Below are positions 1 to 64,000 of a stretch of 64,000 nucleotides of DNA, in pieces; the stretch's first letter is position 1, and each line of letters starts with the position of its first letter. Origin of the DNA: Candidatus Levybacteria bacterium RIFCSPHIGHO2_01_FULL_38_26. Lineage in GTDB: Bacteria; Patescibacteriota; Microgenomatia; Levybacterales; UBA12049. The position numbers were made by a program, and so were the translations under genes. Location of the stretch: positions 9,540 through 73,539 of the forward strand of contig MFNO01000022.1 of NCBI GenBank assembly GCA_001782075.1, read 5' to 3'. The notes beneath the pieces are model-generated. The model was not told where the DNA came from, searched no databases, and worked only from the letters and a program-made list of their open reading frames with translations.

Positions 1-862
1 TACCTTGTTTGATATATGGCACAAGAGTACCTGATAGATCGATGTTAAAGGTTGACGCGCCCAGAATATTTTCGATATCAGGGATAAAGACAATTAAGTT
101 ACCAGAATGTGAAATTTCTGTTATAACATTATCCAAGCGCGACTCTAGTTCTCCTTGATTAGTAGATCCTGCTAAAAGCCGATCAACAAGAAGTTGGAAA
201 AATTTTTGATGATAAAGATCCCCTTCAATATTTCCCAGGAAACTTTCAAATGCCAGAGTGTCAACAAGCGATGTTTTTCCACTACCAGGTTCTCCAACAA
301 GAATTGCACTTTTATTTTTATAAAGAAATTCGATCGTTTGCGTATATTCTTTCTCTCTTCCAGAAAGTAGTGGTTTTTCTTGTATGACCTTTCTTGTCAG
401 GTCAAACATGTATTTTTTGGTTTCGATTGTCCAGCCAAAGACCCAATTCTCTCCGATTCCTTCTCCCCAGAATCTGATTCTAATTGGGCGGGGTTTTTCT
501 TCTCGAGGATATGTTTTTCTTGCCCATAGGAGTATGTGAAAAAACTCTTCATTTTTAAGATTTTTGTCAAATAAAAGCTTAGTTTTGTCCTCGGAAAGCA
601 AAATATATGCGGCAAATAGATCCGTAGTTGTTACTGCCTTTCCTTTTGAGTCTTTTGCAAGATCAAAGGCTTTTTTTGCCAACTCTTTAATAGATATGTC
701 GTTGATTAAAGAAATCTCGCTTCTTTTGATGTTTGCTTTTGTCAAAATGAATTGCACTGCCTTTTTACGGACAAGGGTTTTTATCAAACTAGATGTATTT
801 GAAGATGATATTAAAATACCTAAAGCTTCAAGAGTAAAAGAATCATAGATGTTTTTGCTCAT
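1..862 (-). CDS. AAA+ Clp-family chaperone (ClpB/ClpC-like), N-terminal part; 3' end runs off the window
   Basis: Hand translation of the minus frame starting at ATG 862 gives MSKNIYDSFTLEALGIL... (Clp_N-like repeat) followed by the Walker A motif NAILVGEPGSGKTSLVDTLA and a Walker-B-like LIVFIPDIE. No stop before position 1. The ORF track entries 564..848(+) and 397..615(-) overlap it in other frames and look spurious. Confidence 0.5.
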   Translation of the reverse strand, partial: MSKNIYDSFTLEALGILISSSNTSSLIKTLVRKKAVQFILTKANIKRSEISLINDISIKELAKKAFDLAKDSKGKAVTTTDLFAAYILLSEDKTKLLFDKNLKNEEFFHILLWARKTYPREEKPRPIRIRFWGEGIGENWVFGWTIETKKYMFDLTRKVIQEKPLLSGREKEYTQTIEFLYKNKSAILVGEPGSGKTSLVDTLAFESFLGNIEGDLYHQKFFQLLVDRLLAGSTNQGELESRLDNVITEISHSGNLIVFIPDIENILGASTFNIDLSGTLVPYIKQG

Positions 863-1086
863 AAAAATTGGGGGCGTGATTCTTGAAATTTTAAAATAGA
901 AGAAAACTTCAAAAATTAGAAAAGAAGAGAGTAGAAATCCCGAGTACCGAGAGACGATCGATGAAAACAGTCCAGACGGAAGGTCTATCATTATAAAAAG
1001 CGTTAATACGACAAAAATGCTAAATCTTAGTGTCCTAATTGGGATTAAGTTATAAAAATAGTAAAGCCTTGCGTAATTTATCATAT

Positions 1087-1413
1087 TTATAGAATCAAAA
1101 TAATTGCTCCTATTGGCCAAAAAACGAAACCTAATAGAATAATCAGTTCAGCAGTCAAGAGTAAAAACAGCAAAAGAATATCCGTTAGGATTACAAAAGT
1201 TTTGATAAACACTGCCATGCCGATCGAAAATCCAACCAAGCCTTCTCTGTACTCATTTTTCCATGGTTTAAAATATGTTTTTATTAGCAAAGGCAAAGAA
1301 AATAATTGGAGAAAGGATTTGTTTACAGAAGTAAAATAATTAACAAGCCCAATTGGAGCCTCAAAAAACCAAAATTTAAGAAAAGCCAAAGGTAGGGTTG
1401 TTAAATAAAACAT
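1087..1413 (-). CDS. hypothetical small membrane protein
   Basis: 108 aa, hydrophobic throughout with several predicted TM segments; no motif recognised. Confidence 0.3.
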   Translation of the reverse strand: MFYLTTLPLAFLKFWFFEAPIGLVNYFTSVNKSFLQLFSLPLLIKTYFKPWKNEYREGLVGFSIGMAVFIKTFVILTDILLLFLLLTAELIILLGFVFWPIGAIILIL

Positions 1414-1454
1414 CTCCTCTTTAGTATAGGAAGTTTAGTATCAAAATACAAACC

Positions 1455-2888
1455 TTATATTCTCGGAAACAAAGGTTTTTGGGAGGTGATTTTTGGACCT
1501 TTAAATTGTTTTTCAATCTTCTCCGCAGTTTCGGGAAGGAAAGGTTTTAGCTCGTTTGCTATGTCGATGATCTTGTCAACATATCTAAATAATATATCTT
1601 TGAGCTTTTCATCGTCTGATACTCTCCAGGGTTCCTCATCGTTAATTATTCCATCGGTAATTCTAATATTACTCCAGATGTTGGATAGGGCATTTGAAAA
1701 ATTATAATCAAATCCAAATGATGTGTTAGGCTGTTTGAATTTAGAATGATTGCTTGGTTTATTATTGGGAAATTGATAGTTTATCCTTTCGCATAATTTA
1801 GCAACGCGGGCGACTAAATTTCCGAGTCCGTTTGCTAAATCTGCATTGTAGACTTCTTTAAACCTGCTTTCTGAAAAATCTCCGTCCTCAAAAGGGGAGA
1901 TTTCTTTTAATAGATAATAGCGAAGTGCGTCGGTACCATATTTTTCAATTAAATCTAGCGGATCTATAACATTCCCTAATGTTTTACTCATTTTTTGACC
2001 ATCGACAGTAAGATATCCATGAACGAAGAGTTTTTTTGGGGGGGTAAGTTTCGCCGAGAGAAGAAATGCAGGCCAGTATATTGCGTGGAACCTTAGAATT
2101 CCTTTTCCAATCACATGCAAATCAGCAGGCCACCATTTTTTGTATTTTTCCGTGTCTAGTGCAAATCCAATACCGCTTTGGTAAATATTTAGAGCGTCAA
2201 ACCAGACATACATTCTCTGCGTAGGATCATTGGGAACTGGGACACCCCAGTTTTTTGCCCTTTCATTTGAGCGGGAAATACTTATGTCTTTTAAACCTTG
2301 TTTAACAAATGAGAGAGCTTCATTTTTTCGCTTTTGCGGAATAATTTTAAGCTTATCTGTTTCGATCAGCTTTTCAATATCGTTTTGGTATTTTGACAGT
2401 TTGAAAAAGTAATTTGTTTCTGTTACTTCATCCAGTTTTTTCCCAGGGTGCTCAAAACATTCGCCTTTTTCGTTAAGCTCTTCTTTTTCGTAGAATAACT
2501 CGCATCCTACGCAATAAAGCCCTGTATATTCCTTTTTATAAATATCTCCATTTTTGTTGCATAACTCCCATAACTTCTGAGAAGAAGAATGATGCTTTGC
2601 ATCACTTCCTTTTTGAAAAACATCAAAGTGCACATTTAGTTTTTGGGCTAAATCCGCAAACAGCTTGCTGTTTTTTTCTACAAATTGCTGTATGGGTATT
2701 TTTTCTTTTTCCGCTGCTTGGACGTTTTTGAGCGCATTTTCATCTCCTCCTGAGAGAAGAAGAGTGTCGTCGCCTAGTATTTTGTGATAACGAGTTATAA
2801 CATCAGCTTGTACAAATTCTAATGCATGACCGATATGAGGCTTTGCATTTACATAAGGAATTGCGGTTGTTATATAAAATTTAGCCAT
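1455..2888 (-). CDS. metG: methionyl-tRNA synthetase (short form)
   Basis: HIGH motif (PHIGHALEFVQADV) and KMSKS motif (KMSKTLGNV); class I aaRS with a Zn-knuckle-like CVGCE...C..C segment. Confidence 0.9.
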   Translation of the reverse strand: MAKFYITTAIPYVNAKPHIGHALEFVQADVITRYHKILGDDTLLLSGGDENALKNVQAAEKEKIPIQQFVEKNSKLFADLAQKLNVHFDVFQKGSDAKHHSSSQKLWELCNKNGDIYKKEYTGLYCVGCELFYEKEELNEKGECFEHPGKKLDEVTETNYFFKLSKYQNDIEKLIETDKLKIIPQKRKNEALSFVKQGLKDISISRSNERAKNWGVPVPNDPTQRMYVWFDALNIYQSGIGFALDTEKYKKWWPADLHVIGKGILRFHAIYWPAFLLSAKLTPPKKLFVHGYLTVDGQKMSKTLGNVIDPLDLIEKYGTDALRYYLLKEISPFEDGDFSESRFKEVYNADLANGLGNLVARVAKLCERINYQFPNNKPSNHSKFKQPNTSFGFDYNFSNALSNIWSNIRITDGIINDEEPWRVSDDEKLKDILFRYVDKIIDIANELKPFLPETAEKIEKQFKGPKITSQKPLFPRI

Positions 2889-2929
2889 GGCATAATTATA
2901 ACAGGGCTTGAGCCTATAAACAAACCAAA

Positions 2930-3307
2930 TTATTTTTTGTGATTCGAAAATAGGAGCTCGAGGACGAAGAAGAGGGCTACAAGAAGTAATAGAAAAAAGA
3001 AATGGGTTAAGTTATAAAAGCGGAGAAGTAAATAGAAGACTATAGCAAGAGCAATAAGAAGACCTCTTCTAGAATTATTTAAAATATAAGCAGAGAGAGA
3101 AAAAGTAGATAGGAATACAAGAATAAAGAAGAATGGAATAGTTGTAAGTTGTAAGCCGTAAGAATTAAGCTTTTGTGTAGGGTCTGAGTTCATTATTAAA
3201 TAACTCAAAGAAGCAAAGGATATAAGGCTAAAAATCAAAAGAAGAAGTGGTCTTTTGCGGCGGCGCATATACATCCAGTTTAACACAATAAAAAAGGGAC
3301 TTGACAA
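2930..3307 (-). CDS. hypothetical membrane protein
   Basis: 125 aa, 3-4 hydrophobic helices; no motif recognised. Confidence 0.3.
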   Translation of the reverse strand: MSSPFFIVLNWMYMRRRKRPLLLLIFSLISFASLSYLIMNSDPTQKLNSYGLQLTTIPFFFILVFLSTFSLSAYILNNSRRGLLIALAIVFYLLLRFYNLTHFFFLLLLVALFFVLELLFSNHKK

Positions 3308-3337
3308 GCCTTAGCACTCATGCTATATTAGTGCTAA
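3301..3337 (+). promoter_or_regulatory. sigma70-like promoter overlapped by a CIRCE operator (HrcA binding site) for the hrcA-grpE-dnaK-dnaJ operon
   Basis: -35 TTGACA at 3301-3306, 17-nt spacer, -10 TATATT at 3324-3329. TTAGCACTC-N9-TAGTGCTAA at 3311-3337 has one mismatch to the CIRCE consensus TTAGCACTC-N9-GAGTGCTAA. Confidence 0.65.
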
Positions 3338-3413
3338 CCCTGCTGCATGCCTTCTTTCTTATGATCGCAATATGGTGTCATAAGAAGGGGCATGTGCAAG
3401 GGAGATTGAATTT

Positions 3414-4145
3414 ATGCACGATTTAACACAAAGACAAGTTGAGATATTAAAAAATCTTATTGAAGAATATATTGAAACTGCAGAGCCCGTTGGATCTGAA
3501 ACTTTGGAAAAGAAACATAATCTAAGCGCATCTCCTGCGACTATCAGAAATGAGATGGTTAGGCTAACCAAACTTGGCTATATCAAAAAGCCTCATGCTT
3601 CGGCCGGTCGTATTCCAACTTCAAGCGGTCTTAAGTTTTATGTCAAACAGCTCATGCGCGAGAAAGAACCTTCGATTGTAGAAAGCGTTGCTCTAAAAGA
3701 AAAAATGTGGAACCTCAGAGATAAAGAAACCCATTTCTTAAAAGAGCTAACAAAATCTCTTGCTGACAAGACCAAGGCCCTGGCAATCTCTTCTGCAAAT
3801 GAAGGAGATATTTATTGTTCAGGCTACGCAAATATTTTGGATATTCCTGAATTTTTTGATATAGACGTTACCAAAAATCTCTTGAGCGTGATTGATGAAT
3901 TTGAGTATTTTGATAATCTATTTTCAAACGTGATAGAAGATGAAGATGTTCATGTTCTTTTAGGAGAGGAGTTGGGTCCAAGGCTTCAGGGTCCATATGG
4001 ATTTGTTTTCACGCGCTACCAAACACCTATGCGAATGTCTGGAGAAATTGGCGTGTTGGGACCGGCAAGGCTTAATTACACACATATTATTCCAACAGTT
4101 AGATATTTTGGAGATCTTATTGAGGAAGCAGCTAAAGGCTGGTAG
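3414..4145 (+). CDS. hrcA: heat-inducible transcription repressor HrcA
   Basis: N-terminal winged-helix segment LTQRQVEILKNLIEEYIETAEPVGSETL typical of HrcA; sits upstream of grpE-dnaK; CIRCE element in its promoter. Confidence 0.85.
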   Translation: MHDLTQRQVEILKNLIEEYIETAEPVGSETLEKKHNLSASPATIRNEMVRLTKLGYIKKPHASAGRIPTSSGLKFYVKQLMREKEPSIVESVALKEKMWNLRDKETHFLKELTKSLADKTKALAISSANEGDIYCSGYANILDIPEFFDIDVTKNLLSVIDEFEYFDNLFSNVIEDEDVHVLLGEELGPRLQGPYGFVFTRYQTPMRMSGEIGVLGPARLNYTHIIPTVRYFGDLIEEAAKGW

Positions 4146-4188
4146 TTCATGAGAAAATAAAAGATGGAAAGCAGAAAGTAGAAATGTA

Positions 4189-4689
4189 ATGGACAAAAAC
4201 GGATCAAAAACAAAAAAAAGCGATAAAATTGAAAAAACAGAAGTCGATGAGTCGCTAAAAAAAATTGAAGATTTAGAAAATAAATACAAGAGGGCGATTG
4301 CTGATTATCAGAACCTTGATAAAAGAGTATCAGAGGAAAGAAAAGAATGGGTGCAAAAAAGCAATAGAGAATTACTCTTGCGTCTTTTGCCTGTTTTGGA
4401 TACACTAGTGTTGGCTTCAAAACATAGTAAAGACCAGGGTGTAGCTTTAAGTGTCCAGCAATTTCTGGATGTTCTAAAGCTTGAAGGCGTAGAAAAAATT
4501 GAGACTATAGGCAGGAATTTTGACCCTTACATAATGGAATGTGTTGATACGTTAGAAGGAGAAGCGGATAAAGTTTTGGAAGAATTTAGAACTGGGTATA
4601 CTTTACACGGGCAGTTACTCAGAAGCGCTCAGGTAAGGGTAGGAAAGAAAGGAAGAGATTCTTCTCCGCAAAAGGCGGGATTAGAATGA
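4189..4689 (+). CDS. grpE: nucleotide exchange factor GrpE
   Basis: Coiled-coil N-terminus plus a C-terminal GrpE-like segment; position between hrcA and dnaK. Confidence 0.85.
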   Translation: MDKNGSKTKKSDKIEKTEVDESLKKIEDLENKYKRAIADYQNLDKRVSEERKEWVQKSNRELLLRLLPVLDTLVLASKHSKDQGVALSVQQFLDVLKLEGVEKIETIGRNFDPYIMECVDTLEGEADKVLEEFRTGYTLHGQLLRSAQVRVGKKGRDSSPQKAGLE

Positions 4690-4704
4690 CATTGAAGGAG
4701 AATT

Positions 4705-6663
4705 ATGGGAAAAATAATTGGAATTGATTTAGGTACTACAAACTCATGCGTAGCTGTGATGGAGGGTGGAGAGCCCAAGGTGATTCACTCGGCAGAGGGT
4801 CGCAATGTTATTCCATCGGTAGTTGATCCGATATCGCATGTTGTTGGTGATGTCGCAAAGCGACAGTTGGTTCTAAAACCAAAGAGAACCATTTTTTCAA
4901 TAAAAAGACTGATGGGACGAAAATTCACGGATCCCTCCGTGCAGTTTGACATGAAATGGTTGCCCTATACGATTAAATCGGGTCGAGACGGAATGGCTGT
5001 TGTTGAAGTTGAGGGTCGCACTTTTACCCCGCAGGAAGTTTCGGCTCAGATTTTGCAAAAGATAAAAGCAGACGCGGAGAGCTATTTGGGGGGAAAGGTG
5101 ACGCAAGCTGTTATTACTGTTCCTGCTTATTTTGACGATTCGCAGAGACAAGCTACAAAGCAGGCAGGGGAAATAGCAGGGCTTGAAGTGCTTCGGATTA
5201 TTAACGAACCCACAGCATCAGCTCTCGCGTATGGACTTGACAAGAAAAACGCGCATACGGTGGCTATATATGATTTGGGCGGCGGGACATTTGATATATC
5301 TGTTCTTGAGCTTGGGGAAGGAGTTTATGAAGTAAAATCTACCAATGGAGACACCCATTTGGGCGGAGATGATTTTGACCAGGTAATTATCAATCATATC
5401 GCTGAAGAGTTTAAGAAAGAAAATAACGTTGATTTGAGAAAAGATCCTCAGGCTTTGCAAAGACTTAGAGAATCTGCTGAAAAAGCAAAGATTGAATTAT
5501 CAAGCAGTCAAGAAGCTCAAATCAATCAGCCATTTATTACACAGGGAAAAGAAGGGCCGTTGCATCTCACAATGTCATTAGGAAGGGCAAAGCTTGAGCA
5601 GTTGGTTGACAATCTTGTTCAAAAAACTCTTGAGCCGGTTAAACAAGCACTTAAAGATGCAAAGATTGAGAAAGATAAGATTGATGAAGTGGTCTTGGTT
5701 GGCGGAATGACGAGAATGCCCAAAATTGTTGATACTGTCACTAAGTTTTTTGGCAAAGAGCCAAATAAATCAGTAAATCCCGACGAGGTTGTGGCTGTAG
5801 GCGCTGCTGTTCAGGGTGGAGTTTTGGGAGGAGAAGTCAAAGATGTCCTGCTTTTGGACGTAACTCCTTTGACTCTTGGAATAGAGACACTGGGCGGAGT
5901 CTCAACGCCTCTTATTGAAAAAAATGCAACCATTCCTACTTCAAAATCTCAAATTTTCTCAACTGCGGGGGATAGCCAGACTCAAGTTGAGATAAACGTA
6001 TTGCAAGGAGAGAGACCAATGGCTATGGATAACAAATCTTTGGGTAGATTTATCCTAAGCGGAATTCCGCCATCTCCTCGTGGTGTTCCTCAAATTGAAG
6101 TAACATTTGATATAGACGCAAGCGGAATTTTGAACGTAAAAGCGCAGGATAAAGCAACAGGAAAGGAACAAAGTATTAAAATTACAGGATCAACGGGACT
6201 TACAAAGGATGAGATTGAGAAAATGAAAAGAGATGCAGAGGAGCATGCAAAAGAAGATACAGAGAAAAAGGGAAAAATTGAGGCAAAAAATACAGCAGAT
6301 TCTCTCATATTTACCGCGGAAAAAACACTTAAAGACGCGGGAGATAAAGTTGCTGGGGATGTAAAAAAAGAAGTTGAGGATAAAATCTCTGCACTTAAGG
6401 CTGTTCTTGAGACCGGTACAAAAGAAGATTTGGAAGCAAAGAGCAAAGATTTATCAGACAGTCTTCAAAAAGTCGGACAGGCAATGTATTCTTCAGGGGG
6501 GTCAGCCCAAGGTCAATCCGATCAGACAGAAGGACAACAAGCAGGCGATTCCCAACATACTACAGATTCCGCAGGACCTGACACCGCAAATGGAGAGAAA
6601 AAAGATAAAAAAGCAAATGGTAAAAAGTCAGAGGAGCCGGTTGAGGGAGAAGTCGTAGAATAA
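4705..6663 (+). CDS. dnaK: Hsp70 chaperone DnaK
   Basis: [22 protein letters not shown] and [11 protein letters not shown] Hsp70 signatures; 652 aa. Confidence 0.97.
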
Positions 6664-6672
6664 GATCTTAGG

Positions 6673-6759
6673 GTTGTCATTCTGATCCTGAGCTTGTCGA
6701 AGGAGAAGAAGCTCGAACGAAGCTCGACGAGAGATCCTTCACCTCCTTCATGATGACAG
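6673..6759. repeat. GC-rich TIR-flanked intergenic repeat (copy A), immediately 3' of dnaK
   Basis: Begins GTTGTCAT and ends GATGACAG; contains CTTGTC and GAAGGAG/CTCCTTC stem segments. A diverged second copy with the same termini lies at 37455-37527 after secY. Confidence 0.35.
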
Positions 6760-6768
6760 AGGAAAGAG

Positions 6769-6788
6769 AGCGCGATTAGCGCTTTTTT
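6769..6788 (+). terminator. intrinsic terminator-like hairpin + T-run between dnaK and dnaJ
   Basis: AGCGC-GATTA-GCGCT stem-loop followed by TTTTTT. Confidence 0.4.
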
Positions 6789-6802
6789 AGTATAATAAAC
6801 AC

Positions 6803-7723
6803 ATGGCAACAGCAAATGACTATTACAAAATACTGGGAGTGTCTAAAAGCGCATCTAAGGAGGAGATAAAGAAGGCGTATCGAAAGCTTGCCCTTGAACA
6901 TCACCCGGATCGAAACAAATCTAAAGATGCGGCTGAGAAATTCAAGGAAGTAAATAAGGCTTACGAAGTTTTGTCTGATCCTCAAAAGAGACAAACTTAT
7001 GATCAGTTTGGCCATGCCGCATTTGAGCAGGGTGCCGGTCAGGGCCCTTTTGGAGGAGCAGGAGGACCATTCGGCGGTGCTGGGGGCGGGCAGACACGAG
7101 GCGGTCAATACGGGCCGTTTACTTATACATATACATCATCCGGTGGGGATGGTGGAGCAAATTATGACTTTGGAGGATTTTCGGATCCGTTTGAAATATT
7201 TGAGCAATTTTTTGGAGGCGGTTCGACTTTTGGCGGTCGACAAAGAAGGTCAACTTACTCTTTGTCTATAGATTTTATGGAGGCAATACGGGGTGTTGAG
7301 AAGAGGGTTACAATCGATGGTAAGACACAGACAATAAAAATTCCAGCAGGAGTTGATGATGGCTCCAGGATCCGTTTCGGAAATTATGATGTTGTTTTGG
7401 ATGTCCGACCGGACCTAAGATTTAGAAGAGAGGGATCAGATATTGTTTCTGAGAAGGAGGTATCTTTTTCTCAGGCTGCTTTGGGGGATACGGTTGAGGT
7501 AGAGACGATAGATGGAGGGGTAAAACTTAGAGTGCCTGCCGGCTCCCAGCCAAATACAATCATTAGACTACGCCAAAGAGGAGTGACTCGACTTAGCGGT
7601 GGTGGACGGGGAGACCATTATGTAAGAATTAAAATAGTTGTCCCGAAGAATTTGTCTCGTCGTCAAAAACAACTGCTTGAAGAATTTCAAAAAGAAAACT
7701 CTTCGAGAAAGGGGTGGTTTTAA
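6803..7723 (+). CDS. dnaJ: DnaJ-family co-chaperone (J domain + G/F region + C-terminal domains, no zinc finger; CbpA-like)
   Basis: J-domain [33 protein letters not shown] with the HPD motif; Gly/Phe-rich linker; no CxxCxGxG repeats. Confidence 0.85.
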
Positions 7724-8091
7724 CCATGCAAAAAATTATTCCAACCATATATTTTTATTTATTAAGCGCGGTTGGGATGGTTTTGATTATTATTGGATTG
7801 TTTAATTCAACGCATTATATCGTTGGAGTTACTGCTTATGATAAATATCCTTTGGGCTACAGCCCTGAATCCAGATGTGAATTTACGCCAAAACCAGTCT
7901 TGCTTGAGGGACAGACAGAAGTAGAATCCAGCCCTGAAGATCTACAAAAATCAAAGGACGAGTGTTTAAAAAGCGTTGAAGAAGAGCGAAGAAATAAAAA
8001 GGTAGATGATTTGGAGAAATCAATAACCTTTACCGCAATTGGTCTTTTGGTATTCGGCGCCCACTTCTACTTCGCCCGCCGCCGGGAATGA
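7714..8091 (+). CDS. hypothetical membrane protein (2 TM)
   Basis: N- and C-terminal hydrophobic helices with an acidic central region. Confidence 0.3.
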
Positions 8092-8415
8092 GCTTTAGCG
8101 CAACGCAACTGGAATAGTTATCCCAAGATCCATAAGCTTCTTAAATTGTTCTTTCCCAATCTTCAAAAGCAAGTCTTGCTTAAAATATGCTAGATCGTTT
8201 TTCACTTTTTTCTTATTTAACAAAAAGAATTTCATAAGCTTCATACTAATATTATTGTAATTCCTGAAGTCTTAGGTATATAAAAAATCCAACTGCAATT
8301 CCTGTAAGCATAACTGTTTCCATAATAAAATCATTTTCTTTTATAGGTTTAAATATTTGATGAATTGAAGGTAAGAAATATGAAAGAAATTAAGCGTATT
8401 CTAAAGCTAAGAGGG

Positions 8416-8979
8416 TTAGTTGCTTTCTTTCCATTTAATACTGCAGCCGGAGCTTGGTTTTTGGTTATCGGTTACCGATTCATCGTTTAAAACATTGTCG
8501 ATTGCGTTTCTGAGGTCATGTCCGTCGGTTGGGAAGTTATTTCCGGGTCTGCTGTCGTCAAGCTGTCCTCTGTAGGCTAATTTTCTTTCTTTGTCAAAAA
8601 GGAAAAAGTCCGGAGTGCAGACGGCAGTGTATTCTTTTGCGACTGCTTGTGTTTCGTCAAACAATAATGGGAAGGTAAATCCTTCTTCTTCTGCCATTTC
8701 TCTAAGACTTTCCGGCGCGTCTTGCGGATAGCTTGCCGGATCATTAGAGCTTATCGAAACAATTCCTATGTCTTTATCCTTGTAATCTTTCCCTATTCTT
8801 GCCAGCTCTTCTTTAACATGCTGCACATACGGGCAATGTCTGCAGATAAACATTACAAGAAGCGCCTTTTTGTTTTTGAATGTGTCCAATGAAACATTTT
8901 GTCCAGATACAACATCAGTCAAACTAAAATCAGGCGCTTTGGTTCCAAGCGTTAACATGGTAGACTGCATCAGTGCCAT
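8416..8979 (-). CDS. thioredoxin-fold protein (AhpC/TSA / thiol-disulfide oxidoreductase-like)
   Basis: CxxC-type motif FICRHCPYVQ in a thioredoxin-like context; about 187 aa. Confidence 0.55.
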   Translation of the reverse strand: MALMQSTMLTLGTKAPDFSLTDVVSGQNVSLDTFKNKKALLVMFICRHCPYVQHVKEELARIGKDYKDKDIGIVSISSNDPASYPQDAPESLREMAEEEGFTFPLLFDETQAVAKEYTAVCTPDFFLFDKERKLAYRGQLDDSRPGNNFPTDGHDLRNAIDNVLNDESVTDNQKPSSGCSIKWKESN

Positions 8980-9066
8980 AATATTTTATATAAAATAGCA
9001 CATATCTTTTTTTAAAACAACCCTTAAATTATTGTTTCTGTAATATATAATTGGTAGTATTTTATT

Positions 9067-9861
9067 ATGATTGATGTTCATTGTCATTTAAATTTTCACG
9101 CATTTGAGAAGGATTACGAGAAGGTAATCAATAGTGCATATGATGCTGGGGTTACGAAGATTATTAATGTTGGGACCAAGATTGATTCGAGTCAAAAAGC
9201 AGTAGAGCTTGCAAGGAATTACGAAAACCTGTTTGCTATTGTCGGTGTTCATCCTCATCATGCAGACAAAATTGAAAGTGGATGGGAAGCTGAACTGGAA
9301 AAATTAGCCAAAGATACTAAAGTGGTTGGGATTGGGGAGTGCGGGATGGATTATTATAGATATAAATCAAACGATATCGTTGACCCAAAGGTTCAAAAAG
9401 AAATTTTTATAAAACAGATTGAACTTGCTTATAAACTTAAATTACCTCTACAAATTCACAATAGACATGCAGGCAAAGATATCCTCGATATAATCATAAA
9501 TCATAAATCATATCTTTCAGATCCTCCAGGGATGTTTCACTGCATGTCAGGAGATATTGATTTTTTAAAAAAAGTTCTTGATTTAGGTTTTTATGTTGGT
9601 TTTGATGGAAACATAACTTACAAAGGCATTGCGCCTGGAGAAAATACAGAGCTTAAAGACTTGGTTAAGTACGCTCCGCTTGATAGGATTGTCACAGAGA
9701 CAGACAGCCCTTTTTTAACCCCGCAGCCAAAACGAGGTAGCAGAAACATGCCAGAAAATGTTATAATTATAGGTAGGTTTATTGCGCAAATAAATGGATT
9801 GACATTGGGGCAAGTTGAGGAGCAAACAACAAAAAACGCGCACAATGTTTTTAAACTATGA
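9067..9861 (+). CDS. tatD: TatD-family metal-dependent DNase/hydrolase
   Basis: N-terminal IDVHCHLNF (HxH metal site), GVHPHH and GECGMDY segments typical of TatD. Confidence 0.8.
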   Translation: MIDVHCHLNFHAFEKDYEKVINSAYDAGVTKIINVGTKIDSSQKAVELARNYENLFAIVGVHPHHADKIESGWEAELEKLAKDTKVVGIGECGMDYYRYKSNDIVDPKVQKEIFIKQIELAYKLKLPLQIHNRHAGKDILDIIINHKSYLSDPPGMFHCMSGDIDFLKKVLDLGFYVGFDGNITYKGIAPGENTELKDLVKYAPLDRIVTETDSPFLTPQPKRGSRNMPENVIIIGRFIAQINGLTLGQVEEQTTKNAHNVFKL

Positions 9862-11351
9862 CAATATTTTTTCAAAAAATATTTACTCGCTATCCAAATA
9901 GAACCCAGCGAATGCTTGAAATATTGCCAGGATTTACTTCGTGGACTCTTATTCTTTTTCCTGTTTGGGGATCGCTGCTTATTCCTTACGTTGTTGCTTA
10001 CTTTATACTTTTTTTTGACGTTTATTGGTTTTATAAGTCGTTTTCACTGGCTATAACTGCTTATATTGCTTCCAAAAAAATAAAAGAGGCGGAAAATACG
10101 GATTGGCTAAAGAAAACAAAAAAACTCCGCAATTTTCAAAAAGTTACGCATGTCGTTGTAATTCCCAACTATAAAGAAAGTCTAGATAAACTTAGAGAAA
10201 CAGTCATGGCTCTGTCTTGGCAAACTTTTCCCCTAAAACGAATTTTTGTTGTTTTGGCAATGGAGGAGAGAGAAAAGGAGGCAACATATAAAGCCAAAAG
10301 CATAATTTCGGAATTTAGTCATATTTTTGGAGGCATCTTTGCTACTTACCACAAAGATGTTGCTGGAGAAGTTAAAGGTAAATCATCAAATGAGTCATAT
10401 GCTGCCAAAGTTGCGCATGATAAACTCGTGGATGATGGAATTATAGATATAAATTATGCAACTATATCTTCTGTTGATGCCGATTCAATCTTTGATAGAC
10501 AGTATTTTTCTTATCTTTGCTATAAGTTTCTCAACGATTCCAAACGCTATAATAAGTTTTGGCAGTCAGCAAATGTTTACTATAACAACTTTTGGAAGGT
10601 GCCGGCGCCTATTCGCGTCCTTGCTTTTTTTGGAAGTCTTTGGAGGATAGGCATACTTATTCAAAAAGACAGACTCGTTTCAAATTCTACCTATTCTTTG
10701 TCATTTTCGATGCTAAAAAAAATAGGATATTGGGATACAGATGTTATTCCTGAAGATTACAGAATTTTCTTCAAGGCTTTTTACAAACTGGGTGGAAACG
10801 TGTGGGCGGAGCCGATTTTTTTAAGAACGTCAATGGACGCACCTCTTTCTCATAGTTACATGAGAAGCCTTAAGAATAAATACAATCAAGAACTCCGTTG
10901 GTCATGGGGAGTATCGGATGATCCTTTGTTTATAAAATGGTGGTTAACAGTTCCCAACGTTCCCTTTATAAGAAAAACGATTATTCTTTACAATGTGCTT
11001 CTTGAACATTTTCTTTGGCCGGTCAATTGGTTTATCATAACAATCGCGGCAAATATTATGCCTTTTGTAAATCCTGTTTTTTCCCGCACCACTCTTGGCT
11101 ATAACTTGCCATACCTTGCGGGATTTATATTGACTTTGTGTCTTTTATCGCTGTGTTTTATGATAATTATAAACTTCAGACAGAGTTATAATTCCACTTC
11201 TCTATCAAAAGTTCGTCGATTATTAATGCCTCTTGAGTTTTTTCTCTTACCCATAGTTGGTTTTTTTCTCATAACTGTGCCTGCTCTTGTTTCACATACG
11301 CTTCTTATGATAGGAAAAAGGATTGAGTATAAAGTTACTGAAAAACTATGA
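9858..11351 (+). CDS. membrane-embedded processive family-2 glycosyltransferase (cellulose/chitin-synthase-like)
   Basis: N-terminal TM helices, a cytoplasmic GT-A domain with a DAD segment (SVDADS), the QxxRW hallmark (QELRW) and C-terminal TM helices. Confidence 0.6.
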   Translation: MTIFFQKIFTRYPNRTQRMLEILPGFTSWTLILFPVWGSLLIPYVVAYFILFFDVYWFYKSFSLAITAYIASKKIKEAENTDWLKKTKKLRNFQKVTHVVVIPNYKESLDKLRETVMALSWQTFPLKRIFVVLAMEEREKEATYKAKSIISEFSHIFGGIFATYHKDVAGEVKGKSSNESYAAKVAHDKLVDDGIIDINYATISSVDADSIFDRQYFSYLCYKFLNDSKRYNKFWQSANVYYNNFWKVPAPIRVLAFFGSLWRIGILIQKDRLVSNSTYSLSFSMLKKIGYWDTDVIPEDYRIFFKAFYKLGGNVWAEPIFLRTSMDAPLSHSYMRSLKNKYNQELRWSWGVSDDPLFIKWWLTVPNVPFIRKTIILYNVLLEHFLWPVNWFIITIAANIMPFVNPVFSRTTLGYNLPYLAGFILTLCLLSLCFMIIINFRQSYNSTSLSKVRRLLMPLEFFLLPIVGFFLITVPALVSHTLLMIGKRIEYKVTEKL

Positions 11352-12799
11352 GGATCGTCTTAAAACTTGGAAAAAGCCACGATCTTTTATTTCTCGTATT
11401 CTCCTTTGTTGCTTTTTTTCTACTTAGACTTCCTTCTTTTTTTGAGCCAAATTGGTATGGAGATGAGGGAGTATACCAGGCGATAGGAGAGGCTATCAAT
11501 AAAGGGAGTTTATTATATAGAGATATTTGGGATAACAAACCGCCGCTTCTTTATTTTCTTTACGCATTGTTTAACTCTGATCAGTTTGCCTTGCGGTTTG
11601 TCTCCTTTATTTTTGGAGCATTTTCTATTGTGGTTTTTTTCTTTTTGTCCAAAAAGCTTTTCTCGCATTATTTTTTGACTACTTCTATTTTCGTGATACT
11701 TTTGGGACTTCCTATTATTGAGGGGAATATTGCTAATGCCGAAAATTTCATGATGCTTCCAATTCTTTTGTCTGCCTTTTTAATCTATAGTTTGCCTAAA
11801 CCACATTCAAAAACTGTTAGCTTTCAATTAGTTGCGGCTGGTTTATTACTTGGCATTGCTTTTCTTTTTAAAGTGGTCGCAATTTTTGACCTAATTGCGT
11901 TTTTAATTTTTCTTGTTATTGCAAACATACATCATAGATTCGGTTTAGCCATAATAAAAGAGAAGGTATTACCTCTTGTTTTTGGTTTTTTAATGCCTTT
12001 TATTATTGCTGTTTTGTACTTTTGGACACAGGGCACTTTTGCGGATTTTGTAAAAGCAAGCTTTTCTAGTAATATCGGCTATGTAGCATGGGAGAACAAA
12101 GTTATCTTTTCTCAAGATTTGCTTTTACTTAAAACGCTTTTATTAGGAATTGTAGTTGTTTTGATTTTTGTAAAACGTAAGCTATTTAGCGTAAGCGCGC
12201 TTTTTATTCTATTGTGGTTTGTGTTCTCGTTGTATAGTGCTTTTTTTACCCAGCGCCCTTACACACACTATCTTTTAGTGCTTCTTCCTAGTTTTTGCCT
12301 TTTGTTTGGTTTAATATTTTCGGAGAAAAAACAGCAAAAGATACTAACTATTTTTTTTATTTTTGCACTCGTGTTGATTATGAAAAATTTCAACCTTTAT
12401 GAAAAATCAATTAGTTATTATCAAAATTTTGCCTCTTTTTTGATAGGAAACAAATCAGTTGTTTCTTATCAAGAGTTTTTCGATAAAAGAACGCCTGTTG
12501 ATTATAAAGTAGCGTCATTTATTAAGTCAAAACTAGGGAAAGAAGAAACAATTTTTATCTGGGGAAACAATGCCCAACTTTATAAAATCATAGGAACTAC
12601 GCCTTCTGTAAAGTACGTTGTATCATATCATGTCTTAAGCAACGAGGATGGGATGAGTAATATAAGAAAGACAATCAAAGCTACTAAGCCAAGGTTTATT
12701 ATTATCATGCCTGATCAAGAGCCTGCTTCTTTTGAGCTTGTCCAGTACTTTGAGAGAATTAGTATTGATAGGGTATCAATATATGAGAGGTTTTTTTAA
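11348..12799 (+). CDS. GT-C fold glycosyltransferase (GT39/GT83, PMT/ArnT-like), polytopic membrane protein
   Basis: More than 10 TM helices; first-loop WYGDEGVY (the DE motif of PMT/ArnT-type GT-C enzymes). Confidence 0.55.
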   Translation: MRIVLKLGKSHDLLFLVFSFVAFFLLRLPSFFEPNWYGDEGVYQAIGEAINKGSLLYRDIWDNKPPLLYFLYALFNSDQFALRFVSFIFGAFSIVVFFFLSKKLFSHYFLTTSIFVILLGLPIIEGNIANAENFMMLPILLSAFLIYSLPKPHSKTVSFQLVAAGLLLGIAFLFKVVAIFDLIAFLIFLVIANIHHRFGLAIIKEKVLPLVFGFLMPFIIAVLYFWTQGTFADFVKASFSSNIGYVAWENKVIFSQDLLLLKTLLLGIVVVLIFVKRKLFSVSALFILLWFVFSLYSAFFTQRPYTHYLLVLLPSFCLLFGLIFSEKKQQKILTIFFIFALVLIMKNFNLYEKSISYYQNFASFLIGNKSVVSYQEFFDKRTPVDYKVASFIKSKLGKEETIFIWGNNAQLYKIIGTTPSVKYVVSYHVLSNEDGMSNIRKTIKATKPRFIIIMPDQEPASFELVQYFERISIDRVSIYERFF

Positions 12800-13136
12800 A
12801 AATATAATCTTTGATAAAACTACGCGCTTGGGGTTCTTTGGCACTTTCGGGACAGTATTAATTACTTTTTTATTGATAGTAGTTTATTACAATAAGATGC
12901 CTCCTTTTGTTCCAATTTTTAATCAGCTTCCATGGGGAGAACAAAGGTTGGGGATAAAAACAGAAATATTTATTCCAGTTTCAATCGTTTTTCTAGTTTT
13001 TGTAGTTAATCTGTTGTTGTCTTCAATTATATACAAAAAAATTCCTCTTGCTTCCCGTATCCTGGTAATAAGTAGCTTTACTTTTTCTATTCTCGCTTTC
13101 TTTTTTACGATAAGAACAATTCAGCTAATAATTTAA
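12732..13136 (+). CDS. small membrane protein, 3-4 TM. The true start is probably an internal ATG near 12784, because this ORF overlaps the preceding gene by 68 bp.
   Basis: Hydrophobic profile only. Confidence 0.3.
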   Translation: MSLSSTLRELVLIGYQYMRGFFKNIIFDKTTRLGFFGTFGTVLITFLLIVVYYNKMPPFVPIFNQLPWGEQRLGIKTEIFIPVSIVFLVFVVNLLLSSIIYKKIPLASRILVISSFTFSILAFFFTIRTIQLII

Positions 13137-14200
13137 TGATAGTTTATTTACCTCTCATAACTGCGTTTCTTGCAACAATCATTGCAACGCCTCTGTCTTT
13201 GATTTTCATAAGACGTATGGGACTTTTTGATGATCCAAAAAGCCACAAGCATCCGGGTATAATTCACAAGATTCCAATACCAAGGGGCGGAGGAATACCT
13301 CTTGTTATAGGTATCTTTTTCGGGTCTATTTTTTTTCTGCCTTTTTCAAGCATTACTATTGCATTGTATTTTGCCTTGTTGTTCGCACTTTTTGTCGGGG
13401 TGTTGGATGACAAATTTGACATTTCTCCTTATTTTAGGTTTTTACTAAATATAATAGCGGCAATTATAGTGGTGGCAAGTGGCGTAGCCGTGCCTTTTAT
13501 TACAAACCCCTTTGATGGAATTCTTAATCTGGACAGTGTTGTTTTTTTCTCTCCTTTTGATACTTTTAATATTACAGCTTCTCAGATAATTGCAGTTATT
13601 TGGATAGTTTGGGTTATGAACATGCTTAATTGGAGTAAAGGGGTTGATGGACAGATGCCTGGAATAGTGGCAATATCGGCAGTTATCATTGGTATTGTAA
13701 GCATGCGTTATCCTCTAACTGAAGAGAATACTTTGATCGCCACAACTCTGTCATTTGCTATAGCTGGAAGCGCATTGGGTTTTTTGCTTTACAATTTTTA
13801 TCCTGCAAAAATTTTTCCAGGTTACGGCGCTACTGCTCTCTATCTTGCATTGGCAGTTGTATCTGTTCTTTCCAGCTCAAAACTGGCAACCGCAATACTT
13901 GTCATGGGAGTCCCGATGGTTGATGGAGCATTTACTGTAGTGCGAAGAATTCTAACAGGCCGTTCTCCTTTTTGGCATGACAACAAACATCTTCATCATT
14001 TGCTTCTTAGCCTTGGTCTTGGCCAGCGGTCCATAGCCTTGTTTTACTGGGGGATATCTGCTATATTAGGTACGATTTCTCTTCTTTTGTCAAGCAGAGG
14101 CAAAATGTTTGCAATTATAATGTTGATAGTTTTGGTAGGGGGAGCTTTGTTTTTTCTGCATTATGCCTTGAGCCATACAAATGATAAAAAAAACATATAA
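13136..14200 (+). CDS. polyprenyl-phosphate N-acetylhexosamine-1-phosphate transferase family (MraY/WecA-like)
   Basis: NMLNWSKGVDGQMPG matches the N..N..DG.DG signature of the MraY/WecA family; about 10 TM helices; 354 aa. Confidence 0.7.
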   Translation: MIVYLPLITAFLATIIATPLSLIFIRRMGLFDDPKSHKHPGIIHKIPIPRGGGIPLVIGIFFGSIFFLPFSSITIALYFALLFALFVGVLDDKFDISPYFRFLLNIIAAIIVVASGVAVPFITNPFDGILNLDSVVFFSPFDTFNITASQIIAVIWIVWVMNMLNWSKGVDGQMPGIVAISAVIIGIVSMRYPLTEENTLIATTLSFAIAGSALGFLLYNFYPAKIFPGYGATALYLALAVVSVLSSSKLATAILVMGVPMVDGAFTVVRRILTGRSPFWHDNKHLHHLLLSLGLGQRSIALFYWGISAILGTISLLLSSRGKMFAIIMLIVLVGGALFFLHYALSHTNDKKNI

Positions 14201-15122
14201 AATTTTAAAACTATTGCGGCCCAAACAATGGATAAAAAATTTGGCAATTTTTGCTGCGATTACTTTCTCGGGCAACCTGTTTGAACCTCTGATCTTTCAA
14301 CAAGTTCTGATCGCATTTTTTGCATTTTGCGGTCTTTCTTCTGCTGCATACATAGTTAACGATATATTTGACATAAAAAAAGACAGACTTCATCCTTTTA
14401 AAAAATTCAGGCCGCTAGCGCATGGAGATATTTCTATACCTGTTGCTCTTGTTATAGCGGCTTTTCTTACAATTGGATCATTATTTTTGGGATTTTTTGT
14501 AACGCCTGCATTTTTTTTGCTAGCTCTTATATATCTAGCCATTCAACTTCTATACTCGACGATCTTAAAACCAATAGCTATTATTGACATCTTGGCCATA
14601 GCGGCAGGATATATCCTCAGAGTTTACGCGGGCGAGGTAGCATCTGGCTTTCACATATCAGTCTGGCTGTCTTTGACAACGATTTCGGTATCTCTATTCT
14701 TGGCTATCGGCAAAAGAAGATCGGAGCTTACTCTTTTGTCTAGTAACAAAAGTTTAGATATAGCGAATATAAGAAAATCTTTGTCTCATTATTCGGAAAG
14801 ACTTTTAGATGTCTATGCTTCAATTTTCGCAACATCAACTTTTATTTCTTATACTCTTTTTACTTTTCTTGAGAACCCAAGAGGGCTAAAGCTTGGCCTA
14901 AGCGTTCTTCTTCCAGATTTTTTGCCGGATTTTTTCCAGAGAAAGTGGCTCATGATAACAATTGCTCCGGTTGTCTATGGACTCATGCGGTACCTGCAAG
15001 ATATTTATGAAAAGCAGGAAGGGGAAAGCCCAGAAAGAGTTCTTTTGTCAGACAAACCGCTTCTTATAACTGTAATTATTTGGATTATATTTGTTATTGG
15101 AATAATATATGTTTTGGGCTAA
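14181..15122 (+). CDS. UbiA-family prenyltransferase (decaprenyl-phosphate phosphoribosyltransferase-like)
   Basis: NDIFDIKKDRLHPFKKFRPLA matches the NDxxDxxxD...RP(I/L)A motif; 8-9 TM helices. Confidence 0.7.
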   Translation: MIKKTYKILKLLRPKQWIKNLAIFAAITFSGNLFEPLIFQQVLIAFFAFCGLSSAAYIVNDIFDIKKDRLHPFKKFRPLAHGDISIPVALVIAAFLTIGSLFLGFFVTPAFFLLALIYLAIQLLYSTILKPIAIIDILAIAAGYILRVYAGEVASGFHISVWLSLTTISVSLFLAIGKRRSELTLLSSNKSLDIANIRKSLSHYSERLLDVYASIFATSTFISYTLFTFLENPRGLKLGLSVLLPDFLPDFFQRKWLMITIAPVVYGLMRYLQDIYEKQEGESPERVLLSDKPLLITVIIWIIFVIGIIYVLG

Positions 15123-15134
15123 TAAGTATAATCC

Positions 15135-15992
15135 ATGAAGTTAAAATACAAAGATAAGCTAGGGAAGACAATCAAATATTTTAGCGCAAAAGAATCTCGC
15201 TGGGGTTATAGTTTGCTCCTTAGGGGAACAAAGCATTTTGGATATTATCCAGTAGGAAAAGAACATATACCGATGAGCAAGGCTCAAAGATTAATGGAGG
15301 ATAAGTTGGGAAAAAAACTCGATCTTCCTCATAATTCGATGTTGTTAGATGCCGGCAGCGGTGAAGGAAATGTAGCAATATATCTCGCGGAAAAATACGG
15401 TTTTAACATACGCGGAGTAGACTTATTGGGTTTTGCAGTTAAACGCGCAGAGGAAAAATCCAAAAGATTGAATTTGCAAAATAAAGTTGAATTCCACGCT
15501 GGAGATTATACCAAGTTGAATTTTCCAAATAAGACCTTCGATGGCGTTTACACGATGGAGACTTTAGTACATGTCCCTGATTACAAAAAAGCCCTTTCAG
15601 AGTTTTACCGAATATTAAAACCTGGAGGTAGACTAGCTCTTTTTGAGTATTCGATACCTTCGAGGGAAAATCTTTCGCCAGAAGATCAACAGACTTGGAA
15701 TATGATCAACGAAGAATCTGGCATGCATAGTCTGCCATATTTTATTCATGGGAAAATGCCTCAAATACTAAAAAATGCAGGATTCGATAATGTTGTGGTA
15801 GAAAATATTACTCCGCACGTTCTTCCGATGTTAAGAAAATTTTATTTAATTGCGTACGTGCCTTATATTCTTTTTAAAGCATTAGGATTGCAAAGAAAAT
15901 TTATTAATACAACCTCGCCAGTTGAAGTATATAGAAGGTTAAAAGCAACCGATTATTGGAGGTACAATGTTATTACTGCAGTAAAAAGGTAA
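15135..15992 (+). CDS. class I SAM-dependent methyltransferase
   Basis: Motif I LLDAGSGEGNVAIYLAE and post-I acidic loop. Confidence 0.6.
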   Translation: MKLKYKDKLGKTIKYFSAKESRWGYSLLLRGTKHFGYYPVGKEHIPMSKAQRLMEDKLGKKLDLPHNSMLLDAGSGEGNVAIYLAEKYGFNIRGVDLLGFAVKRAEEKSKRLNLQNKVEFHAGDYTKLNFPNKTFDGVYTMETLVHVPDYKKALSEFYRILKPGGRLALFEYSIPSRENLSPEDQQTWNMINEESGMHSLPYFIHGKMPQILKNAGFDNVVVENITPHVLPMLRKFYLIAYVPYILFKALGLQRKFINTTSPVEVYRRLKATDYWRYNVITAVKR

Positions 15993-16025
15993 CTGTTCTG
16001 CGATTACGTCTAGGTATTGGTAACT

Positions 16026-16841
16026 TTATTGTTTCTCTGCGTATTGGCTGCTGATCCAGCCTGTAGTTTCATCATCAAGTTTTATCTCAAGCCATCCGTC
16101 CCCCTCGCTTACTAAATCAAAAGTTTCACCAGGGTTTACTCTATCAATTTCCAGAGAAGCTGTTGAGCTGGCAGATCTGACTCTAAGAAATCCGGTCGGA
16201 GTATCAAGTATTACTATTTTGTTAACAGCTTGTGGTTGTTCCTGTGCCGAAGGGCTTGATACAGGTAGTATACCGAGAGAAATTAAGGCGGTGAGCTTAA
16301 ATCCTAGAGCTGTTTTTATCGCGACCGATCTATCTTTGTATCCTTCTTTTGTGATATTTAGAATATAATCAGAAGATTTGGACTCTTTAAGTGAAAATGG
16401 AGTTGTGCCTGATGGTTTGTTATTTAAAAACACACTCGTATCGTTTGGCAGAGACATAATCAAAAGTTCAGCTTCTTTGTCGCTGGGAATTGAGGTAAGA
16501 CTAATAATACTGCTGCTACCCTGAGACCCTTCTTCAAATTCCTTGTCAATAACTGTAAGAGTAGATTTATTTATAGTGATTTTTTCTTCAAATTCTCCAA
16601 ATTCGCTATTGGCAGGGACTAGTTTTATCGAATGCTCTCCAGTTTCAATAAGATCTTCAGGGTTACATTTACAAAGAGGTGTGTCTCCTATTTTTTCCCC
16701 ATTTAGAAACACTGATGCGACTGGCGTTGAGGTTACTTGCAGAGCTCCTTTTCCTGAGTTGTCTTGGAAAAATAATATAACACCTAAAAAAATGATTCCC
16801 GCCAAGAGGAGAAGAAAAACGAATATAATAATCTTTTTCAT
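16026..16841 (-). CDS. secreted/membrane-anchored protein with C-terminal bacterial SH3-like domain
   Basis: N-terminal signal/TM helix; C-terminal ...PGETFDLVSEGDGWLEIKLDDETTGWISSQY resembles SH3b. Confidence 0.4.
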   Translation of the reverse strand: MKKIIIFVFLLLLAGIIFLGVILFFQDNSGKGALQVTSTPVASVFLNGEKIGDTPLCKCNPEDLIETGEHSIKLVPANSEFGEFEEKITINKSTLTVIDKEFEEGSQGSSSIISLTSIPSDKEAELLIMSLPNDTSVFLNNKPSGTTPFSLKESKSSDYILNITKEGYKDRSVAIKTALGFKLTALISLGILPVSSPSAQEQPQAVNKIVILDTPTGFLRVRSASSTASLEIDRVNPGETFDLVSEGDGWLEIKLDDETTGWISSQYAEKQ

Positions 16842-16905
16842 GGTGATAGTAACAATTGTTTATTATGATAACATAAAGAACATTATTCTCACAAACTTAT
16901 TAAAC

Positions 16906-16935
16906 AAAAAAACCGCCTCTTCAGCGGTAATTTTT
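16906..16935 (-). terminator. intrinsic terminator downstream of groEL (hairpin with flanking A/T runs, potentially bidirectional)
   Basis: AAAAAAA-CCGCCTCTTCAGCGG-TAATTTTT; on the minus strand this reads hairpin + TTTTTTT. Confidence 0.55.
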
Positions 16936-16956
16936 CACTTTTAATTTTTAATTTTC

Positions 16957-18907
<1,951 letters not shown>

Positions 18908-18940
18908 AGCTTAAATATTGAAAGGCAGTTTTTCAAAAAA

Positions 18941-18996
18941 ATGTCACTTGTTAAAAGCGACTGCTAATTTATACTACAAAAATAAAAATCTGTCAA
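18941..18996 (-). promoter_or_regulatory. groES promoter with a possible degenerate CIRCE
   Basis: On the minus strand: TTGACA (+18991-18996), 17 nt, TATAAA (+18969-18974), then TTAGCAGTC-N9-AAGTGACAT (+18941-18967). The left half-site has 1 mismatch to CIRCE and the right half has 4. Confidence 0.3.
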
Positions 18997-19014
18997 TAGC
19001 CTATAGTTATCCTC

Positions 19015-19043
19015 TTGACACTAATCAGAAATTCTGATATTCT
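19015..19043 (+). promoter_or_regulatory. promoter of the antitoxin-toxin operon with a perfect palindromic operator
   Basis: -35 TTGACA at 19015-19020; the 15-bp palindrome ATCAGAAATTCTGAT at 19024-19038 lies between -35 and a TATTCT -10 box. Confidence 0.4.
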
Positions 19044-19052
19044 GAACATAAT

Positions 19053-19316
19053 ATGAAATTACTGCAAACAACCAGCATTATTCGCAATCGAGGTCAACTT
19101 ACTATTCCTGAGCCTATTCGAAAAGCTGTAGGCTGGGCAAATCCTTTGTCTGCTGTTTCTGTTTCAACTATGCATCCCGATGAAATTGTTATTCGACCTA
19201 AAAAAGAGGTTGATTGGGATAATATCTGGAAAGGTATAAAAAAAGCAAGAAGCTTAAAAGGAAAAAGAAGGGGTAGCCTATCTAAGTTTATAGCAGAGGA
19301 CAGGTATCGCCACTGA
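19053..19316 (+). CDS. AbrB/MazE-fold antitoxin (VapB-like)
   Basis: 87 aa; N-terminal swapped-hairpin-like IRNRGQLTIPEPIRKAVGW; directly precedes the PIN gene with a 1-bp overlap. Confidence 0.6.
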   Translation: MKLLQTTSIIRNRGQLTIPEPIRKAVGWANPLSAVSVSTMHPDEIVIRPKKEVDWDNIWKGIKKARSLKGKRRGSLSKFIAEDRYRH

Positions 19317-19750
19317 TGAAGAAGATTGTCGTTGATTCCTCGGTAATAATCAAATGGTTACACAAAGAAAATGAAAGATATCTTGATCAAGCGAGTAAAA
19401 TCTTAGAGGATGTCAAAAATGGCATTGTTACACTTCTTGCTCCTGAGCTTGCAAAATATGAAGTAGGAAATGCGTTTCTCTTTGGTAAAAAACTATCTAC
19501 CGATCAAGCAAAAATTCCTCTTGCCGCTTTTTATTTATTGCCGATTCGGTTTACTGTTCAATCAGAACAATCTGCAATTCTGACTTACGAAACAGCAGAA
19601 GAATTGAAGATTACTTACTATGACGCAAGTTTTATAGCTCTAGCTCATCAGGAGAAAGCCATTTTGGTTACCGACAACCCAAAACATCAAGGAAAAGATA
19701 AAAAGATTAAAGTTGTGCCACTGTCTGAGTACGGAGGGAAAGACCAATAA
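19316..19750 (+). CDS. vapC: PIN-domain ribonuclease toxin (VapC-like)
   Basis: N-terminal KIVVDSSVIIKW with a conserved acidic residue at position ~7, plus later acidic residues (TYYDASFIALA...VTDN). Confidence 0.65.
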   Translation: MKKIVVDSSVIIKWLHKENERYLDQASKILEDVKNGIVTLLAPELAKYEVGNAFLFGKKLSTDQAKIPLAAFYLLPIRFTVQSEQSAILTYETAEELKITYYDASFIALAHQEKAILVTDNPKHQGKDKKIKVVPLSEYGGKDQ

Positions 19751-19887
19751 TAAGATGGTACAGTAATACAGTTTACGGGAGTGAAAGAAGAGTAAAAACA
19801 CCGTTACCGAATTTGTGAACACTTATAGTCGTCACTATTCCATGAAGAAACTTGAATCCTGCTATTAAGTCTGTTAAATTATTATAA

Positions 19888-20247
19888 ATGGTTTACAAAT
19901 CCAGAACAGAACATATTTTGATGATCCTACTGCAATGCTTCAATTTCTTCTCAGCCTTTGTGTCTGGACTTTTCTTGCTGTTTGCTGCATATCTTTTTTT
20001 CATGCAAAGTTTTCTGGCTATTCACCCAACTTTAGTTGTACATAGTATCTTTTGGTTACCGGTATCAATTAACCTATTGCGGCGAAGGCGTTGGGCATGG
20101 GTCTTAGCACTTGTAGGAGTTACTTCAATTCTTTTCGGCAATATCCTATTTATGATTTACTCTTTTCGAACAGTATACTGGTTTCCTATTTCGTTTAATC
20201 TTATCTATTTGTTTCTTCTATTAATTAACAGAAAGTTTTACAAGTAA
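19888..20247 (+). CDS. hypothetical membrane protein
   Basis: 119 aa, 3-4 TM helices. Confidence 0.25.
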   Translation: MVYKSRTEHILMILLQCFNFFSAFVSGLFLLFAAYLFFMQSFLAIHPTLVVHSIFWLPVSINLLRRRRWAWVLALVGVTSILFGNILFMIYSFRTVYWFPISFNLIYLFLLLINRKFYK

Positions 20248-20304
20248 TTTTCAAAATAATAATCTTGAAAAGTACAGAAGTACAGTAGTTTCGCTACTTG
20301 CTAC

Positions 20305-22065
20305 TTAACCATTCTCAATCATCGATAGCAGGGCTTCTTGGGGGATGGAGATTTTGGCGTGGGACAACATCCTTGACTTTCCTTTTTTCTGAGCATCCAG
20401 AAGTTTGTCTTTTCTTCTTCTATCTCCGCCAGACATTTTTTGCAAAACGTCTTTTCTAAATGGCGGTATTTCTTCGCGAGCTAAAATATTCCCCGCGACC
20501 AATACTTGAATAACCTGTCTGAATTGCTGGCGAGGCAGAGAGTTTTTGAGTTTCAGTGCTTTTTCTCTTGCGACGCGAGACGCTTCTTCTTCATAGATAG
20601 TCTCGGATAAAACATCAATTGGATTGTCATTTACCCTAACTTCAAGTGGAGTAAGATTTGCTTCTTTATATGTTGACAGTTCATAATCAATACTCGCGTA
20701 ACCATTAGACGCAGCTTTCAACTCGTTTGAAAGACCTCGAATAAACATGCTATATGGCATATCATAGGAAAGCACGACATAATTATCATGGTATGCCATA
20801 TTGGCAAGTTCTCCCAGTCTTCCTTGGCAAACATTCATAACCGGGCCTACGCTGTCTTTGGGCGTATAAACAGAAAGCTTCATGTATGGCTCCAGCATTT
20901 TTCCTTTATCCTGAGCGGAGTCGAAGGATTTTTTATAAAGAACTTGGGGCATTGTTAGCAGAATATCCAGGTTAAACTCTTGTTTTAATCTCTCTTTTAT
21001 AATCTCAGCATGAAGAAGTCCCAGGAATCCGACTCGAAATCCGCTTCCCAAATATGAAGAATATTCATCTGTATAAGTTAGAGCAGTGTCATTTAGAATC
21101 AATTTGTTTAACGACTCTTTTAGCAAAACAAAGTCATTGCTGTTTTTGGGATACATGCCAAAAAACACCATGGGCTTTGGTAGTTGATATCCTGGCAACG
21201 CTTGTACTTCTTCTTCGGACTTTTGACTTGTTATTATTGTGTCTCCGATGCGGCATTGTCTAATATTTTTTATACCAGTAATTACATAACCTATTTCACC
21301 GGTTTGTAATTTGTCCGATGAAACAAGATTTGGCGAAAAATAGCCAATATCAGAAATTTCAGATGTAACATTGTTTTGGAAAAACTTAATACTGTCATGT
21401 TTTTTAATTTCTCCGTCGACAACTTTAACGTATGCAACAACTCCTCTAAATTCATCATAAACTGCATCAAATATTAAAGCTCTTAAGGGTTTTTCTTTCT
21501 TGCCCGAGGGCGGAGGTATTCTTTTTATTATCTCATCTATTAATAAAGTAACATTTTCTCCGTTTTTGGCAGATATATATAGTATTTCTTCTTTCTTAAA
21601 CCCGAAAACACTATTTAGGTCTTTTGTTACAATTTCGGCTTGTGCGTTTGGCAGATCTATCTTGTTAATAACTGGAATAAGCGTGAGGGTTTCTTTTAGC
21701 GCCTCTTTGTAATGCGCCACAGTCTGTGCTTGAATTCCTTGTGTAGCGTCTACCAAAAGTATTGCGCCCTCGCAAGCTGCCAAAGTCCTTGAGACCTCGT
21801 ATGAGAAGTCCACATGACCAGGAGTATCTATCAAGTTCAGAATATATTCTGAAGTTGAATCCTGAACTTTATATTTCATCCTGACTGGCGCAAGCTTAAT
21901 AGTTATTCCCCGCTCTCTGCTTATAGGGTTTTGGTCCAAAAACTGCTCAGCCATTTTTTCTTTTGGCACAGTGTTTGTTATCTCCAGCAGTCTATCGGCA
22001 AGAGTTGATTTGCCATGATCTACATGGGCAATAATGGCAAAATTTCTGATACTTTGTTGATTCAC
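20305..22065 (-). CDS. lepA: elongation factor 4 (LepA)
   Basis: NFAIIAHVDHGKSTLADRLLE G1 motif, DTPGHVDF G3 motif, and the LepA-specific C-terminal domain; 586 aa. Confidence 0.9.
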   Translation of the reverse strand: MNQQSIRNFAIIAHVDHGKSTLADRLLEITNTVPKEKMAEQFLDQNPISRERGITIKLAPVRMKYKVQDSTSEYILNLIDTPGHVDFSYEVSRTLAACEGAILLVDATQGIQAQTVAHYKEALKETLTLIPVINKIDLPNAQAEIVTKDLNSVFGFKKEEILYISAKNGENVTLLIDEIIKRIPPPSGKKEKPLRALIFDAVYDEFRGVVAYVKVVDGEIKKHDSIKFFQNNVTSEISDIGYFSPNLVSSDKLQTGEIGYVITGIKNIRQCRIGDTIITSQKSEEEVQALPGYQLPKPMVFFGMYPKNSNDFVLLKESLNKLILNDTALTYTDEYSSYLGSGFRVGFLGLLHAEIIKERLKQEFNLDILLTMPQVLYKKSFDSAQDKGKMLEPYMKLSVYTPKDSVGPVMNVCQGRLGELANMAYHDNYVVLSYDMPYSMFIRGLSNELKAASNGYASIDYELSTYKEANLTPLEVRVNDNPIDVLSETIYEEEASRVAREKALKLKNSLPRQQFRQVIQVLVAGNILAREEIPPFRKDVLQKMSGGDRRRKDKLLDAQKKGKSRMLSHAKISIPQEALLSMIENG

Positions 22066-22085
22066 CAGGAAGATTATAGCAGAGA

Positions 22086-23858
22086 TTACGCTGCTAATCG
22101 CAAACTGTTTGGTTGGGGGAAGGCGTAATTAATAATATCCTTTAAGTTTCTTGCACCTGAGGCTTTCTCATTGTATCCAGCTAGTTGTCTTTTCACGGAA
22201 TAATCCCAGCTTTCAGGATCTTTTCCATCAACTATTCTTAGACCTCTTTGAGTTTGTCTATAGAGAGAATCTACTTCTTGTTGATGATTTTGGCCTGATA
22301 TGATTAAAGCTGGAGATGGTCTCACATCTGCTACTCCACCATCATCAGTTGAAACTAAAATTGTTCTATTTTTAATTGCCTTAAATATTGATGTTCCGCA
22401 TGCTTCTTTTCCGACAATTGGGTTATTTAGCCATAAATCTGTACCCGCTACCATCCGGCGGGCCAAGTCCTTGTCATAATCCTGAATGTAGTGGGCGCGA
22501 TTTCTAAGAATCGGGTTTTTGTCAATGGTATAAAGAATTTCCGGTATATCTCTACCCATATTGGGAACTTTTCCTGCAAATAAAAAATGAGCATTTTCAC
22601 TTTCAAGAATTTCTGCCAATCTTTCAGGATCTTCAAATGGCATTTCCGGTCTTTTGTAGGGGACAGGTCTTCTTGCCCATCCTATGGTTCTGGAACCATC
22701 CGGGATATATATTGGTTGATTGTATTGATCAAGTCTTGTTGGTAAATATTCCCTAAGCTCTCTTCTTGCTTTGTTTTTTATTGCTATTTGCAGGCTTGGA
22801 TCTAGGCTTAATATCCTTTCCAGCGAATCAGGACTTGGAAGACCGAACTCGTCTATTACACCTTTTTCGCGATCCATCCTTAGGAAATCCGGATGAGTCC
22901 ATCTGGAATGAACACCATTTGTAATTGCGTCAAAAGAGACATTTTGTCCATCAATATTCCTGAATTGTTCGCTTGCTTTTTGTGCATGGGGTTGGCTAAC
23001 GCCTATATATCTTTTGGCAAGAGCAAGGGCAAGATTGCTTAATTTTAATCTACCCCCTCCTTTTTCAACCATTTCCGCAAGCCAATTTCTAACACTTTCG
23101 CTCTTAAGATTCCTTGATACATATCGTTCAGTCTGATCTTCGTTGAACTCCGCTTCAGCTGCCTGCTCCAGAGTATGATTTACATAAATGGTTTTTTCCC
23201 GCACTTGTGATAGAGCTTGAGGTAAAGGTTTTCCGTCCTGACATAATTGATCAAGTTCTGCCAAGGGATAAAACGCAGCAGGCGACTCATTGACAAGAAC
23301 TATAGGTGGATTAATGCCCAGTTCTTTTATTGCTTTAAATCCCCCAAAGCCCAACACTGCTTTCTGATATAATCTGTGTTCTGAATCCGTTGCCCCATGG
23401 TATAAGCCTTTGAGACCGTTTTCGTAAGTGGTAACCATCCTTGAGCTTCCAAGTTCTTGGGTGTAAAGTTCAAGGGACGGCTCATCTCCATTAGCTTTGA
23501 TGTTGATTGAAACCGGTTCTTTTTTAAAACCGTTATTTTCCGGGTGCACGCTATATGTTTCTTCTCCCGGCCAGAGATTTGAGAGTTTTTGTCTCCACCT
23601 ATCGGGAGGAGAAAAAGTGAGGGCCGCATACGGGATTCCTGCGTCTGCTGCCTGGTGGAACTTGTCTCCCTCTAAAATTCCTAGGCCTCCTGCGAAAGCA
23701 CCGCCTAAAGCGTCATTTTCCATAGAGATAGAAAGGATTGGGGTTTGGGGGGAGAGAATTTTTTTTAGCTCAGAGCGACCTATGACATCTAAAAATGTCT
23801 TTTTACTAGGCAGTTCAGGAATAAGGCCATTATGACTTAACTGTTCAGCAGCTGCCAT
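22086..23858 (-). CDS. GT35-family alpha-glucan phosphorylase-like protein (short form)
   Basis: VNHTLEQA (cf. TNHT of glycogen phosphorylases) and EACGTSIFKAIKNRTILVSTDDGGVADV (cf. the PLP-lysine region EASGTSNMKF...GTMDGANVE). Confidence 0.5.
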   Translation of the reverse strand: MAAAEQLSHNGLIPELPSKKTFLDVIGRSELKKILSPQTPILSISMENDALGGAFAGGLGILEGDKFHQAADAGIPYAALTFSPPDRWRQKLSNLWPGEETYSVHPENNGFKKEPVSINIKANGDEPSLELYTQELGSSRMVTTYENGLKGLYHGATDSEHRLYQKAVLGFGGFKAIKELGINPPIVLVNESPAAFYPLAELDQLCQDGKPLPQALSQVREKTIYVNHTLEQAAEAEFNEDQTERYVSRNLKSESVRNWLAEMVEKGGGRLKLSNLALALAKRYIGVSQPHAQKASEQFRNIDGQNVSFDAITNGVHSRWTHPDFLRMDREKGVIDEFGLPSPDSLERILSLDPSLQIAIKNKARRELREYLPTRLDQYNQPIYIPDGSRTIGWARRPVPYKRPEMPFEDPERLAEILESENAHFLFAGKVPNMGRDIPEILYTIDKNPILRNRAHYIQDYDKDLARRMVAGTDLWLNNPIVGKEACGTSIFKAIKNRTILVSTDDGGVADVRPSPALIISGQNHQQEVDSLYRQTQRGLRIVDGKDPESWDYSVKRQLAGYNEKASGARNLKDIINYAFPQPNSLRLAA

Positions 23859-23944
23859 TTAATTTTGTCCTTATGTTATAGTATAAATTATAGTGCTTGG
23901 TTATTCTAACTTTCTTGACACAATCCTGACAAATTAGTTTGTCA

Positions 23945-25672
23945 TTACGGTTTTACAGTAGTTGCGTCTATAACTTCGTCGCTTTTCTTCAGAACTTCCC
24001 TCCAGTTGCCGATTTTTTTGAAAATAAGTAGAAACGTTGTTGCTTCTTTGACATTAAAAAGCCATGTTAAGAAAAGATAGAGACTAAGTCCTGCGAAAGC
24101 AGAAATTCCAGTAAGCATTATTAGGTTTATTGTTCGGGTTGTGTCAAAAACCAGTTGGTCTAAAAGTTTTATGGGGATATAAAGAGCAAAACCAGTAAAA
24201 AAAGTGGCTGAGAAGATTTTAAGTATTGGGAAAATTAGCGACGTTTTTTTAAATCCGCCAACCTTTCTATCAAGAAAAATGAATAAAATTACAAGATTAA
24301 TAATAGTAGCGATGGAATAAGCAGCCGCCATGCTTTCAATACCAAGTCCTGAGGAAAAGATAAATAAAAATCCAAGCGCGATCATAACAGCTGTGGTTGT
24401 AGCTCCTATATACAATGGTGTTTTTGTGTCGTGCAGGGCATAAAATCCTCTAGATACCAAATAGATAAGCGCTTGAGCAAAAAGTGATATGCTGAAAAAA
24501 GCAAGAGTTTTTCCTGTAAGAACAGTAGCTTCCCAGTCAAACTGTCCTGCTCCAAAAATAAGTCTTACAATAGGTATTCTTAATACAAGAAGGAGAACAG
24601 ATACAGGTAGAATTAGATAAAGTATTTGGTTAAAGCTAGCGACAAAAGTTGTCTTGAAGTTTTCTAAATTGTTTTTCTCTCTAGATAGGATCGGGAAGGC
24701 TGCCTGGGCGATAGACTGTCCGAAAAGAACAATTGGCGCGAATGCCAGGGTTTGGGCATAGTCAAATATTACATAATTTCTTCCAGGATTTGGCAGAAAG
24801 GAAATAATTGCCACTATTGCAATAGTGCCCATCTGGAAAATCGCCATTGCAACAGTTCGAGGCCACATAAGATGAAGAACCGCTAGCACTCCCGGTACTC
24901 TAAAGGAAAACGTTGGCTTGAAAGAAAACCCTATTTTTTTTACCATTGGAAGCTGAACGATAATAAAAAATAAAGCGCCAAGTAAGACTCCATAAGCTGG
25001 AGAAAAGATGCCAACTGTAGAGGAGAGAGTTATTATTCCGGTGATAATACCCAAGTTGTATAGCGCCGCTGCAATTCCTGGAATAAAAAAATGATTGTAC
25101 GATTGAAGCAGCGCAGAAAAAAAAGTTCCTATTATAAATAGTAATTGTCCAAAGATAATAATTCTTGTCAAATTTGCCATAAGATTCATTTCTTCATTTG
25201 AGAATCCAGACCCAAGATTAAAAATCGTGAGAAAAAAAGGAGCCCAAACAAAAAGTATCGCAGAAAGCACAGCAAAGATTGAAACTCCTATAGCAAGAAG
25301 ACTAGATGCCATTTTATGAGCTTCTTGAACCTTGTTTTTAGATAAATAGTCGGAGAAAATAGGAATAAATGCTGAGGCAAGAGCGCCCGCGATGATCAGC
25401 TGAAATAGAAAGTCAGGAAGGCGAGTGGAGGCAAGGTAAATACCTAAAGTGTCTGAAGCGCCAAAAATAGAAACTAAAAGTCTTTGCTTAATAAGTCCTA
25501 AAATTTGCGACAATATTATGGTTACCATGATGATAAAAGCTGCGGAGAGTATGTTGGTTTGACTTTTCAGAAGGAGGCTGAAGCCTTTTCTAAATAATTC
25601 GTGCGGCATATGTATTTGCGATTTACAGTATATCATGCTAAAATATCCCAATGCCAGTAATAAAAAGTGCAA
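23945..25672 (-). CDS. murJ: MurJ/MviN-family lipid II flippase-like polytopic membrane protein
   Basis: 575 aa with about 14 TM helices and the MOP-superfamily pattern. The annotated start overlaps rpsT by 22 bp, so the true start is probably an internal Met. Confidence 0.55.
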   Translation of the reverse strand: MHFLLLALGYFSMIYCKSQIHMPHELFRKGFSLLLKSQTNILSAAFIIMVTIILSQILGLIKQRLLVSIFGASDTLGIYLASTRLPDFLFQLIIAGALASAFIPIFSDYLSKNKVQEAHKMASSLLAIGVSIFAVLSAILFVWAPFFLTIFNLGSGFSNEEMNLMANLTRIIIFGQLLFIIGTFFSALLQSYNHFFIPGIAAALYNLGIITGIITLSSTVGIFSPAYGVLLGALFFIIVQLPMVKKIGFSFKPTFSFRVPGVLAVLHLMWPRTVAMAIFQMGTIAIVAIISFLPNPGRNYVIFDYAQTLAFAPIVLFGQSIAQAAFPILSREKNNLENFKTTFVASFNQILYLILPVSVLLLVLRIPIVRLIFGAGQFDWEATVLTGKTLAFFSISLFAQALIYLVSRGFYALHDTKTPLYIGATTTAVMIALGFLFIFSSGLGIESMAAAYSIATIINLVILFIFLDRKVGGFKKTSLIFPILKIFSATFFTGFALYIPIKLLDQLVFDTTRTINLIMLTGISAFAGLSLYLFLTWLFNVKEATTFLLIFKKIGNWREVLKKSDEVIDATTVKP

Positions 25673-25971
25673 AAAAGAAATTGCGCCAAGACAGAAAAAG
25701 GACGGCGCTGAATAAAAAATTTGAGGATCTATTCAGAAAATTAATCAAGCAGGCGGAAAAAAATTCTACAGAAGCAAACATCAGAAAAGCGGTAGTTGCT
25801 ATTGACAAAGCCGCAAAAAAAGACATAATCCACAAAAACAAAGCATCAAGACTTAAATCTAATCTTTCAAAACTTTTAAAAAGAGAAAAAAAGACACCTA
25901 CGAAAAACTTAAAGGCAACCCCAAAATCTTCCTCGAAGAGGAAGTCTTCGAAGATAAAAAAGAAAAAGTAA
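25651..25971 (+). CDS. rpsT: ribosomal protein S20 with a Lys-rich C-terminal extension
   Basis: MPVIKSAKKKLRQDRKRTALNKK matches the S20 N-terminus (MANIKSAKKR...). Confidence 0.8.
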   Translation: MPVIKSAKKKLRQDRKRTALNKKFEDLFRKLIKQAEKNSTEANIRKAVVAIDKAAKKDIIHKNKASRLKSNLSKLLKREKKTPTKNLKATPKSSSKRKSSKIKKKK

Positions 25972-26057
25972 TTTTTGGGGTATTGACGGGAATATAAATA
26001 TGGTGTATATTCCTAACTAGCCTTATAAGTCATAAGGTAATTTTTTTTTTATAAATT

Positions 26058-27245
26058 ATGGCAGAAGCTAAAAAGTTTGAGAGGACAAAACCCCATGTAA
26101 ACATTGGAACTATTGGTCATGTTGATCACGGTAAGACAACTCTGACCGCAGCAATTTCCACAGTTTTATCTAAAAAAGGAATGGCATCTGCCAAAAAATA
26201 TGAAGATATTGACAATGCTCCAGAGGAAAAAGCAAGAGGAGTTACGATTAATATCTCCCATATTGAGTACGAAACAGACAAAAGACATTACGCGCACATC
26301 GATGCCCCAGGTCACGCAGATTATATAAAGAACATGATTACCGGCGCCGCGCAGATGGACGGTGCTATTTTGGTGGTTTCTGCTCCAGATGGTCCAATGC
26401 CTCAGACTAGAGAGCATATTCTTCTTGCCCGCCAGGTTGGAGTTCCGGCAATTGTTGTTTTCCTTAACAAAGTTGACATGGTACAGGACAAAGAACTTTT
26501 GGAATTGGTTGAGATGGAAGTGAAAGAGCTTTTGACAAAATATCAATATCCCGGCAATGAAGTGCCGATAATAAGAGGCTCGGCTCTTAAGGCTCTTGAA
26601 GGAGATGCGGAAGCGGAGAAGCAAATAATGGCATTGATGGAAGCTGTGGACAGTTATGTTCCTACGCCCAAGCGTGACATTGACAAGCCGTTCTTGATGC
26701 CAATTGAAGACGTATTCTCAATTAAAGGTCGCGGAACAGTAGTAACAGGTAGAATTGAAAGAGGAAAAGTAAAAGTAAATGAGTCAGTTGAAATCGTTGG
26801 AATTCGAGACACAAAGTCTTCGGTAGTAACAGGTGTTGAGATGTTTAAAAAGCAGCTTGATGAGGGACAAGCAGGTGATAATGTAGGACTCTTGATAAGA
26901 GGAATTGAAAAAGACGATGTTGAAAGAGGTCAGGTAATCGCAAAGCCAGGAAGCATTACTCCCCACAAAGAATTTGAAGCAGAAGCTTATATATTGACCA
27001 AAGAAGAAGGTGGTCGTCATACACCATTCTTTACAGGATACAGACCCCAGTTTTATATAAGAACTACAGATGTGACTGCAGAAGTAAATCTTCCAAAGGG
27101 TGTCGAGATGGTCATGCCAGGAGACAGCACAAAGATGTCTGTAAAGCTAATTGTGCCTGTTGCCCTTGAGGACGGGTTGCGATTTGCAATAAGAGAAGGC
27201 GGAAAGACAGTTGGAGCCGGAGTTATCTCTAAAGTAATAGCATAA
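26058..27245 (+). CDS. tuf: elongation factor Tu
   Basis: [40 protein letters not shown] and NKVDMV motifs; 395 aa. Confidence 0.98.
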
Positions 27246-27258
27246 GTACTTTAAAATA

Positions 27259-27567
27259 ATGCCTAAAGGAAGAATTAGGGTTCGTTTAAAAAGTTATGAC
27301 GCAAGAGTCATAGACGCTTGCTGTCAGCAGATTTTAGATACGGCAATACGTACCGGCGCCAAGGTAGTAGGACCAATCCCTCTTCCCACAAAACGTACTG
27401 TTTATGCCGTCAACAAATCTCCATTCATAGATAAAGACGCTAGAGACCACTTCGAAATGAAAGTTCACAAAAGGCTTATTGATATAATTTCACCAACAGA
27501 TAAAACAATCGACAGCCTCACCCATCTGGAACTCCCCGCAGGGGTAAATATTGAGGTAAGGATGTAG
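27259..27567 (+). CDS. rpsJ: ribosomal protein S10
   Basis: 102 aa with an S10-like sequence (IRVRLKSYD...); directly after tuf. Confidence 0.95.
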   Translation: MPKGRIRVRLKSYDARVIDACCQQILDTAIRTGAKVVGPIPLPTKRTVYAVNKSPFIDKDARDHFEMKVHKRLIDIISPTDKTIDSLTHLELPAGVNIEVRM

Positions 27568-27600
27568 TTTTCTTTTCCTAATTGTTACACATACTCCATG

Positions 27601-27629
27601 TTGCAATTCTTCGATGAGCGTTATATAAT
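27601..27629 (+). promoter_or_regulatory. near-consensus sigma70 promoter inside the rpsJ-rplC spacer
   Basis: TTGCAA (27601-27606), 17 nt, TATAAT (27624-27629). Confidence 0.45.
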
Positions 27630-27719
27630 AGCCTTAAGTTAAGTCATGAGAAACCGAGCAAAGGAGGTATTCTTGGCTGCATAGTAGAAAGCTTTAGGGA
27701 AGAAATTCCTTGAATCAGA

Positions 27720-27745
27720 AGCGACTCTATGTAGTCGCTTTTTTT
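27720..27745 (+). terminator. intrinsic terminator/attenuator hairpin immediately upstream of the rplC start
   Basis: AGCGACT-CTATGT-AGTCGCT (7-bp perfect stem, 27720-27739) followed by TTTTTT (27740-27745). Confidence 0.55.
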
Positions 27746-27761
27746 GTTGTCAATTTTATTT

Positions 27762-28490
27762 ATGGCTCTACAGGCGTTATTAGGAAAAAAAATTGAACAG
27801 TCACAAAGATTTCTGGAAGATGGAACTCGTATTCCTGTTACAAGAATTCAAGTTTCAGGAAATGTGGTTGTTTCGGTTAAAACTAAAGATAAGAACGGGT
27901 ATGATGCCGTGCAAATTGGCTTTGGAACCAAAAAGAAGCCCGATAAAGCACTCCTGGGAATTGTTAAAAAAGCAAATCTTAAGACAGCTCCTTATACGCT
28001 AAAAGAAGTAAAATATGCTGACGCAGATGGTTCTGCGGCTCCGAGCATCAGCGAGGCGATTAAAGCTTTAGAGGTTTTTAAGCCAGGGGACATAGTTGAT
28101 GTTATTGGTATATCAAAAGGAAAAGGATTTGCGGGAGTCGTAAAAAGACATCATTTTAAAGGCGGACCAAGAACACATGGACAATCAGATAGAGAAAGAG
28201 CGCCTGGGTCAATTGGTCAGACAACCACCCCAGGTAGAGTTTACAAAGGCAAAAAAATGGCAGGAAGGATGGGGGCAGATCGAGTTACTCTGCAGAATTT
28301 ACAATTAATAGACGTATCTGATGATACGCTTTTAATCAAAGGTTTGGTTCCGGGAGGACGAAACAACTTGTTAACCATCAAAAAAGTGAGAGAGGCTAAA
28401 AAATTTATTCCTTTATATAAAGAACCAGAAGAGACAAAGGAGCCGCAGGAGGAAGTGAAAAAGGAGGAAAAGAAAGAAGATGGCAAATAG
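27762..28490 (+). CDS. rplC: ribosomal protein L3
   Basis: From ATG 27762 the protein starts MALQALLGKKIEQSQRF, matching the L3 N-terminus (M..LLGKKIGMTQIF). The track start TTG 27744 lies inside the terminator T-run and is rejected. Confidence 0.9.
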   Translation: MALQALLGKKIEQSQRFLEDGTRIPVTRIQVSGNVVVSVKTKDKNGYDAVQIGFGTKKKPDKALLGIVKKANLKTAPYTLKEVKYADADGSAAPSISEAIKALEVFKPGDIVDVIGISKGKGFAGVVKRHHFKGGPRTHGQSDRERAPGSIGQTTTPGRVYKGKKMAGRMGADRVTLQNLQLIDVSDDTLLIKGLVPGGRNNLLTIKKVREAKKFIPLYKEPEETKEPQEEVKKEEKKEDGK

Positions 28491-29250
28491 TAAGAAATTA
28501 GAAATAAAAAGTAAAAAGTCAGAAGTAAAAGCAAAGAGTTCAGTTAAGGCTTCGGCAAACGCGCAAAAGTTAAGAGCGGCAGTTAAGAAAACAGGCGAAT
28601 TGAGCTTGGATTTATTTGATATTAAAGGTAAGACAGCGGGGAAAATTGATTTACCAAAGGAAATTTTTGGAGCAAAGATAAACAATCAGCTTTTAGCTCA
28701 AGCAGTCAGAGTTTATCTTGCAAATCAAAGAAAGGGCACCGCAGAGACCAAAACAAGAGGAGAAGTTCATGGATCAACAAGAAAGATTTGGAGACAGAAA
28801 GGAACTGGTCGAGCAAGACACGGTTCTAAAAAAGCTCCTATTTTTGTTCACGGCGGTATTGCTTTTGGTCCTCATCCTCGTGACTTTTCTCTAAAAATTT
28901 CAAAAAAAATGAAAAGACAGGCGCTTTTTTCTGCTTTATCCTCAAAGCTTAAGAGTAATGAAATAAAGGCCGTAACAGGACTTGAAAAACTAGATCCAAA
29001 GACTAAGTCGATGGCAGATGTTATTAATAATTTAGGAATAGACAAAAAGAAGAGGAATATACTTATGATAACTCCTCTGAAAAATGATTTAGAAAATGTT
29101 TATAGAGCAGCAAGAAATTTAGAGGGAGTGCGTATCTTAAACGCGAATGTGCTTAATACCTATGATGTATTGAATAACAGGTTGATACTCTTAATGGACA
29201 AGGCAGTAGATTCGATAAAAGAGAATTTCGCCAACGCAAAGATTAATTAA
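28480..29250 (+). CDS. rplD: ribosomal protein L4
   Basis: Position after rplC; L4-like body with a Lys-rich N-terminal extension. Confidence 0.9.
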   Translation: MANSKKLEIKSKKSEVKAKSSVKASANAQKLRAAVKKTGELSLDLFDIKGKTAGKIDLPKEIFGAKINNQLLAQAVRVYLANQRKGTAETKTRGEVHGSTRKIWRQKGTGRARHGSKKAPIFVHGGIAFGPHPRDFSLKISKKMKRQALFSALSSKLKSNEIKAVTGLEKLDPKTKSMADVINNLGIDKKKRNILMITPLKNDLENVYRAARNLEGVRILNANVLNTYDVLNNRLILLMDKAVDSIKENFANAKIN

Positions 29251-29251
29251 T

Positions 29252-29551
29252 ATGGATATAAATGATGTTATTATTGCGCCTATAATAAGTGAGAAATCAA
29301 TGAAAGATGTAAGTCTTCATAAATTTACATTTAAAGTTGCGGGAAAAGCTAACAAGAGATTTATTAAAAAAGCAATCCAGGACAAATTTAATGTAGACGT
29401 ATTGGATATTTCAACAAATATCGTGAAAGGAAAAAAGATGAGGGTTGGTTTGAGAAGAACCGAGGTTGAGAAAAGTCCCTGGAAAAAGGCGATTGTTACT
29501 TTGCCTCAAGAACAAAAAATTGCATTGTTTGATGTGGGAGGAAAATCTTAG
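29252..29551 (+). CDS. rplW: ribosomal protein L23
   Basis: 99 aa; conserved gene order. Confidence 0.9.
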   Translation: MDINDVIIAPIISEKSMKDVSLHKFTFKVAGKANKRFIKKAIQDKFNVDVLDISTNIVKGKKMRVGLRRTEVEKSPWKKAIVTLPQEQKIALFDVGGKS

Positions 29552-29556
29552 AAATT

Positions 29557-30297
29557 ATGAGTAAATTAAAGATTATTAAAAAGAAAAGATCCGGCAGGGA
29601 TTCAAGCGGCAGAATCTCTGTTCGTCACAAAGGCGGAGAGCACAAAAGATTTTTGCGAAATATTGATTTTAAGCGAGATAAGTTAGGAGTTTCTGGCAGA
29701 GTTGTCTCTATTGAATACGATCCAAATAGAACTTCTGATATTTCGCTTATCCAATACACCGATGGAGAAAAGCGCTATATTTTAAGACCTGAGGAGATAA
29801 ATCTTAATGATGTTATAAAGTCGGGTCAAGATGTAGAAATTAGGCCTGGAAATACATTGCCTTTGGCTTCGATGCCGGTTGGAACGGCGGTTCATAATAT
29901 AGAGCTTACACCAGGACACGGCGGTCAGCTGGCTCGAACAGCCGGGTCCTTCGCAACCGTATTGGCAAAAGAAGGTAATTATGTAAACTTGAAACTTCCC
30001 TCGGGAGAGATGAGAAGGGTGAGAAAGGAATGTTATGCAACTGTGGGCAATTTGGGTAATGTGAATTGGAAGAATGAAGTTATAGGAAAAGCAGGAAGGA
30101 AAAGAAATATGGGTATAAGGCCAACTGTTCGAGGGGTTGCGCAAAACCCAAGATCTCATGCGCATGGAGGAGGAGAGGGAAGAAGCGGAATTGGCATGCC
30201 TACGCCAAAAAATTATAGAGGCAGAAAAGCAGTCGGCAAGACGAGAAGAAAGAAAAAGTATTCAGATAAGTTTATTTTACAAAGGAGAAAAAAATAA
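29557..30297 (+). CDS. rplB: ribosomal protein L2
   Basis: Conserved C-terminal region GRKRNMGIRPTVRGVAQNPRSHAHGGGEG (cf. the L2 segment ...GVAMNPVDHPHGGGEG). Confidence 0.95.
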   Translation: MSKLKIIKKKRSGRDSSGRISVRHKGGEHKRFLRNIDFKRDKLGVSGRVVSIEYDPNRTSDISLIQYTDGEKRYILRPEEINLNDVIKSGQDVEIRPGNTLPLASMPVGTAVHNIELTPGHGGQLARTAGSFATVLAKEGNYVNLKLPSGEMRRVRKECYATVGNLGNVNWKNEVIGKAGRKRNMGIRPTVRGVAQNPRSHAHGGGEGRSGIGMPTPKNYRGRKAVGKTRRKKKYSDKFILQRRKK

Positions 30298-30582
30298 ATG
30301 GGACGTTCAATAAAAAAAGGTCCATACATTGATCAAAAATTGCTTAAAAAAGTATTGAGACAAAAACAGATGGGTGATAAAACTGCTATAAAAACTTGGG
30401 CTAGAGCGTCACAGATTCCTCCAGAATTCGTTGGTCAAACAATTGCGATTCACAATGGCAGAATATTTATTAACATATTAATACAGGAGGGAATGGTTGG
30501 TCATCGTTTGGGTGAATTTGCGCCAACAAGAACTTTTAGAAGCCATGGAAGAGTTGTAGCAAGAGAGATTAGCAAGACTTAA
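30298..30582 (+). CDS. rpsS: ribosomal protein S19
   Basis: [18 protein letters not shown]...IAIHNGR, the canonical S19 pattern. Confidence 0.95.
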
Positions 30583-30617
30583 AGACTAAAGGATTTATCG
30601 CTAAGATCTTAAAATAT

Positions 30618-30965
30618 ATGGAAATAAAAGCAGAGAGCAAGACAACTAGAATCAGTCCTAGAAAAGTAAGGTTGGTTGCTGATGTTATCAAAAACAAACC
30701 CGTGAGTCAGGCGTTAAATATACTGAGCATAACCAATAAAAGGGGGTCGTCTGTTCTTTTAAAAACGCTTAGAAGTGCTGTTGCTAACGCAGTTAATAAT
30801 GCAAAGCTTAAGGAGGATTTACTTACAATAAAAATAATAGAGGTGGGAGAGGGTCCATTTCTTAAGAGATATCGTCCCTCAACTCGTGGAAGAGTCCACC
30901 CATACAAAAAAAGAAGCAGTCATATTAGGATAATACTGGAGGATAAAAATGGGACAAAAAGTTAA
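30618..30965 (+). CDS. rplV: ribosomal protein L22
   Basis: 115 aa; RISPRKVRLVADVIK matches the L22 N-terminus. Confidence 0.9.
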   Translation: MEIKAESKTTRISPRKVRLVADVIKNKPVSQALNILSITNKRGSSVLLKTLRSAVANAVNNAKLKEDLLTIKIIEVGEGPFLKRYRPSTRGRVHPYKKRSSHIRIILEDKNGTKS

Positions 30966-31593
30966 TCCAAAACTATTGCGGCTTGGCCCAGTATACAATT
31001 GGAGTAGCCGTTGGTTTGAGGACAAAAAATACAAGGATATTTTGATTGAAGATCGAAAGATTAGAAAGGCTCTGACAGAAAGACTAAAGAATGCTGGAGT
31101 TTCAGATATTGAGATCGAGAGATCTATCAACAATATGGGGCTTAAGATTTACGTATCAAGACCAGGTATTGTTATTGGACGAGGAGGAAGCGGACTGGAG
31201 GATTTGAAGAAGTTTATAAACGAAGTTTTGAAAAGCAACATAAGCTCTAAGCAGCCGCCCAAAATAGATATTAGAATAGAGGCTATTAAAGAGCCCAATC
31301 TTGATGCGTATTTAGTCGCGTCTAATATCTCGGATCAGTTATTAAGAAGACTACCTCATAGGCGAATTATGACCCAGGCGGTAGAAAAAGTAATGTTTGC
31401 TGGCGCTAAAGGCGTAAGAATTGTTCTTTCTGGAAGAATAGGTGGCGCTGAAATAGGCAGAAGGGAAAAACAGCAAAAAGGCACTGTGCCTCTTTCAACA
31501 ATAAGGGAGCATATTAATTTTTCAAGTGTCCCCGCACTTACTAAGAAAGGGTATATTGGAGTTAAGGTTTGGATAAATAGAGGAGATAAATAA
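30949..31593 (+). CDS. rpsC: ribosomal protein S3
   Basis: [14 protein letters not shown]-terminus; KH and S3_C domains. Confidence 0.95.
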
Positions 31594-32003
31594 TGTTGGT
31601 TCCAAAAAGAGCAAAATACAGAAAACAACAAAGAGGCACGATGAAAGGAGACGCTCATAAAGGGGTGAATATTTCTTTTGGAGAATATGGGATATTGGCC
31701 TTGAGTAGCGGTTGGGTTACTAGCCGCCAAATAGAAGCAGCAAGACGTGCGATGACGCACTTTACACAAAAAGGCGGCAGGGTTTGGATAAGGATATTTC
31801 CAGATAAACCAGTTACCAAAAAACCTGCTGAGACTAGAATGGGCGGGGGAAAAGGCGATGTTTTTGAGTTTGTCGCGCCGGTAAAGCCGGGAAGGATGTT
31901 GTTTGAGATGGGAGGAATTCCTAAAGACATGGCGATTACGGCTCTAAAACGAGCGGCGCAAAAACTGCCTGTAAAAACAAGAATCATGGAGAAACCCGTC
32001 TAA
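31593..32003 (+). CDS. rplP: ribosomal protein L16
   Basis: [15 protein letters not shown], the canonical L16 start. Confidence 0.95.
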
Positions 32004-32070
32004 GCTTACCAATCGCCTTAGTTCATTCGAACTGCGGCTCTTGGAGCGCTTGGTCGGCGGGTAAATAAGT

Positions 32071-32289
32071 ATGAAAACAAAGGATAAAAAAGCATTGCAT
32101 GGAAAAACTTTGCAGGAGTTAAATGCGCAACTTTTAGAAGCGAGAAATGAATTGCATAGTTTGAAGCTTGACAAATCGCTTATAAAGCTTAAAAATACAA
32201 GGTCGATTTTTGAAAAGAGAAAGGAAATCGCTCAAATTTTAACTATTATAAAAATAAAGGAGCCGCCAGCTGGCGGCCAGGGTAAATAA
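32071..32289 (+). CDS. rpmC: ribosomal protein L29
   Basis: 72 aa; LQELNAQLLEARNELHSLKL, the L29 coiled-coil pattern. Confidence 0.8.
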   Translation: MKTKDKKALHGKTLQELNAQLLEARNELHSLKLDKSLIKLKNTRSIFEKRKEIAQILTIIKIKEPPAGGQGK

Positions 32290-32290
32290 T

Positions 32291-32527
32291 ATGAGAAAAA
32301 TACTTGAAGGAGTGGTTGTGTCACTTAAAATGCAAAAAACTGCAGTTGTACAAGTGGCACGAGTAGCACCTCATCCAATTTATAAAAAGCTTATAAAAAG
32401 GGATAAAAAGATAAAAGCAGATACTTCTTCTTTTGATCTTTCCATTGGCGATAGGGTAAAAATTGGGCAGACCAGACCGCTTTCAGCGCAAAAACATTTT
32501 AAAATACTGGAGGTATTGAAAAAATGA
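32291..32527 (+). CDS. rpsQ: ribosomal protein S17
   Basis: 78 aa OB-fold protein; conserved order. Confidence 0.9.
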
Positions 32528-32898
32528 TCCAGCACAGAACTGTATTGAAAGTTGCTGACAACTCAGGCGCTAGGAAGATTGTAGTTATTCATATCTTTGG
32601 CGGATCAAAGAGAAAATTTGGATCTGTTGGGGACGTACTCAATTGCGTTGTTAAAGAAGCAGTGCCAGAGGCAGGAGTAAAAAAGAGCGAGATTGTAAAA
32701 GTAGTACTTGTCCGTACGAAAAAAGAAAAAAAACGAAAAGATGGTTCTTACATTCGGTTTTCCGATAATGCAGGAGTTTTGATAGATAATCCAAAAGACA
32801 AAAATCCAAGAGGAACAAGAATCTTCGGACCGATTGCAAGAGAAGTAAAGGATAGAGGTTTTGCGAAGATTGCCAGCATGGCTTCTGAAGTATTATGA
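32524..32898 (+). CDS. rplN: ribosomal protein L14
   Basis: [18 protein letters not shown], the canonical L14 start. Confidence 0.95.
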
Positions 32899-33200
32899 AA
32901 CTTATAAAAGGCGATTTAGTCAAAATTGTGAGGGGAAAGGATCAGGGAAAGACTGGAAAAATAGACAAAGTTTTTTCAAAAACCGATAAGGTTATCGTTG
33001 AGGGGGTTAATCAATACAAAAGACATCTGAAGGCAAGATCGCAAAGACAGCCATCGGAAATAGTTACTGTAACTATACCTATTTTTGTAAGCAATGCTGC
33101 ATTGATTTGTCCTAAATGTAAACTTGCGACAAGAGTTGGATTAGCGTATGATGAAGGCAAAAAAGTTAGAATTTGTAAAAAATGCAAACAAAAAATATGA
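32895..33200 (+). CDS. rplX: ribosomal protein L24 (KOW) with a C-terminal CxxC...CxxC zinc-ribbon-like tail
   Basis: [22 protein letters not shown] motif; C-terminal CPKCK...CKKCK. Confidence 0.9.
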
Positions 33201-33748
33201 ATGTTTTAGAAGATAAGTTTAAAAAAGAGATCATAAAAGATTTGCAGAAAAAATTAATCGTTAAGAATGTTATGGATGTGCCAAGACTTGTAAAGATTGT
33301 TATTAACATGGGAGTAAGAGATGCTTTAGCTGATGGTAAAAATGTAGATAAAGCAAGTACGATTTTAACTCAAATTACTGGTCAAAAACCTAAGGTAACT
33401 CTTGCGAGACGTGCTATTGCCGGTTTTAAACTTCGAGAAGGAGACAAAATAGGACTTGTGGTTACTCTCAGAGGAGAAAGGATGTATGTTTTTTTTGAAA
33501 AGCTGGTGAATGTTATCTTGCCTAGGTTGCGAGACTTTCATGGAGTTAAAAAAGAAAGCTTTGACAGAAGCGGCAACTATACCTTGGGATTTACAGAAAA
33601 CTATGTTTTTCCAGAAATAGATCCCGGAAAAATTGATTCGTCTCTTGCTAGACAGGGGTTTGAGATAACTATCGTAACTTCGGCAAAAGACGAGAAAGAA
33701 GGATTCGAGCTTTTGAAGGCGTTGGGAATACCGTTTATGAAAAACTAA
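33182..33748 (+). CDS. rplE: ribosomal protein L5
   Basis: 188 aa; L5 pattern; conserved order. Confidence 0.95.
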
Positions 33749-33759
33749 GAGGAGATGAT

Positions 33760-33945
33760 ATGGCTAAAGTATCTGATATTGTAAAATTTAAAAAAAAGCA
33801 AAAATATCAATCGCGAGCAAGAAATAGATGCAATATATGCGGAAGAGCAAGGGGTTATATGAGGAAATTTGGATTGTGCCGTCTTTGTTTTAGAGATTTA
33901 GCTCTTAGAGGAGAGTTGCCAGGAGTACGTAAGGCAAGTTGGTAG
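33760..33945 (+). CDS. rpsZ: ribosomal protein S14 type Z (zinc-binding)
   Basis: 61 aa with [20 protein letters not shown] (Cx2C...Cx2C). Confidence 0.9.
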
Positions 33946-33963
33946 TTTCGGGAAAAAATTAAT

Positions 33964-34356
33964 ATGAATCACAAAGTATCAGATTTTATTATTAGACTAA
34001 AAAATGCGACCCTCGCAAGAAGGCGAAAGGTTTTAGTTCCTTACTGCAACATTAATAAAAAGTTGATTCAGGTATTGGTAAAAGAGGGATATTTAGAAAG
34101 CGTGAATGAGAAAGATACTAACGGGAACAAAGTTTTGGAAGTAGAAATTAAGTATGACAGAAGATATCCAGTGTTAACAGACGTCGCGATAGTTTCTAAA
34201 CCCTCACTTCGTATTTACGCGCCAGTCTCAAAAATTCCCAATATCCAGAGAAGAGGGAGGCACACTGTAATTCTTTCTACAAGCAAGGGGATAATGAGCG
34301 GTAGAAAAGCTCTTAAGGAGGGAGTTGGAGGAGAGGTGCTTTTTAAGATTTGGTAA
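33964..34356 (+). CDS. rpsH: ribosomal protein S8
   Basis: 130 aa; DFIIRLKNA N-terminus typical of S8. Confidence 0.95.
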   Translation: MNHKVSDFIIRLKNATLARRRKVLVPYCNINKKLIQVLVKEGYLESVNEKDTNGNKVLEVEIKYDRRYPVLTDVAIVSKPSLRIYAPVSKIPNIQRRGRHTVILSTSKGIMSGRKALKEGVGGEVLFKIW

Positions 34357-34374
34357 GAATTAAGGAGGTTATTT

Positions 34375-34926
34375 ATGTCAAAACTTGCTAAAATACCGAT
34401 TGTTATAAATGAAGGAACGTCTGCGGAGATTGTTGATAATACAATTAAAGCAGCTAGCGCCAAAGGTGCTCTTTCTTTTAATATTCCGGATGACGTTTTG
34501 GTAAAGATTGCAGATGGTAAAATAGTAGTATCTGCAAAAAAAAATGCTGATGATAAGACAAAGGTAAGGCTTGGTTTGACTCGCTCTATGATTGCTAACA
34601 TGGTAAAAGGCGTTTCTGCCGGTTTTTCCAAGCAGCTGGAATTGTCTGGGGTTGGTTATAGAGCCCAAGTTTCTGGAGATGTCCTTACCCTTTCTGTTGG
34701 ATTTTCTCATCCCGTGAAGATTACAGCTCCAGGCGGAATAAGCTTCACGGTTTCTGAAAATGTAATAACCATTTTAGGCATAGACAAAGAGCTTGTTGGA
34801 AATACTGCAGCAAACATAAGAAGAATACGTCCGCCCGAGCCTTATAAAGGCAAGGGAATTAAATATGTGGGAGAAAGAATTAGGAGAAAGGCAGGAAAGG
34901 CGGCAAAAGCTTTGGGTGCAAAATAA
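34375..34926 (+). CDS. rplF: ribosomal protein L6
   Basis: 183 aa; MSKLAKIPIVINEG start; two-domain L6 pattern. Confidence 0.9.
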   Translation: MSKLAKIPIVINEGTSAEIVDNTIKAASAKGALSFNIPDDVLVKIADGKIVVSAKKNADDKTKVRLGLTRSMIANMVKGVSAGFSKQLELSGVGYRAQVSGDVLTLSVGFSHPVKITAPGGISFTVSENVITILGIDKELVGNTAANIRRIRPPEPYKGKGIKYVGERIRRKAGKAAKALGAK

Positions 34927-34928
34927 AA

Positions 34929-35264
34929 ATGAAAAATAAAAAATTAAAAAAACAAGTTAGGGCAAAGGTCGTGGGGACCAAGATCAGGCCGCGGCTTTCT
35001 GTTTTTCGATCAAACAGATATATCTACGCTCAGATTATAAATGATGAGGATGGGAAATCGGTCGTTGGGGTCTCGGAAAAACATTTGGAAAAAAAGACAG
35101 GAGCTTCTAAAATAGATAAAGCAGAAGCTTTGGGAGAACTTTTGGCAAAAAAAGCCATAGAAAAAAAAGTAAAAAAAATAGCTTTTGACAGAAGGGATTA
35201 CGCGTATCACGGAAGAGTGGCAGGAATCGCCAAGGGCGCAAGGAAAGGAGGATTAGAATTTTGA
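34929..35264 (+). CDS. rplR: ribosomal protein L18
   Basis: 111 aa; RPRLSVFRSNRYIYAQIINDE L18 signature. Confidence 0.9.
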   Translation: MKNKKLKKQVRAKVVGTKIRPRLSVFRSNRYIYAQIINDEDGKSVVGVSEKHLEKKTGASKIDKAEALGELLAKKAIEKKVKKIAFDRRDYAYHGRVAGIAKGARKGGLEF

Positions 35265-35722
35265 TGGCGGATAATGGATTTGAGGAAAAAATTGTTCAGG
35301 TAAATAGAGTTTCCAAAAAGACAAAAGGAGGAAATAAAATTGGCTTTTCAGTTTTGGCAGTGGTTGGAGACAAAAAGGGAAGAGTAGGAGTAGGTCTTGG
35401 AAAGGCTGGAGATGTATCATCTGCTATTAAAAAAAGCGTCTCAATAGCCCAAAAGCATCTTGTAGAAGTGCCTATTATAAATGGAACGATACCGTTTGAA
35501 TACAATATTAAATTGGGAGCGGCAAAAATTATCCTAAAGCCTGCTCCTCCTGGAAGCGGAGTAATTGCGGGAGGAGCTGTGAGAAGTGTTGTTTCTGCCG
35601 CAGGAATTCAGAATATTTCATCTAAAGTCTTAGGAACCAAAAATCAAGCAAGCAATGTTTATGCGACAATAGAGGCTTTGAGGCGGTTGGCATTAAGATT
35701 TGAGAGAAGTAAGAAAGCTTAA
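35261..35722 (+). CDS. rpsE: ribosomal protein S5
   Basis: VNRVSKKTKGGNKIGFSVLAVVGDKKGRVGVGLGKA S5 signature. Confidence 0.95.
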   Translation: MMADNGFEEKIVQVNRVSKKTKGGNKIGFSVLAVVGDKKGRVGVGLGKAGDVSSAIKKSVSIAQKHLVEVPIINGTIPFEYNIKLGAAKIILKPAPPGSGVIAGGAVRSVVSAAGIQNISSKVLGTKNQASNVYATIEALRRLALRFERSKKA

Positions 35723-35727
35723 AAAAT

Positions 35728-36171
35728 ATGAAATTAGAAAACTTACCAGGAATAACTGATCGAAAAAAGAAAAGACTAGGCCAAGGACATGGTTCTGGAC
35801 GAGGGAAAACAGGAGGACGTGGCACAAAAGGACAAAAAGCAAGAGGTAAAATTTCAATCTCCTTTGAAGGAGGAGCGCTTCCTCTTATTAAGAGGCTTCC
35901 ATTTAGACGGGGTAAGGGAAAAAACAAGGCTTTTAGAAAAAAACCAATTGTGATAAACGTAAAGGCGCTTAATCTTCTTAGGAAAAGTAGCGTTGTAGAT
36001 ATAGATACACTTATAAAAAACAACATCATCGACAAAAAAGAAGCAGAAATTTATGGAGTCAAGATACTAGGGGATGGTGAGCTTTCAATTCCCTTGATAG
36101 TGAAGTTGCCCGTTTCAAAAGGAGCAGAAAAGAAAATTATCAAGTCAGGGGGTAAGATAGAACGTGGGTAA
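35728..36171 (+). CDS. rplO: ribosomal protein L15 (directly after S5; no L30 gene between them)
   Basis: [24 protein letters not shown]15 signature; only 5 bp separate rpsE and rplO. Confidence 0.9.
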
Positions 36172-37450
36172 CATCCTTGGGATTTTCAGAAATAGCATTA
36201 AAGCGCCTGAGGTAAGAAATAAACTTTTGTTTACGGCAGCGATATTTGTAGTTTTTAGAATTTTTGCACACATTCCTGTTGCCGGAGTGGATTTAGTCGC
36301 TCTTAGATCGCTTTTTTCGCAAAATCAATTTTTGGGACTTTTGGACATCTTTTCCGGAGGTACACTTGCTAACTTTTCTGTTATGGCATTGGGGCTTAAT
36401 CCGTATATTAATGCATCTATAATTATGCAGCTTTCAACGCTTGTTTTCCCAAAGCTTGAAGCATTATCAAAAGAGGGTGAATCTGGGCGACAAAAGATAA
36501 ACCAGTATACAAGGATGCTTACAGTGCCCCTGGCAATTTTGCAGGCAATTGGAATGTACGCTTTGCTTCGAAGCCAGGGTATAATTTCCACGTTGGATCC
36601 CATAAGCCTTGCGGCATTTGTTGTTACCATGACCGCGGGAACTATGCTTTTGGTGTGGCTTGGGGAGCTTATCACTGAAAGAGGAGTTGGGAATGGCATA
36701 TCACTTCTTATCTTCGCGGGAATCGTAGGCAGGATCCCTGTTATTTTTGGACAAACAGCCTCAACTACAAATGCTTCCAATGTCTTTAACATAATTACTT
36801 TTATGGTAATGGGTCTTTTTGTGGTTGCTTCAATTGTCCTTATAAACGAAGCAACCAGACGTATAACAGTCCATTATGCAAGAAGGGTTAGAGGTAACAA
36901 AATGTATGGTGGACAATCAACGCACCTTCCTTTGAGACTTAATCAAGCAGGAGTTATTCCTATTATATTTGCAGTTTCTCTTGTATTAATGCCATCTCTT
37001 ATCGCGAATTATTTGACTGCCTCACCGAATAATTTTTTGAATAGTATTGCAACCAATATCACAAGGTGGTTTAATCCGGAAGGAGCGTTTTACAATGCAA
37101 CTTATTTTCTTTTGGTAGTTGGTTTTACTTTTTTTTATACAGCAGTAGTTTTCAACCCCAAAAAGATTTCAGGGGAAATACAAAAATACGGAGGATTTAT
37201 ACCAGGCATAAGACCAGGTACGCCTACTGCCCAATATCTTAATTATATTTTGACGCGCATAACTTTGGCAGGAGCAATTTTTTTGGGTATTATAGCCATA
37301 TTTCCCGTAATTGCCAAATTGTTTACAAATGTCCAAGCTCTTATCTTGGGAGGCACAGGAATCCTAATTGTAGTTTCGGTGGTTTTGGAAACTATCAAAA
37401 ACATAGAAGCGAGATTAGTTATGAGAAGTTACGATAAGTTTAGTAAGTAA
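36164..37450 (+). CDS. secY: preprotein translocase subunit SecY
   Basis: 428 aa, 10 TM helices; conserved position after rplO. Confidence 0.95.
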
Positions 37451-37454
37451 CAAA

Positions 37455-37527
37455 GTTGTCATGCCGAACTTGTCCTTCGGTAAACTCAGGACCCTTCGCA
37501 GCGAGGCGAGCGAGTTTGGGATGACAG
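37455..37527. repeat. GC-rich TIR-flanked intergenic repeat (copy B), immediately 3' of secY
   Basis: Begins GTTGTCAT and ends GATGACAG; contains CTTGTC and a CCGAA/TTCGG hairpin; related to copy A at 6673-6759. Confidence 0.35.
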
Positions 37528-37531
37528 GAAT

Positions 37532-38077
37532 ATGAAAATAATTTTAATCGGTATTCAAGGCGCTGGTAAATCAACTCAAGGGAACTTACTTGCTGAAAAA
37601 CTTAAGATTCCCTATCTTTCAACAGGTCACATTTTTAGAAATCTCGCGAAAGAAAAGACAAAATTGGGACGGTATATAAAGGAGATCATGAATGCTGGTT
37701 ATTTGATACCGGATAGAAAGACTTTGATTATAGTTAGCGATTATCTCAAACGTTCAGAATATCAAATGGGATATATTCTCGATGGTTTTCCAAGGACTGT
37801 TCCTCAGGCGAAATTATTTAGAAATGGCGTGGATAAAGTTGTTTACCTTAAGGTTTCGGACAAAGAAGCTTTGTGGAGGTTAAGTTATAGAAATGGGGAG
37901 ACAAGAGAAGATGAGACCCTTGCGGCTCTTCGGAACAGGATTGAGCTTTTTCACAAACTCACCGAGCCAGTTTTGGAATTTTATCGCAAAAAGAAGATAT
38001 TGGTTGAGATTGATGGAGAGCAGAAAATAGAACAAATTAATAAAGACATTTTGAGGAGAGTTAAGAAAAATCCATAG
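37532..38077 (+). CDS. adk: adenylate kinase (short form, no zinc lid)
   Basis: P-loop GIQGAGKSTQ; 181 aa; conserved position after secY. Confidence 0.85.
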   Translation: MKIILIGIQGAGKSTQGNLLAEKLKIPYLSTGHIFRNLAKEKTKLGRYIKEIMNAGYLIPDRKTLIIVSDYLKRSEYQMGYILDGFPRTVPQAKLFRNGVDKVVYLKVSDKEALWRLSYRNGETREDETLAALRNRIELFHKLTEPVLEFYRKKKILVEIDGEQKIEQINKDILRRVKKNP

Positions 38078-38079
38078 AA

Positions 38080-38682
38080 ATGAAGAAGATAATCGCGATT
38101 GTTGGTATGCCCGGAGCTGGCAAGACTGAGACTGCAGAATATTTATTTTCCAAAGGCATGCCTTTTGTTCGGTTTGGAGAAATTACAGAGGATGAAGTAA
38201 GGAGGCGAGGTCTTCCGCTTACGACCGATAACGAGCGAATAGTGCGTGAAGCAATACGCAAAGAAGGCGGAATGGGAGCGTATGCTCTTAGAGCAGAGCC
38301 AAAAATAAACAAACTTCTGGAAGCAAATGAAGTAATAGTTATCGATGGGCTTTATTCCTGGGAGGAATACACTTATTTAAAAGAGAAGTTTCCGGGGCTC
38401 ATTTTGATTAACGTATATGCTGAGCCTAAAGTACGCTACCTCAGGTTATCAAAGAGAAGCATAAGGCCTATTTCTCTTGATGAGTGTTATCTAAGAGATG
38501 TTGCGGAGCTTGAGAAATTAAATAAAGGCGGACCAATTGCGATCGCTGATTATACAATAGAAAATAACAGCGATAACACAAGTAAACTATACGCGAAGAT
38601 TGACTCGCTTTTATCGAGACTGTCTATAAATTTGCCTGCTGACCCGCTTCAAAGCTCGGAGAGCACAGATGCATTGAAATGA
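38080..38682 (+). CDS. P-loop nucleotide/nucleoside kinase-like protein inserted between adk and map
   Basis: Walker A IVGMPGAGKTE in a roughly 200-aa NMP-kinase-sized protein; exact specificity unknown. Confidence 0.45.
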   Translation: MKKIIAIVGMPGAGKTETAEYLFSKGMPFVRFGEITEDEVRRRGLPLTTDNERIVREAIRKEGGMGAYALRAEPKINKLLEANEVIVIDGLYSWEEYTYLKEKFPGLILINVYAEPKVRYLRLSKRSIRPISLDECYLRDVAELEKLNKGGPIAIADYTIENNSDNTSKLYAKIDSLLSRLSINLPADPLQSSESTDALK

Positions 38683-39437
38683 TTGACATAAAAACCCCAA
38701 AAGAAATTTCGATAATGGCGGCTGGAGGAAAAATTTTGGCAGAAGTCCTAAGTGAAGTTTTGTCAAAAATAAAACCAGGGGTTTCAGAGCTGGAGCTTGA
38801 CAACCTTGCTGAGAAATTAATAAGAGGGAAAGGGGCAGAGCCTGGTTTTAAAAGAGTAGAAGGCTACAGGTACTCTATTTGTATTTCGACAAATGAGGCG
38901 GTTGTTCATGGCATCCCCACAGATTATAGGTTTAAAGAAGGGGATGTTGTAGGCGTGGATTGCGGTGTTTATTTTAAAGGGTTTAATACGGATATGGCAC
39001 AAACAATAGAGGTTAAAGGTCAAAGCGACGACAGTGTTGATAAGTTTCTTAAGACAGGAGAAAAGGCATTGATAGAAGGAATTAAACAAGCAATGCCAGG
39101 AAATAGGGTGGGGCATATTTCCAAAGCAATACAAGATATAGTTGAAGAAAAAGGTTATTCTGTGGTCAGAAGTTTAGTTGGACATGGGGTGGGTAGAGAA
39201 CTTCATGAGGAGCCAGAAGTTCCAGGTTTTTTGATAAAAAAGATCGATCAGACCCCCAATCTTAAAGAGGGAATGGTTATTGCTGTTGAAGTAATTTACA
39301 ACATGGGAAAAGCGGATGTGGAGTATTCAAATGATGACGGATGGACAATTAAAACTAAGGACAATAGTTTGTCTGGGCTTTTTGAGAGAACAATTGCAGT
39401 AACAAAAAGTGGCCCAGTTGTCTTAACAACGGTTTGA
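38679..39437 (+). CDS. map: methionine aminopeptidase type I
   Basis: 252 aa; pita-bread-fold metal ligands (DVVGVDCG, HGVGRELHEEP, VIAVE). Confidence 0.9.
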   Translation: MIDIKTPKEISIMAAGGKILAEVLSEVLSKIKPGVSELELDNLAEKLIRGKGAEPGFKRVEGYRYSICISTNEAVVHGIPTDYRFKEGDVVGVDCGVYFKGFNTDMAQTIEVKGQSDDSVDKFLKTGEKALIEGIKQAMPGNRVGHISKAIQDIVEEKGYSVVRSLVGHGVGRELHEEPEVPGFLIKKIDQTPNLKEGMVIAVEVIYNMGKADVEYSNDDGWTIKTKDNSLSGLFERTIAVTKSGPVVLTTV

Positions 39438-39606
39438 TTGCAGTTGAAAGATTATTTTGATATAATAAGATTTAAATTCGAAATCCGAAATCCGAAGCAC
39501 GAAACAATTTCAGAATCCGAATTTTAAAATTTTCAAAACATTTTTAATTTTGGTCATTCTAATTTGTTTCGAATTTCGATATTAGAGTTTCGAATTTAAT
39601 TTTTGT

Positions 39607-39825
39607 ATGGCTCATCAAGGCTCGTTTGAGGTAGATGGAGTTGTTAAAGAATCTCTACCAAATACCTTATTTAGGGTGGAGATTCCAGGCGGGGAAATAA
39701 TTATTTGCCACTTGTCGGGTAAAATGAGAATGAATTTTATAAAAATTTTGCCGGGGGACAAGGTACGAGTTGAAATGACAGCTTATGATAAAACAAAAGG
39801 AAGGATAGTATATAGACACAAATGA
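39607..39825 (+). CDS. infA: translation initiation factor IF-1
   Basis: 72 aa S1-like OB fold with a typical IF-1 sequence. Confidence 0.95.
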
Positions 39826-39935
39826 AAGTAAGAGCCAGCGTTAAACCAAGATGCGCAAAATGCAAGGTGATTAAAAGAAAGGGAGTAATTAGAATTATTT
39901 GTGATAATCCAAAACACAAGCAAAGACAAGGTTAA
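39822..39935 (+). CDS. rpmJ: ribosomal protein L36 (not in the ORF track; found by hand)
   Basis: ATG overlaps the infA stop (ATGA). It encodes [37 protein letters not shown], 37 aa, with a C..C...C...H zinc ribbon. Confidence 0.85.
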
Positions 39936-39940
39936 AACAT

Positions 39941-40348
39941 ATGAGGGTTGCAGGATTTAATATACCAGATGATAAAAGAATAGATATTGCCCTAACTTAC
40001 TTGTATGGTATAGGCAGGAGTAATGTTTTTAGTATTTTGAAAAAAGCAGATGTCGAAGGCTCAAAAAGAGTAAAGACCTTATCTGAAGACGAACAAAAAA
40101 GAATTCAAAAGGCTATGGAGGGATACAAAGTTGAGGGAGACCTCAGGTCTGAAGTAATATCCAATATCAAAAGACTTAAGGAGATCTATTCGTATAGAGG
40201 CTTAAGACATACTAAAAACCTTCCTGCAAGAGGGCAGCGCACCAGATCTAACGCAAGAACAAAAAGAGGAAAAAGAGTTACGATCGGCGCGATAAAGAAA
40301 GAGGTTGCTGTAAAGATGGGGCTTATTGAAAAAGAAAAGAAAGTATAA
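39941..40348 (+). CDS. rpsM: ribosomal protein S13
   Basis: [26 protein letters not shown]13 start. Confidence 0.95.
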
Positions 40349-40355
40349 TATTTAT

Positions 40356-40727
40356 ATGGCAGTAAAGAAGAAAACAACAGTTGGAAGTTCTGGTAAGGCG
40401 TTTATCGCCTCAACTTTCAATAATACCTTGATTTCAATAACAACTGACAAAGGTGATGTTCTGTCATGGGGCAGCAGCGGCGCATCGGGTTTTAAGGGGA
40501 CAAGGAAGTCAACTCCATTTGCCGCCAGCTCTGCTGCTGAGACTGCGGTAAAGAAAGCGGTTGAGAAGGGTTTAAAGGCAGTCGATGTTTATGTGAGAGG
40601 ACCCGGGTCGGGTCGTGACGCCGCGCTTAGAGCTATCAAAAATGGTGGCCTTTCTATACTTTCTATTGCTGATATAACGCCTATACCTCATAATGGGCCA
40701 AGGGCAAAAAAGAAAAGGAGAATCTGA
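40356..40727 (+). CDS. rpsK: ribosomal protein S11. The start is reassigned to ATG 40356; the track ORF begins inside rpsM.
   Basis: From [10 protein letters not shown]...; conserved order. Confidence 0.9.
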
Positions 40728-41332
40728 TGGGTAAATATACAGGACCAAAACACAAATTAGCAAGAAAAGTCGGCGTAAATATTCTGGATAAAGAGTCAGC
40801 AAGTCTTCAGAGGCGCTTGAATGTTCCTCCTGGGCAACATGGGCGAAAGAGAAAAAAAAGACTTTCAGAGTTTGGTGCCCAACTTAGAGAAAAACAGAAA
40901 GCAAAAATTACTTATGGGATCTTAGAGAAACAATTTAGTAATTTGGTTAAGAGAGTTGCGAGAAAGAAGGGGGAGACAGGAGAAATGCTTTTGAGTCTTC
41001 TTGAAACAAGACTCGATAATATCGTATATAGACTTGGTTTGGCAAAAACACGGTTTCAGGCTCGGCAATTTATTTCGCATGGTCATATTTTGGTTAACGA
41101 TAAAAAGGTAGATATCTCCTCTTTTCAAGTAAAAGTAAATGATATTGTTGCTGTTGCCCCAAATTTTCAAAGTAATGTAGAGATTTTAAAGTCCTTGGAT
41201 AAAAAAGAGGAAGGGTCCTTGCCGTTTCTCAAAAGAGAGGGAGCATCGGGTAAACTTTTAAGGCTTCCTAAAAGAGGCGATATAGAGACGGTTTTTGATT
41301 TGCAACCCATTATTGAATATTATTCAAGATAA
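40727..41332 (+). CDS. rpsD: ribosomal protein S4
   Basis: [16 protein letters not shown] start; C-terminal S4 domain. Confidence 0.95.
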   Translation: MGKYTGPKHKLARKVGVNILDKESASLQRRLNVPPGQHGRKRKKRLSEFGAQLREKQKAKITYGILEKQFSNLVKRVARKKGETGEMLLSLLETRLDNIVYRLGLAKTRFQARQFISHGHILVNDKKVDISSFQVKVNDIVAVAPNFQSNVEILKSLDKKEEGSLPFLKREGASGKLLRLPKRGDIETVFDLQPIIEYYSR

Positions 41333-41348
41333 TGGTAAAATAACCTTT

Positions 41349-42272
41349 ATGCAAAACCCACAATTTAGTGTTAAGGAAGAAAAAGTAAACGAATTGCACA
41401 GTAGGTTTATAATAGAACCTTTGCCGTCAGGATATGGAAATACTATAGGAAATGCCTTAAGAAGGGTACTTCTTGCTTCCATAGAAGGAGTGGCGGTAAC
41501 ATCTGTTAAAATCTCTGGAGCGAAGCACAAATTCTCCACGATAGAGGGTCTTAAAGAAAATATCGTTGATCTTCTTCTTAATATAAAAGGATTAAATCTA
41601 AGGCTTCTTGATTCAAAAACAGAGAGCGTTGTTAAGCTTTCTATAAAAGGACCAAAAAAAATACTAGCGTCTGATTTGGATGTCCCAGAGGATGTTGAGA
41701 TTGTAAATAAAGATCATTATTTAGGTTCTCTAACGGATAAAAAGGCCAAGCTTGATTTGGAGATGACAGTTGAAAAAGGATTTGGTTACTCTCTAGCTGA
41801 GGAAAATAGATCTACTTCTTTGGGTGTTATTCCGGCAGATGCGGTTTTTACTCCTGTAACGTTGGTTAGCTACGAAGTGTCCGCGACTAGAGTTGGAAGA
41901 CAGACTGATTTGGATAAGTTAATTCTTAACGTTTGGACAAATGGAACAATCGCGCCCAAATCCGCATTGGATGAAGCAGCACGTATTTTGAGCGGTTATT
42001 TTTCTCAAGTCTACGAACCGCACCTTACAGCCATGGAGGACAATACTAGAAGAAGTTTAATCGTTGGCGATGACGTTATGCATCTTACAATTGACGAACT
42101 CGATCTTCCAACAAGAATTTATAACAGTCTTCGAAACGCGGATATAGAAAATATAGGTGATCTAATAAAAACACCGAAAAAAGACTTGATGGGAGTGCGC
42201 AACTTAGGTAGAAAATCGTTAGACATTGTAGACAAAAAACTCAAGGAAAAAGGTTTGTCGCTGATGGCTTAA
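41349..42272 (+). CDS. rpoA: DNA-directed RNA polymerase alpha subunit. The start is reassigned to ATG 41349 (MQNPQF...).
   Basis: N-terminal alpha-NTD pattern (IEPLPSGYGNTIGNALRRVLL) and C-terminal alpha-CTD (HLTIDELDLPTRIYNSLRNADIENIGDL). Confidence 0.9.
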   Translation: MQNPQFSVKEEKVNELHSRFIIEPLPSGYGNTIGNALRRVLLASIEGVAVTSVKISGAKHKFSTIEGLKENIVDLLLNIKGLNLRLLDSKTESVVKLSIKGPKKILASDLDVPEDVEIVNKDHYLGSLTDKKAKLDLEMTVEKGFGYSLAEENRSTSLGVIPADAVFTPVTLVSYEVSATRVGRQTDLDKLILNVWTNGTIAPKSALDEAARILSGYFSQVYEPHLTAMEDNTRRSLIVGDDVMHLTIDELDLPTRIYNSLRNADIENIGDLIKTPKKDLMGVRNLGRKSLDIVDKKLKEKGLSLMA

Positions 42273-42305
42273 GACACAAATAACCACGAATGACTGCACT
42301 AAATG

Positions 42306-42358
42306 CCACAAAGTGTTTTGCGGATTAGCGTTTTTATTTGTGGTTTTTAGCGTATTTC
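42306..42358 (+). terminator. candidate terminator after rpoA
   Basis: CCACAAA ... TTTGTGG inverted repeat (7-bp stem, long loop) followed by TTTTT. Confidence 0.3.
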
Positions 42359-42365
42359 GCTTATT

Positions 42366-42923
42366 ATGAGAAAACAAGTTTTTGGACGACAGTTAGGCAG
42401 AGACGCAAACGAGAGAAAGGCTCTTTTTAAAGGCTTAATCTCTTCTTTGATTTTGCATGAGAGAATTAAAACAACAGAAGAAAAAGCAAAGGCTATTAAA
42501 GATTTGGCTGATAAAATTATCACAAAAGCTAAAAAAGGAGAAGGAAGCGCGAGGCGTCTTTTGCAAGGAGAGCTTTCTAAAGATGCAATAAATAAGCTTA
42601 TTATTAATATTGCCCCAAGGTTTGAAAAAAGACAGGGGGGTTATACTAGGTTAGTAAAGATAGGAAAAAGATTTTCAGACAATGCCTCAATGGTTTTGAT
42701 GGAATGGACAGAGGAGCGTAAAATCAAAGATCAACCTTCGTCCGGAGCTCAGGTCGAGGGAAATTCTCCGCCAAAGACGGATCAGCCTCTGGCTGAAAAA
42801 ATCAAAAATTTGGAAGAAGTAAAAGACAAGGACAATCAGCGCACTAGCGTTGAGAATAAAACTGCTACAACGAAAGGCAAGAAGTTGTTAAAAGCGTCAA
42901 GCAGGAGGACTAAAAAGAAATGA
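42366..42923 (+). CDS. rplQ: ribosomal protein L17 with a long Lys/Ser-rich C-terminal extension
   Basis: N-terminal 115 aa is L17-like (GRQLGRDANERKALFKGL...); conserved position after rpoA. Confidence 0.9.
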   Translation: MRKQVFGRQLGRDANERKALFKGLISSLILHERIKTTEEKAKAIKDLADKIITKAKKGEGSARRLLQGELSKDAINKLIINIAPRFEKRQGGYTRLVKIGKRFSDNASMVLMEWTEERKIKDQPSSGAQVEGNSPPKTDQPLAEKIKNLEEVKDKDNQRTSVENKTATTKGKKLLKASSRRTKKK

Positions 42924-43363
42924 AAAAAACAATTTCAACAAAAAAGTCGGACATAAAAAGATCGTGGCATTTGGTTGATGCTAATGAAAATATTTTGGGG
43001 AGAGCTTCAACCAAGATTGCCCAGTTTTTAATGGGAAAGTCGAAGCCTTATTTTGTGAGGAATTTGGATTGTGGAGATTATGTTGTAGTTGTTAACGCAG
43101 GTAAAGTAAAAGTTACAGGAAAAAAAGAACTTTTAAAAAAATACTACCGCTACTCTGGTTATCCTAGTGGCTTGAGAATAGAATCATTAGGTGAGTTGCG
43201 GCAGAGAAAGCCAGAGGAGGTTATTCGTCATGCTGTTTCTGGAATGTTGCCGCAAAACAAGTTGAGAGACAGGATGCTTGCAAGATTGTTTGTTTTTGAA
43301 GGAGAAGAACACCCATATAAAGATAAAATTAAAGATCAAAAATCAAATATAAAAAACGAATAG
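42920..43363 (+). CDS. rplM: ribosomal protein L13
   Basis: KRSWHLVDANENILGRASTKIA L13 start. Confidence 0.95.
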   Translation: MKKTISTKKSDIKRSWHLVDANENILGRASTKIAQFLMGKSKPYFVRNLDCGDYVVVVNAGKVKVTGKKELLKKYYRYSGYPSGLRIESLGELRQRKPEEVIRHAVSGMLPQNKLRDRMLARLFVFEGEEHPYKDKIKDQKSNIKNE

Positions 43364-43375
43364 AAGATTTAAGAT

Positions 43376-43852
43376 ATGGTTAAACAGGCTAAGAAAATAC
43401 AAGATAAGCAAGAAGTAAAAATTCCAAAAAAGAATTATGTTTTCGCTGTTGGGAGGCGCAAGGAGTCCGTGGCAAGAGTACGTCTTTATAGTACCGACAA
43501 TGTTTCATTGAGTGGAATTATGGTGAATAGGGGTGAGATTATTGTCAACAAGAAAAAAGCGGAGGATTATTTTGGAAAAGGAAGTTCGAATGTTTTTAAA
43601 GAGCCATTGCATATAACAAATACAGAAAATAAATTCGCAGTTACAGTAGTGGTTGTCGGAGGGGGAAAATCTGGCCAGCTCGGCGCAACAGTTTTGGGTA
43701 TTGCAAGAGCATTGGACAAACAAGACAAAGAAAAATTTAGACCATCTCTTAAGAAAAAAGGCTTTCTTACTCGTGATCCAAGAGTTAGAGAGCGCCGCAA
43801 AGTCGGCATGGGCGGAAAAGCGAGGCGAAAAAAGCAATCACCAAAGAGATAG
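43376..43852 (+). CDS. rpsI: ribosomal protein S9
   Basis: C-terminal DPRVRERRKVGMGGKARRKKQSPKR S9 signature. Confidence 0.95.
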   Translation: MVKQAKKIQDKQEVKIPKKNYVFAVGRRKESVARVRLYSTDNVSLSGIMVNRGEIIVNKKKAEDYFGKGSSNVFKEPLHITNTENKFAVTVVVVGGGKSGQLGATVLGIARALDKQDKEKFRPSLKKKGFLTRDPRVRERRKVGMGGKARRKKQSPKR

Positions 43853-44389
43853 GAATTTTTTGTTGTTCTTTAGTTTTTCTACCTCAAGGATGCACCATGG
43901 AGAGTATACATCCGGGTTCTTTTTTACATCTTCAACAAACTTATCCCAAGAAACCCATCTAATATCGTTTGCCTCGTCCTTATTTATCATTGGTTTTTGA
44001 TCTGTGAAGCCAATTAGAATAGGGCATATTTCGTTTTCTATAATTCCGTTTAATTCCACTTTGTATCGAAAATCAGGTATAATCTCAAAGATTTTAGTTT
44101 TAGTAATACCAAGTTCAAAGTTCAATCTTCTTTTTGCCGCATCAATGCTTGATTCATCCAGTGCCGGATGGCCGCAGCAGCTGTTGGACCAGACAAACGG
44201 CCATGTTTTTTTCTTGGCACTTCTCTGCTGAAGGAGAAGTTCGCCCTCTTTGTTGAAAAGAAACAGAGAAAAGCCTCGATGTAATGGTGTATCGTTGTTG
44301 TGGGTTTCGAGTTTTGAAGCAGTTCCCAATATTTTGTTATTTTCATTTACCAAAACAACGTGTTCCATTTTATCTTCTCCAAAAAGCAA
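43838..44389 (-). CDS. idi: isopentenyl-diphosphate delta-isomerase, type 1 (Nudix fold)
   Basis: TPLHRGFSLFLFN...LLLQQRS and WSNSCCGHP motifs of IDI-1. Confidence 0.8.
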   Translation of the reverse strand: MLFGEDKMEHVVLVNENNKILGTASKLETHNNDTPLHRGFSLFLFNKEGELLLQQRSAKKKTWPFVWSNSCCGHPALDESSIDAAKRRLNFELGITKTKIFEIIPDFRYKVELNGIIENEICPILIGFTDQKPMINKDEANDIRWVSWDKFVEDVKKNPDVYSPWCILEVEKLKNNKKFLSLW

Positions 44390-44708
44390 AAATAAAACTT
44401 GCCAAAAGGTACAAAAGAAGTGCTTGCCAAAGTGCTATTGAGATTAGCGCTGTTCCCAAAAACAGCGAAATTAACTCTCTTTTTAATTCATAAACATCTA
44501 TTAAATATGCCCCAATTCTTCCAAGTACGAAAAGTATAGACAGTCCAATAAATGGAGAGAAAACTACCGGTAAAAGAATAGGCCGTCTGGTAACCTGTCT
44601 TACAGTGGCAAGGGGACGAAATGTGAGCCCCAGAAGAGTTTTGATCCAAATATATGTAGCAAAAATTAAAAATGTGCTTTTTTTCATGCCGCTTCGCTGA
44701 TCTTTCAA
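44370..44708 (-). CDS. hypothetical membrane protein (3 TM)
   Basis: Hydrophobic profile only. Confidence 0.3.
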   Translation of the reverse strand: MKDQRSGMKKSTFLIFATYIWIKTLLGLTFRPLATVRQVTRRPILLPVVFSPFIGLSILFVLGRIGAYLIDVYELKRELISLFLGTALISIALWQALLLYLLASFIFAFWRR

Positions 44709-44827
44709 TTTTAAATATTTATTTATATTGAACTTTTCACCTTTCTTCGTTACCTTTTTGGCAAGCTTCGCGGCATGACCCTTCCGTAGTTTTAACGACG
44801 GATCATATCATTCGACTCCGCTCATGA

Positions 44828-45085
44828 TTATAATTTGCCAAAAATTTTTAAAATAAACTCATCGTATCTCTGTCCAATTATACTATGAAATACAAAATTA
44901 ATAATAAATGCAAGCGGGACTAGGATTCGCAGCGGATGGTCGCCAAGCCAAAAACAGACAGTTCTAAAGACTTTTGGCATGGGCATGTTAATGATAATTT
45001 TTCCTTGTTCTCTGGCTCTTGCTTCTAAAGTTTTAATAAATTCATTCTCGTTCATACATTCGACTCTCGACTCTGTTCTATTCAA
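44828..45085 (-). CDS. putative anti-sigma factor (single TM), 4-bp overlap with the ECF sigma gene
   Basis: 85 aa; cytoplasmic N-terminus then one TM helix; gene order sigma then small membrane protein. Confidence 0.35.
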   Translation of the reverse strand: MNRTESRVECMNENEFIKTLEARAREQGKIIINMPMPKVFRTVCFWLGDHPLRILVPLAFIINFVFHSIIGQRYDEFILKIFGKL

Positions 45086-45627
45086 TAATCTGACGAAGAC
45101 TCATAAGCAAGCCGGAAGCGCTGCCTTGCCCTAAAAAGTAGAGATTCAGTAGCCTTAAACGATAGATTAAAAATTATTGACATTTCTTTAACTGATACTT
45201 TTTCTTCGTAGTGAAGCTTTAGTATATTTTGATATTTGCGGGAAATACTGAGAAATGCTGATTCAATCCTGTCTCTTATTTTATTTTTTTCGTATTCAAA
45301 TTCGGGCTGGCTAATTTCGTTCGCAACTATTTGCAGATATGGAATTTGTGACAGAAATATAGATTTGATCTTCTTTTTTCTATAAAAATCAACCATTTTG
45401 TTGTGGGCAATCTTGAAAAGCCAAGCTTGAATATTTTCTTCTTTCTTAAGCAGATACAAAGAATCAATAGCATCCAAAAATACGTCGTTGGTTAGATCTT
45501 GCGCGTCTTCAAATCTTGGTAACTTTTTTGAAAGATAGGACAAGACTTTGGGAGAGTAGAATTTGTAAAATTCAACTACCGCTTTGGTGTCTTTATTGAG
45601 AATACCTTTTATAAAGGAATGGGACAT
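45082..45627 (-). CDS. ECF-type RNA polymerase sigma-70 family factor
   Basis: Region 2 (DLTNDVFLDAID...AWLFKIAHNKMVDFYRKKK) and region 4 (helix-turn-helix ...KVSVKEMSIIFNLSFKATESLLFRARQRF). Confidence 0.75.
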   Translation of the reverse strand: MSHSFIKGILNKDTKAVVEFYKFYSPKVLSYLSKKLPRFEDAQDLTNDVFLDAIDSLYLLKKEENIQAWLFKIAHNKMVDFYRKKKIKSIFLSQIPYLQIVANEISQPEFEYEKNKIRDRIESAFLSISRKYQNILKLHYEEKVSVKEMSIIFNLSFKATESLLFRARQRFRLAYESSSDY

Positions 45628-45703
45628 AGTCAGATTATATCAGATTTCTTCATCGAATGATTATTTTTAATTTTACGACTATATATGGGGTATTAAAATA
45701 CTT

Positions 45704-46849
45704 ATGGATTTGCGTGGTTACCTAAGCGTGTCTGACAGACGAAAGGGAGTAGAAGATAACATAGGAGTTAGCCTGAAAAACATTGGTAATTACTCTATAA
45801 ACGAAGAGATAGCATCTTCTAGAAATTGCGAGAACATGATAGGAGTTACGCAAATTCCCATAGGTATTGCTGGTCCATTAAAAATAAAAAGTGAATTTTT
45901 TAAAGAGGAGTTTTTCTTGCCTCTCGCTACAACCGAAGGGGTTTTGGTTGCCTCTGTAAGCAGGGGATGCAAAGCAATCACTCTAAGCGGAGGAGCTAAT
46001 GTTTTAAGTAAAAAAATAGGTATCACAAGGGCACCTGTTTTTGTTGTTGAGAATATTCTTGAAGGGAAAAAATTTGCAGATTGGGTGCATGCAAATTTTG
46101 ATCAACTGAAAAAAATTGCTGAAGACACATCTTCTCATCTAAAGCTTTTGGAGATAAAAGCTATCTCCATGGGAAGAAACGTTTATTTAAGATTTAGGTT
46201 TGACTCTCACGATGCAATGGGAATGAATATGGCAACAATTGCCGTAACAAAGTCAGCAGAATTTATCGAAAAAAAAGTTCATGTAAAGTGCGTAGCAGTT
46301 TCCGGCAACATGTGCGTTGACAAAAAACCTAATTTTCTGAATTTTATTGAAGGCAGAGGATATATGGTTTCAGCTGAGGCATTGATTCCCAAAAAACTTG
46401 TTAAAACTGTTTTGAAGGCTGAAATTAACGAAATTATAGAGGTTTATCAGCGGAAAATCGTTTACGGATCAGCACTCTCTGGGAGCATAGGGTCAAACGC
46501 TCACTTTGCCAATATTCTGGCGGCAATTTTTGCAGCTACTGGACAGGATTTGGCACATGTGGCAGAATGTTCTATAGGTACAACAACTATTGAGACAGTC
46601 AAAGATAGCCTCTATGCTTCGGTATATTTGCCAGATTTGGCAGTTGGAACAGTTGGCGGAGGAACAGGACTTGAGACTCAAAAAGAAGCATTGTCGATTA
46701 TGGGAGTTGCAGGTGGCGATAATGGTAAGAATGCTAGAAAATTTGCAGAGATTATCGGAGGTGCAGTTTTGGCAGGAGAAATTTCTCTTCTTGCTTCATT
46801 GGCAGAAGGTTCATTGGCATCGGTTCACAAAAGATTAGGCAGGGGATAA
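45704..46849 (+). CDS. hmgA: HMG-CoA reductase (catalytic domain)
   Basis: DAMGMN and VGTVGGGT motifs conserved in HMG-CoA reductases; 381 aa. Confidence 0.8.
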   Translation: MDLRGYLSVSDRRKGVEDNIGVSLKNIGNYSINEEIASSRNCENMIGVTQIPIGIAGPLKIKSEFFKEEFFLPLATTEGVLVASVSRGCKAITLSGGANVLSKKIGITRAPVFVVENILEGKKFADWVHANFDQLKKIAEDTSSHLKLLEIKAISMGRNVYLRFRFDSHDAMGMNMATIAVTKSAEFIEKKVHVKCVAVSGNMCVDKKPNFLNFIEGRGYMVSAEALIPKKLVKTVLKAEINEIIEVYQRKIVYGSALSGSIGSNAHFANILAAIFAATGQDLAHVAECSIGTTTIETVKDSLYASVYLPDLAVGTVGGGTGLETQKEALSIMGVAGGDNGKNARKFAEIIGGAVLAGEISLLASLAEGSLASVHKRLGRG

Positions 46850-46862
46850 GTTTTAAATAAAA

Positions 46863-47900
46863 ATGAGTGGTATTGTTTCTTACGGTACATATATTCCTAA
46901 ATATCGTCTTAGGCTCTCAAGTATCGCCCAAATGTGGGGGAAAGACTCCGACGAGATAGAAGCGGGACTTCGTATGGTTGAAAAGGCAGTTTCCGGCTTT
47001 GACGAAGATGCAGTGACAATGGGTATTGAGGCAGGTAAAAAGGCAATTGAGTTGGCAGAGATTAAATCTGGTGAGCTTGAGAGTGTATATTTTGGTTCAG
47101 AAAGCCATCCTTATGCTGTTAAACCCTCTTCAACATCAGTTGCGCAGTATCTTGGTGTTGGAAACAATTATTTTGCGGCTGATTTGGAATTTGCCTGCAA
47201 AGCCGCAACTGCTGGAATGCAGGTGTCATCTGCTTTATTAAATAGCAAAGTCATAAAATATGGATTAGTAATAGGAAGTGATGCGGCACAAGGAAAACCC
47301 CATGATGCCTTAGAATATACAGCTGCAAGCGCGGCTTGTGCCTATATTTTAGGAAATAATAAAAACGAGATCATTGCAGAAATTCTTGAAATGTCATCAT
47401 TTTCCTCAGATACTCCGGATTTTTGGAGAAGAGACGGAGCAAGATATCCTTCCCACTTCGGAAGATTTACCGGAGAGCCTGCGTATTTTACCCATGTAAT
47501 GGGAGCGGCTAAAAATTTGTTTGCCAAAAGCAAGCTTAAGCCCTCTGATTTTGATTTTTGTGTATTTCATATGCCAAATGGTAAATTTCCACGAGTTGTT
47601 GGGAAAAAACTAGGTTTTACCAGCGAGCAACTAGCACCTTCTTTAATAGTAGATAAGATTGGCAATCCATATTCTGCGTCTTCTTTGATGGGATTGGCAT
47701 GTGTTTTGGATGTAGCAAAACCAAAGCAGAAAATATTTTTTGTTTCATATGGATCGGGAGCAGGATCAGATGGGTTTATATTTGAGACGACAGAGAAGCT
47801 CTTAAAAAGGCAAAAAAAGATAATTCCGGTACTAGAGCAGATAGAAGATAAGATTTATATTTCTTATCCAGAATATCTAAAGCACACACACGCAATATGA
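46863..47900 (+). CDS. HMG-CoA synthase, short archaeal-type
   Basis: 345-aa thiolase-fold condensing enzyme with an active-site Cys region (ADLEFACKAATAG); precedes the thiolase and DUF35 genes as in archaeal MVA operons. Confidence 0.75.
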   Translation: MSGIVSYGTYIPKYRLRLSSIAQMWGKDSDEIEAGLRMVEKAVSGFDEDAVTMGIEAGKKAIELAEIKSGELESVYFGSESHPYAVKPSSTSVAQYLGVGNNYFAADLEFACKAATAGMQVSSALLNSKVIKYGLVIGSDAAQGKPHDALEYTAASAACAYILGNNKNEIIAEILEMSSFSSDTPDFWRRDGARYPSHFGRFTGEPAYFTHVMGAAKNLFAKSKLKPSDFDFCVFHMPNGKFPRVVGKKLGFTSEQLAPSLIVDKIGNPYSASSLMGLACVLDVAKPKQKIFFVSYGSGAGSDGFIFETTEKLLKRQKKIIPVLEQIEDKIYISYPEYLKHTHAI

Positions 47901-49045
47901 AGATAAGTATATTAGGTACTGCAACAACCAAATTTGGAGAATTGTGGAACATTTCTCCTCGCGCGTTGGCAAAAGAAGCAATGATTAGTGCCCTAGATGC
48001 TTCGGGGTTAAAAGCTCATCAAATAGATGCATTGTTTGTGGGGAATATGCTATCTGGAATATTGGGAAATCAGGCAAATTTAGGATCACTTTTAGTTGAA
48101 GAATTGGGTGTTAACATCCCGGCATTTAGGATAGAGGGCGCATGTGCATCCGGAGGATTGGCTCTTCACAATGCGGTAAACAGTCTTAAAGCTTACCAAT
48201 ACAGGACAGCTTTAGTTTTAGGGATAGAAAAAATGACAGATCATAGTCAGGATGAGATTACAAATGCTCTTATGGCGGCGGGATCAGATGAAGAAAGATT
48301 GGCAGGCGCAACATTCCCGGGTGTATATGCTCTAATGGCACAGGCTTATATGCAAAAGTATAAAGTTACAGAAGAGGATTTAGCCGCAGTTTCTGTAAAA
48401 AATCATTATCATGGGACCCTTAATTCAAAGGCACAGTTCCAGTTTGAAGTATCAATTTCAGATGTTATGAAGAGTTCAAAGATTGCGGATCCACTTAAGC
48501 TTTTGGATTGCTCCCCTATTTCAGACGGGGCGGCAGCTGTTGTTATTACAAGCGATGAAAATTCTAAAAAAATTAAAAACAATGTTTATATCGCTGCAAG
48601 TGAAGTAGCAACAGATACTCTTAGCCTTCATGACAGAAAATCTTTCACAAGCCTTGAATCAGTAGTTAAGGCATCTAACAATGCGTACAAGAAAACAGGG
48701 ATAAAACCAAAAGACATTGACGTTTCTGAAATTCATGATTGTTTTTCAATTTCCGAGGCAATTGCAACAGAAGACTTGGGGTTTTCAGAAAAAGGAGAAG
48801 GCGCAATAGATATTGCCAAAGGAAAAAGAACTCTTTTTAAGGGAGATATTATTTGTAATCCCTCTGGTGGGCTTAAGGCTTGCGGTCATCCGGTTGGGGC
48901 AACCGGTATAAAACAAATAGTAGAGATAACAGAGCAATTACGCGGGGAGGCTGGAAAACGTCAGGTTGAAAAAGCGAAGATTGGCTTGACTCACAATGTT
49001 GGAGGGAGTGGAACAGTTGCCGCAATTCATATCTTGAGGAGTTGA
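47897..49045 (+). CDS. acetoacetyl-CoA thiolase, archaeal-type
   Basis: Catalytic Cys motif IEGACASGG and C-terminal GHPVGATG and NVGGSG thiolase motifs. Confidence 0.8.
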   Translation: MKISILGTATTKFGELWNISPRALAKEAMISALDASGLKAHQIDALFVGNMLSGILGNQANLGSLLVEELGVNIPAFRIEGACASGGLALHNAVNSLKAYQYRTALVLGIEKMTDHSQDEITNALMAAGSDEERLAGATFPGVYALMAQAYMQKYKVTEEDLAAVSVKNHYHGTLNSKAQFQFEVSISDVMKSSKIADPLKLLDCSPISDGAAAVVITSDENSKKIKNNVYIAASEVATDTLSLHDRKSFTSLESVVKASNNAYKKTGIKPKDIDVSEIHDCFSISEAIATEDLGFSEKGEGAIDIAKGKRTLFKGDIICNPSGGLKACGHPVGATGIKQIVEITEQLRGEAGKRQVEKAKIGLTHNVGGSGTVAAIHILRS

Positions 49046-49353
49046 TATTTATGATAACATCGCCTGTAAAACTTTGGAGAAGACAAAAAAGCGCATCATC
49101 TCTTATTGGGAAAAAGGGTAAGATTTTGCACTGGACAATTATTCGAGTTCCAGCAAAATCTTTTGTTGATCAGGCTCCGTATCCTGTGGTAATTGTGAAA
49201 GTGCAAAATGGAGAAAATATGATTGGACAACTAGTTGATTGGCAAAAAGAGGATTTAAAAGTTGGGCAGGATGTAGTATGTGTTTTGAGACGACTGCGCA
49301 CCGAAGAGAGAGAAAGCATAATCTACTACAATATTAAATTTAAACCTCTATGA
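49042..49353 (+). CDS. DUF35-family OB-fold protein (scaffold of the archaeal thiolase/HMGCS complex), without an N-terminal Zn ribbon
   Basis: PYPVVIVKVQNGENMIGQLVDW...LKVGQDVVCVL matches the DUF35 OB-fold consensus (PY.VALVEL.EG.R....IVD......IGM.V). Confidence 0.55.
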   Translation: MIFMITSPVKLWRRQKSASSLIGKKGKILHWTIIRVPAKSFVDQAPYPVVIVKVQNGENMIGQLVDWQKEDLKVGQDVVCVLRRLRTEERESIIYYNIKFKPL

Positions 49354-50417
49354 AACTTATTAAAGTTTCTGCCCCGGGGAAACTTCATTTACTTGGTGAA
49401 CACGCAGTTGTTTATGGTAAACCTGCAATTATTGCTGCAATTGGCAAAAGATGTTTTGTCTATATAAAAAACCGTAGCGATAAAAAAATAAACATCTCAT
49501 CAGAAAGTTTTGGGAAAAGTAATAATTTTACAGAGAAAGAGATTATTGATAAAACAAAAAAAGCGCAGTTAAATTGGGAAAAGTATATAGAAAACAATGA
49601 CATTCTGCTTCTTAAGTCAATAACTTCAGATCCTCTTGATTTTCCGGCAATAATTATTGGAGAAAGTTTGAGGTATTTTAAAAAGAAGATTTCTTCTGGC
49701 TTTGACCTTAAAATAAAATCAGATATTCCGATTGGATCAGGCATGGGATCATCTGCAGCATTAAGCGTTGCTATTGCAGGAGGAATTTCCATATTTCTTG
49801 GTGAAGGCTTAAATAAAAACGTTATAAACGAAATTGCATTTAAATCTGAACAGAAAAAGCATGGTTTTCCATCTGGCGGTGATAACTCAGCAAGTTGTTT
49901 TGGTGGAATGATTTGGTATAGAAAAGAGTCCCCGGACTTAAAAATTATTCAGAAAATACCATTTGAATTTCCAGCAAAGTTATCACGAAACTTCTACGCG
50001 ATTCATACAGGCATACCTAGCGAATCGACAGGAGAAATGGTTAGTATTGTAAGAAATTTACATTCGAAAAGAAAAAATTTTGTGGATGGTATTTTATCTA
50101 ATCAAGAAAGATTGGTGGTGGAACTTTTATCTGCAGTCAAAAGAGAAGATGAGTTAGAAATTATAAATATTATTAAGAATGGCGAGAGAAATTTGGAGAA
50201 ACTTGGGGTGGTTTCTGATTCGGCAAAGTTGTTAATAAGATCAATTGAAAAAAATGGAGAAGCTGCGAAAATTTGTGGAGCAGGAGGAAAGAAAAAAGGA
50301 GCAGGAATAGTCTTGGTTTATAGTAAGCATACGGAGTTCGTAAAAAGCTTAGCAAAATTTCATAATTACAAATGCATAAATATTTATATGGGCGAGGAGG
50401 GTTTTAGAAAGGAATGA
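49350..50417 (+). CDS. mvk: mevalonate kinase (GHMP family)
   Basis: SAPGKLHLLGEHAVVYG N-terminal motif; GHMP ATP motif PIGSGMGSSAA. Confidence 0.75.
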   Translation: MKLIKVSAPGKLHLLGEHAVVYGKPAIIAAIGKRCFVYIKNRSDKKINISSESFGKSNNFTEKEIIDKTKKAQLNWEKYIENNDILLLKSITSDPLDFPAIIIGESLRYFKKKISSGFDLKIKSDIPIGSGMGSSAALSVAIAGGISIFLGEGLNKNVINEIAFKSEQKKHGFPSGGDNSASCFGGMIWYRKESPDLKIIQKIPFEFPAKLSRNFYAIHTGIPSESTGEMVSIVRNLHSKRKNFVDGILSNQERLVVELLSAVKREDELEIINIIKNGERNLEKLGVVSDSAKLLIRSIEKNGEAAKICGAGGKKKGAGIVLVYSKHTEFVKSLAKFHNYKCINIYMGEEGFRKE

Positions 50418-51382
50418 ATAAGAAAATGGTTTCTGCACCTGGAAAATTGATGCTCATGGGTGAACACGCAGTTGTCTATGATCATCCTTGTCTTGTGACT
50501 GCGGTTGATCAGAGAATGTGGGTTACCATTGAATTGATGGATAATCAAGAGTTTTGGCTTGAGGCAAAGGACGTCGGGATAAAAGAACACAAAAAAACAT
50601 TAAAAGATTTGGGGAAAGGTGGAATTCCAAAAGGAGCAAAATTTGTAGAATTAGCGGTTAAAAATATCATTGAAAAGTATTCCTTGAAATCGGGTTTTAA
50701 AGTGGTTACAAAATCAGAATTCTCAAGCGAGTTTGGATTTGGATCCTCTTCTGCGTCAACAGTTTGTACAATAAAAGCAATATCGGAGATTTTTAAATTA
50801 AATTTATCGCATAAAGAAATATTTGATATTTCTTATAAAACAGTTCTGGATATTCAGGGAAAAGGATCGGGATTTGATGTTGCCGCGTCAGTATATGGTG
50901 GAACATTATATTTCTTGACCGGAGGAAGAGCGATTAAACCATTTGGTATTAAATCCTTGCCTTTAGTTGTAGGATATAGCGGGGTAAAAGCAGATACGGC
51001 TCAGCTTATAAATAAAGTAAAAGAAGATTATTTCACTAAAAAAGATCGTCTTGATGAGATTTATAATAAGATTGAAGTTTTAGTTAATCAGGGAAAAGAT
51101 GCGCTTGTTAAAAGGGATTGGAAAGCGCTTGGCAAATTAATGAATAAAAATCAGGAATATTTAGTTGAACTTGGTGTTAGCAGTGGTATGCTTGATAAGA
51201 TGATTGAGGCTGTATTACAAGCCGAGGCATATGGCGCGAAACTTTCAGGAGCTGGCGGCGGAGATTGTATGATCGCGATTGTTTCGGAGGGCAAGAAAGA
51301 AGCTGTCAAAAGAGCCATTTTAAGCACTGGGGGAACAATAGTTAATGTTGAAACAGATGCGGAAGGAGTTAAAGTAGAATAA
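50414..51382 (+). CDS. second GHMP kinase, probable phosphomevalonate kinase
   Basis: SAPGKLMLMGEHAVVY and GFGSSSAST motifs; sits between mvk and the decarboxylase. Confidence 0.55.
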   Translation: MNKKMVSAPGKLMLMGEHAVVYDHPCLVTAVDQRMWVTIELMDNQEFWLEAKDVGIKEHKKTLKDLGKGGIPKGAKFVELAVKNIIEKYSLKSGFKVVTKSEFSSEFGFGSSSASTVCTIKAISEIFKLNLSHKEIFDISYKTVLDIQGKGSGFDVAASVYGGTLYFLTGGRAIKPFGIKSLPLVVGYSGVKADTAQLINKVKEDYFTKKDRLDEIYNKIEVLVNQGKDALVKRDWKALGKLMNKNQEYLVELGVSSGMLDKMIEAVLQAEAYGAKLSGAGGGDCMIAIVSEGKKEAVKRAILSTGGTIVNVETDAEGVKVE

Positions 51383-51385
51383 ACA

Positions 51386-52363
51386 ATGAAAGCGACAGCA
51401 GTTGCGCCGTCAAATATTGCTTTTATTAAATACTGGGGCAAAAAAGATGAGGGATTAAGAATTCCTTTGAATGGAAGTATTTCTATGAATTTAAGCAATC
51501 TTTTGACTACGACAACCGTCGAGTTTAACCCAAAATTTAAAAAAGATGCAGTCACAATTGATGATCAAAAAGAAGACGAAGCAAAAAACAGGGTAATTAA
51601 ACATTTGGATAGAGTAAGGAAAATTGCAAAAATAAATGATAGGGCAAAAGTTGTTTCGGTCAATAATTTCTCGACAAGCACTGGTCTTTCATCATCAGCG
51701 TCCGGTTTTGCTGCTTTGACCCTTGGCGCCTCATGTGCAGCAGGGTTAAATTTGTCAGAAAAAGAATTATCGATTCTTGCAAGAGTTGGTTCAGGATCTG
51801 CGTGTCGTTCTATTCCTGATGGTTTTGTTGAGTGGTTTCCTGGAGAAACAAACGAAACCTCTTATTCTGTATCATTTTTTCCTCAAGATTACTGGGATAT
51901 TGTTGATGTTGTTGCGATAATTAGTAAAGATAAAAAAGAAGTTCCAACAACAGCGGGTCAAAAATATACAAAAACTAGCCCCTTTCTCCCAACTCGTTTA
52001 GAACGAATAGAAGAGAAAATAAAATTAGTTAAAAAATATATTCAAGAAAAAAACTTTTCTCTTTTTGGAGAATTGATTGAGCAGGAAGCATTAGAGCTTC
52101 ATTCTATTATGCTGACGTCAAAACCACCGCTTATCTATTGGTTGCCAGAAACTTTGAAAGTAATGCATGCTGTTATAAAGTGGAGGCAAGAGGGGTTGCA
52201 AGTTTATTTTACTATTAATACAGGCCAAAACATTCACCTTATCTGTCGAGAGAAAGATTTGAAAAAAGTTATGGTCAGAATAAAAGAGTTATCAGTAGTA
52301 ATAAAAACAATTATTAACAATCCAAGCAGAGGCGCAGACTTGACAACATCTCATTTATTTTAA
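51386..52363 (+). CDS. mvaD: diphosphomevalonate decarboxylase family
   Basis: NIAFIKYWGKKDE and STGLSSSASGFAAL motifs. Confidence 0.8.
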   Translation: MKATAVAPSNIAFIKYWGKKDEGLRIPLNGSISMNLSNLLTTTTVEFNPKFKKDAVTIDDQKEDEAKNRVIKHLDRVRKIAKINDRAKVVSVNNFSTSTGLSSSASGFAALTLGASCAAGLNLSEKELSILARVGSGSACRSIPDGFVEWFPGETNETSYSVSFFPQDYWDIVDVVAIISKDKKEVPTTAGQKYTKTSPFLPTRLERIEEKIKLVKKYIQEKNFSLFGELIEQEALELHSIMLTSKPPLIYWLPETLKVMHAVIKWRQEGLQVYFTINTGQNIHLICREKDLKKVMVRIKELSVVIKTIINNPSRGADLTTSHLF

Positions 52364-52367
52364 AATT

Positions 52368-53087
52368 TTATTTTCCAAACCTTCTTTGTCTGTTTGAGTA
52401 TTCTTGGACAGCGAAATCGATATCGTCTTCGTTTAGATCCGGAAAGTGTTTGTCAAAAAAAACATACTCTGCATAAGCTGCCTGCCAGATCATAAGCCCC
52501 GATGTTCTTTGTTCCCCGCTTGTTCTTATAATCAGATCTGGATTCGGATGCGGTTGGTCATGCGTGTCTAGAAATTGATTAAAATTCTTCTCATCTAAGT
52601 TTTGAACTTTGAACTCTTGCTCTGAGCGACGTCGAAGAGTTGAACTTTGAACTTTCTTGATTGCTCGGATTACTTCATCGCGTCCTCCATAGTCAAGAGC
52701 GACATTTAAAATATATTTTTTGAAATCTTTTGTTTTTTCTTCACTTTCTGTAATTTTTTTAAGCAAACTTTTAGGAAGCCTGTCTTTTCTTCCAAGGTGA
52801 ACCACTCGTATTTCTTCTTTTATGGACTCCTTTAGATTTTTTTCTATGAATATTTCATATAGTTTCATAAGATACCGAACTTCTTCTAGAGCTCTTTTCC
52901 AGTTTTCGGTCGAGAATGCCCAAAGGGTGAAGGTGTTTATTCCCAAAGTCCTTACTTTTCGTCCGATCTTTATCGCAGTGTCAAACCCAATCCTATGTCC
53001 CTCAAAGGTAGGTTTGTTACGAGATTTTGCCCATCTCCTGTTGCCATCTGGAATTATAGCCAAATGATTTGGAATGGTAAGTTGCAT
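52368..53087 (-). CDS. uppS: undecaprenyl-diphosphate synthase (cis-prenyltransferase)
   Basis: HLAIIPDGNRRWA and the C-terminal RFG motif. Confidence 0.9.
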   Translation of the reverse strand: MQLTIPNHLAIIPDGNRRWAKSRNKPTFEGHRIGFDTAIKIGRKVRTLGINTFTLWAFSTENWKRALEEVRYLMKLYEIFIEKNLKESIKEEIRVVHLGRKDRLPKSLLKKITESEEKTKDFKKYILNVALDYGGRDEVIRAIKKVQSSTLRRRSEQEFKVQNLDEKNFNQFLDTHDQPHPNPDLIIRTSGEQRTSGLMIWQAAYAEYVFFDKHFPDLNEDDIDFAVQEYSNRQRRFGK

Positions 53088-53120
53088 ATTGTAAAATGGA
53101 GTATATCATAATATAATACT

Positions 53121-53807
53121 ATGATGGCAGCAAGGAAAGCGACTAGCAAAAGGACAAAATCCACAAATGTTTCCGCCTGGGAACCCAACAAAGAAACCTT
53201 TGCCTCGGGAAGAAAATCAAGACAGCTTTTCAGCAAACGAAATGTTTTCATTGCCCTTGGGATAGTAATAATTGTTGGAATTTTGTATTATTTCAGAGGT
53301 TTGTTTGTGGTCGCTTTAGTCAACGGTCAGCCAATAACTAGGTTTGAAGTAATCCAAGAGCTTGAGAAACGAGGTGGCGAGCAGACATTGTCATCTCTTG
53401 TTACACAAGCACTTATTGTTCAAGAGGCAGGAAGGCAGGGGGTAAATGTCACAGAAGCAGAGATCGATGAAGAAGTCAAAAAACTTGAGGATACTCTTAA
53501 ACAGCAAGGGCAGAATCTTGACGATGCGCTCATGTTTCAAGGAACAACTAGAGAGAAATTTAGAGAACAAATTCGTGTACAGAAACTTGTTGAAAAAATG
53601 TTGGCAGATGAAATAAAAGTAACAGATAAGGAAATTACTGATTATATTCAACAGAATAAAGATACTATTCCAGCAACCATGAGTCCTTCTGAAGTAACAT
53701 CAAGCGCAAAACAAGCATTGGAAGATCAAAAAATGTCTGTCAAAGTACAGGAGTGGCTGCAAAAATTACAGGAGGCTGCACAAATTCAGTACTTTGTTAA
53801 TTACTAA
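53121..53807 (+). CDS. membrane-anchored SurA-N/PpiD-like chaperone domain protein
   Basis: Single N-terminal TM helix followed by a helical region resembling the SurA N-terminal chaperone domain; assignment tentative. Confidence 0.35.
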   Translation: MMAARKATSKRTKSTNVSAWEPNKETFASGRKSRQLFSKRNVFIALGIVIIVGILYYFRGLFVVALVNGQPITRFEVIQELEKRGGEQTLSSLVTQALIVQEAGRQGVNVTEAEIDEEVKKLEDTLKQQGQNLDDALMFQGTTREKFREQIRVQKLVEKMLADEIKVTDKEITDYIQQNKDTIPATMSPSEVTSSAKQALEDQKMSVKVQEWLQKLQEAAQIQYFVNY

Positions 53808-54381
53808 TTTTTCTTCTGCTTATAATTCTTTCAAAGACCTGACTTATTAACATTCCAGTAAATAGCACGATTAAATAAATTGTCAAAAGGATTTGAAAAG
53901 GCGCGGGAGACGTCTTCATAATTCCCAAAATAAAAGCAGACCACCAAGATAGACTAGAAATAGACCCAAAGGCAAAAAACAATCTTCTTACCTCCTTGAT
54001 GTTTTCATCAGATGATGTCATCAATTCTCTAAAAGGGATAGATGAAAGTTTTGGAGAGATAAAGTGTAGAAAAAGTCCGTTGATAATTATCACAAATACA
54101 ACAAGCATCTTGGTCAAAAACTTTGCAGACTGAGAGTATTTATCGATATCTGAAAGAAATAAAAATATTCCCGCTGAAACAATTACTAAAAGACCGAACC
54201 AAATTATTTTTGAAAAAGCCCTTAAAATATTTATCTCTATTTTTGTAGCATTAAGGTTTTTTAGAAGTTTTAGGAAAAATACATCTGCAATCATTACCGT
54301 CCCAAAACTCACAAACACTCCGAAAAGATGAAGCGTTGTGAATAAAACTTTGTTCTGCTGTGCAAACCCAATTAAGTCCAT
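53797..54381 (-). CDS. hypothetical membrane protein (5 TM)
   Basis: Hydrophobic profile only. Confidence 0.3.
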   Translation of the reverse strand: MDLIGFAQQNKVLFTTLHLFGVFVSFGTVMIADVFFLKLLKNLNATKIEINILRAFSKIIWFGLLVIVSAGIFLFLSDIDKYSQSAKFLTKMLVVFVIIINGLFLHFISPKLSSIPFRELMTSSDENIKEVRRLFFAFGSISSLSWWSAFILGIMKTSPAPFQILLTIYLIVLFTGMLISQVFERIISRRKISN

Positions 54382-54592
54382 GCAATTAATTTTAGCAGAA
54401 ACGGAAGGGATTTAATATAATATTAAACGGAAACTTGTCAGATCAGATTTTGAAAATATATCCTTCCTCGGAGCGCGCGACTCTTCCCGCAGTCGGATTT
54501 GCAAAATACGTGCCATCCTCCATTTCAACAATCTGAAAAAACTCAACCTCCCCAATTTTCCATCTCAAGCTATTCATTGTTTATAGATAAAT

Positions 54593-55381
54593 TTATTTCC
54601 TATCGGGATTTCTGTCGGGTTTTAAAAGATAAGATGAGATAGTATCATCGACTCCAGCATGCTGTATCCCTTCTATTTTAAAATGTCTGAATCCAGTAAG
54701 TTCATCAATACTTATTCCTTGATAAAAAACTTCTCTGTTTTCCTCGGAAGTCCTGCATATAATTCTTGAGTCAGAACCGGTATGTTGCCAAATATTATCC
54801 ATAATATTCTGTTTTGGCTTTGCAAGAAGAGCAACAAAAATTACTTTGTTACCATGTGTAGAGCCCTTTTGTCCGGTTGAGTTAACTACGCTTATTTTTT
54901 CACTCATGCCCAATTTTTCGATTACTTCTCTTGATCTGCTAACTACCTCGTCATTTTGTTCATAGCACTCAACGTTCGCGCCGGTCATTCTAGAAATAAG
55001 GATAGGAGATATTGTGAATGGGCCACTTCCTATAAACAAAACTCTGTCATCTTCTTTTACTTTTGCGAGTTCGGTTTCTTTGGCAATCAGCCGCTTAAAT
55101 CTATCGTACAGAGGGTATTCTTCTTCAGAATTTGTCTCACCTGATAGTAATTTTTGAGCAAATTCATTCTCCAAATTTGTTTCAAATTGTTCATAAAGAG
55201 CCTGTAATCTTTTTAAAGTATTTCTGTTTGCTAGATCGGAAACATCAGGATCTTTTAAATTGTCACTTTGCAAAAACATCTCATCCAGTCGAAAGCAGGC
55301 ATTTCTCACAGCTGAAGGGTCTTCAAGATTGGTACTTGCCAGTTGGCTGATTTCGGGTATAAGCTTTGGTATTTCGGTCAT
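54593..55381 (-). CDS. nicotianamine-synthase-like protein (short archaeal-type NAS fold; SAM-derived aminoalkyl transferase)
   Basis: ...YPLYDRFKRLIAKETELAKV...RVLFIGSGPFTISPILISR...ANVECYEQNDEVVSRSREVI follows the NAS pattern (FPYY.NY..L...E..LL....kVAFVGSGPLPLTSIVLA....T.F.NFDID..AN..A), and the size (about 260 aa) matches archaeal NAS homologues. Confidence 0.5.
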   Translation of the reverse strand: MTEIPKLIPEISQLASTNLEDPSAVRNACFRLDEMFLQSDNLKDPDVSDLANRNTLKRLQALYEQFETNLENEFAQKLLSGETNSEEEYPLYDRFKRLIAKETELAKVKEDDRVLFIGSGPFTISPILISRMTGANVECYEQNDEVVSRSREVIEKLGMSEKISVVNSTGQKGSTHGNKVIFVALLAKPKQNIMDNIWQHTGSDSRIICRTSEENREVFYQGISIDELTGFRHFKIEGIQHAGVDDTISSYLLKPDRNPDRK

Positions 55382-55394
55382 TGTGAAAACAAAA

Positions 55395-55763
55395 TTATAT
55401 TTCCTGGTGGACCAGGTCTTTGGATTTGAAAAAATCTTTCGTGAACATCACTACTTTTTTTACGTCAAACTTCTTACAGCTGTAAATATCGGACGTAAAA
55501 AATTTGACTTTTCTCCAGGCATATACATGGCAGCCGGATTCTGTCCATGCGACAAAACCATTCAGCTCGTAGAGTGGCACATCTTGGTTATCCCATTTGT
55601 CTGGAGGCCAAGAGTAGGGACCAGAGAATATTCTCATCTTCAGGACTTTGGAAAGTTCTTTGAGATAATATTTTATTGTCTTACCATCGGCATTGATCCC
55701 ATAATGACCCTCAATGATAAGTCTTTGTCTGATAACACTCGGCTCTAAATTCTTCACACCCAA
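55395..55763 (-). CDS. S-adenosylmethionine decarboxylase-like pyruvoyl-dependent proenzyme (SpeH/SpeD class 1b-like)
   Basis: 122 aa; LIIEGHYGIN N-terminal strand; the putative Glu-Ser self-cleavage site in FVAWTESGCHVYAWRK aligns with the AdoMetDC LSESHISIHTWPE; SDIYSCK aligns with DVFTCG. Confidence 0.5.
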   Translation of the reverse strand: MGVKNLEPSVIRQRLIIEGHYGINADGKTIKYYLKELSKVLKMRIFSGPYSWPPDKWDNQDVPLYELNGFVAWTESGCHVYAWRKVKFFTSDIYSCKKFDVKKVVMFTKDFFKSKDLVHQEI

Positions 55764-55832
55764 ATTATACCATTTAACCTATTTACAATTGCTATTGAGC
55801 TCCAATGAGCGTATAATTTCGTTAACAAAAAT

Positions 55833-56846
55833 ATGGCTACTGTAGGAAGATCAAAAAGTGGAATTAATTACCTTGCTGAGTTGTTAAGAGAAGCACCTAA
55901 AACTCTTACAAAGGTTTGTTTCTGGAAAATACCACATAATACTGGAAAAGAAGATATTAGATTAAAAATAGGAAGATATAATAAAGACGGTTTTGAAACT
56001 TTGGAAACTAGACAACCTAAAAGCGAATTAACACTTGATCACGAGGAGTTTCAAAACTTGCTTAAATTTTTATCAGAAAATTATGAACCTTTCAAGAAGG
56101 GTGTTATGAAATACATTCCAATTGATGAAAAATTTGATGAAAAGAGCATAGATCACCTGAGGGCAATTTTTGCAAATCCTGATAAGCAAAAAGTTTTAGA
56201 TTTCGTAGCAGAGAATAATATTCTTCCTGTGGATCTAATTGCTTCTCTACAACATCAAATGCGAATAAATGCGGTTCGAGAATTTGAAGGTATGTTAAAT
56301 AAAAATTTACTCGAGCAAAAGTGGCAAGAATGGTTTGAAAGAAACGATTGGGTATTGGGCAGCGAGTTTGTAAAAATTCTCGATGAAAGGGAAATAGATA
56401 CATCAAACATCACGGACTATTTAATGCAAGCATACGATGGATTTTTAGATATTATTGAAATAAAAAGACCAGAAGGAGATTTACAATTTTGGGCTGAAGG
56501 ACAAGATCACGGAAATTATGTGCCTTCAAACGACTTAACGAAAGCCATAACTCAAGCTACGAAATATATTTATGAAGTCGAACGAGAAGCGAATAGTATT
56601 AAGTTTTTGGAAAGGGTTGGAAATGTAAAAACCATTAAGCCACGCTGCATTTTAATTTTCGGAAGATCCAATGATTGGAATAATGAAAAAAGAGAGTCGT
56701 ATCGAATATTGAACTCAAGTTATCATAGCCTGACTATTATGACTTACGATCATGTATTAAGTAGGGCTAAAAGGATTTTGGGATTTAGTGGTAAGGAGGA
56801 AGCTGTTATGAAAGAAGATGTTCAACCAAAAGATGTATCCTTTTAG
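55833..56846 (+). CDS. Shedu-like antiphage defence nuclease (DUF4263, PD-(D/E)xK)
   Basis: C-terminal domain with AYDGFLDIIEIKRPE (D...ExK core), ILIFGRS and the terminal LTIMTYDHVL block typical of DUF4263/SduA; variable N-terminal domain. Confidence 0.6.
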   Translation: MATVGRSKSGINYLAELLREAPKTLTKVCFWKIPHNTGKEDIRLKIGRYNKDGFETLETRQPKSELTLDHEEFQNLLKFLSENYEPFKKGVMKYIPIDEKFDEKSIDHLRAIFANPDKQKVLDFVAENNILPVDLIASLQHQMRINAVREFEGMLNKNLLEQKWQEWFERNDWVLGSEFVKILDEREIDTSNITDYLMQAYDGFLDIIEIKRPEGDLQFWAEGQDHGNYVPSNDLTKAITQATKYIYEVEREANSIKFLERVGNVKTIKPRCILIFGRSNDWNNEKRESYRILNSSYHSLTIMTYDHVLSRAKRILGFSGKEEAVMKEDVQPKDVSF

Positions 56847-56938
56847 ATATGCAAAATAAATCTTTTTTTGAACTAAAAACTAGGGGAATTTGGAGACGGT
56901 TCTTAGAAAATTTATTTACTAATCCAAAAGTTGTTTAG

Positions 56939-57511
56939 TTATGCTTTTGGGGGTTTTCCTTCATGACCATCTGAAATTGTTCTCCGAATGTCTTCGAGCG
57001 CGCTTCTGTCTTTTTCACTTAGGTCATCATTGCCACGAATGGTACGAAATGGATTTACTTCAAGCGAATCAGCCCTTCCCTCTTTACTTCTTCTTTCTAT
57101 TTCAAGATCAATAATGTTTGCATTGCCATCTTTAGATATTCGAGCCAGTTCTTTACCGGAGAATACAAAGTTGGAGATAGGTCTGGGTTTTCCTTCCCTT
57201 GCCATTATTTGATCTCCACTGTAATGTTCGCCTGCAATCTCGTCTGAAATATCAACTACTATCAAAAATCCTTTTTCTCCTGCAAAACCACGTGCCATTT
57301 CTTCATCATCGGTAAAGAATTGGGAACCGGCGATTTTTGCAAGTTTTGCCCATCTTCCAAAACGTTCTGATCCCATTCTGTTGATAACATCAATAGGATT
57401 TTTTGTCCCTTCCGAAGCAGCTTGTTTTGCAGTATTTAGCTCATTCCATTCATTTTCAAGTTTTTCATCAAGAATTTCTGGTTTTTCCTTATATCCTCTA
57501 TATAGTTTCAT
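56939..57511 (-). CDS. hypothetical soluble protein
   Basis: 190 aa, charged, no motif recognised; lies between the Shedu-like gene and tag. Confidence 0.3.
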   Translation of the reverse strand: MKLYRGYKEKPEILDEKLENEWNELNTAKQAASEGTKNPIDVINRMGSERFGRWAKLAKIAGSQFFTDDEEMARGFAGEKGFLIVVDISDEIAGEHYSGDQIMAREGKPRPISNFVFSGKELARISKDGNANIIDLEIERRSKEGRADSLEVNPFRTIRGNDDLSEKDRSALEDIRRTISDGHEGKPPKA

Positions 57512-57668
57512 TGACTTAATGATACCATAATTATTTGAAATATAGGAAGTTGGGGTTATTTTGGAAAAGATTTATTTGATAGTCAAAATTGAAATATTTT
57601 TAACCTCTGTAAATATCGTGGGTGCCGATTTTATAGCTTTGAACATCGGGTGTTGATTGGCTTAGAGA

Positions 57669-58238
57669 TTATATTTCGTTATATCGGAAGCATTGTAGCT
57701 GGTGGTCGTTTACCATGCCAACTGCTTGCATGAAAGCATAGCAGATGGTGGGGCCGACGAATTTGAATCCTCTTTTGAGTAAATCTTTGCTCATTGTTTC
57801 CGCTTCTTTTGTCCTGGTTGGATAATCATCTAGATTTTTGAAAGAATTTTTTATAGGTTTGTAATTTACAAATCCCCATATATATTTGTCAAAACTTCCG
57901 AACTCTTTTTGGACGAGTATAAATGATTTTGCATTTTGAATTGCAGCAGCGATTTTTAATCGGTTTCTGATGATACCGCTATCGGCAAGAAGGGAATTGA
58001 TTTTTTTAGAGTCATATTTTGCAATTTTCTTTATATCAAATAAGTCAAAAGCTTTTTTGTAATTTTTTCTTTTCTTCAAAATAGTCATCCAGGATAACCC
58101 TGCTTGTGCGCCTTCAAGAATTAACATTTCAAATAATTTCTTGTCATCATGTACCGGTATTCCCCATTCAAAATCATGATATTCTATATCAAGCGGATCA
58201 TTACCGACCCACTCGCATTTGTTTTTATCATTTTTCAT
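57669..58238 (-). CDS. tag: DNA-3-methyladenine glycosylase I
   Basis: CEWVGNDPLDIEYHDFEWGIPVHDDKKLFEMLILEGAQAGLSWMTIL matches the Tag family. Confidence 0.85.
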   Translation of the reverse strand: MKNDKNKCEWVGNDPLDIEYHDFEWGIPVHDDKKLFEMLILEGAQAGLSWMTILKKRKNYKKAFDLFDIKKIAKYDSKKINSLLADSGIIRNRLKIAAAIQNAKSFILVQKEFGSFDKYIWGFVNYKPIKNSFKNLDDYPTRTKEAETMSKDLLKRGFKFVGPTICYAFMQAVGMVNDHQLQCFRYNEI

Positions 58239-58275
58239 ACAGAAGCAATATTAAGACTTTGAGCTTGTCGAAAAG

Positions 58276-58346
58276 TCGGGATGCCGTGAATCGGACACGG
58301 ACTACCGCACCCCCAGCGCGGCGTACTACCACTATACTACATCCCG
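58276..58346 (-). tRNA. tRNA-Pro (anticodon GGG), 71 nt before CCA
   Basis: Hand-folded cloverleaf on the minus strand: acceptor CGGGATG/CATCCCG (7 bp), U8, D-stem GTAT/GTAC with a GG-containing loop, anticodon stem CCGCG/TGCGG with loop CTGGGGG (U33, anticodon GGG), 4-nt variable loop, T-stem CCGTG/CACGG with loop TCCGATT. This is a GC-rich island in AT-rich DNA. Confidence 0.6.
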
Positions 58347-58407
58347 TTCTGCGGAGCAGAATTTGACCTCTTGCATTATAACAAAAAAATGTTAGTATTA
58401 GAACCAA

Positions 58408-59487
58408 ATGGCGAGGGCTTCTAGTAATCAAAAAACCAAACTTCCAAACGGTCCAACTGAAGCGTCACAAAAACTTGATGCCGTAAGGCTTGCAATGGAG
58501 CAGATAGAAAAGCAGTACGGCAGGGGTTCTATAATGCGCTTTGGAGAGGCAGGAAAAAAGTTTGATATTTCTGTGATTTCAACCGGCTGTCTTCCTTTGG
58601 ATTTAGCACTTGGTGTGGGAGGCGTGCCAAGAGGAAGAATCGTTGAAATTTTTGGACCTGAGGCATCGGGTAAAACTACTGTTTGTTTATCCATTATCGC
58701 TCAAGCGCAAAAACACGGAGGAGTGGCGGCATTTATAGATGCAGAGCATGCCTTAGATCCTTTGTGGGCGCAAAGAATTGGAGTAAAGCTTGATGAGCTT
58801 CTTATTTCCCAACCGGATACGGGAGAGCAGGCCCTTGAAATAGCAGAGAGCCTTATCCGAAGCGGCGGGGTAGATGTTTTGGTGATTGATTCTGTTGCCG
58901 CATTAGTTCCTCGGGCAGAGATAGAAGGAGAAATGGGCGATGCAATGATTGGTCTTCAAGCAAGGCTTATGTCCCAGGCTCTTCGAAAATTAACAGGTGT
59001 TATTTCAAAATCAAAAACTGTCGCGATTTTTACCAATCAACTGCGGCAAAAAATTGGAGTGATGTTTGGAAATCCGGAGACAACAACCGGAGGGCTGGCG
59101 CTGAAGTTTTATGCATCAGTAAGAATGGATGTCAGGAAAATAGAAACCCTGAAAGATGGAGATAAAGCAATTGGATCAAGACATAGAGTAAAAATAGTTA
59201 AAAATAAAGTTTCAGCTCCTTTTAGACTCGCGGAGTTTGACGTGATGGGAGATGGCATATCACGGGAGGGGGGAGTTATAGATGTCGGAGTTGAGATGGG
59301 GATTATTCAAAAATCCGGAGCTTTTTATAAACATGGAAATACAATGCTTGGACAAGGAAAACAAGCGACAATAATGTATTTGAGAGAAAATCCAGAAGTT
59401 GCAAAAAAAATAATAGCTGAAATTATGCAGAAAAGCAGAGACGGCGGAATGCCGGTTGCCGTTGGGGTCGAAGAAGAGCAAAGCTAA
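58408..59487 (+). CDS. recA: recombinase RecA
   Basis: GPEASGKTT Walker A; ALDP...L2 region; 359 aa. Confidence 0.97.
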
Positions 59488-60023
59488 TTGTCATCGGTCA
59501 TGATTACCTTTGAAATACCCTCGTATCTATTATATTTATTTACAATCAGCGGTAGCGCTTGATCCTCAATTTCAAATGGTTTTTTAAGCCATTCTACCTG
59601 CTGAAGCATCTGAAGATCACCTGATAGTTGCTTTTCGAACATTTTTTTGTTTTGGATCTTCATTGACAGCAAAAACTCTGTAGGTTTTGTATTTATATCC
59701 CAAGTTTGTACAATTTTCCTAGAACGTGCAAAAAAAAGCCTAGATGTTCCAAACGGCTCTAATGTTGTTTTTAATTCTTCCTTTATAGTTGGGTCAAGCC
59801 TTAGGATTTCCATTAAACCTAATTCTGTTGCCGCACGTGTCAATACCTGATGCGCATAATGTAATTCATTTTCCTGCAGTCTGTTTGCTAACGTTTGGTA
59901 TTCTGGGGATAGATATATCTCGCGTTCTAGCCAGCTTTCGGCTTTCTTACGAATGGGTATCATAAAATTATCCATTCGGTGCTCCGCTTCAAGAAGCCTC
60001 CTTCGCCTTTCATGCATGTTCAT
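59484..60023 (-). CDS. hypothetical protein encoded antisense between recA and recX
   Basis: 179 aa, soluble, Arg-rich N-terminus; no motif recognised; 4-bp overlap with the recA stop. Confidence 0.3.
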
Positions 60024-60084
60024 GCAGTTGCATTATAGCATACCGATATGACAAGCGTATTTATGCTATGATAAGGCAAATAAA

Positions 60085-60552
60085 ATGGGTGATTTTGAAA
60101 GATTCTATAACAAAGCCCTTAGGTTTCTCTCCTTTCGTCCTCGGTCGGAAAAAGAAATAAGCGACAAGCTTAAAACACAAAAAGCATCCCCAGTTATTAT
60201 TGAAAAAGTGATTTCAAAGCTCAAAGAGCAAAAGTTTTTAAATGATGAGGAGTTTGCGAAGTGGTGGATTGAGCAGCGTACAACTTTTAAACCTCGGAGT
60301 TTGAGATTGATTAAGCTAGAGCTAAGACAAAAGGGAATCTCTAAAGAAATAATTGAATCAAGAATCATAAATCAAGAATCAAGGGGAGACTTGGAACGAG
60401 CGAAAGAGCTTGTTAAAAAAAGAATAGAAAAGTTTAGAGATCTATCAAAGAAAGAGATTTATCAAAAACTAGGTTCGTATCTTGCAAGAAGAGGGTTTGA
60501 TTGGGAGACGATAAAACAGGCAATTGACGAGTCGCTTTTTAAAAGAGTATAA
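60085..60552 (+). CDS. recX: recombination regulator RecX
   Basis: 155 aa three-repeat helical protein; ALRFLSFRPRSEKEISDKL and EEFAKWWIE are RecX-like. Confidence 0.8.
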   Translation: MGDFERFYNKALRFLSFRPRSEKEISDKLKTQKASPVIIEKVISKLKEQKFLNDEEFAKWWIEQRTTFKPRSLRLIKLELRQKGISKEIIESRIINQESRGDLERAKELVKKRIEKFRDLSKKEIYQKLGSYLARRGFDWETIKQAIDESLFKRV

Positions 60553-60682
60553 TACAAAAAGAAAGACAATAGAGGGTGCCAGGTAAGCCTTATGAGAAAA
60601 TTAAATGGAGTCCTCATAGGATCAGCGATATAAATGTTTACCCCGCCAAGAGCGGTATTCCCCTACTGTCTTCTAAGATTAT

Positions 60683-61951
60683 ATGAATAAGCAAAATCAA
60701 GATTTAATTGCTCTTGAGAAAAAACTTCTTGATAAAGAGGAGAAGCTGGAGGTAGAAAAGGCGCGAATCCAGGAAGAGAAAGAAAATTTAGACAAACTAA
60801 AGGAAGATTATAGAGAAAAACTTGAAAAAATATCAGGATTTACCTCGGATGAAGCAAAAAAAGAACTTCTCCAAGAAACAGAAAACAAAGAAACGCAAAT
60901 TATTGCAAGAATTATCAAAGAAAAAGAAGAAGAAGCAAAGATAACCGCAGATAAAAAAGCGCGGGAGATTCTAATTGACAGCATGCGTCATGGGGCGCTT
61001 AATTATATCGCAGAGTATACTGTTTCGATTATTAAAATAGACGATGAAGATATAAAAGGAAGAATTATAGGTAAAGAAGGCCGTAATATTAGAGCTTTTG
61101 AGCAAGCAACAGGGGTTGATGTTGATTTGGATGAGGAGGGAATTATTAGGCTTTCTTCGTTTGATCCGGTGAGGAGAGAGATAGCAAGACGAGTTTTGGT
61201 GAATCTTATTAAAGATACTAGAATTCAACCATATAGGATTGAAGAAAATGTAAAACAGGAACAAGGAGCAGTTAAAAAAATAATGACCGATGAGGGAGAG
61301 AAGCTGATTCATGAGGTTGGGGTTTATAATCTTCCACAGGAACTTATTGAGATTCTTGGTCGTTTCAAATTCAGAACTTCTTACGGACAAAATCTTGTCG
61401 TGCATACTCTTGAGGAGACAAAGATTGGGATTCACATAGCATTAGAGATTGGCGCAGACGTGAATATTGTTAGGCTTGGGTGTTTGTTTCATGATATTGG
61501 AAAAGTTGTTGAAGGCGAAGGCAGTCATGTAAAATTGGGCGCAGAACTGCTTAAGAGATTCAATATTCCGGAATCTGTTGTTAATTGTGTTTTGGAGCAT
61601 CATGAAGACAAACCGTTTTCATCCCTGGAGTCTGTTATCGTTTATTTGGCGGATGCAATTTCTGGAGCAAGGCCAGGGGCAAGATATGAAGATGTTGAGG
61701 ATTATGCCAAAAGATTGAAAGACATGGAAGAGATAGCAAAAGGATACGAAGGAGTTTCTGATGCTTATGCTTTTGAAGCTGGTAGAGAGCTTAGGGTGGT
61801 CATAGATCCGGGGCAGCTGGATGACGCCAAAACAACACTTCTTGCGCATAAAATAAGAGAAGAAATAAGCAGTAAATTGGTCGTACCCGGGGAGGTAAAA
61901 GTGACTGCAATCAGAGAATTTCGCGCAGTTTCTCCAGATTCTACGGTCTAA
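60683..61951 (+). CDS. rny: ribonuclease Y (coiled coil + KH + HD), apparently lacking the N-terminal TM anchor
   Basis: KH motif IIGKEGRNIRAFEQATGVDV; HD motif LFHDIGK...EHH. Confidence 0.85.
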   Translation: MNKQNQDLIALEKKLLDKEEKLEVEKARIQEEKENLDKLKEDYREKLEKISGFTSDEAKKELLQETENKETQIIARIIKEKEEEAKITADKKAREILIDSMRHGALNYIAEYTVSIIKIDDEDIKGRIIGKEGRNIRAFEQATGVDVDLDEEGIIRLSSFDPVRREIARRVLVNLIKDTRIQPYRIEENVKQEQGAVKKIMTDEGEKLIHEVGVYNLPQELIEILGRFKFRTSYGQNLVVHTLEETKIGIHIALEIGADVNIVRLGCLFHDIGKVVEGEGSHVKLGAELLKRFNIPESVVNCVLEHHEDKPFSSLESVIVYLADAISGARPGARYEDVEDYAKRLKDMEEIAKGYEGVSDAYAFEAGRELRVVIDPGQLDDAKTTLLAHKIREEISSKLVVPGEVKVTAIREFRAVSPDSTV

Positions 61952-61966
61952 ACTCTATTTTAGATA

Positions 61967-61995
61967 TTGACAAACTTTAGTTCTCCCTGTATTGT
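61967..61995 (+). promoter_or_regulatory. promoter of the HU gene
   Basis: TTGACA (61967-61972), 17 nt, TATTGT (61990-61995). The ORF-track start codon for this gene is actually the -35 hexamer. Confidence 0.4.
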
Positions 61996-62041
61996 TAAGC
62001 TAATTGGATTATTTTACCCAAAGAAGGGTGGTGAGGAAAAT

Positions 62042-62314
62042 TTGACAAAAAGGGAACTGATTGAAATTGTTGCTAAAAAAGCAAATCTCACAAACAAAGC
62101 TGCTAGAGACGCTGTTCAGTCTGTAATCAACTCCATCCGTGATTCTCTAAAACGGGGTGAAAAAGTAGTTATCACGGGTTTTGGTACGTTTAGCATAAGA
62201 CAGAGAGTCGCTAGAGTTGGAAGAAATCCAAAAACAGGAGCAAAAATTACTATAGCAGCCAGAAAAGCGCCTGGTTTTACTCCGGGTAAAACGCTTAAGA
62301 AAGTAGTAAGGTAA
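62042..62314 (+). CDS. hup: DNA-binding protein HU (start reassigned to TTG 62042, giving a 90-aa product)
   Basis: LTKRELIEIVAKK...ITGFGTFSIRQRVARVGRNPKTGAKITIAARKAPGFTPGKTLKK HU signature; SD-like GAGGA lies 4 nt upstream of the TTG. Confidence 0.8.
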   Translation: MTKRELIEIVAKKANLTNKAARDAVQSVINSIRDSLKRGEKVVITGFGTFSIRQRVARVGRNPKTGAKITIAARKAPGFTPGKTLKKVVR

Positions 62315-62347
62315 ATTTGATTATTGGACACAACTGGTGTAGAATAC

Positions 62348-62708
62348 GGTTGCTCTAGGAGGAAGGTCTGCTAGTCCCGATTCGATCGGGACAGGAAAGT
62401 CCAGACAGACGTAGAGCCGGGGATGGAGCGTAAGCTCTGGCTAGTAATAGCCGGTCTCCAAGTTCTTTACCCACATGCGGAATTTGGAGCAGGTTTTGAA
62501 TTGACAAAACTTGAGAGTAACAGAGACGAGTGGGAGTGAAACGTGACAATCCTACCTGCTGCAACCTCCGAAATGGTGCGTTATTACCTGCTTTACGGGA
62601 GCATCGATGTTGAGGGCAGCACGTCAAACGTGCCGGGAGTGAATAGTTATCACAACCGAGATAGATTGCAGAAATAAACAGAATCTGGCTTATTCTCCTC
62701 CTAGAGCA
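62348..62708 (+). ncRNA. rnpB: RNase P RNA (bacterial type A)
   Basis: P4 5' strand GGAAAGTCCAGAC; GTGGGAGTGAAACGTG (conserved GTGnAA region); P4 3' strand ATAAACAGAATCTGGCTTA; the P1 helix pairs GGTTGCTCTAGGAGG with CCTCCTAGAGCAC. The 90-aa minus-strand ORF 62355..62627 sits inside it and is spurious. Confidence 0.8.
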
Positions 62709-64000
62709 CTAATTTGATACGCTGCATAACATTTTGTACTCGCAGTTTTGGCAGTAGATAGAACCACTGCATAAAAAATCGCTTTTTTCTATCTCCTCAA
62801 CTTTTTGCAGTATTTTAACTTTTGCTTCTTCAAGCTGCTCTTTTGTTCTTGTGGTTGTCAATCTCTTTCCCTCTTCTACAAAGTCAAGAGACAAAACTAT
62901 ATCTTCTGGTTTTCTATTAAAAATCCTGTCGTTAACTTGAGTTGCTGCCAGTGCATATAATGTCAACTGAAGATTGTCTTTAAGATCTTTTTCTTTTGGC
63001 AAATTATTTCCAGTTTTGTAGTCGATTATCTCAATTTTGCCATCTTCCATCTTGTCTATTCTATCTATTCTTCCCGCTATTTTTAGATTATTTACAAAGA
63101 ACCGAAAAGGCACTTCAATGCCAATTGATTTACCTAAATCTTTTGTGTAATTAGCTTTTAGATACTCAAGAAGAATATGTTTTGCTCTTTCATAAGCTTG
63201 GTCTTGATGGGCGCGGCTGCTGTAACCTTCATTTATCCAGTTTTTTTCAAGCATAGGGATTATGTCCCCAATCGTTAGATCTTTGTCCACAAGTGATTTT
63301 TGATAAAAATCTTTTAGAGAGGTATGTATGCTTGATCCAAAGCTAAGCGGCGCGGTTGGCTGGAAGGGGACTTTTAAAATATATTGAAGCTTGTAATGCA
63401 AAGGGCACATATTGAATGTTTGGATTTGCGAGTATGAAATATAGTTTATTTTAGTTTTTGTTTGTTGTTCGTTTGTCGTTTGTTTTTGGATGATTAAGTT
63501 TGGCGCCCAATCCAAAAGAGATGGTTGTAAAATAGTTTTTTCGACTTTCTGTTTTTCTAAATGTTTTTTAATAAAATTTTCCCCTAGAGCCTCGTATACA
63601 TAAGGAGAAAGTTTTCTATCTCTTTTACCTTCGCCGTAAAAATTAGCAGCTGTAAAATAAAGTCTATCTCGTGCGCGCGTCATACCTACATAAAACAAGC
63701 GTCTTTCTTCTTGAAGGTGATAGTCTCCCTCGGGCAGTATTTCTTTGATGAGATCGGTAGGGATAGGTATTTGTTCTCGTCTTTCTCTGGTTGGGAAACG
63801 TTGACTTACGAGATTTACCAAAAAAACAACAGGGAATTCAAGACCTTTACTCGAGTGGATGGTTAGAATGTTTACCGCATTATTTTCCGACCAATCAATA
63901 TCTGCTGCCATAGGACTTTCTCCCATTTGCATTGACAGATCAATCCAATCAACGACGGGAAAAATTCTTGAGTCTTCATGCTCAATCTCGTAGGTTTTTA
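62709..64000 (-). CDS. UvrD/PcrA-like helicase C-terminal region fused to a RecB/Cas4-like PD-(D/E)xK nuclease domain with a Cys cluster; 5' end lies beyond the window
   Basis: Helicase motif VI ILTIHSSKGLEFPVVFLV; nuclease core ...CPLHYKL...IDRIDK...EIIDYKTG; C-terminal CSGSIYCQNCEYKMLC. The reading frame stays open upstream of the annotated Met to position 64000. Confidence 0.7.
   Translation of the reverse strand, partial: KTYEIEHEDSRIFPVVDWIDLSMQMGESPMAADIDWSENNAVNILTIHSSKGLEFPVVFLVNLVSQRFPTRERREQIPIPTDLIKEILPEGDYHLQEERRLFYVGMTRARDRLYFTAANFYGEGKRDRKLSPYVYEALGENFIKKHLEKQKVEKTILQPSLLDWAPNLIIQKQTTNEQQTKTKINYISYSQIQTFNMCPLHYKLQYILKVPFQPTAPLSFGSSIHTSLKDFYQKSLVDKDLTIGDIIPMLEKNWINEGYSSRAHQDQAYERAKHILLEYLKANYTKDLGKSIGIEVPFRFFVNNLKIAGRIDRIDKMEDGKIEIIDYKTGNNLPKEKDLKDNLQLTLYALAATQVNDRIFNRKPEDIVLSLDFVEEGKRLTTTRTKEQLEEAKVKILQKVEEIEKSDFLCSGSIYCQNCEYKMLCSVSN

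Follow-up and report, generated by a model that had tools for sequence, protein, structure and literature searches.

Analysis of the window, the whole 64-kb stretch of DNA under study from the genome of an uncultured, ultra-small bacterium of Candidatus Levybacteria (Candidate Phyla Radiation, CPR), revealed a conserved block of five genes coding for a membrane-embedded GT2 glycosyltransferase, a GT-C fold glycosyltransferase, a small protein with three transmembrane (TM) segments, a polyprenyl-phosphate (N-acetyl)hexosamine-1-phosphate transferase family protein (PNPT), and a UbiA-superfamily polyprenyl-phosphate 5-phosphoribosyltransferase (PPPRS) (Table 1). Most likely, this block loads a pentose on a lipid carrier for transfer to a sugar polymer or a protein on the cell surface. 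Judged from the encoded proteins, it is a plausible variant of the PPPRS and GT-C pentofuranosylation described in tuberculosis bacteria and in certain Gram-negatives. That the five genes form a co-translated cell-envelope glycan operon belonging to the core genome conserved across Candidatus Levybacteria, and act in the pathway proposed below, is a joint claim to which we give roughly even chances.

Table 1. Positions of the block and of the neighbouring and carrier-supply genes in the window.
Feature	Position	Strand	Basis and remarks
TatD-family metal-dependent hydrolase	9067-9861	+	Pfam TatD_DNase; first gene of the co-directional block
Membrane-embedded GT2, processive-synthase-like	9858-11351	+	497 aa; motifs, orthologues, fold
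GT-C fold glycosyltransferase	11348-12799	+	483 aa; Pfam PMT_2/PMT
Small 3-TM protein	12783-13136	+	117 aa; present in 74 loci
PNPT (MraY/WecA superfamily)	13136-14200	+	354 aa; PF00953
UbiA-superfamily PPPRS (DPPR synthase, Rv3806c type)	14181-15122	+	313 aa; HMMs, Rv3806c alignment, residues
Class I SAM-dependent methyltransferase	15135-15992	+	285 aa, no TM; family-level matches only
Membrane-anchored PEGA and SH3_3 protein	16026-16841	-	Pfam; convergent with the block
MurJ-family gene	23945-25672		about 8.8 kb downstream of the block
Mevalonate pathway genes: HMG-CoA reductase, HMG-CoA synthase-like, thiolase, two GHMP kinases, diphosphomevalonate decarboxylase	45704-52363	+	
Undecaprenyl-diphosphate synthase (UppS family, cis-prenyltransferase)	52368-53087	-	PF01255, 239 bits

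The original prediction had described "five consecutive genes" at 9858-15992. All six ORFs that it listed, rather than five, were confirmed at these coordinates on the + strand, and their family assignments held when ORFs, Pfam matches, motifs, and orthologues were checked. Relatives were examined as loci (the match with 10 kb on either side), which gave 80 Levybacterial loci totalling 1.30 Mb. In about 70-77 of the 80 species-level Levybacterial genomes, full-length orthologues (27-82% identity) are found with the gene order kept, so these ORFs are real genes and not chance. The five core genes are co-directional, with overlapping stops and starts, and the median junctions along the block, from TatD/GT2 to PNPT/UbiA, are -4, +3, -17, +14, and -20 nt. 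In the window itself, TatD and GT2 share 4 nt, and PNPT and UbiA 20 nt. An uninformative promoter scan of the locus gave no signal above chance, and the terminator-like sites fall inside genes; the operon call therefore rests on the gene junctions.

By its profile scores and substrate residues, the UbiA-family protein is recognised as a genuine polyprenyl-phosphate phosphoribosyltransferase of the Rv3806c type. It reaches 220.4 bits with the NCBIfam model NF008978, above the curated cutoff of 207, and 232.3 bits with NF008977, just under the cutoff of 234, and it aligns over its full length to the Rv3806c structure 8j8j (E=5.9e-39). The prediction that it would be closest to decaprenyl-phosphate phosphoribosyltransferases, the name that NCBI gives to orthologues, was thus borne out. 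The residues of Rv3806c that bind Mg2+, pyrophosphate, ribose, the 5-phosphate, and polyprenyl-phosphate have been listed, and the phosphoribose-specific ones are absent from ordinary UbiA enzymes (PMC10994848). Of these substrate-binding residues, 14 out of 15 are kept in the window protein, which carries the motif NDIFDIKKD at aa 60-68. Across an alignment of this protein with 77 orthologues (78 sequences), R22, K28, Y70, N73, D74, D77, D81, K87, R90, Q135, Y138, K143, Y157, and K191 are essentially invariant; K208 is kept in the window protein, but is not among these invariant positions. The protein consists of the UbiA domain alone, with no fused HAD phosphatase, and its alignment to the 482-position model NF006088 covers positions 193-382 only.

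With regard to the identity of the pentose, a search for DprE1 (FAD_binding_4 and ALO oxidase) and DprE2 (SDR) genes had been suggested with the original prediction. DprE1 and DprE2 sequences were used solely as probes, with matches verified by Pfam. At E<=0.01 they yielded zero matches in the 64-kb window and the 80 Levybacterial loci (1.30 Mb), and matched 6-7 non-Levybacterial UbiA loci, where the genes lie beside UbiA in other phyla. Since neither DprE1/DprE2 nor another epimerase is linked to the block, the default donor is most likely polyprenyl-P-ribofuranose, and the sugar ribofuranose rather than arabinofuranose. DprE genes lie nearby in only 5 of the 33 non-Levybacterial PPPRS loci with adequate flanks, so that their local absence leaves room for epimerases elsewhere in the genome.

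The GT-C protein matches Pfam PMT_2 and PMT above the gathering scores, and the first-loop motif WYGDEGVY noticed earlier was recovered at aa 36-43 (nt 11453-11476), within EPNWYGDEGVY (aa 33-43) of the first extracytoplasmic loop. Its structural model, which includes a C-terminal soluble alpha/beta domain (about aa 370-483), confidently adopts the GT-C fold. The nearest structures are GPI-MT-I, ALG3, ArnT, and Pmt4, which use polyprenyl-P-monosaccharide donors; the protein does not belong to the Emb, AftA, AftB, or AftD families, and is structurally further from Emb/Aft than from these four. Single sequences and Levybacteria-only profiles found no sequence relatives in the PDB. Membership of PMT_2/PMT argues, at the level of sequence families, for a GT39/GT83-like family rather than GT136.

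The prediction of a small membrane protein in the cluster also stood. With its best start, at 12783, the gene shares 17 nt with the end of the GT-C gene, and TM1 and TM2 of the protein are joined by a conserved loop, LPPxIPxFNQLPWGExRL, whose FNQLPWG is encoded at nt 12918-12938. It matches no Pfam family, permissive thresholds giving noise only. A role as a GtrA or SMR flippase was dropped in view of its three TM segments and the lack of a GtrA/SMR match, and we regard it as a candidate GT-C partner or carrier-lipid flippase.

The PNPT scores 85.9 bits against PF00953, which agrees with the predicted MraY/WecA-type transferase; the quoted motif N..N..DG.DG is absent, the sequence reading NMLNWSKGVDG (aa 162-172), that is N..N..KG.DG, with the Lys kept in 70 of the 74 orthologues. 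The protein fits the superfamily pattern of DDxxD, a catalytic Asp in the TM8 region, and HxHH, with DDKFD at aa 91-95, D263, and HLHH at aa 285-288; D91, D92, D95, D263, H285, H287, and H288 are invariant or nearly so (at least 73 of 74 orthologues). The closest PDB relative is MraY (E=6e-10). The protein is not an equivalog of WecA (TIGR02380, 86.9 bits vs a cutoff of 326) or of MraY (TIGR00445, 33.9 vs 192).

The GT2 had been predicted to be processive on the strength of its QELRW motif. This motif was found at aa 344-348 (nt 10887-10901), but the Pfam score of the window protein is too low for the cutoff (PF13641, 18.1 bits vs 27), and its family membership therefore rests on orthologues, motifs, and fold. 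At E<=0.01, 31 of the 59 orthologues match PF13632 and 36 match PF13641. Further motifs are DAD (aa 207-209), WDTD...PEDY (aa 292-301), and a C-terminal YKVTEK; all of them are invariant in the 59 orthologues, including D207/D209, D293/D295, E299-D300, and Q344/R347/W348. The catalytic domain is flanked by N- and C-terminal TM segments. Foldseek matched the model (pLDDT 63.8, below 50 in the membrane part) best to hyaluronan synthases, followed by PcManGT and BcsA. No relative was found among PDB sequences with single GT2 sequences or with profiles built from Levybacteria only; a deep profile of 121 members reaches BcsA (E=0.006) and chitin synthase (E=0.011), weakly and in register with the motifs.

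The predicted presence of mevalonate and UppS genes in the same window was confirmed. The mevalonate genes, about 30 kb away from the block and outside the operon, supply isoprenoid precursors, and UppS is the source of the polyprenyl carrier. Neither the ORFs of the window nor the gene families that recur in the flanks of relatives include a PAP2 or HAD phosphatase, and the operon holds no recognisable flippase (MATE, GtrA/SMR), only the unclassified 3-TM protein. The MurJ-family protein is most likely a lipid II flippase.

In the pathway that we propose, the PPPRS would produce polyprenyl-P-ribofuranose-5-P, from which a phosphatase encoded elsewhere would remove the 5-phosphate. The lipid-linked pentose would then be flipped across the membrane, possibly aided by the 3-TM protein, and the ArnT/PMT-like GT-C would use the polyprenyl-P-pentofuranose to glycosylate an extracytoplasmic acceptor. 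The translationally coupled PNPT may provide polyprenyl-PP-HexNAc as glycan primer or anchor, and the cellulose/hyaluronan-synthase-like GT2 may polymerise and export a beta-linked chain, the acceptor being the product of the PNPT or GT2, or a surface protein. A more specific and rather unlikely version, put forward tentatively, is that Levybacteria and related Microgenomates build a phylum-wide surface polymer by a minimal, previously undescribed hybrid route. In it, a chain made by a self-exporting GT2 (or primed by the PNPT) would be decorated outside the cell, with ribofuranose from a PRPP-derived polyprenyl-P donor, by the GT-C together with a new 3-TM subunit, which would replace the known flippases and accessory proteins.

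Other readings of the locus were weighed against this pathway. An ordinary aromatic or haem prenyltransferase of the MenA, UbiA, or CtaB type, with no link to lipid-linked pentoses, would agree with the Pfam UbiA membership of the UbiA homologue and with some JGI records, which name orthologues '4-hydroxybenzoate polyprenyltransferase'. This reading is effectively refuted by the subfamily HMMs, all other UbiA-family models giving at most 57 bits vs 220-232 for the DPPR-synthase models, and by the phosphoribose-binding K28, Y70, Q135, and Y157, which together exclude MenA, UbiA, and haem-O type enzymes. The locus could also be a miniature of the mycobacterial DPA/arabinan system, as the original prediction had it, in which DprE1/DprE2-like enzymes encoded elsewhere would epimerise polyprenyl-P-ribose to polyprenyl-P-arabinofuranose and the GT-C would be an arabinofuranosyltransferase. 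In its favour, the PPPRS is clearly homologous to Rv3806c, the ubiA and dprE1/E2 genes of M. tuberculosis lie apart as well, and the scarcity of DprE genes near other PPPRS genes makes their local absence not decisive. With DprE1/DprE2 absent from the loci and a GT-C that is not of the Emb/Aft type, however, the likeness is one of logic only, in the pairing of a PPPRS with a GT-C; the original interpretation is supported in part, and we consider this alternative quite unlikely.

Mere synteny is also unlikely: here an autonomous exopolysaccharide synthase, a GT-C with another lipid-linked donor, a PNPT acting on a different glycan, and a PPPRS serving a different GT-C would be separate envelope functions kept in a highly syntenic core region. 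The flanking housekeeping genes (TatD, GroEL/ES, MetRS) are equally conserved in position, so that synteny alone is no proof of functional coupling. Furthermore, the distant members of the GT2 family stand alone, without UbiA, GT-C, or PNPT genes (five loci), the Levybacterial partners are missing from 80 non-Levybacterial PPPRS loci, and no partner set is shared across these two groups of loci, for which reason the wider distribution cannot prove coupling. On the other hand, the stop/start overlaps are nearly exceptionless, at the GT-C/small-protein junction in 68 of 68 loci and with 75 of 75 PNPT/UbiA junctions at 30 nt or less. In addition, polyprenyl-P-pentose has no known use except as GT-C donor (PMC11127046), and the operon's own GT-C is the sole one within 20 kb. 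Improbable, finally, is a hexose module of the GtrB/GtrA/GtrC type, in which the GT2 would make polyprenyl-P-hexose, the small protein would flip it, and the GT-C would transfer it, with PNPT and PPPRS as an unrelated second module. The order of GT2, GT-C, and small membrane protein recalls gtr clusters, and the GT-C is closest to enzymes with polyprenyl-P-hexose donors, but the GT2, with 497 residues, TM segments on both sides, the D/D/D/QxxRW motifs, and matches to HAS, BcsA, and chitin synthase, lacks the short C-terminally anchored GtrB/DPMS form and is thus unlikely to be of the GtrB type; the properties of the 3-TM protein given above likewise speak against GtrA or SMR.

Systems combining a PPPRS, a flippase, and a GT-C add pentofuranoses outside the cytoplasm, with linked epimerases setting the sugar (PMC11127046). 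In Citrobacter youngae O1/O2, these are ORF15 (PPPRS-PRP), ORF14 (MATE flippase), and ORF12, a GT-C for which GT136 was founded since it had no similarity to existing families (Kelly et al. 2024, PMC11127046). As in that system, a UbiA-type PPPRS adjoins an ArnT-like GT-C with an acidic motif after TM1, the two being encoded in one co-directional block in about 70 Levybacterial genomes; by its logic of linked epimerases deciding the pentose, ribofuranose is expected where there are none. Unlike it, the Levybacterial operon has neither the fused HAD phosphatase domain nor the MATE flippase and holds the unclassified 3-TM protein instead, its GT-C matches PMT_2/PMT, it also links a PNPT and a synthase-like GT2, and it lies in the conserved core genome of a phylum, whereas the C. 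youngae system lies in a variable O-antigen locus.

The mycobacterial DPA/arabinan pathway comprises the UbiA protein Rv3806c, Rv3807c, DprE1/DprE2, Rv3789, AftA-D, and EmbA-C, with WecA and GlfT2 for galactan. The Levybacterial block shares with it a PPPRS with the substrate residues kept and, in logic, priming by a PNPT, polymerisation by a GT2, and a GT-C with a PRPP-derived lipid-linked pentose. In contrast, DprE1/DprE2, a PAP2 phosphatase of the Rv3807c type, and a GtrA-like protein of the Rv3789 type were not found locally, and the GT2 is of the membrane-embedded synthase type, whereas GlfT2 is soluble. Compared with ArnT (Und-P-L-Ara4N:lipid A transferase, GT83) and the protein O-mannosyltransferases (GT39), the GT-C shows only 12-16% identity and a different C-terminal domain, and its family profile has no relative among the sequences of solved structures. 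With the processive GT2 synthases (BcsA, hyaluronan synthase, chitin synthase, PgaC, and the minimal mycoplasma synthases), the GT2 shares D, D, D, QxxRW, flanking TM segments, and a YKVTEK tail resembling the FxVTxK gating motif. Unlike them, it is very divergent, the BcsA profile match reaching only E about 0.006, and has neither a PilZ domain nor partner subunits.

Our literature search found no paper linking PPPRS or the cluster to the CPR or Levybacteria. If the more specific version above is right, no lipid-linked pentofuranose pathway would have been known in the CPR before, nor any GT-C that decorates a polymer made by a synthase. The proposed pathway would extend the route from PRPP to polyprenyl-P-pentose beyond Actinobacteria and Proteobacteria, and add a family of GT-C enzymes and a small membrane partner to it. 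A lipid-linked pentose operon would also explain why a full mevalonate pathway and UppS are kept in so small a genome. CPR/Patescibacteria account for much of bacterial diversity, with many members attached to other cells. Their surface chemistry is almost unknown, and the conserved operon offers a concrete, testable hypothesis of a phylum-wide surface glycan with a sugar form lacking in animals and plants. Furanose-specific probes or inhibitors of the Rv3806c type are possible handles for labelling, enriching, and perturbing these uncultured organisms.

As to the genes bordering the block, the methyltransferase was indeed a class I SAM-type gene of the cluster, as predicted, but is not core: it was found only in the species of the window and in L030 (two lineages), and its slot, an insertion hot spot, carries unrelated cargo in other lineages. 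In view of this distribution it was rejected as a pathway member, and it is probably an accessory passenger. TatD, probably a housekeeping hydrolase, lies upstream of the GT2 in 65-68 loci, with 55 of 64 junctions at 30 nt or less. At the other end, the PEGA/SH3_3 gene directly follows UbiA in 74-79 loci, with a median of 6 nt from the UbiA stop to its 3' end, and is a conserved neighbour whose product may bind the wall.

The six ORFs of the original prediction lie at exactly 9858-15992 on the plus strand, and the motifs that it quoted for the glycosyltransferases and the UbiA protein (QELRW, WYGDEGVY and NDIFDIKKD) were all found. The UbiA protein is identical to one annotated as hypothetical in a Candidatus Levybacteria MAG. 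With one genome scanned per species, 80 related loci were obtained, nearly all from Levybacteria or Microgenomates. The gene order, established across them by tblastn and ORF clustering, is TatD, GT2, GT-C, small protein, PNPT (a MraY/WecA-superfamily transferase) and UbiA, then a convergent PEGA/SH3 gene and GroEL/ES, and it is kept in essentially every locus with sufficient flank. The ORFs are genes under selection rather than chance ORFs, and their tight and uniform junctions (see table) are the pattern expected of a co-translated operon. A consensus promoter scan of the operon region was uninformative. The TatD-family hydrolase gene, which overlaps the first glycosyltransferase gene by 4 nt, is coupled translationally to GT2.

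Features of the window, with the number of related loci (of 80) carrying each operon gene, identity to relatives and the junction with the following gene
Feature	Position	Strand	Loci	Identity	Median gap (nt)	Junction
TatD-family hydrolase	9067-9861	+			-4	<=30 nt in 55/64
GT2	9858-11351	+	69	56-74%	+3	<=30 nt in 55/61
GT2 C-terminal tail (aa 487-497)	11316-11348	+
GT-C	11348-12799	+	71	37-55%	-17	overlapping in 68/68
Small 3-TM protein	12783-13136	+	74	27-53%	+14	<=30 nt in 71/72
PNPT	13136-14200	+	75	50-71%	-20	<=30 nt in 75/75
PNPT motif (aa 162-172)	13619-13651	+
UbiA	14181-15122	+	77	58-82%
Class I SAM methyltransferase	15135-15992	+
PEGA/SH3	16026-16841	-
590-aa conserved protein	22086-23858	-
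MurJ-family flippase	23945-25672	-
Mevalonate pathway; UppS	45704-52363; 52368-53087	+; -
Nicotianamine synthase family ORF	54593-55381	-
Shedu protein	55833-56846

The UbiA protein is a polyprenyl-phosphate 5-phosphoribosyltransferase (PPPRS) of the Rv3806c type. Against the two NCBIfam decaprenyl-phosphate phosphoribosyltransferase models, whose cutoffs are 234 and 207, it scores 232.3 and 220.4 bits, respectively, and at most 57 bits against those of other UbiA subfamilies (haem O synthase, 4-hydroxybenzoate prenyltransferases, GGGP-type and chlorophyll synthase), and it aligns over its full length with the solved M. tuberculosis Rv3806c (8j8j, E=5.9e-39). In that enzyme, Mg2+ and pyrophosphate are bound by R22, N73, D77, K87, R90, Y138, K143 and K208, the ribose and 5-phosphate by K28, Y70, Q135 and Y157, four residues unconserved in ordinary UbiA prenyltransferases, and the polyprenyl phosphate by K28, Y157 and K191 (PMC10994848). 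These thirteen ligands and two further residues, D74 and D81 in the NDxxDxxxD motif, were inspected in an alignment with 77 orthologues; the window protein keeps all fifteen, and all except K208 are essentially invariant. The protein clearly does not cluster with menaquinone or haem O enzymes, which would have refuted the original prediction. Many of its orthologues are named decaprenyl-phosphate phosphoribosyltransferase by the NCBI pipeline. The protein has the UbiA domain alone and matches a further NCBIfam model of 482 positions only at 193-382, so there is no fused phosphatase.

The second catalytic component, of the PMT_2/PMT type, scores above the Pfam gathering thresholds, and its predicted GT-C fold is certain. 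Across 102 aligned orthologues (48-65% identity), the first-loop motif E33-P-x-W36-Y37-G-D39-E40-G41-x-Y43, located right behind TM1, is nearly invariant, so that the catalytic loop announced by the original DE motif has not been lost; other invariant blocks are D62-N-K-P, E125-G-N-x-A-N-x-E-N-F and R303-P-Y-x-H307. The closest relatives are users of polyprenyl-monophosphate-monosaccharide donors, the donor class that a PPPRS would make. The mycobacterial arabinofuranosyltransferases score clearly lower (AftA 13.3, AftB 11.9, AftD 10.7, EmbA 7.8), and the Levybacterial protein is not particularly close to the Emb/Aft enzymes.

A widespread extracytoplasmic pentofuranose route combines a PPPRS of the UbiA type with a flippase and a GT-C resembling ArnT; its lipid-linked product is polyprenyl-P-Ribf, from which linked epimerases lead to Araf (DprE1/E2) or Xylf (ORF13) (Kelly et al., PMC11127046). 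The Levybacterial operon shares both defining catalytic parts of this scheme, PPPRS and GT-C, but it comes without a phosphatase, the known flippase types or any epimerase; its additional genes encode a tightly coupled PNPT, a 3-TM protein of no known class and a GT2 that resembles synthases. Most likely, it is an envelope-glycan operon in which the PPPRS product would feed the neighbouring GT-C, and PRPP-derived polyprenyl-P-ribofuranose would be transferred by the latter to a surface acceptor, the best candidates being a PNPT-primed glycan, a GT2 polymer or a surface protein. The enzymology is that of established families and holds no mechanistic surprise, and the individual genes had already been named by automated annotation. 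Neither PPPRS nor this cluster was tied to CPR bacteria in any paper that we found, and the proposal makes a specific, testable prediction on the surface chemistry of this CPR phylum.

The original prediction had likened the cluster to the mycobacterial DPA/arabinan system. The likeness holds for the logic, namely a PNPT primer, a GT2 polymerase and a GT-C acting on a PRPP-derived lipid-linked pentose made by a PPPRS, but not for DprE1/E2, the Emb/Aft-type GT-C, the PAP2 phosphatase or the GtrA-like protein. Neither an FAD oxidase and SDR pair nor a PAP2 or HAD phosphatase occurs in the window or among the recurrent flank families of the 80 genomes (MetRS, TatD, PEGA/SH3, GroEL/ES, a PKD/cohesin protein, LepA and MurJ); PyrE/PyrF, DUF2079 and MetK are found occasionally, and the remaining window genes are housekeeping genes and one Shedu gene. 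M. tuberculosis DprE1 and DprE2 sequences, serving as probes only, matched neither the ORF sets nor the raw DNA of the window and of 1.30 Mb of Levybacterial loci. Among 80 non-Levybacterial metagenomic loci, they did match strongly in 6-7, at genes directly adjacent to the UbiA homologue (about 36% identity, E down to 5e-79), and confirmation of these matches by the Pfam domains FAD_binding_4 plus ALO and adh_short provides the negative result with a working positive control. Of the 33 non-Levybacterial loci that extend at least 1.5 kb to either side, 5 have DprE-type genes near the PPPRS, versus 0 of 65 Levybacterial ones; with so few positives among the former, local absence is suggestive against an epimerase in Levybacteria, though not conclusive. 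To regard the TatD hydrolase as the missing phosphatase would be pure speculation.

With regard to GT2, orthologues are 70-75% identical and nearly all exactly 497 aa long, and they share the invariant residues D207-A-D209, W292-D-x-D295, P298-E-D-Y301, Q344-E-x-R-W348 and K487...E490-Y-K-V-T-x-K496. The Pfam match of the window protein is weak, with PF13641 scoring 18.1 bits where 27 are required, and the best NCBIfam match is PgaC/IcaA (26.8 bits); among 59 orthologues, PF13632 is matched by 31, PF13641 by 36 and Chitin_synth_2 by 11. The AF2 model (mean pLDDT 63.8) is good in the GT-A core alone, and Foldseek ranks hyaluronan synthases first, the minimal cellulose-synthase-like PcManGT second and BcsA third. 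A full-length family in its own right, comprising 556 clusters at 50% identity (E<=1e-30), emerged from an exhaustive HMMER search, and a 121-member profile of it matches BcsA (E=0.006) and chitin synthase (E=0.011) with the register kept at DxD, (T)ED and QxxRW. GT2 reads as a membrane-embedded synthase, probably processive, rather than a synthase of polyprenyl-P-sugars of the GtrB type. Five distant members of the family are found in unrelated contexts, with no UbiA, GT-C or PNPT genes; GT2 is therefore autonomous elsewhere and its linkage here lineage-specific. The invariant C-terminal tail, GKRIEYKVTEKL, closes with YxVTxK. Cellulose and beta-glucan synthases carry FxVTxK in their gating loop (PMC6821405, PMC11658790); the YKVTEK tail of GT2, located at the extreme C terminus, bears no more than a resemblance to it.

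The PNPT belongs to the MraY/WecA family (PF00953, 85.9 bits), with D91-D92-x-x-D95, N162, N165, D171, D263 and H285-x-H287-H288 conserved. It falls far under the WecA and MraY equivalog cutoffs, its closest solved relative being MraY (E=6e-10). HexNAc-1-P is the default sugar phosphate of this family. The N..N..DG.DG motif originally quoted has to be corrected, the actual sequence being NMLNWSKGVDG; this N..N..KG.DG form, in contrast to the bacterial MraY/WecA one, carries Lys in 70 of 74 orthologues. In the small protein, which contains three hydrophobic stretches, the loop LPPxIPxFNQLPWGExRL between TM1 and TM2, with P40, P44, N47 and W51-G52 invariant, is predicted by the positive-inside rule to face outward. 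As its start overlaps the GT-C stop in every genome, it is suggested to work with GT-C. It matched no Pfam family, including GtrA and SMR, which had been considered as candidates.

The methyltransferase placed in the cluster by the original prediction does belong to the class I SAM family, but it is confined to the species of the window and one other locus (L030). Elsewhere, the slot between UbiA and PEGA holds unrelated ORFs, including toxin-antitoxin-like, kinase-like (P-loop) and transposase-like ones; such cargo was seen in L028, L039, L055, L081, L082 and L083, one ORF reaching 1274 aa. The 3' end of the operon, before the convergent PEGA/SH3 gene, is an insertion hot spot, and the most fitting reading of the methyltransferase is that of a passenger gene in a permissive location, outside the pathway core.

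The 80 non-Levybacterial PPPRS loci (L092-L171), whose neighbouring genes are heterogeneous, had no match to HMMs built on GT-C, GT2 and the small protein from Levybacteria, and one of them matched that of PNPT. In these loci, a PPPRS-like UbiA is followed by a GHMP kinase in 11 cases (e.g., L150 7818-8774 and L165 11518-12354) and by an amino-acid-kinase-family gene in 7; this isoprenoid-like kinase context suggests that some members of the clade may have another role. In a deltaproteobacterial MAG (L085), the PPPRS homologue is part of an EPS locus (GT4, Wzz/tyrosine kinase). The gene directly in front of it (2147-3226) belongs to the flavin amine-oxidase family and may encode another oxidoreductase for the lipid-linked pentose; a TatD gene (5608-6339) is also present, 1.5 kb from the UbiA homologue.

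Other neighbours deserve mention. The MurJ-family (MOP/MATE-like) flippase gene, about 8.8 kb downstream of the operon, occupies the same position in 43 genomes, and adjoins the gene for the 590-aa protein, which has a sub-threshold carbohydrate phosphorylase match. In 8 Levybacterial genomes (e.g., L038 4723-5574 and L057 2637-3272), genes for PyrF (OMP decarboxylase) and a PyrE-like phosphoribosyltransferase are inserted between PEGA and GroEL, so that other users of PRPP lie a few kb from PPPRS, and in 9 genomes (e.g., L058 2102-3550) a predicted membrane protein with DUF2079, about 480 aa long, is encoded upstream of TatD. As originally noted, the window also holds a mevalonate pathway, which is complete, directly beside UppS; its presence together with the operon suggests that much of the isoprenoid investment of the genome goes to polyprenyl-phosphate glycan carriers. 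Finally, a 262-aa ORF of the nicotianamine synthase family (PF03059, 59 bits) is unusual in a CPR bacterium, and this small CPR genome encodes a Shedu anti-phage defence protein (SduA_C domain, 91.9 bits).

Follow-up and report, generated by a model that had tools for sequence, protein, structure and literature searches.

How does a CPR bacterium come to carry a compact block of mevalonate genes next to an ECF-type sigma factor and a cis-prenyl synthase, which gene product takes which step, and is the block an archaeal import? We addressed these questions for a locus at positions 43838-53087 of a 64-kb window (the whole stretch of DNA analysed, 64,000 nucleotides) from a Candidatus Levybacteria bacterium (CPR, Microgenomates) from Rifle groundwater, with 80 genomes of relatives and 15 loci from metagenomes for comparison. 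The CPR mevalonate pathway itself is already published: the available text of Hoshino & Gaucher 2018 (PMC6107057) describes a gene set with an archaeal thiolase, class I HMG-CoA reductase (HMGR-I) and IDI-I, in a cluster that, as here, is syntenic with a cis-prenyl diphosphate synthase, occasionally includes IPK and is found mainly in Microgenomates. In that text, DUF35 has 0 occurrences, and the sigma module, the distinction between the two kinases (K1 and K2) and a decarboxylase class with Asn for Asp do not feature. Three details added here from the relatives, namely the loss of the DUF35 zinc ribbon, the conserved sigma module and the K1/K2 assignment, appear to be previously undescribed; the Asn variant of the decarboxylase is noted as well.

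Gene content of the locus

The features are as follows, with profile scores and model cutoffs in brackets.

43838..44389, minus strand: idi, type 1 isopentenyl-diphosphate isomerase, Nudix fold (NF002995 215.6, cutoff 127; TIGR02150 154.4, cutoff 105.8); the likely start gives 176 aa and a gene end at 44368
44370..44708, minus strand: short membrane protein, 105-112 aa
44828..45085, minus strand: small single-pass membrane protein, 75-85 aa, candidate anti-sigma factor; the stop overlaps the sigma gene
45082..45627, minus strand: ECF-type sigma-70 family factor (PF04542, PF08281; TIGR02937 76.9 bits, cutoff 42.9)
45634..45642, minus strand: TGATATAAT, putative extended -10 of sigma-70 type (consensus match only), lying 6 nt ahead of the start codon of the sigma gene
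45655..45679, plus strand: bipartite motif GAATGATT-N10-TTACGAC, 25-50 nt upstream of the HMG-CoA reductase gene
45704..46849, plus strand: HMG-CoA reductase (HMGR), class I, NADPH type (PF00368 395 bits)
46863..47900, plus strand: archaeal-type HMG-CoA synthase, 345 aa (NF003274 484, cutoff 244; TIGR00748 420, cutoff 353)
47897..49045, plus strand: archaeal-type acetoacetyl-CoA thiolase, 382 aa (NF004720 475.6 bits, cutoff 420)
49051..49353, plus strand: DUF35 protein, putative scaffold, 100 aa, N-terminal helix and OB fold (PF01796 41.7 bits, cutoff 27.1)
49350..50417, plus strand: GHMP kinase 1, 355 aa, assigned mevalonate 5-kinase (TIGR00549 180.4 bits, cutoff 163)
50414..51382, plus strand: GHMP kinase 2, 322 aa, mevalonate-kinase-like, assigned phosphomevalonate kinase (TIGR00549 202 bits)
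51386..52363, plus strand: mevalonate-family decarboxylase, assigned diphosphomevalonate decarboxylase (TIGR01240 268.8 bits, cutoff 171)
52368..53087, minus strand: uppS, undecaprenyl-diphosphate (cis-prenyl) synthase (PF01255 239; TIGR00055 231, cutoff 109.6)

All of the genes are intact. Profile models and translations agree with the gene identities and coordinates given in a preliminary description of this DNA, whose CPR origin also holds, and every motif it listed (DAMGMN, VGTVGGGT, GACASGG, GHPVGATG and NIAFIKYWGKKDE) is found in the translations. Between neighbours among the seven plus-strand genes there is either a 4-nt overlap or a gap of 3-13 nt; across related loci the junctions range from -4 to +12 nt, and the order HMGR-HMGS-THL-DUF35-K1-K2-MDD is kept in 56 of the 59 loci with enough sequence. 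That the locus is a working mevalonate-to-undecaprenyl unit is, in our view, highly probable. The broader explanation, in which it would supply the Levybacteria cell with isoprenoid precursors and lipid carrier through a classical lower pathway and under sigma control, we consider likely as a whole.

The condensing trio and its origin

In the upper pathway, acetyl-CoA would be converted to HMG-CoA by the archaeal-type thiolase and HMG-CoA synthase pair, and mevalonate would then be made by the class I reductase, which scores 436.5 bits against TIGR00533 (slightly below the 441.8 cutoff) and 58.2 against the class II model TIGR00532. The proposal that thiolase, synthase and DUF35 protein form an archaeal-type trio is supported by profile scores and by matches to the subunits of the archaeal complex 6ESQ (synthase to chain I, 365 bits; thiolase to chain A, 308 bits; DUF35 to 6ESQ_E, its best PDB sequence match, 41.6 bits). 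In common with that complex, the three genes are adjacent and neither enzyme has lost a catalytic motif: the synthase keeps the Glu-Cys-His-Asn tetrad (SESH, FACKA, FHMPNG, GNPYS; motif definition in PMC12960953), and the thiolase keeps CxS (GACASG), HDxF (IHDCF) and GHx (CGHPVG).

Could the trio instead have been recruited to another reaction, as a PhlABC/MucABC-like or FabH-like acyltransferase or condensing enzyme, with no part in the first two mevalonate steps? The Friedel-Crafts acyltransferases PhlABC and MucABC have the same three-subunit architecture (HMGS-like, thiolase-like, DUF35), relatives of PhlA and MucA are the next-best PDB matches of the synthase (186-196 bits), its Pfam matches are ACP_syn_III domains, and the DUF35 model superposes well on PhlB and MucC too. 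However, PhlABC and MucABC have lost the tetrad and HDxF (PMC12960953) and carry a zinc ribbon, whereas in the window proteins the pattern is reversed. The synthase lies far above the cutoffs of its equivalog models and reaches only 72-77 bits against FabH models with cutoffs of 249-292, the condensing enzymes fall outside the FabH families, and the trio genes are translationally coupled to those for the reductase and the lower pathway. A repurposed function is therefore hardly conceivable.

The DUF35 protein had been described as lacking its zinc ribbon, and indeed it contains no cysteine pair whatever; aligned with zinc-bearing forms it shows one 32-column gap, exactly over the Cys4 ribbon. 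Its AlphaFold model (pLDDT 92.5) fits best onto the DUF35 subunits of 6ESQ, MucABC and PhlABC, with 6ESQ_F/G/E as the top Foldseek hits (TM 0.73, rmsd 1.9 A), so that the OB fold and N-terminal helix are shared with the 6ESQ complex while the ribbon is absent. Two CxxC motifs occur in 0 of the 80 DUF35 orthologues in Microgenomates genomes. Searches returned 394 matches at E <= 1e-3 (representatives of 50%-identity clusters), and among the best 150 of these most are ~100 aa long and without a Cys pair; such ribbon-less proteins define a large family. Trp9, Arg10 and Arg80 are invariant across 80 representatives at 30-75% identity, and the gene overlaps both of its neighbours at its start and stop. 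The ribbon-less protein presumably serves as a complex scaffold, holding thiolase and HMG-CoA synthase together. Every structurally characterised DUF35 protein binds zinc, which speaks against scaffolding by an OB fold alone, and the cleft between ribbon and OB fold contacts the thiolase (PMC6996347).

The preliminary description also suggested that the operon was horizontally acquired. A recent transfer from archaea would fit the similarity of synthase, thiolase and DUF35 protein to the subunits of the Methanothermococcus complex, at the 6ESQ scores given above, and the class I type of the reductase. Against it, the GC content of the operon (0.36-0.39) equals that of the rest of the window, including the surrounding ribosomal and housekeeping genes, and the mevalonate block is present, with lineage-specific rearrangements, throughout Levy-, Roizman- and Gottesmanbacteria. 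A neighbour-joining tree of the decarboxylases groups by lineage, and the zinc-less DUF35 protein is a derived feature common to the group. In the available part of the published analysis, CPR mevalonate enzymes fall into their own clades, and their presence in the CPR ancestor was inferred (PMC6107057). Horizontal acquisition is thus unsupported, and a recent archaeal source is highly improbable.

Two kinases and a decarboxylase

The lower pathway would follow the classical order, kinase 1 taking the mevalonate kinase step, kinase 2 the phosphomevalonate kinase step, and the decarboxylase acting on diphosphomevalonate. But what distinguishes the two kinases? Both keep every mevalonate-kinase catalytic residue (in kinase 1 Lys, GEH, GSS, Glu and the Asp of SGGDNS). 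The best PDB matches of kinase 1 are rat and human mevalonate kinase, and that of kinase 2 is an archaeal mevalonate kinase (125 bits). Kinase 2 passes neither phosphomevalonate kinase model (TIGR01220 111.7, cutoff 165.7; NF040957 79.6, cutoff 500).

No model gives the assignment; it comes from the way the genes are distributed. Nine operons were seen to be of the IPK type, one in L042 and eight in metagenome loci (L093-L099 and L101). Their layout is ...DUF35-K1-decarboxylase-IPK, without K2, and the sole kinase that they retain reaches 142-171 bits when compared with K1 and 47-62 with K2. A Gln/His-type decarboxylase together with IPK marks exactly the operons that lack K2. In one locus, L102, IPK stands beside both kinases and a Lys-type decarboxylase, and therefore the presence of IPK alone does not exclude K2. 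In Gottesmanbacteria, K2 is fused to IDI. Since IPK lineages keep K1 and lose K2, the role of mevalonate kinase probably belongs to kinase 1 and that of phosphomevalonate kinase to kinase 2. The idea that the second kinase might be a mevalonate-3-kinase homologue did not hold up, as the protein is mevalonate-kinase-like and comparative genomics points to a phosphomevalonate kinase; both kinases and the decarboxylase fall outside the galacto- and homoserine-kinase families.

For the decarboxylase, the earlier name, diphosphomevalonate decarboxylase (DMD), stands in part. It agrees with the TIGR01240 match and with a DMD-like Lys at specificity site 1 (YWGK), whereas the closest solved homologue is the Anaerolinea phosphomevalonate decarboxylase (PMD) 6N0X (~300 bits, 45.9% identity, versus 206 bits and 39.6% for S. 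aureus DMD) and the catalytic Asp is replaced by Asn (loop TINTGQN versus canonical TxDAGPN). The protein is a 'class B' variant, with Asn for the canonical Asp, and is predicted to be active; unlike most class B relatives, it lacks an Asp at +4. Four assemblies carry this gene in identical form. Among K2-linked decarboxylases, 58 of 62 have Lys or Arg at site 1, while L031, L014 and L054 carry K2 and yet have a non-basic residue there. The IPK-linked enzymes form their own clade with YWGQ and GH, like the Anaerolinea PMD (YWGN and GH), and it is at exactly the site-1 and GH residues that an engineered, DMD-like Anaerolinea PMD differs (PMC9254496).

These patterns bear on another route, that of Chloroflexi and haloarchaea (MVK, PMD, IPK), in which one or both kinases would yield mevalonate 5-phosphate for a PMD, IPK would be encoded elsewhere and kinase 2 would be a second mevalonate kinase, either redundant or under different regulation. 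The closeness of the decarboxylase to 6N0X speaks for it, as do the two kinases, each accepted by the mevalonate kinase model but by no phosphomevalonate kinase model. IPK is also common in Microgenomates, in our analysis and in the available text of PMC6107057, and the K1-decarboxylase-IPK layout is really found in a sister group of Microgenomates operons. The window differs from it in its second kinase and in the Lys at the diphosphate-specificity site, as in DMDs and the engineered PMD; the IPK-adjacent enzymes form the separate Gln and His clade, in operons without kinase 2, and no IPK was found within the 64-kb window, while users of the route carry it inside the operon. We regard this route as distinctly unlikely here. 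The classical order preferred above comprises the same three reactions as the mvaK1-mvaD-mvaK2 operon of Gram-positive cocci, likewise with three GHMP-fold genes in one operon. The differences are that kinase 2 is not of the TIGR01220 type, that the order is K1-K2-D, that the upper pathway is archaeal-type instead of MvaS with thiolase II, and that the reductase is class I.

The sigma module and the lipid-carrier genes

The sigma gene lies directly upstream of the reductase gene, divergent and 76 bp away, and the divergent unit to which it belongs ends with idi. The best subfamily model of the sigma factor is SigM, at 80.9 bits below its cutoff of 148. The small single-pass protein has no Pfam match and no recognisable anti-sigma domain; it resembles a 77-aa protein that follows sigma in L015 (BLASTP E 2e-4), and a small membrane protein follows sigma in 40 related loci (median gap -4 nt). 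We only infer that it acts as an anti-sigma factor. The short membrane protein next to it matches the N-terminal half of another L015 protein (BLASTP E 2e-4). Judged by position and weak similarity, it appears to be the counterpart of a ~205-aa Yip1-domain protein whose gene, in other Microgenomates, comes after those for sigma and the small membrane protein; the L075 orthologue matches PF04893 (Yip1, 37.3 bits), and a Yip1-like membrane protein is present in 58 related loci.

A functional link between this module and the operon, as suggested earlier, is supported by adjacency: in 56 of 57 loci, with at least four flanking contexts, HMGR has a sigma orthologue no more than 2 kb away. In 56/57 loci the sigma factor, the small single-pass protein and the Yip1-like protein adjoin the operon, usually as its first genes, and in relatives the genes of the series sigma, small protein, Yip1 protein, HMGR overlap or nearly touch. 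The three would form one conserved unit, for which control of the operon seems the most likely role; whether the ECF sigma factor itself exerts this control we consider evenly balanced. The -10 upstream of sigma recurs as TG(A/G)TATAAT in L010, L013 and L014. The motif upstream of HMGR is shared by six Levy-type loci (the window and L010-L014), with identical boxes and a variable spacer sequence, and has one exact copy in the 64 kb. It can be read as GAAT-N17-CGAC, which is ECF-promoter-like, but an operator or a weak promoter for sigma-70 is an alternative reading. Upstream of sigma in other lineages, GAAT-N17-CGAC occurs in 6 of 57 loci against 2.3 expected by chance, which we count as not found.

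The module might also be a non-regulating neighbour, kept there by chance or a shared membrane function, with the DUF35 protein likewise a dispensable remnant. Such a reading would account for the lack of a detectable anti-sigma domain and of a promoter motif common across lineages, and for the inverted Levybacteria arrangement, in which sigma has its own sigma-70-like -10. It is nevertheless rather unlikely given the conserved adjacency across flanking contexts and the overlapping genes and, for DUF35, the invariant residues, the confident fold and the overlap with both neighbours. A regulatory module of this kind is reminiscent of SigM-YhdL-YhdK of Bacillus subtilis, which responds to undecaprenyl-phosphate availability (PMC11081497): in both, an ECF sigma factor and two small membrane partners are tied to lipid-carrier supply. 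We treat the resemblance as a lead, as the sigma factor stays below the SigM cutoff and its partners, one Yip1-like and the other a single-pass protein of 75 aa, are unrelated to YhdL and YhdK.

At the end of the proposed pathway, IDI-1 would balance IPP and DMAPP, and UppS would build the C55 carrier. A trans-prenyl (FPP) synthase to prime UppS is absent from the 64-kb window. Although convergent with the operon in the window, uppS runs in the operon's direction in most relatives; in 34 relatives, the median distance between MDD and uppS is 2.5 nt. The link drawn in the preliminary description between the operon and the glycosylation cluster at 9.8-16 kb is plausible, because this cluster holds a PMT_2 protein, a MraY/WecA-like transferase and a UbiA protein.

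Gene content and origin of the mevalonate operon

Twelve genes lie within 43838-53087 of the window, a stretch that the preliminary description had read as a complete mevalonate operon with an archaeal-type trio of thiolase, HMG-CoA synthase (HMGCS) and DUF35. This annotation turned out to be largely right: Pfam and NCBIfam scans back every assignment, and all motifs quoted for it were found in the window translations.

Genes of the locus (window positions, strand, identity)
43838-44389, minus: idi, type 1 (Pfam/NCBIfam)
44370-44708, minus: 112-aa membrane protein
44828-45085, minus: 85-aa single-pass membrane protein
45082-45627, minus: ECF sigma factor (PF04542, PF08281)
45704-46849, plus: HMG-CoA reductase (HMGR), class I; begins 76 bp from the sigma gene
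46863-47900, plus: HMG-CoA synthase (archaeal equivalog models)
47897-49045, plus: thiolase (NF004720)
49051-49353, plus: DUF35 (PF01796)
49350-50417, plus: GHMP kinase 1 (TIGR00549)
50414-51382, plus: GHMP kinase 2 (TIGR00549)
51386-52363, plus: decarboxylase (TIGR01240)
52368-53087, minus: uppS, convergent with the operon end (passes TIGR00055)

Moving away from the operon, the minus-strand genes thus follow in the order sigma, 85-aa protein, 112-aa protein and idi. Both equivalog models for archaeal HMG-CoA synthase accept the synthase (484 and 420 bits), and the thiolase scores above the cutoff of NF004720 with 476 bits. Membership of the condensing enzymes in the FabH/KAS III families, or of the kinases and the decarboxylase among the galactokinases or homoserine kinases, would have called for a different pathway; since TIGR00747 (76.8 bits, cutoff 292), NF006829 (72.2 bits, cutoff 249) and the galactokinase and homoserine kinase models all score far under their cutoffs, the mevalonate assignment stands. 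No isopentenyl phosphate kinase (IPK) was found in the 64-kb window and no trans-prenyl (FPP/GGPP) diphosphate synthase anywhere in positions 1-64000; in many related loci, a trans-prenyl diphosphate synthase directly follows uppS (e.g. 13867-14835 of the related locus L015).

The core finding, that Microgenomates make isoprenoids through mevalonate and begin the route with enzymes of archaeal type, is already published. In PMC6107057, CPR mevalonate genes are described as typically clustering with a gene for a cis-prenyl diphosphate synthase, with an IPK sometimes present, and the CPR enzymes as forming their own clades, from which the pathway was inferred for the CPR ancestor; a Peregrinibacteria genome paper comes to the same conclusion for that phylum. 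The horizontal acquisition proposed earlier is therefore not supported, given these separate clades (PMC6107057) and a GC content of 0.36-0.39 across the operon that equals that of the rest of the window. The remaining window is housekeeping DNA, with a ribosomal protein operon, chaperones, recA and a lipid-linked glycosylation cluster. Metagenome contigs from the Rifle aquifer encode the same proteins, and the DUF35 is identical to one from 'Candidatus Levybacteria bacterium RIFCSPHIGHO2_01_FULL'. What is variant here is the zinc-free DUF35, the sigma module in the operon, a probable phosphomevalonate kinase (PMK) missed by the family models and a class of decarboxylase without the canonical Asp.

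A DUF35 without zinc ribbon in the upper pathway

The genes for HMGCS, thiolase and DUF35 are adjacent, either overlapping or 5 nt apart (46863-47900, 47897-49045, 49051-49353). Synthase and thiolase can each be aligned from end to end with a subunit of the Methanothermococcus thiolase/HMGCS/DUF35 complex 6ESQ (365 and 308 bits, respectively). The Glu-Cys-His-Asn tetrad of HMGCS is kept (SESH, FACKA, FHMPNG and GNPYS aligned with 6ESQ_I; motif list from PMC12960953), as are the CxS, HDxF and GHx motifs of the thiolase (GACASG, IHDCF and CGHPVG aligned with 6ESQ_A). The repurposed acyltransferases PhlABC and MucABC lost exactly those tetrad and thiolase-motif residues (PMC12960953), whereas the window enzymes retain them.

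The DUF35 protein (PF01796, 41.7 bits) has the DUF35 chain of the 6ESQ complex as its closest solved relative. [quoted passage not shown] In the same alignment, the window protein still has the 'SPVKxWR' segment at its N terminus as well as the OB fold. An AlphaFold model from a diverse alignment reached a pLDDT of 92.5; a model from a shallow alignment (sequences of at least 73% identity) reached 49.7 and was discarded. In Foldseek, the best superpositions of the retained model were with the 6ESQ DUF35 chains F/G/E (TM 0.73, rmsd 1.9 A), MucABC and PhlABC. According to PMC6996347, all DUF35 proteins with a solved structure bind zinc, and it is through the cleft between ribbon and OB fold that the thiolase is contacted, which makes the window DUF35 a real variant of the scaffold. 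Thiolase, HMGCS and DUF35 would presumably still form a heteromeric complex here. No description of a zinc-less DUF35 was found in the searchable literature.

How widespread is this form? Using a pattern from a 17-sequence DUF35 alignment, we scanned a single genome for each GTDB species and obtained 165 relatives. Among the best 80 of these, whose loci we annotated using the window proteins as queries, none has a zinc ribbon, making the OB-only, zinc-free DUF35 a minimal natural scaffold that can be used to probe the role of the ribbon in the channelling complex. All of these 80 loci come from CPR of the Microgenomates type, with Levy-, Roizman- and Gottesmanbacteria alongside numerous MAGs under wrong labels. 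When 1.84 billion cluster representatives were searched, 394 DUF35 relatives came up, of which the best 150 are mostly of ~100 aa, without cysteine pairs and 30-59% identical; 130-aa zinc-ribbon forms come only lower among the matches listed. For 20 cluster representatives, hardly any organism names were on record: the short forms yielded a single Patescibacteria and one zinc-bearing cluster yielded Thermococcus, and the taxonomy of the DUF35 relatives was taken from the genome scan. About 30 of the loci, in addition to L014, L018, L020, L022 and L023, come from TPA MAGs titled 'uncultured Gammaproteobacteria bacterium' that carry this CPR-specific operon; the title is evidently a placeholder or a wrong taxonomy. 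Two loci, L071 (4659-11173) and L077 (2315-5948), have the upper pathway and DUF35 with no GHMP kinase or decarboxylase after them; in L071, uppS directly follows DUF35, and L077 is filed as 'Candidatus Methanoperedens', probably a binning error.

Two kinases, a decarboxylase and the alternative with IPK

Both GHMP kinases pass the mevalonate kinase model TIGR00549 (cutoff 163), kinase 1 with 180.4 and kinase 2 with 202.2 bits, and both keep the catalytic Lys, Glu-His, Ser, Glu and Asp residues when aligned to the rat and M. mazei enzymes, as do 75 orthologues of kinase 1 and 65 of kinase 2. The nearest relative of kinase 1 is rat/human mevalonate kinase, that of kinase 2 archaeal mevalonate kinase. 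No PMK model is passed by either: kinase 2 stays under the cutoffs of TIGR01220 (111.7, cutoff 165.7), NF040957 (79.6, cutoff 500) and TIGR01219 (20.1, cutoff 377), and kinase 1 scores 73.7 and 48.2. Sequence models by themselves thus cannot assign the two roles. The idea that the second kinase might be a homologue of mevalonate-3-kinase (M3K) was rejected, as were identities as M3K and bisphosphomevalonate decarboxylase (MBD) of the Thermoplasma route for kinase and decarboxylase: the models NF040848 and NF040847 give 36.7 bits (cutoff 440) and 64.5 bits (cutoff 560).

The distribution of the kinases is more telling. In the related locus L042 (1555-4247), the operon consists of thiolase, DUF35, kinase 1, decarboxylase and a 267-aa protein recognised by the equivalog model for IPK (199.9 bits, cutoff 120), and kinase 2 is missing. 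A metagenome scan with this IPK found eight more such loci without kinase 2 (L093-L099 and L101; e.g. L093 6069-8804), three of which include the upstream HMGR-HMGS-thiolase genes, L101 among them also having the sigma and Yip1 genes. In all eight, the sole kinase matches kinase 1 (152-171 bits) better than kinase 2 (48-62 bits). A route via phosphomevalonate decarboxylase (PMD) and IPK requires mevalonate kinase and no PMK. As the IPK-type operons keep only kinase 1, kinase 1 is probably the mevalonate kinase and kinase 2 the PMK, an assignment that for kinase 2 is drawn entirely from its distribution across lineages. Annotation pipelines label both as 'mevalonate kinase' and report no PMK, so that metabolic reconstructions of CPR genomes will show as missing a step that is probably present. 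The nine IPK-type loci themselves present an alternative mevalonate route within the same conserved operon, in a sister group of operons from Microgenomates.

The decarboxylase passes the diphosphomevalonate decarboxylase (DMD) model TIGR01240 (268.8 bits, cutoff 171.35) and stays below the PMD model NF040704 (186.8 bits, cutoff 475). Among solved structures, it is nearest to the Anaerolinea PMD 6N0X-6N0Z (~300 bits, 45.9% identity; identity of the entry from PMC9254496), with a classical DMD at 206 bits and 39.6%. A basic residue after YWG distinguishes DMD from PMD. Wild-type 6N0X and engineered 6N0Z differ at two sites in their aligned part: the engineered entry has Lys for Asn at this first site and Met for His at the second. 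We compared both sites across the relatives.

Residues at the two specificity sites of the decarboxylases (site 1, after YWG; site 2)
Window enzyme: Lys (YWGK); Gln
62 genome-scan relatives (61 linked to kinase 2, plus L042): Lys/Arg in 58; Gln in 27, Met in 20, His in 15
IPK-linked relatives: Gln; His
Anaerolinea PMD: Asn; His

Site 1 is Gln in 7/7 IPK-linked decarboxylases that include the motif (the ORF call of L090 begins past YWG). In a neighbour-joining tree, the IPK-linked enzymes group as a clade of their own, and they resemble the Anaerolinea enzyme at both sites. The co-variation of the two sites with IPK supports diphosphomevalonate as the predicted substrate of the window enzyme. 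The exchange of kinase 2 for IPK in sister lineages, together with the matching decarboxylase residues, makes the route switch directly testable. The decarboxylase of L014, a Levy-related genome, has Thr/His at the two sites; the same locus carries a 2-kb insertion between kinase 1 and kinase 2 (11364-13386).

PMC9254496 describes the loop TxDAGPN as having an Asp that no DMD, PMD or MBD enzyme lacks. The window loop reads TINTGQN (residues 274-283), with Asn at the position of the catalytic Asp. An assembly error is ruled out, as four independent assemblies carry the identical gene, and the N-T-G-Q variant recurs in 30 of 70 aligned sequences (68 CPR sequences and two PDB references). Of these 30, 26 have an Asp at +4, which the window enzyme lacks. 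In the Sulfolobus enzyme SsoDMD, D281N was reported to be still active, while substitution by Thr or Val gives a kinase (PMC9254496); by analogy, activity of the window enzyme with Asn in place of Asp is plausible.

Further variations concern the same genes. Genomes of the Gottesmanbacteria type encode kinase 2 as a fusion with an IDI-1/Nudix domain at the C terminus, 470-520 aa in length.

Kinase 2-IDI fusions
L050, 12088-13566
L058, 11395-12813
L075, 11237-12661
L083, 11153-12724

The locus L102 (5770-14091) combines IPK with both kinases, the lower pathway and sigma-Yip1, two unrelated genes replacing the upper pathway, and of L103 (9001-9804) and L104 (8171-9798), one has only IPK and the other IPK and a remnant of kinase 1. 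These three loci indicate that IPK has roles beyond a simple alternation with kinase 2. They look like successive stages of operon decay in genomes of the Roizmanbacteria type, with flanks that L103 and L104 have in common and L102 partly shares (DUF4340, T4SS pilins, Fic, DNA ligase), and may reflect salvage of mevalonate or isopentenyl phosphate from a host.

Conservation of the array and its sigma module

Across the annotated loci, kinase 1, kinase 2 and decarboxylase follow in that order in 56/59 with sufficient downstream sequence, and a sigma gene lies within 2 kb of HMGR in 56/57 with sufficient upstream sequence. Outside Levybacteria, the array is co-directional: sigma, a 77-aa single-pass protein, a ~205-aa protein with a Yip1 domain (PF04893) and then HMGR.

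Median gaps between genes of the array
Sigma to small protein: -4 nt
Small protein to Yip1 protein: -11 nt
Yip1 protein to HMGR: +10 nt
Decarboxylase to uppS: +2.5 nt

Because the flanks of the array differ among at least four genome groups, the linkage is specific to the array and does not reflect general synteny. In L075 (2764-3144), L045 (13068-13499) and many Gottesman/Roizman loci, small T4SS-pilin-like genes (PF18895) lie in tandem beside the operon; one group of loci has such arrays between decarboxylase and uppS.

The ECF sigma factor consists of regions 2 and 4 only (PF04542, PF08281; TIGR02937 76.9 bits, cutoff 42.9). Downstream, its gene overlaps that of a conserved single-pass protein of 75-85 aa with no Pfam match, a candidate anti-sigma factor. 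The two small proteins of the window correspond by position, and weakly by sequence, to the 77-aa and Yip1-like proteins. Levybacteria have the sigma module inverted relative to the operon, and the divergent region carries two candidate elements.

Candidate elements in the divergent region (within 45634-45679)
76-bp divergent region, 6 nt before the sigma start: putative TGATATAAT element
Upstream of and facing HMGR: bipartite motif CGAATGATT-N10-TTACGAC

The TGATATAAT element is also kept in other Levy-type loci; its position would imply a near-leaderless sigma mRNA. The boxes of the bipartite motif are identical, with a variable spacer, in all six Levy-type loci (the window and L010-L014), and the motif could be read as GAAT-N17-CGAC, a resemblance to an ECF promoter that falls short of proof. 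Searching the 64 kb for a regulon with the HMGR-upstream motif gave three matches with at most three mismatches, against 2.4 expected by chance; a match before the Yip1-like gene (44789-44813) was dropped, as it sits in a gap absent from the other Levy-type loci. Upstream of sigma in the co-directional lineages, GAA[TC]-N15-18-CG[AT]C occurs in 6/57 loci against 2.3 expected (shuffle maximum 9), with no shared motif, and a generic scan for sigma-70 promoters and terminators over 43.3-54 kb did not exceed the shuffled expectation. The conserved linkage and the motif facing HMGR suggest that the operon may be transcribed in a sigma-dependent manner.

A sigma module inside an operon supplying the lipid carrier is a rare regulatory handle, and such organisms cannot yet be grown alone. 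As a lead, the closest functional analogy is the SigM pathway of B. subtilis, which responds to undecaprenyl phosphate (PMC11081497). Taken together, these features could be read as a streamlined archaeal machine in Microgenomates, with a ribbon-less scaffold, an Asp-less decarboxylase and an operon under a membrane-sensing module of ECF sigma factor, small protein and Yip1-like protein; we consider this joint reading tentative and, as a whole, rather doubtful. If true, a sigma module sensing the status of lipid carrier or membrane would constitute a circuit for lipid-carrier homeostasis, analogous to Bacillus SigM although built from unrelated parts, and the swap between kinase 2 with a Lys-type decarboxylase and IPK with a Gln/His-type one, within one class, would be a living record of how the routes interconvert.

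Elsewhere in the window, a co-directional cluster on the plus strand (9858-15992) encodes a 497-aa protein without Pfam match, a PMT_2 (GT-C) glycosyltransferase, a MraY/WecA-like Glycos_transf_4 protein, a UbiA-family prenyltransferase and a SAM methyltransferase, which likely consume the polyprenyl phosphate made by the operon. Beyond uppS, a nicotianamine-synthase-like gene (PF03059) lies beside a weak S-adenosylmethionine decarboxylase-like gene (54593-55763, minus), an unusual pair for CPR, and a 337-aa protein with an SduA_C (Shedu defence nuclease) domain is encoded at 55833-56846 on the plus strand.

Follow-up and report, generated by a model that had tools for sequence, protein, structure and literature searches.

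Hotspots of variable gene content flanked by core genes are an already known kind of genome feature. In Pseudomonas aeruginosa, the core defence hotspot cDHS1 is flanked by pheT/ihfA and a proline tRNA, and for core defence hotspots a homologous recombination mediated by the flanks has been proposed as the route of transfer (PMC10250203). In the E. coli pan-genome, most of the cargo of the defence hotspots located at tRNA genes resides on prophages, satellites and integrative mobilisable elements (PMC10121019). An arrangement of this type is present in a stretch of 64,000 nucleotides from a Candidatus Levybacteria genome (the whole stretch is called the window below), where a sequence-only reading had proposed that a 4.5-kb block facing the 3' end of tRNA-Pro(GGG) may be an island integrated at this tRNA. 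The analysis presented here favors another interpretation. The segment 53808-58274 is probably the local state of an integrase-free, core-flanked variable or defence hotspot, a patchwork rather than one tRNA-integrated island. This hotspot can be placed with reasonable confidence, in Candidatus Levybacteria and their relatives, between a left core block (mevalonate operon, uppS, SurA-like gene) and a right one (tRNA-Pro(GGG), recA, recX, RNaseY and HU).

The block consists of the six genes lying between the SurA-like gene and the tRNA-Pro/recA pair (Table 1). The tRNA, the sole one detected by ARAGORN in the window, has its 3' end at 58275 and points toward lower coordinates and the six genes, as the sequence-only reading had described. 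The genes listed there, including the flanking uppS, SurA-like gene and recA, are borne out by the open reading frames and their Pfam matches; the 190-aa gene, however, is not the orphan that it was taken for, as 46 representative homologue clusters exist. Two assemblies of this species, produced independently (JGI, 97 kb; ENA, 105 kb), contain the block in the identical arrangement, with 2-5 mismatches over 15.6 kb, so that it is no assembly artefact. A chimera joining the block to the core flanks during assembly or binning could be suspected from two contigs of other samples (L003 and L004) that break inside tag, but the agreement of these assemblies, together with flanks that are the same in relatives, leaves it a vanishingly small chance.

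Table 1. Features of the block and of its flanks (positions in the window).
Feature	Position	Strand	Evidence
uppS (undecaprenyl-diphosphate synthase), left flank	52368..53087	-	Pfam Prenyltransf, E 5.5e-71
SurA_N-like gene, left flank	53121..53807	+	Pfam SurA_N_3, E 4e-10
Module 1: 194-aa multi-pass membrane protein	53797..54381	-	about 4-5 TM-like segments, hydrophobic
Relic of a metallo-beta-lactamase-fold (MBL) gene, 44 codons	54443..54577	-	tblastn of L085 Lactamase_B protein
Module 2a: nicotianamine-synthase-like (NAS) gene	54593..55381	-	Pfam NAS PF03059, E 5e-16
Module 2b: AdoMetDC-like gene, pairs with the NAS-like gene	55395..55763	-	Pfam AdoMet_dc PF02675, E 3e-7
Promoter-like element TTGCTA-17-TATAAT of the Shedu cassette	55789..55817	+	consensus scan, 10/12
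Module 3: sduA, single-gene Shedu	55833..56846	+	Pfam SduA_C PF14082, E 6e-26
Module 4: 190-aa protein, small uncharacterised family	56939..57511	-	without Pfam family match
36-bp relic with similarity to a YafQ-like toxin gene (3' end)	57601..57636	-	similarity to L086
Module 5: tag (3-methyladenine DNA glycosylase I)	57669..58238	-	Pfam Adenine_glyco (Tag, PF03352), E 6e-83
tRNA-Pro(GGG), 3' end = right boundary of the slot	58275..58346	-	ARAGORN
recA, right flank	58408..59487	+	Pfam RecA, E 2.5e-129

About seven relatives, all of them metagenome contigs, were compared. They share the frame uppS-SurA...tRNA-Pro-recA-recX-RNaseY-HU, which is visible on both sides of the slot in L172 and L175 and, by gene calls, in the P0049 contig. 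L085 and L086 display the left flank and tag; both contigs stop inside tag and the tRNA-Pro/recA junction is therefore outside their sequence. On the left, uppS, whose amino acid identity with the closest relatives is 72-78%, adjoins the SurA-like gene in these five contigs and in L179. The SurA-like protein is 53-66% identical in the nearest relatives and its stop codon constitutes the left boundary of the variable slot: right after the conserved ...AACTACTAA stop, the sequences of the relatives part ways. On the right, the tRNA-Pro is found in the same orientation directly 5' of recA in L172, L175/L176 and Candidatus Daviesbacteria L005, and the downstream order recA, recX, RNase Y and HU is kept in L172 and the P0049 contig. 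Outside the species, recA identity reaches at most 59-69% among the best 80 loci of a one-genome-per-species collection.

Between these flanks, the content of the slot differs among all relatives in which it is readable, and several versions bear defence or toxin-antitoxin genes. The P0049 contig represents, by gene calls alone, an empty state in which a gap of at most 220 bp, where tRNA-Pro may lie, separates uppS-SurA from recA-recX-RNaseY-HU. A Bro-N gene stands alone between SurA and tRNA-Pro-recA in L172, and a Shedu gene does so in L175/L176. Between SurA and tag, L085 carries an MBL gene, an SduA of subtype PDLC00394 and PDC-M19A/B, and L086 carries the membrane protein, TauE, NAS, AdoMetDC, YafQ/Phd, APH and PIN/Phd. 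In L179, SurA is followed by a 247-aa protein, a PIN toxin-antitoxin system, a 354-aa protein and SET. Including the window, this makes seven distinct states (the empty one by gene calls alone), ranging from no gene to seven genes, and no two readable genomes are alike. Measured between the SurA stop and the tRNA 3' end, the slot spans 4467 bp in the window, as against 1161 bp in L175 and 849 bp in L172, and the cargo nearest to the tRNA 3' end is found at 36, 76 and 29 bp, respectively. Defence cargo recurs as Shedu (window, L175, L085), PDC-M19 (L085), YafQ/Phd and PIN/Phd (L086) and a PIN toxin-antitoxin (L179). The synteny comparison, which the sequence-only reading had suggested as a check, thus agrees with that reading: uppS-SurA and tRNA-Pro/recA lie side by side elsewhere, or almost so. 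Two of its elements are sustained, namely the accessory nature of a block located exactly between a conserved SurA-like gene and a conserved tRNA-Pro(GGG)-recA pair, and the association of the cargo with defence in several relatives.

The unity of the block did not survive the same comparison. Three Levybacteria-like relatives hold differing subsets of it, and the DNA homology blocks end within ~15 bp of gene ends. The membrane protein, for which the Pfam matches to DUF6644/DUF2214 are weak only, overlaps the 3' end of the SurA-like gene by 11 bp; a homologue with 52% identity occupies the equivalent position in L086, and the gene was not found in the slots of L085, L175 and L172. The MBL relic is an in-frame fusion of the first 22 codons with the last 22-23 codons, matching in one frame residues 1-22 (77%, E 2e-6) and 266-288 (61%, E 2e-5) of the L085 Lactamase_B protein, and L086 has the TauE gene at this place. 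The NAS-AdoMetDC module fills precisely the space from the MBL start to the conserved segment upstream of Shedu. Its two genes are 77% and 83% identical, respectively, to their L086 counterparts, the NAS-like gene being at the equivalent position. The NAS family is rare (150 matches, the next-best identity after L086 being 50% or lower) and scattered, with members in DPANN archaea and Xanthomonadales; in L178 the pair is found in reversed order in an unrelated context, beside GNAT and an rve transposase. The 190-aa protein is tentatively ADP-ribosyltransferase-like in its fold. Next to its gene, a 36-bp segment is 86% identical to positions 3819-3854 of L086, which are the last 11 codons of an 89-aa YafQ-like gene located beside Phd/YefM; this segment may be the relic of a toxin-gene end, for which it is weak evidence on its own. 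Finally, tag lies on the same strand as the tRNA-Pro and downstream of it. L085 and L086 have this gene, with 83-84% identity, at the right end of their slots, whereas it was not found in those of L172, L175 and the P0049 contig. The relics show that cargo genes decay in place.

The Shedu cassette has a history of its own. The sduA product matches over its full length the PADLOC SduA model PDLC00385 (E 1.6e-142) and also matches the solved structures 8TI8 and 8PS4. Its residues D195, E209, K211 and Q241 align with D249, E264, K266 and Q295 of the Bacillus cereus protein, and the catalytic motifs II (D), III (E-x-K) and IV (Q) are intact, which makes it a predicted anti-phage nuclease with a complete active site. 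As in the Shedu of B. cereus B4264 (PDB 8TI8; bioRxiv 10.1101/2023.08.10.552793), a DUF4263 PD-(D/E)xK domain with the four catalytic-motif residues is combined with an N-terminal domain (Type 1 architecture) in a stand-alone gene. The match to 8TI8 is however weak (phmmer E 3.6e-8) and covers the nuclease domain plus some of the linker, and unlike the B. cereus protein, the SduA of the window falls in the very highly conserved cross-phylum subfamily PDLC00385, with an uncharacterised N-terminal domain. Homologues with 70-83% identity are found in Omnitrophota (659-kb contig), Ignavibacteria (605-kb contig), Flavobacteriaceae, Shapirobacteria, Moranbacteria and Parcubacteria, to be compared with the above values for recA (59-69% among the best 80 loci) and SurA (53-66% in the nearest relatives). 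Because such homologues exist in other phyla, these identities indicate that Shedu was acquired horizontally. The lone slot gene of L175 is 83% identical to the one of the window. Some 45-58 bp located 5' of the Shedu start are kept in the window, L175 and L085, and in L085 this matching upstream segment precedes a different Shedu subtype.

These observations bear on the hypothesis that the block is ancestral DNA adjacent to the core, from which the relatives diverged by gene loss alone, without horizontal gain. The candidate-phyla group concerned is commonly regarded as having reductive genomes, and the relics prove that losses happen. The composition of the block is no different from that of its surroundings: its GC content is 34.9% (window, 37.8%; adjacent core, ~36%), its 4-mer distance corresponds to the 90th percentile and the codon-usage z-score of each gene is below 2. 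GC, GC3, codon usage and tetranucleotides remain within the spread of the window, and a foreign origin therefore receives no independent support from composition. Identities to the L086 counterparts are moreover 52-84% for the membrane protein, NAS, AdoMetDC and tag, similar to those of uppS and SurA (61-78%); tag and the NAS module display a core-like identity to one relative. Loss alone is nevertheless very unlikely to account for a Shedu that is this conserved across phyla, for two Shedu subtypes behind one promoter segment, for cargo that is unrelated from one relative to the other (Bro-N, PDC-M19, TA pairs, APH, SET), or for a NAS family that is rare, phyletically patchy and associated with a transposase elsewhere. 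As the relatives are metagenome contigs without a species tree, gain and loss are unpolarised.

A classical origin, in which one island or several stacked in tandem would have entered the 3' end of tRNA-Pro with the help of an integrase, this gene and attR having since decayed, is more plausible than loss alone and still unlikely. Integration often takes place at tRNA 3' ends (PMC10121019, PMC10250203), and the variable segment begins exactly at the one of tRNA-Pro in the window, L172 and L175. The Bro-N gene at the tRNA in L172 is of phage type (phrog_15286), and in Candidatus Daviesbacteria L005, 17 nt of the tRNA-Pro 3' end recur without mismatch 51 nt downstream, which resembles an att scar; integrase-type elements may thus have used tRNA-Pro in the wider group. 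The deletion relics also agree with a decaying region. They bear out the guess of an "old or degraded island" made in the sequence-only reading, but they stem from cargo genes and not from integration machinery. Both negatives of the sequence-only reading, no integrase and no repeated tRNA 3' end, were confirmed: Pfam, PADLOC and PHROG scans of all open reading frames of the block revealed no integrase, recombinase or phage gene, and no second copy of the tRNA 3' end (16-27 nt, at most 3 mismatches) is present in it. At the same tolerance, no tRNA-derived repeat exists in the window, L172 or L175; a blastn-short search with the tRNA 3' end gave no match at 52-58 kb, and a repeat finder reported nothing involving tRNA-Pro. 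The slots of L085, L086, L172, L175 and L179 likewise yielded no integrase call and the relatives' slots no att repeat, as far as their sequence was recovered, several contigs ending inside the slot. With only 443 bp of non-coding DNA, the block leaves no space for a hidden integrase remnant, and the last cargo gene overlaps the SurA stop, leaving no space for attR. The gene closest to the tRNA is not an integrase but tag, a gene shared with two relatives, and the modules differ in their histories.

The integrase-free hotspot would therefore combine at least five small modules gained and lost independently, namely the membrane protein, the MBL gene (now a relic), NAS/AdoMetDC, the promoter-bearing Shedu, the 190-aa gene and tag, a mosaic of differing histories. 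Their turnover would proceed without a site-specific integrase. It probably follows two routes. In one, DNA taken up from related cells would recombine homologously via the conserved flanks and via internal modules held in common; in the other, single-gene cassettes would be inserted and deleted at gene boundaries by illegitimate events; tRNA-Pro would act as a conserved flank and not as an active att site. From its slot the strain would gain the predicted anti-phage nuclease Shedu, possibly an NAD-utilising toxin-like protein (the 190-aa gene), an enzyme of base-excision repair and a small metabolite pathway dependent on SAM.

The locus resembles classical tRNA-integrated genomic or pathogenicity islands by its position at a tRNA 3' end, its accessory cargo and its variable presence in relatives, but it differs from them by the lack of an integrase, of flanking direct repeats and of compositional deviation. 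It shares with the tRNA-locus hotspots of the E. coli pan-genome (PMC10121019) the alternation of defence cargo between conserved flanks at a tRNA, even if none of the carriers described there is detectable here with Pfam and PHROG. Core defence hotspots such as cDHS1 extend over tens of kb, are almost always occupied and often contain integrases, ICE or prophage genes, whereas the present slot measures 0-4.5 kb, shows no mobility gene in the recovered sequence, mixes defence with metabolic and repair genes and belongs to a candidate-phyla group with small genomes. As in cDHS1, conserved core genes and a tRNA-Pro bound a slot in which the defence systems vary from one genome to another.

The presence of a six-gene block facing the 3' end of a tRNA gene and flanked by core genes, first proposed by the sequence-only reading, was confirmed by ARAGORN, ORF calls, Pfam and two further assemblies. 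The tRNA-Pro(GGG) is the single tRNA of the window and lies on the minus strand, so that its 3' end is directed at lower coordinates, towards the six genes that separate it from the stop codon of the SurA-like gene. The left neighbor of the SurA-like gene is uppS, and the tRNA is followed on the right by recA, a 179-aa ORF, recX, RNase Y and HU. The identical arrangement is found in two independent assemblies of the same species, with 2-5 mismatches across 15.6 kb, which shows that the observation is real and excludes an assembly artefact. The tag gene, whose product is a base-excision repair enzyme, shares its strand with the tRNA, begins 36 bp downstream of it and is therefore probably co-transcribed with it.

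Features of the slot between the SurA-like gene and tRNA-Pro and of its surroundings (window coordinates; NAS, nicotianamine-synthase-like; Shedu, SduA nuclease; MBL, metallo-beta-lactamase-fold; L085 and L086, loci recovered from other organisms)
Feature	Coordinates	Strand	Match or remark
SurA_N-like gene	53121-53807	+	left edge of slot
Membrane protein, 194 aa	53797-54381	-	
44-codon ORF (MBL relic)	54443-54577	-	tblastn; between membrane-protein gene and NAS
NAS gene	54593-55381	-	PF03059, E 5e-16
AdoMetDC-like gene	55395-55763	-	PF02675, E 3e-7
Shedu-upstream segment	55775-55832	+	about 58 bp common with L085 2506-2562
Promoter-like TTGCTA-17-TATAAT	55789-55817		inside Shedu-upstream segment
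Shedu nuclease	55833-56846	+	PF14082, E 6e-26
190-aa protein	56939-57511	-	no family match
36-bp stretch	57601-57636		86% identical to 3' end of L086 YafQ-like toxin gene
tag	57669-58238	-	PF03352, E 6e-83
tRNA-Pro(GGG)	58275-58346	-	ARAGORN
179-aa ORF	59484-60023	-	between recA and recX; no Pfam or PHROG match
Homology block	52641-54401		L086; uppS, SurA, membrane protein
Homology block	54580-55819		L086; NAS, AdoMetDC
Homology block	57671-58127		L085 and L086; tag

The same locus was recovered from relatives with SurA-like and Shedu homologues as entry points. All of these are metagenome contigs, and the comparison is of slot contents, with gains and losses left unpolarised. In these contigs, uppS-SurA and tRNA-Pro-recA constitute a conserved frame, and the DNA in between differs in every genome where it can be read. 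An empty site with the right-flank order of the window is provided by the gene calls of contig P0049 (SurA 54% identical), where uppS(-) and SurA(+) are followed, after a 220-bp gap, by recA, recX, RNase Y, HU, UvrD/PDDEXK and RmuC. Locus L172 (NCBI GCA_030649355.1; recA 82% and SurA 47% identical) has the order mevalonate operon, polyprenyl synthase, uppS, SurA, Bro-N, tRNA-Pro(GGG)(-), recA, recX, RNase Y, HU, with the Bro-N gene (phrog_15286) as the only cargo. In L175/L176, the order is MDD, uppS, SurA, one Shedu gene, tRNA-Pro(GGG)(-) and recA. The cargo of L085 (uppS 72%, SurA 65%), which follows uppS and SurA, consists of an MBL gene, a 422-aa Shedu of a different subtype (PADLOC PDLC00394, E 3e-104), PDC-M19A, PDC-M19B and tag. 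L086 combines, after uppS and SurA, a membrane-protein homologue (52%), TauE, NAS (77%), AdoMetDC (83%), a YafQ-like toxin with Phd/YefM, APH, a PIN toxin with a Phd-like antitoxin, and tag (84%); both of these contigs stop within tag. In L179 (SurA 48%), SurA precedes genes for a 247-aa protein, a PIN toxin-antitoxin pair, a 354-aa protein and a SET-domain protein. Measured from the stop codon of SurA to the 3' end of the tRNA, the slot spans 849 bp in L172, 1161 bp in L175 and 4467 bp in the window. Since the slot differs from one relative to another, the block is not conserved in all of them, and its accessory nature, suspected from the sequence, is borne out: it is a variable segment bounded by the tRNA 3' end, with unlike contents in each readable relative.

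Other probes were less productive. RecA proved too conserved: its useful hits were limited to L005 (Ca. Daviesbacteria, 69%) and one other bacterium, the other loci returned belonging to unrelated phyla. Tag, searched in metagenome contigs, returned 80 loci at 57-74% identity, 0/80 with uppS, SurA or recA; this gene is widely conserved and hence uninformative for synteny. The SurA homologues P0033 (rpoB/rpoC context) and P0058 (dnaE context) were also uninformative, since these contexts point to paralogues or rearranged genomes. Several further features of the region can be observed in these contigs. The recA and recX genes abut directly in L172 and P0049, and the 179-aa ORF of the window looks like a second, single-gene insertion within this otherwise conserved pair. 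Upstream of uppS, P0049 carries the MEP-pathway genes IspH, Dxr, IspD, IspF, IspE and IspG at the position of the mevalonate-pathway operon of the window (45.7-52.4 kb), L087, L172 and L179, a case of one isoprenoid pathway exchanged for the other while the position is conserved. In contig P0023 (ENA ERZ27297570), the group DUF192-TsaD-...-RmuC-FAD_binding-UvrD/PDDEXK, which stands right of recA in the species of the window, lies in inverted orientation immediately upstream of the SurA-like gene, to which it is joined; these gene calls suggest a rearrangement breakpoint at the same junction. Finally, the uppS gene of L175 (477-1162, -) is split into two tblastn segments (aa 1-146 and 159-239), with a gene call of only 153 aa, and represents either a frameshift/pseudogene or, the contig being of low coverage, an assembly error.

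DNA comparison combined with tblastn showed that the homology blocks end within about 15 bp of gene ends. The last 45 bp of the Shedu-upstream segment also match L175 (1890-1936). This one segment stands in front of Shedu genes of two subtypes, PDLC00385 (window, L175) and PDLC00394 (L085), a pattern suggestive of an exchange of the coding sequence with the upstream region kept. Against L085, the NAS-AdoMetDC pair is an intercalation whose two edges are precisely the start codon of the MBL gene and this segment. The MBL gene itself, intact in L085, survives in the window as a 44-codon in-frame fusion of its first 22 and last 22-23 codons (MNSLRWKIGEVEFFQIVEMEDG joined to TYFANPTAGRVARSEEGYIFKI, for MNNLKWKIGEVEIFQVVEMEGG...GTHFSNPVVGQVVNSEKGYIFKM in L085). 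The 36-bp stretch at 57601-57636 may likewise be a relic of a YafQ-like toxin gene, a weaker case than that of MBL.

Nor do the modules have one history in common. Four genes, those of the membrane protein, NAS, AdoMetDC and tag, are found in both the window and L086 at 52-84% identity; this range resembles that of the core genes uppS (78%) and SurA (61%), and is thus compatible with descent from the common ancestor of both organisms. The Shedu protein of the window is 83% identical to that of L175, a value exceeding those of the flanking MDD (63%), uppS (72-78%) and SurA (53-60%) in L175/L176. A 659-kb contig assigned to Omnitrophota and a 605-kb contig assigned to Ignavibacteria carry homologues at 70-79%, as do Flavobacteriaceae, Shapirobacteria, Moranbacteria and Parcubacteria. 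RecA is among the most conserved bacterial proteins, and outside the species it reaches only 59-69% among the best 80 loci of a one-genome-per-species collection. A cross-phylum identity above that of RecA indicates that Shedu was transferred horizontally. As to its vehicle, viral contigs contained no relative, and the homologues on plasmids were all distant (<34% identity). With 150 matches, the NAS-like family is a rare one; identity is 77% in L086, then 50% or less, and the family is otherwise scattered across DPANN archaea and Xanthomonadales; some of its members carry GNAT-domain fusions. In locus L178 (8001-9161), the NAS-AdoMetDC pair is found in reversed order beside a GNAT gene, an HTH regulator and an rve-family transposase, and thus behaves as a conserved, mobile two-gene module.

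The absence of an integrase and of a direct repeat of the tRNA 3' end, noted from the sequence, was upheld by all searches. Pattern search at ≤3 mismatches detected no further copy of the final 16-27 nt of tRNA-Pro in the block, blastn-short and a repeat finder detected no att-like repeat, and such repeats are absent from the window, L172 and L175. A 14/16 match to the tRNA end at 38905-38920, in the wrong orientation and within an ORF, was dismissed as chance. The window slot and those parts of the relatives' slots that were recovered contain no integrase, recombinase, transposase or phage structural gene. Non-coding DNA amounts to only 443 bp of the block, and its first cargo gene overlaps the stop codon of SurA, leaving no space for an attR or integrase remnant. 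In L005 (JACPZA010000011.1), by comparison, an exact 17-nt direct repeat of the tRNA-Pro(GGG) 3' end, ATTCCTCTCACCCCGAC (8725-8741, -), sits 51 nt beyond the 3' end of the tRNA (8792-8865). The repeat resembles an att scar, which suggests that tRNA-Pro has served as an integration target in a lineage related to that of the window. On account of this duplicate, of the slot boundary lying exactly at the tRNA 3' end and of the phage-type Bro-N gene in L172, the main rival explanation, a degraded integrase-type island at tRNA-Pro, keeps some probability.

Composition gives no signal of foreign origin, and an argument on that basis was rejected. The GC content of the block is 34.9% versus 37.8% for the window, with the core genes immediately to the left (49-53 kb) also at about 36%. 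Its tetranucleotide distance from the window mean lies at the 90th percentile of equal-sized windows and is no outlier, and the GC, GC3 and codon-usage distances of its genes fall inside the spread of the 75 window ORFs. The strongest tetranucleotide deviation of the window lies outside the block, at about 8000-11500 (distance about 0.21 versus a mean of 0.147). The block is old and decaying, as had been supposed, but the proposal of a single island does not stand: with homology breaks near gene ends, modules of different histories and integration machinery absent, it is a mosaic of modules and not one element.

The best-supported interpretation is a core-flanked variable or defence hotspot, made of multiple modules and devoid of integration machinery. 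Its turnover would proceed through homologous recombination via the conserved flanks and shared internal modules, and through small illegitimate insertions and deletions at gene boundaries. A more specific scenario has the slot as a dedicated, integrase-independent cassette-exchange site and the 190-aa protein as a new ADP-ribosyltransferase-like (ART-like) defence/toxin effector. The conserved TTGCTA-17-TATAAT segment would then be a fixed "socket", and recombination, close beside recA, would exchange the different Shedu subtypes and further defence genes behind it. Taken jointly, these two propositions may hold, but are unlikely to.

Concerning the cargo, Shedu matches the PADLOC SduA model PDLC00385 over its full length (E 1.6e-142), and its nuclease domain matches the solved SduA structures 8TI8 and 8PS4. 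The catalytic residues of Bacillus cereus Shedu, D249, E264, K266 and Q295 (bioRxiv 10.1101/2023.08.10.552793), have D195, E209, K211 and Q241 as their aligned counterparts. In view of these features, of its own promoter-like element and of its stand-alone occurrence in L175, Shedu is predicted to be an active anti-phage nuclease encoded by a single gene. The 190-aa protein is one of a small family (46 representative clusters) with the conserved motifs MKLYRGY, QFFTDD and SNFVF-G-E. Profile searches of Pfam, PADLOC, PHROGs and PDB gave no match, and Foldseek against PDB nothing significant; its AlphaFold model is confident (pLDDT 92) and the fold is tentatively ART-like. The product of the NAS-like/AdoMetDC-like pair is presumably a small molecule derived from SAM, which the neighboring membrane protein, and TauE in L086, could export. 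The match of the NAS-like protein to the PADLOC model "mad2" (E 2e-6) was judged to be generic SAM-binding-fold similarity and was not taken to assign the protein to defence.

This organism belongs to Microgenomates, one of the small-genome candidate phyla, and the genomes of this group have usually been considered to hold few defence systems and mobile elements. Its Levybacteria lineage retains a compact, fast-turning-over defence/accessory slot at a fixed chromosomal address, without recognisable mobility genes. This SurA-like / tRNA-Pro-recA junction provides a concrete address for mining new defence or toxin genes in the group, and a test case for gene flux in organisms devoid of classical mobile-element machinery. 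The principle, a hotspot with core flanks beside a tRNA, is an established one in Proteobacteria; the modest value of the locus is slightly raised by its host lineage and by the uncharacterised 190-aa family. The closest described analogue is cDHS1 of Pseudomonas aeruginosa, a core defence hotspot that is also flanked by a proline tRNA and for which flank-mediated homologous recombination has been suggested (PMC10250203). A further parallel is found in the defence hotspots at tRNA loci of E. coli (PMC10121019). In contrast to the slot described here, cDHS1 and the E. coli hotspots are much larger and usually contain mobile-element genes.
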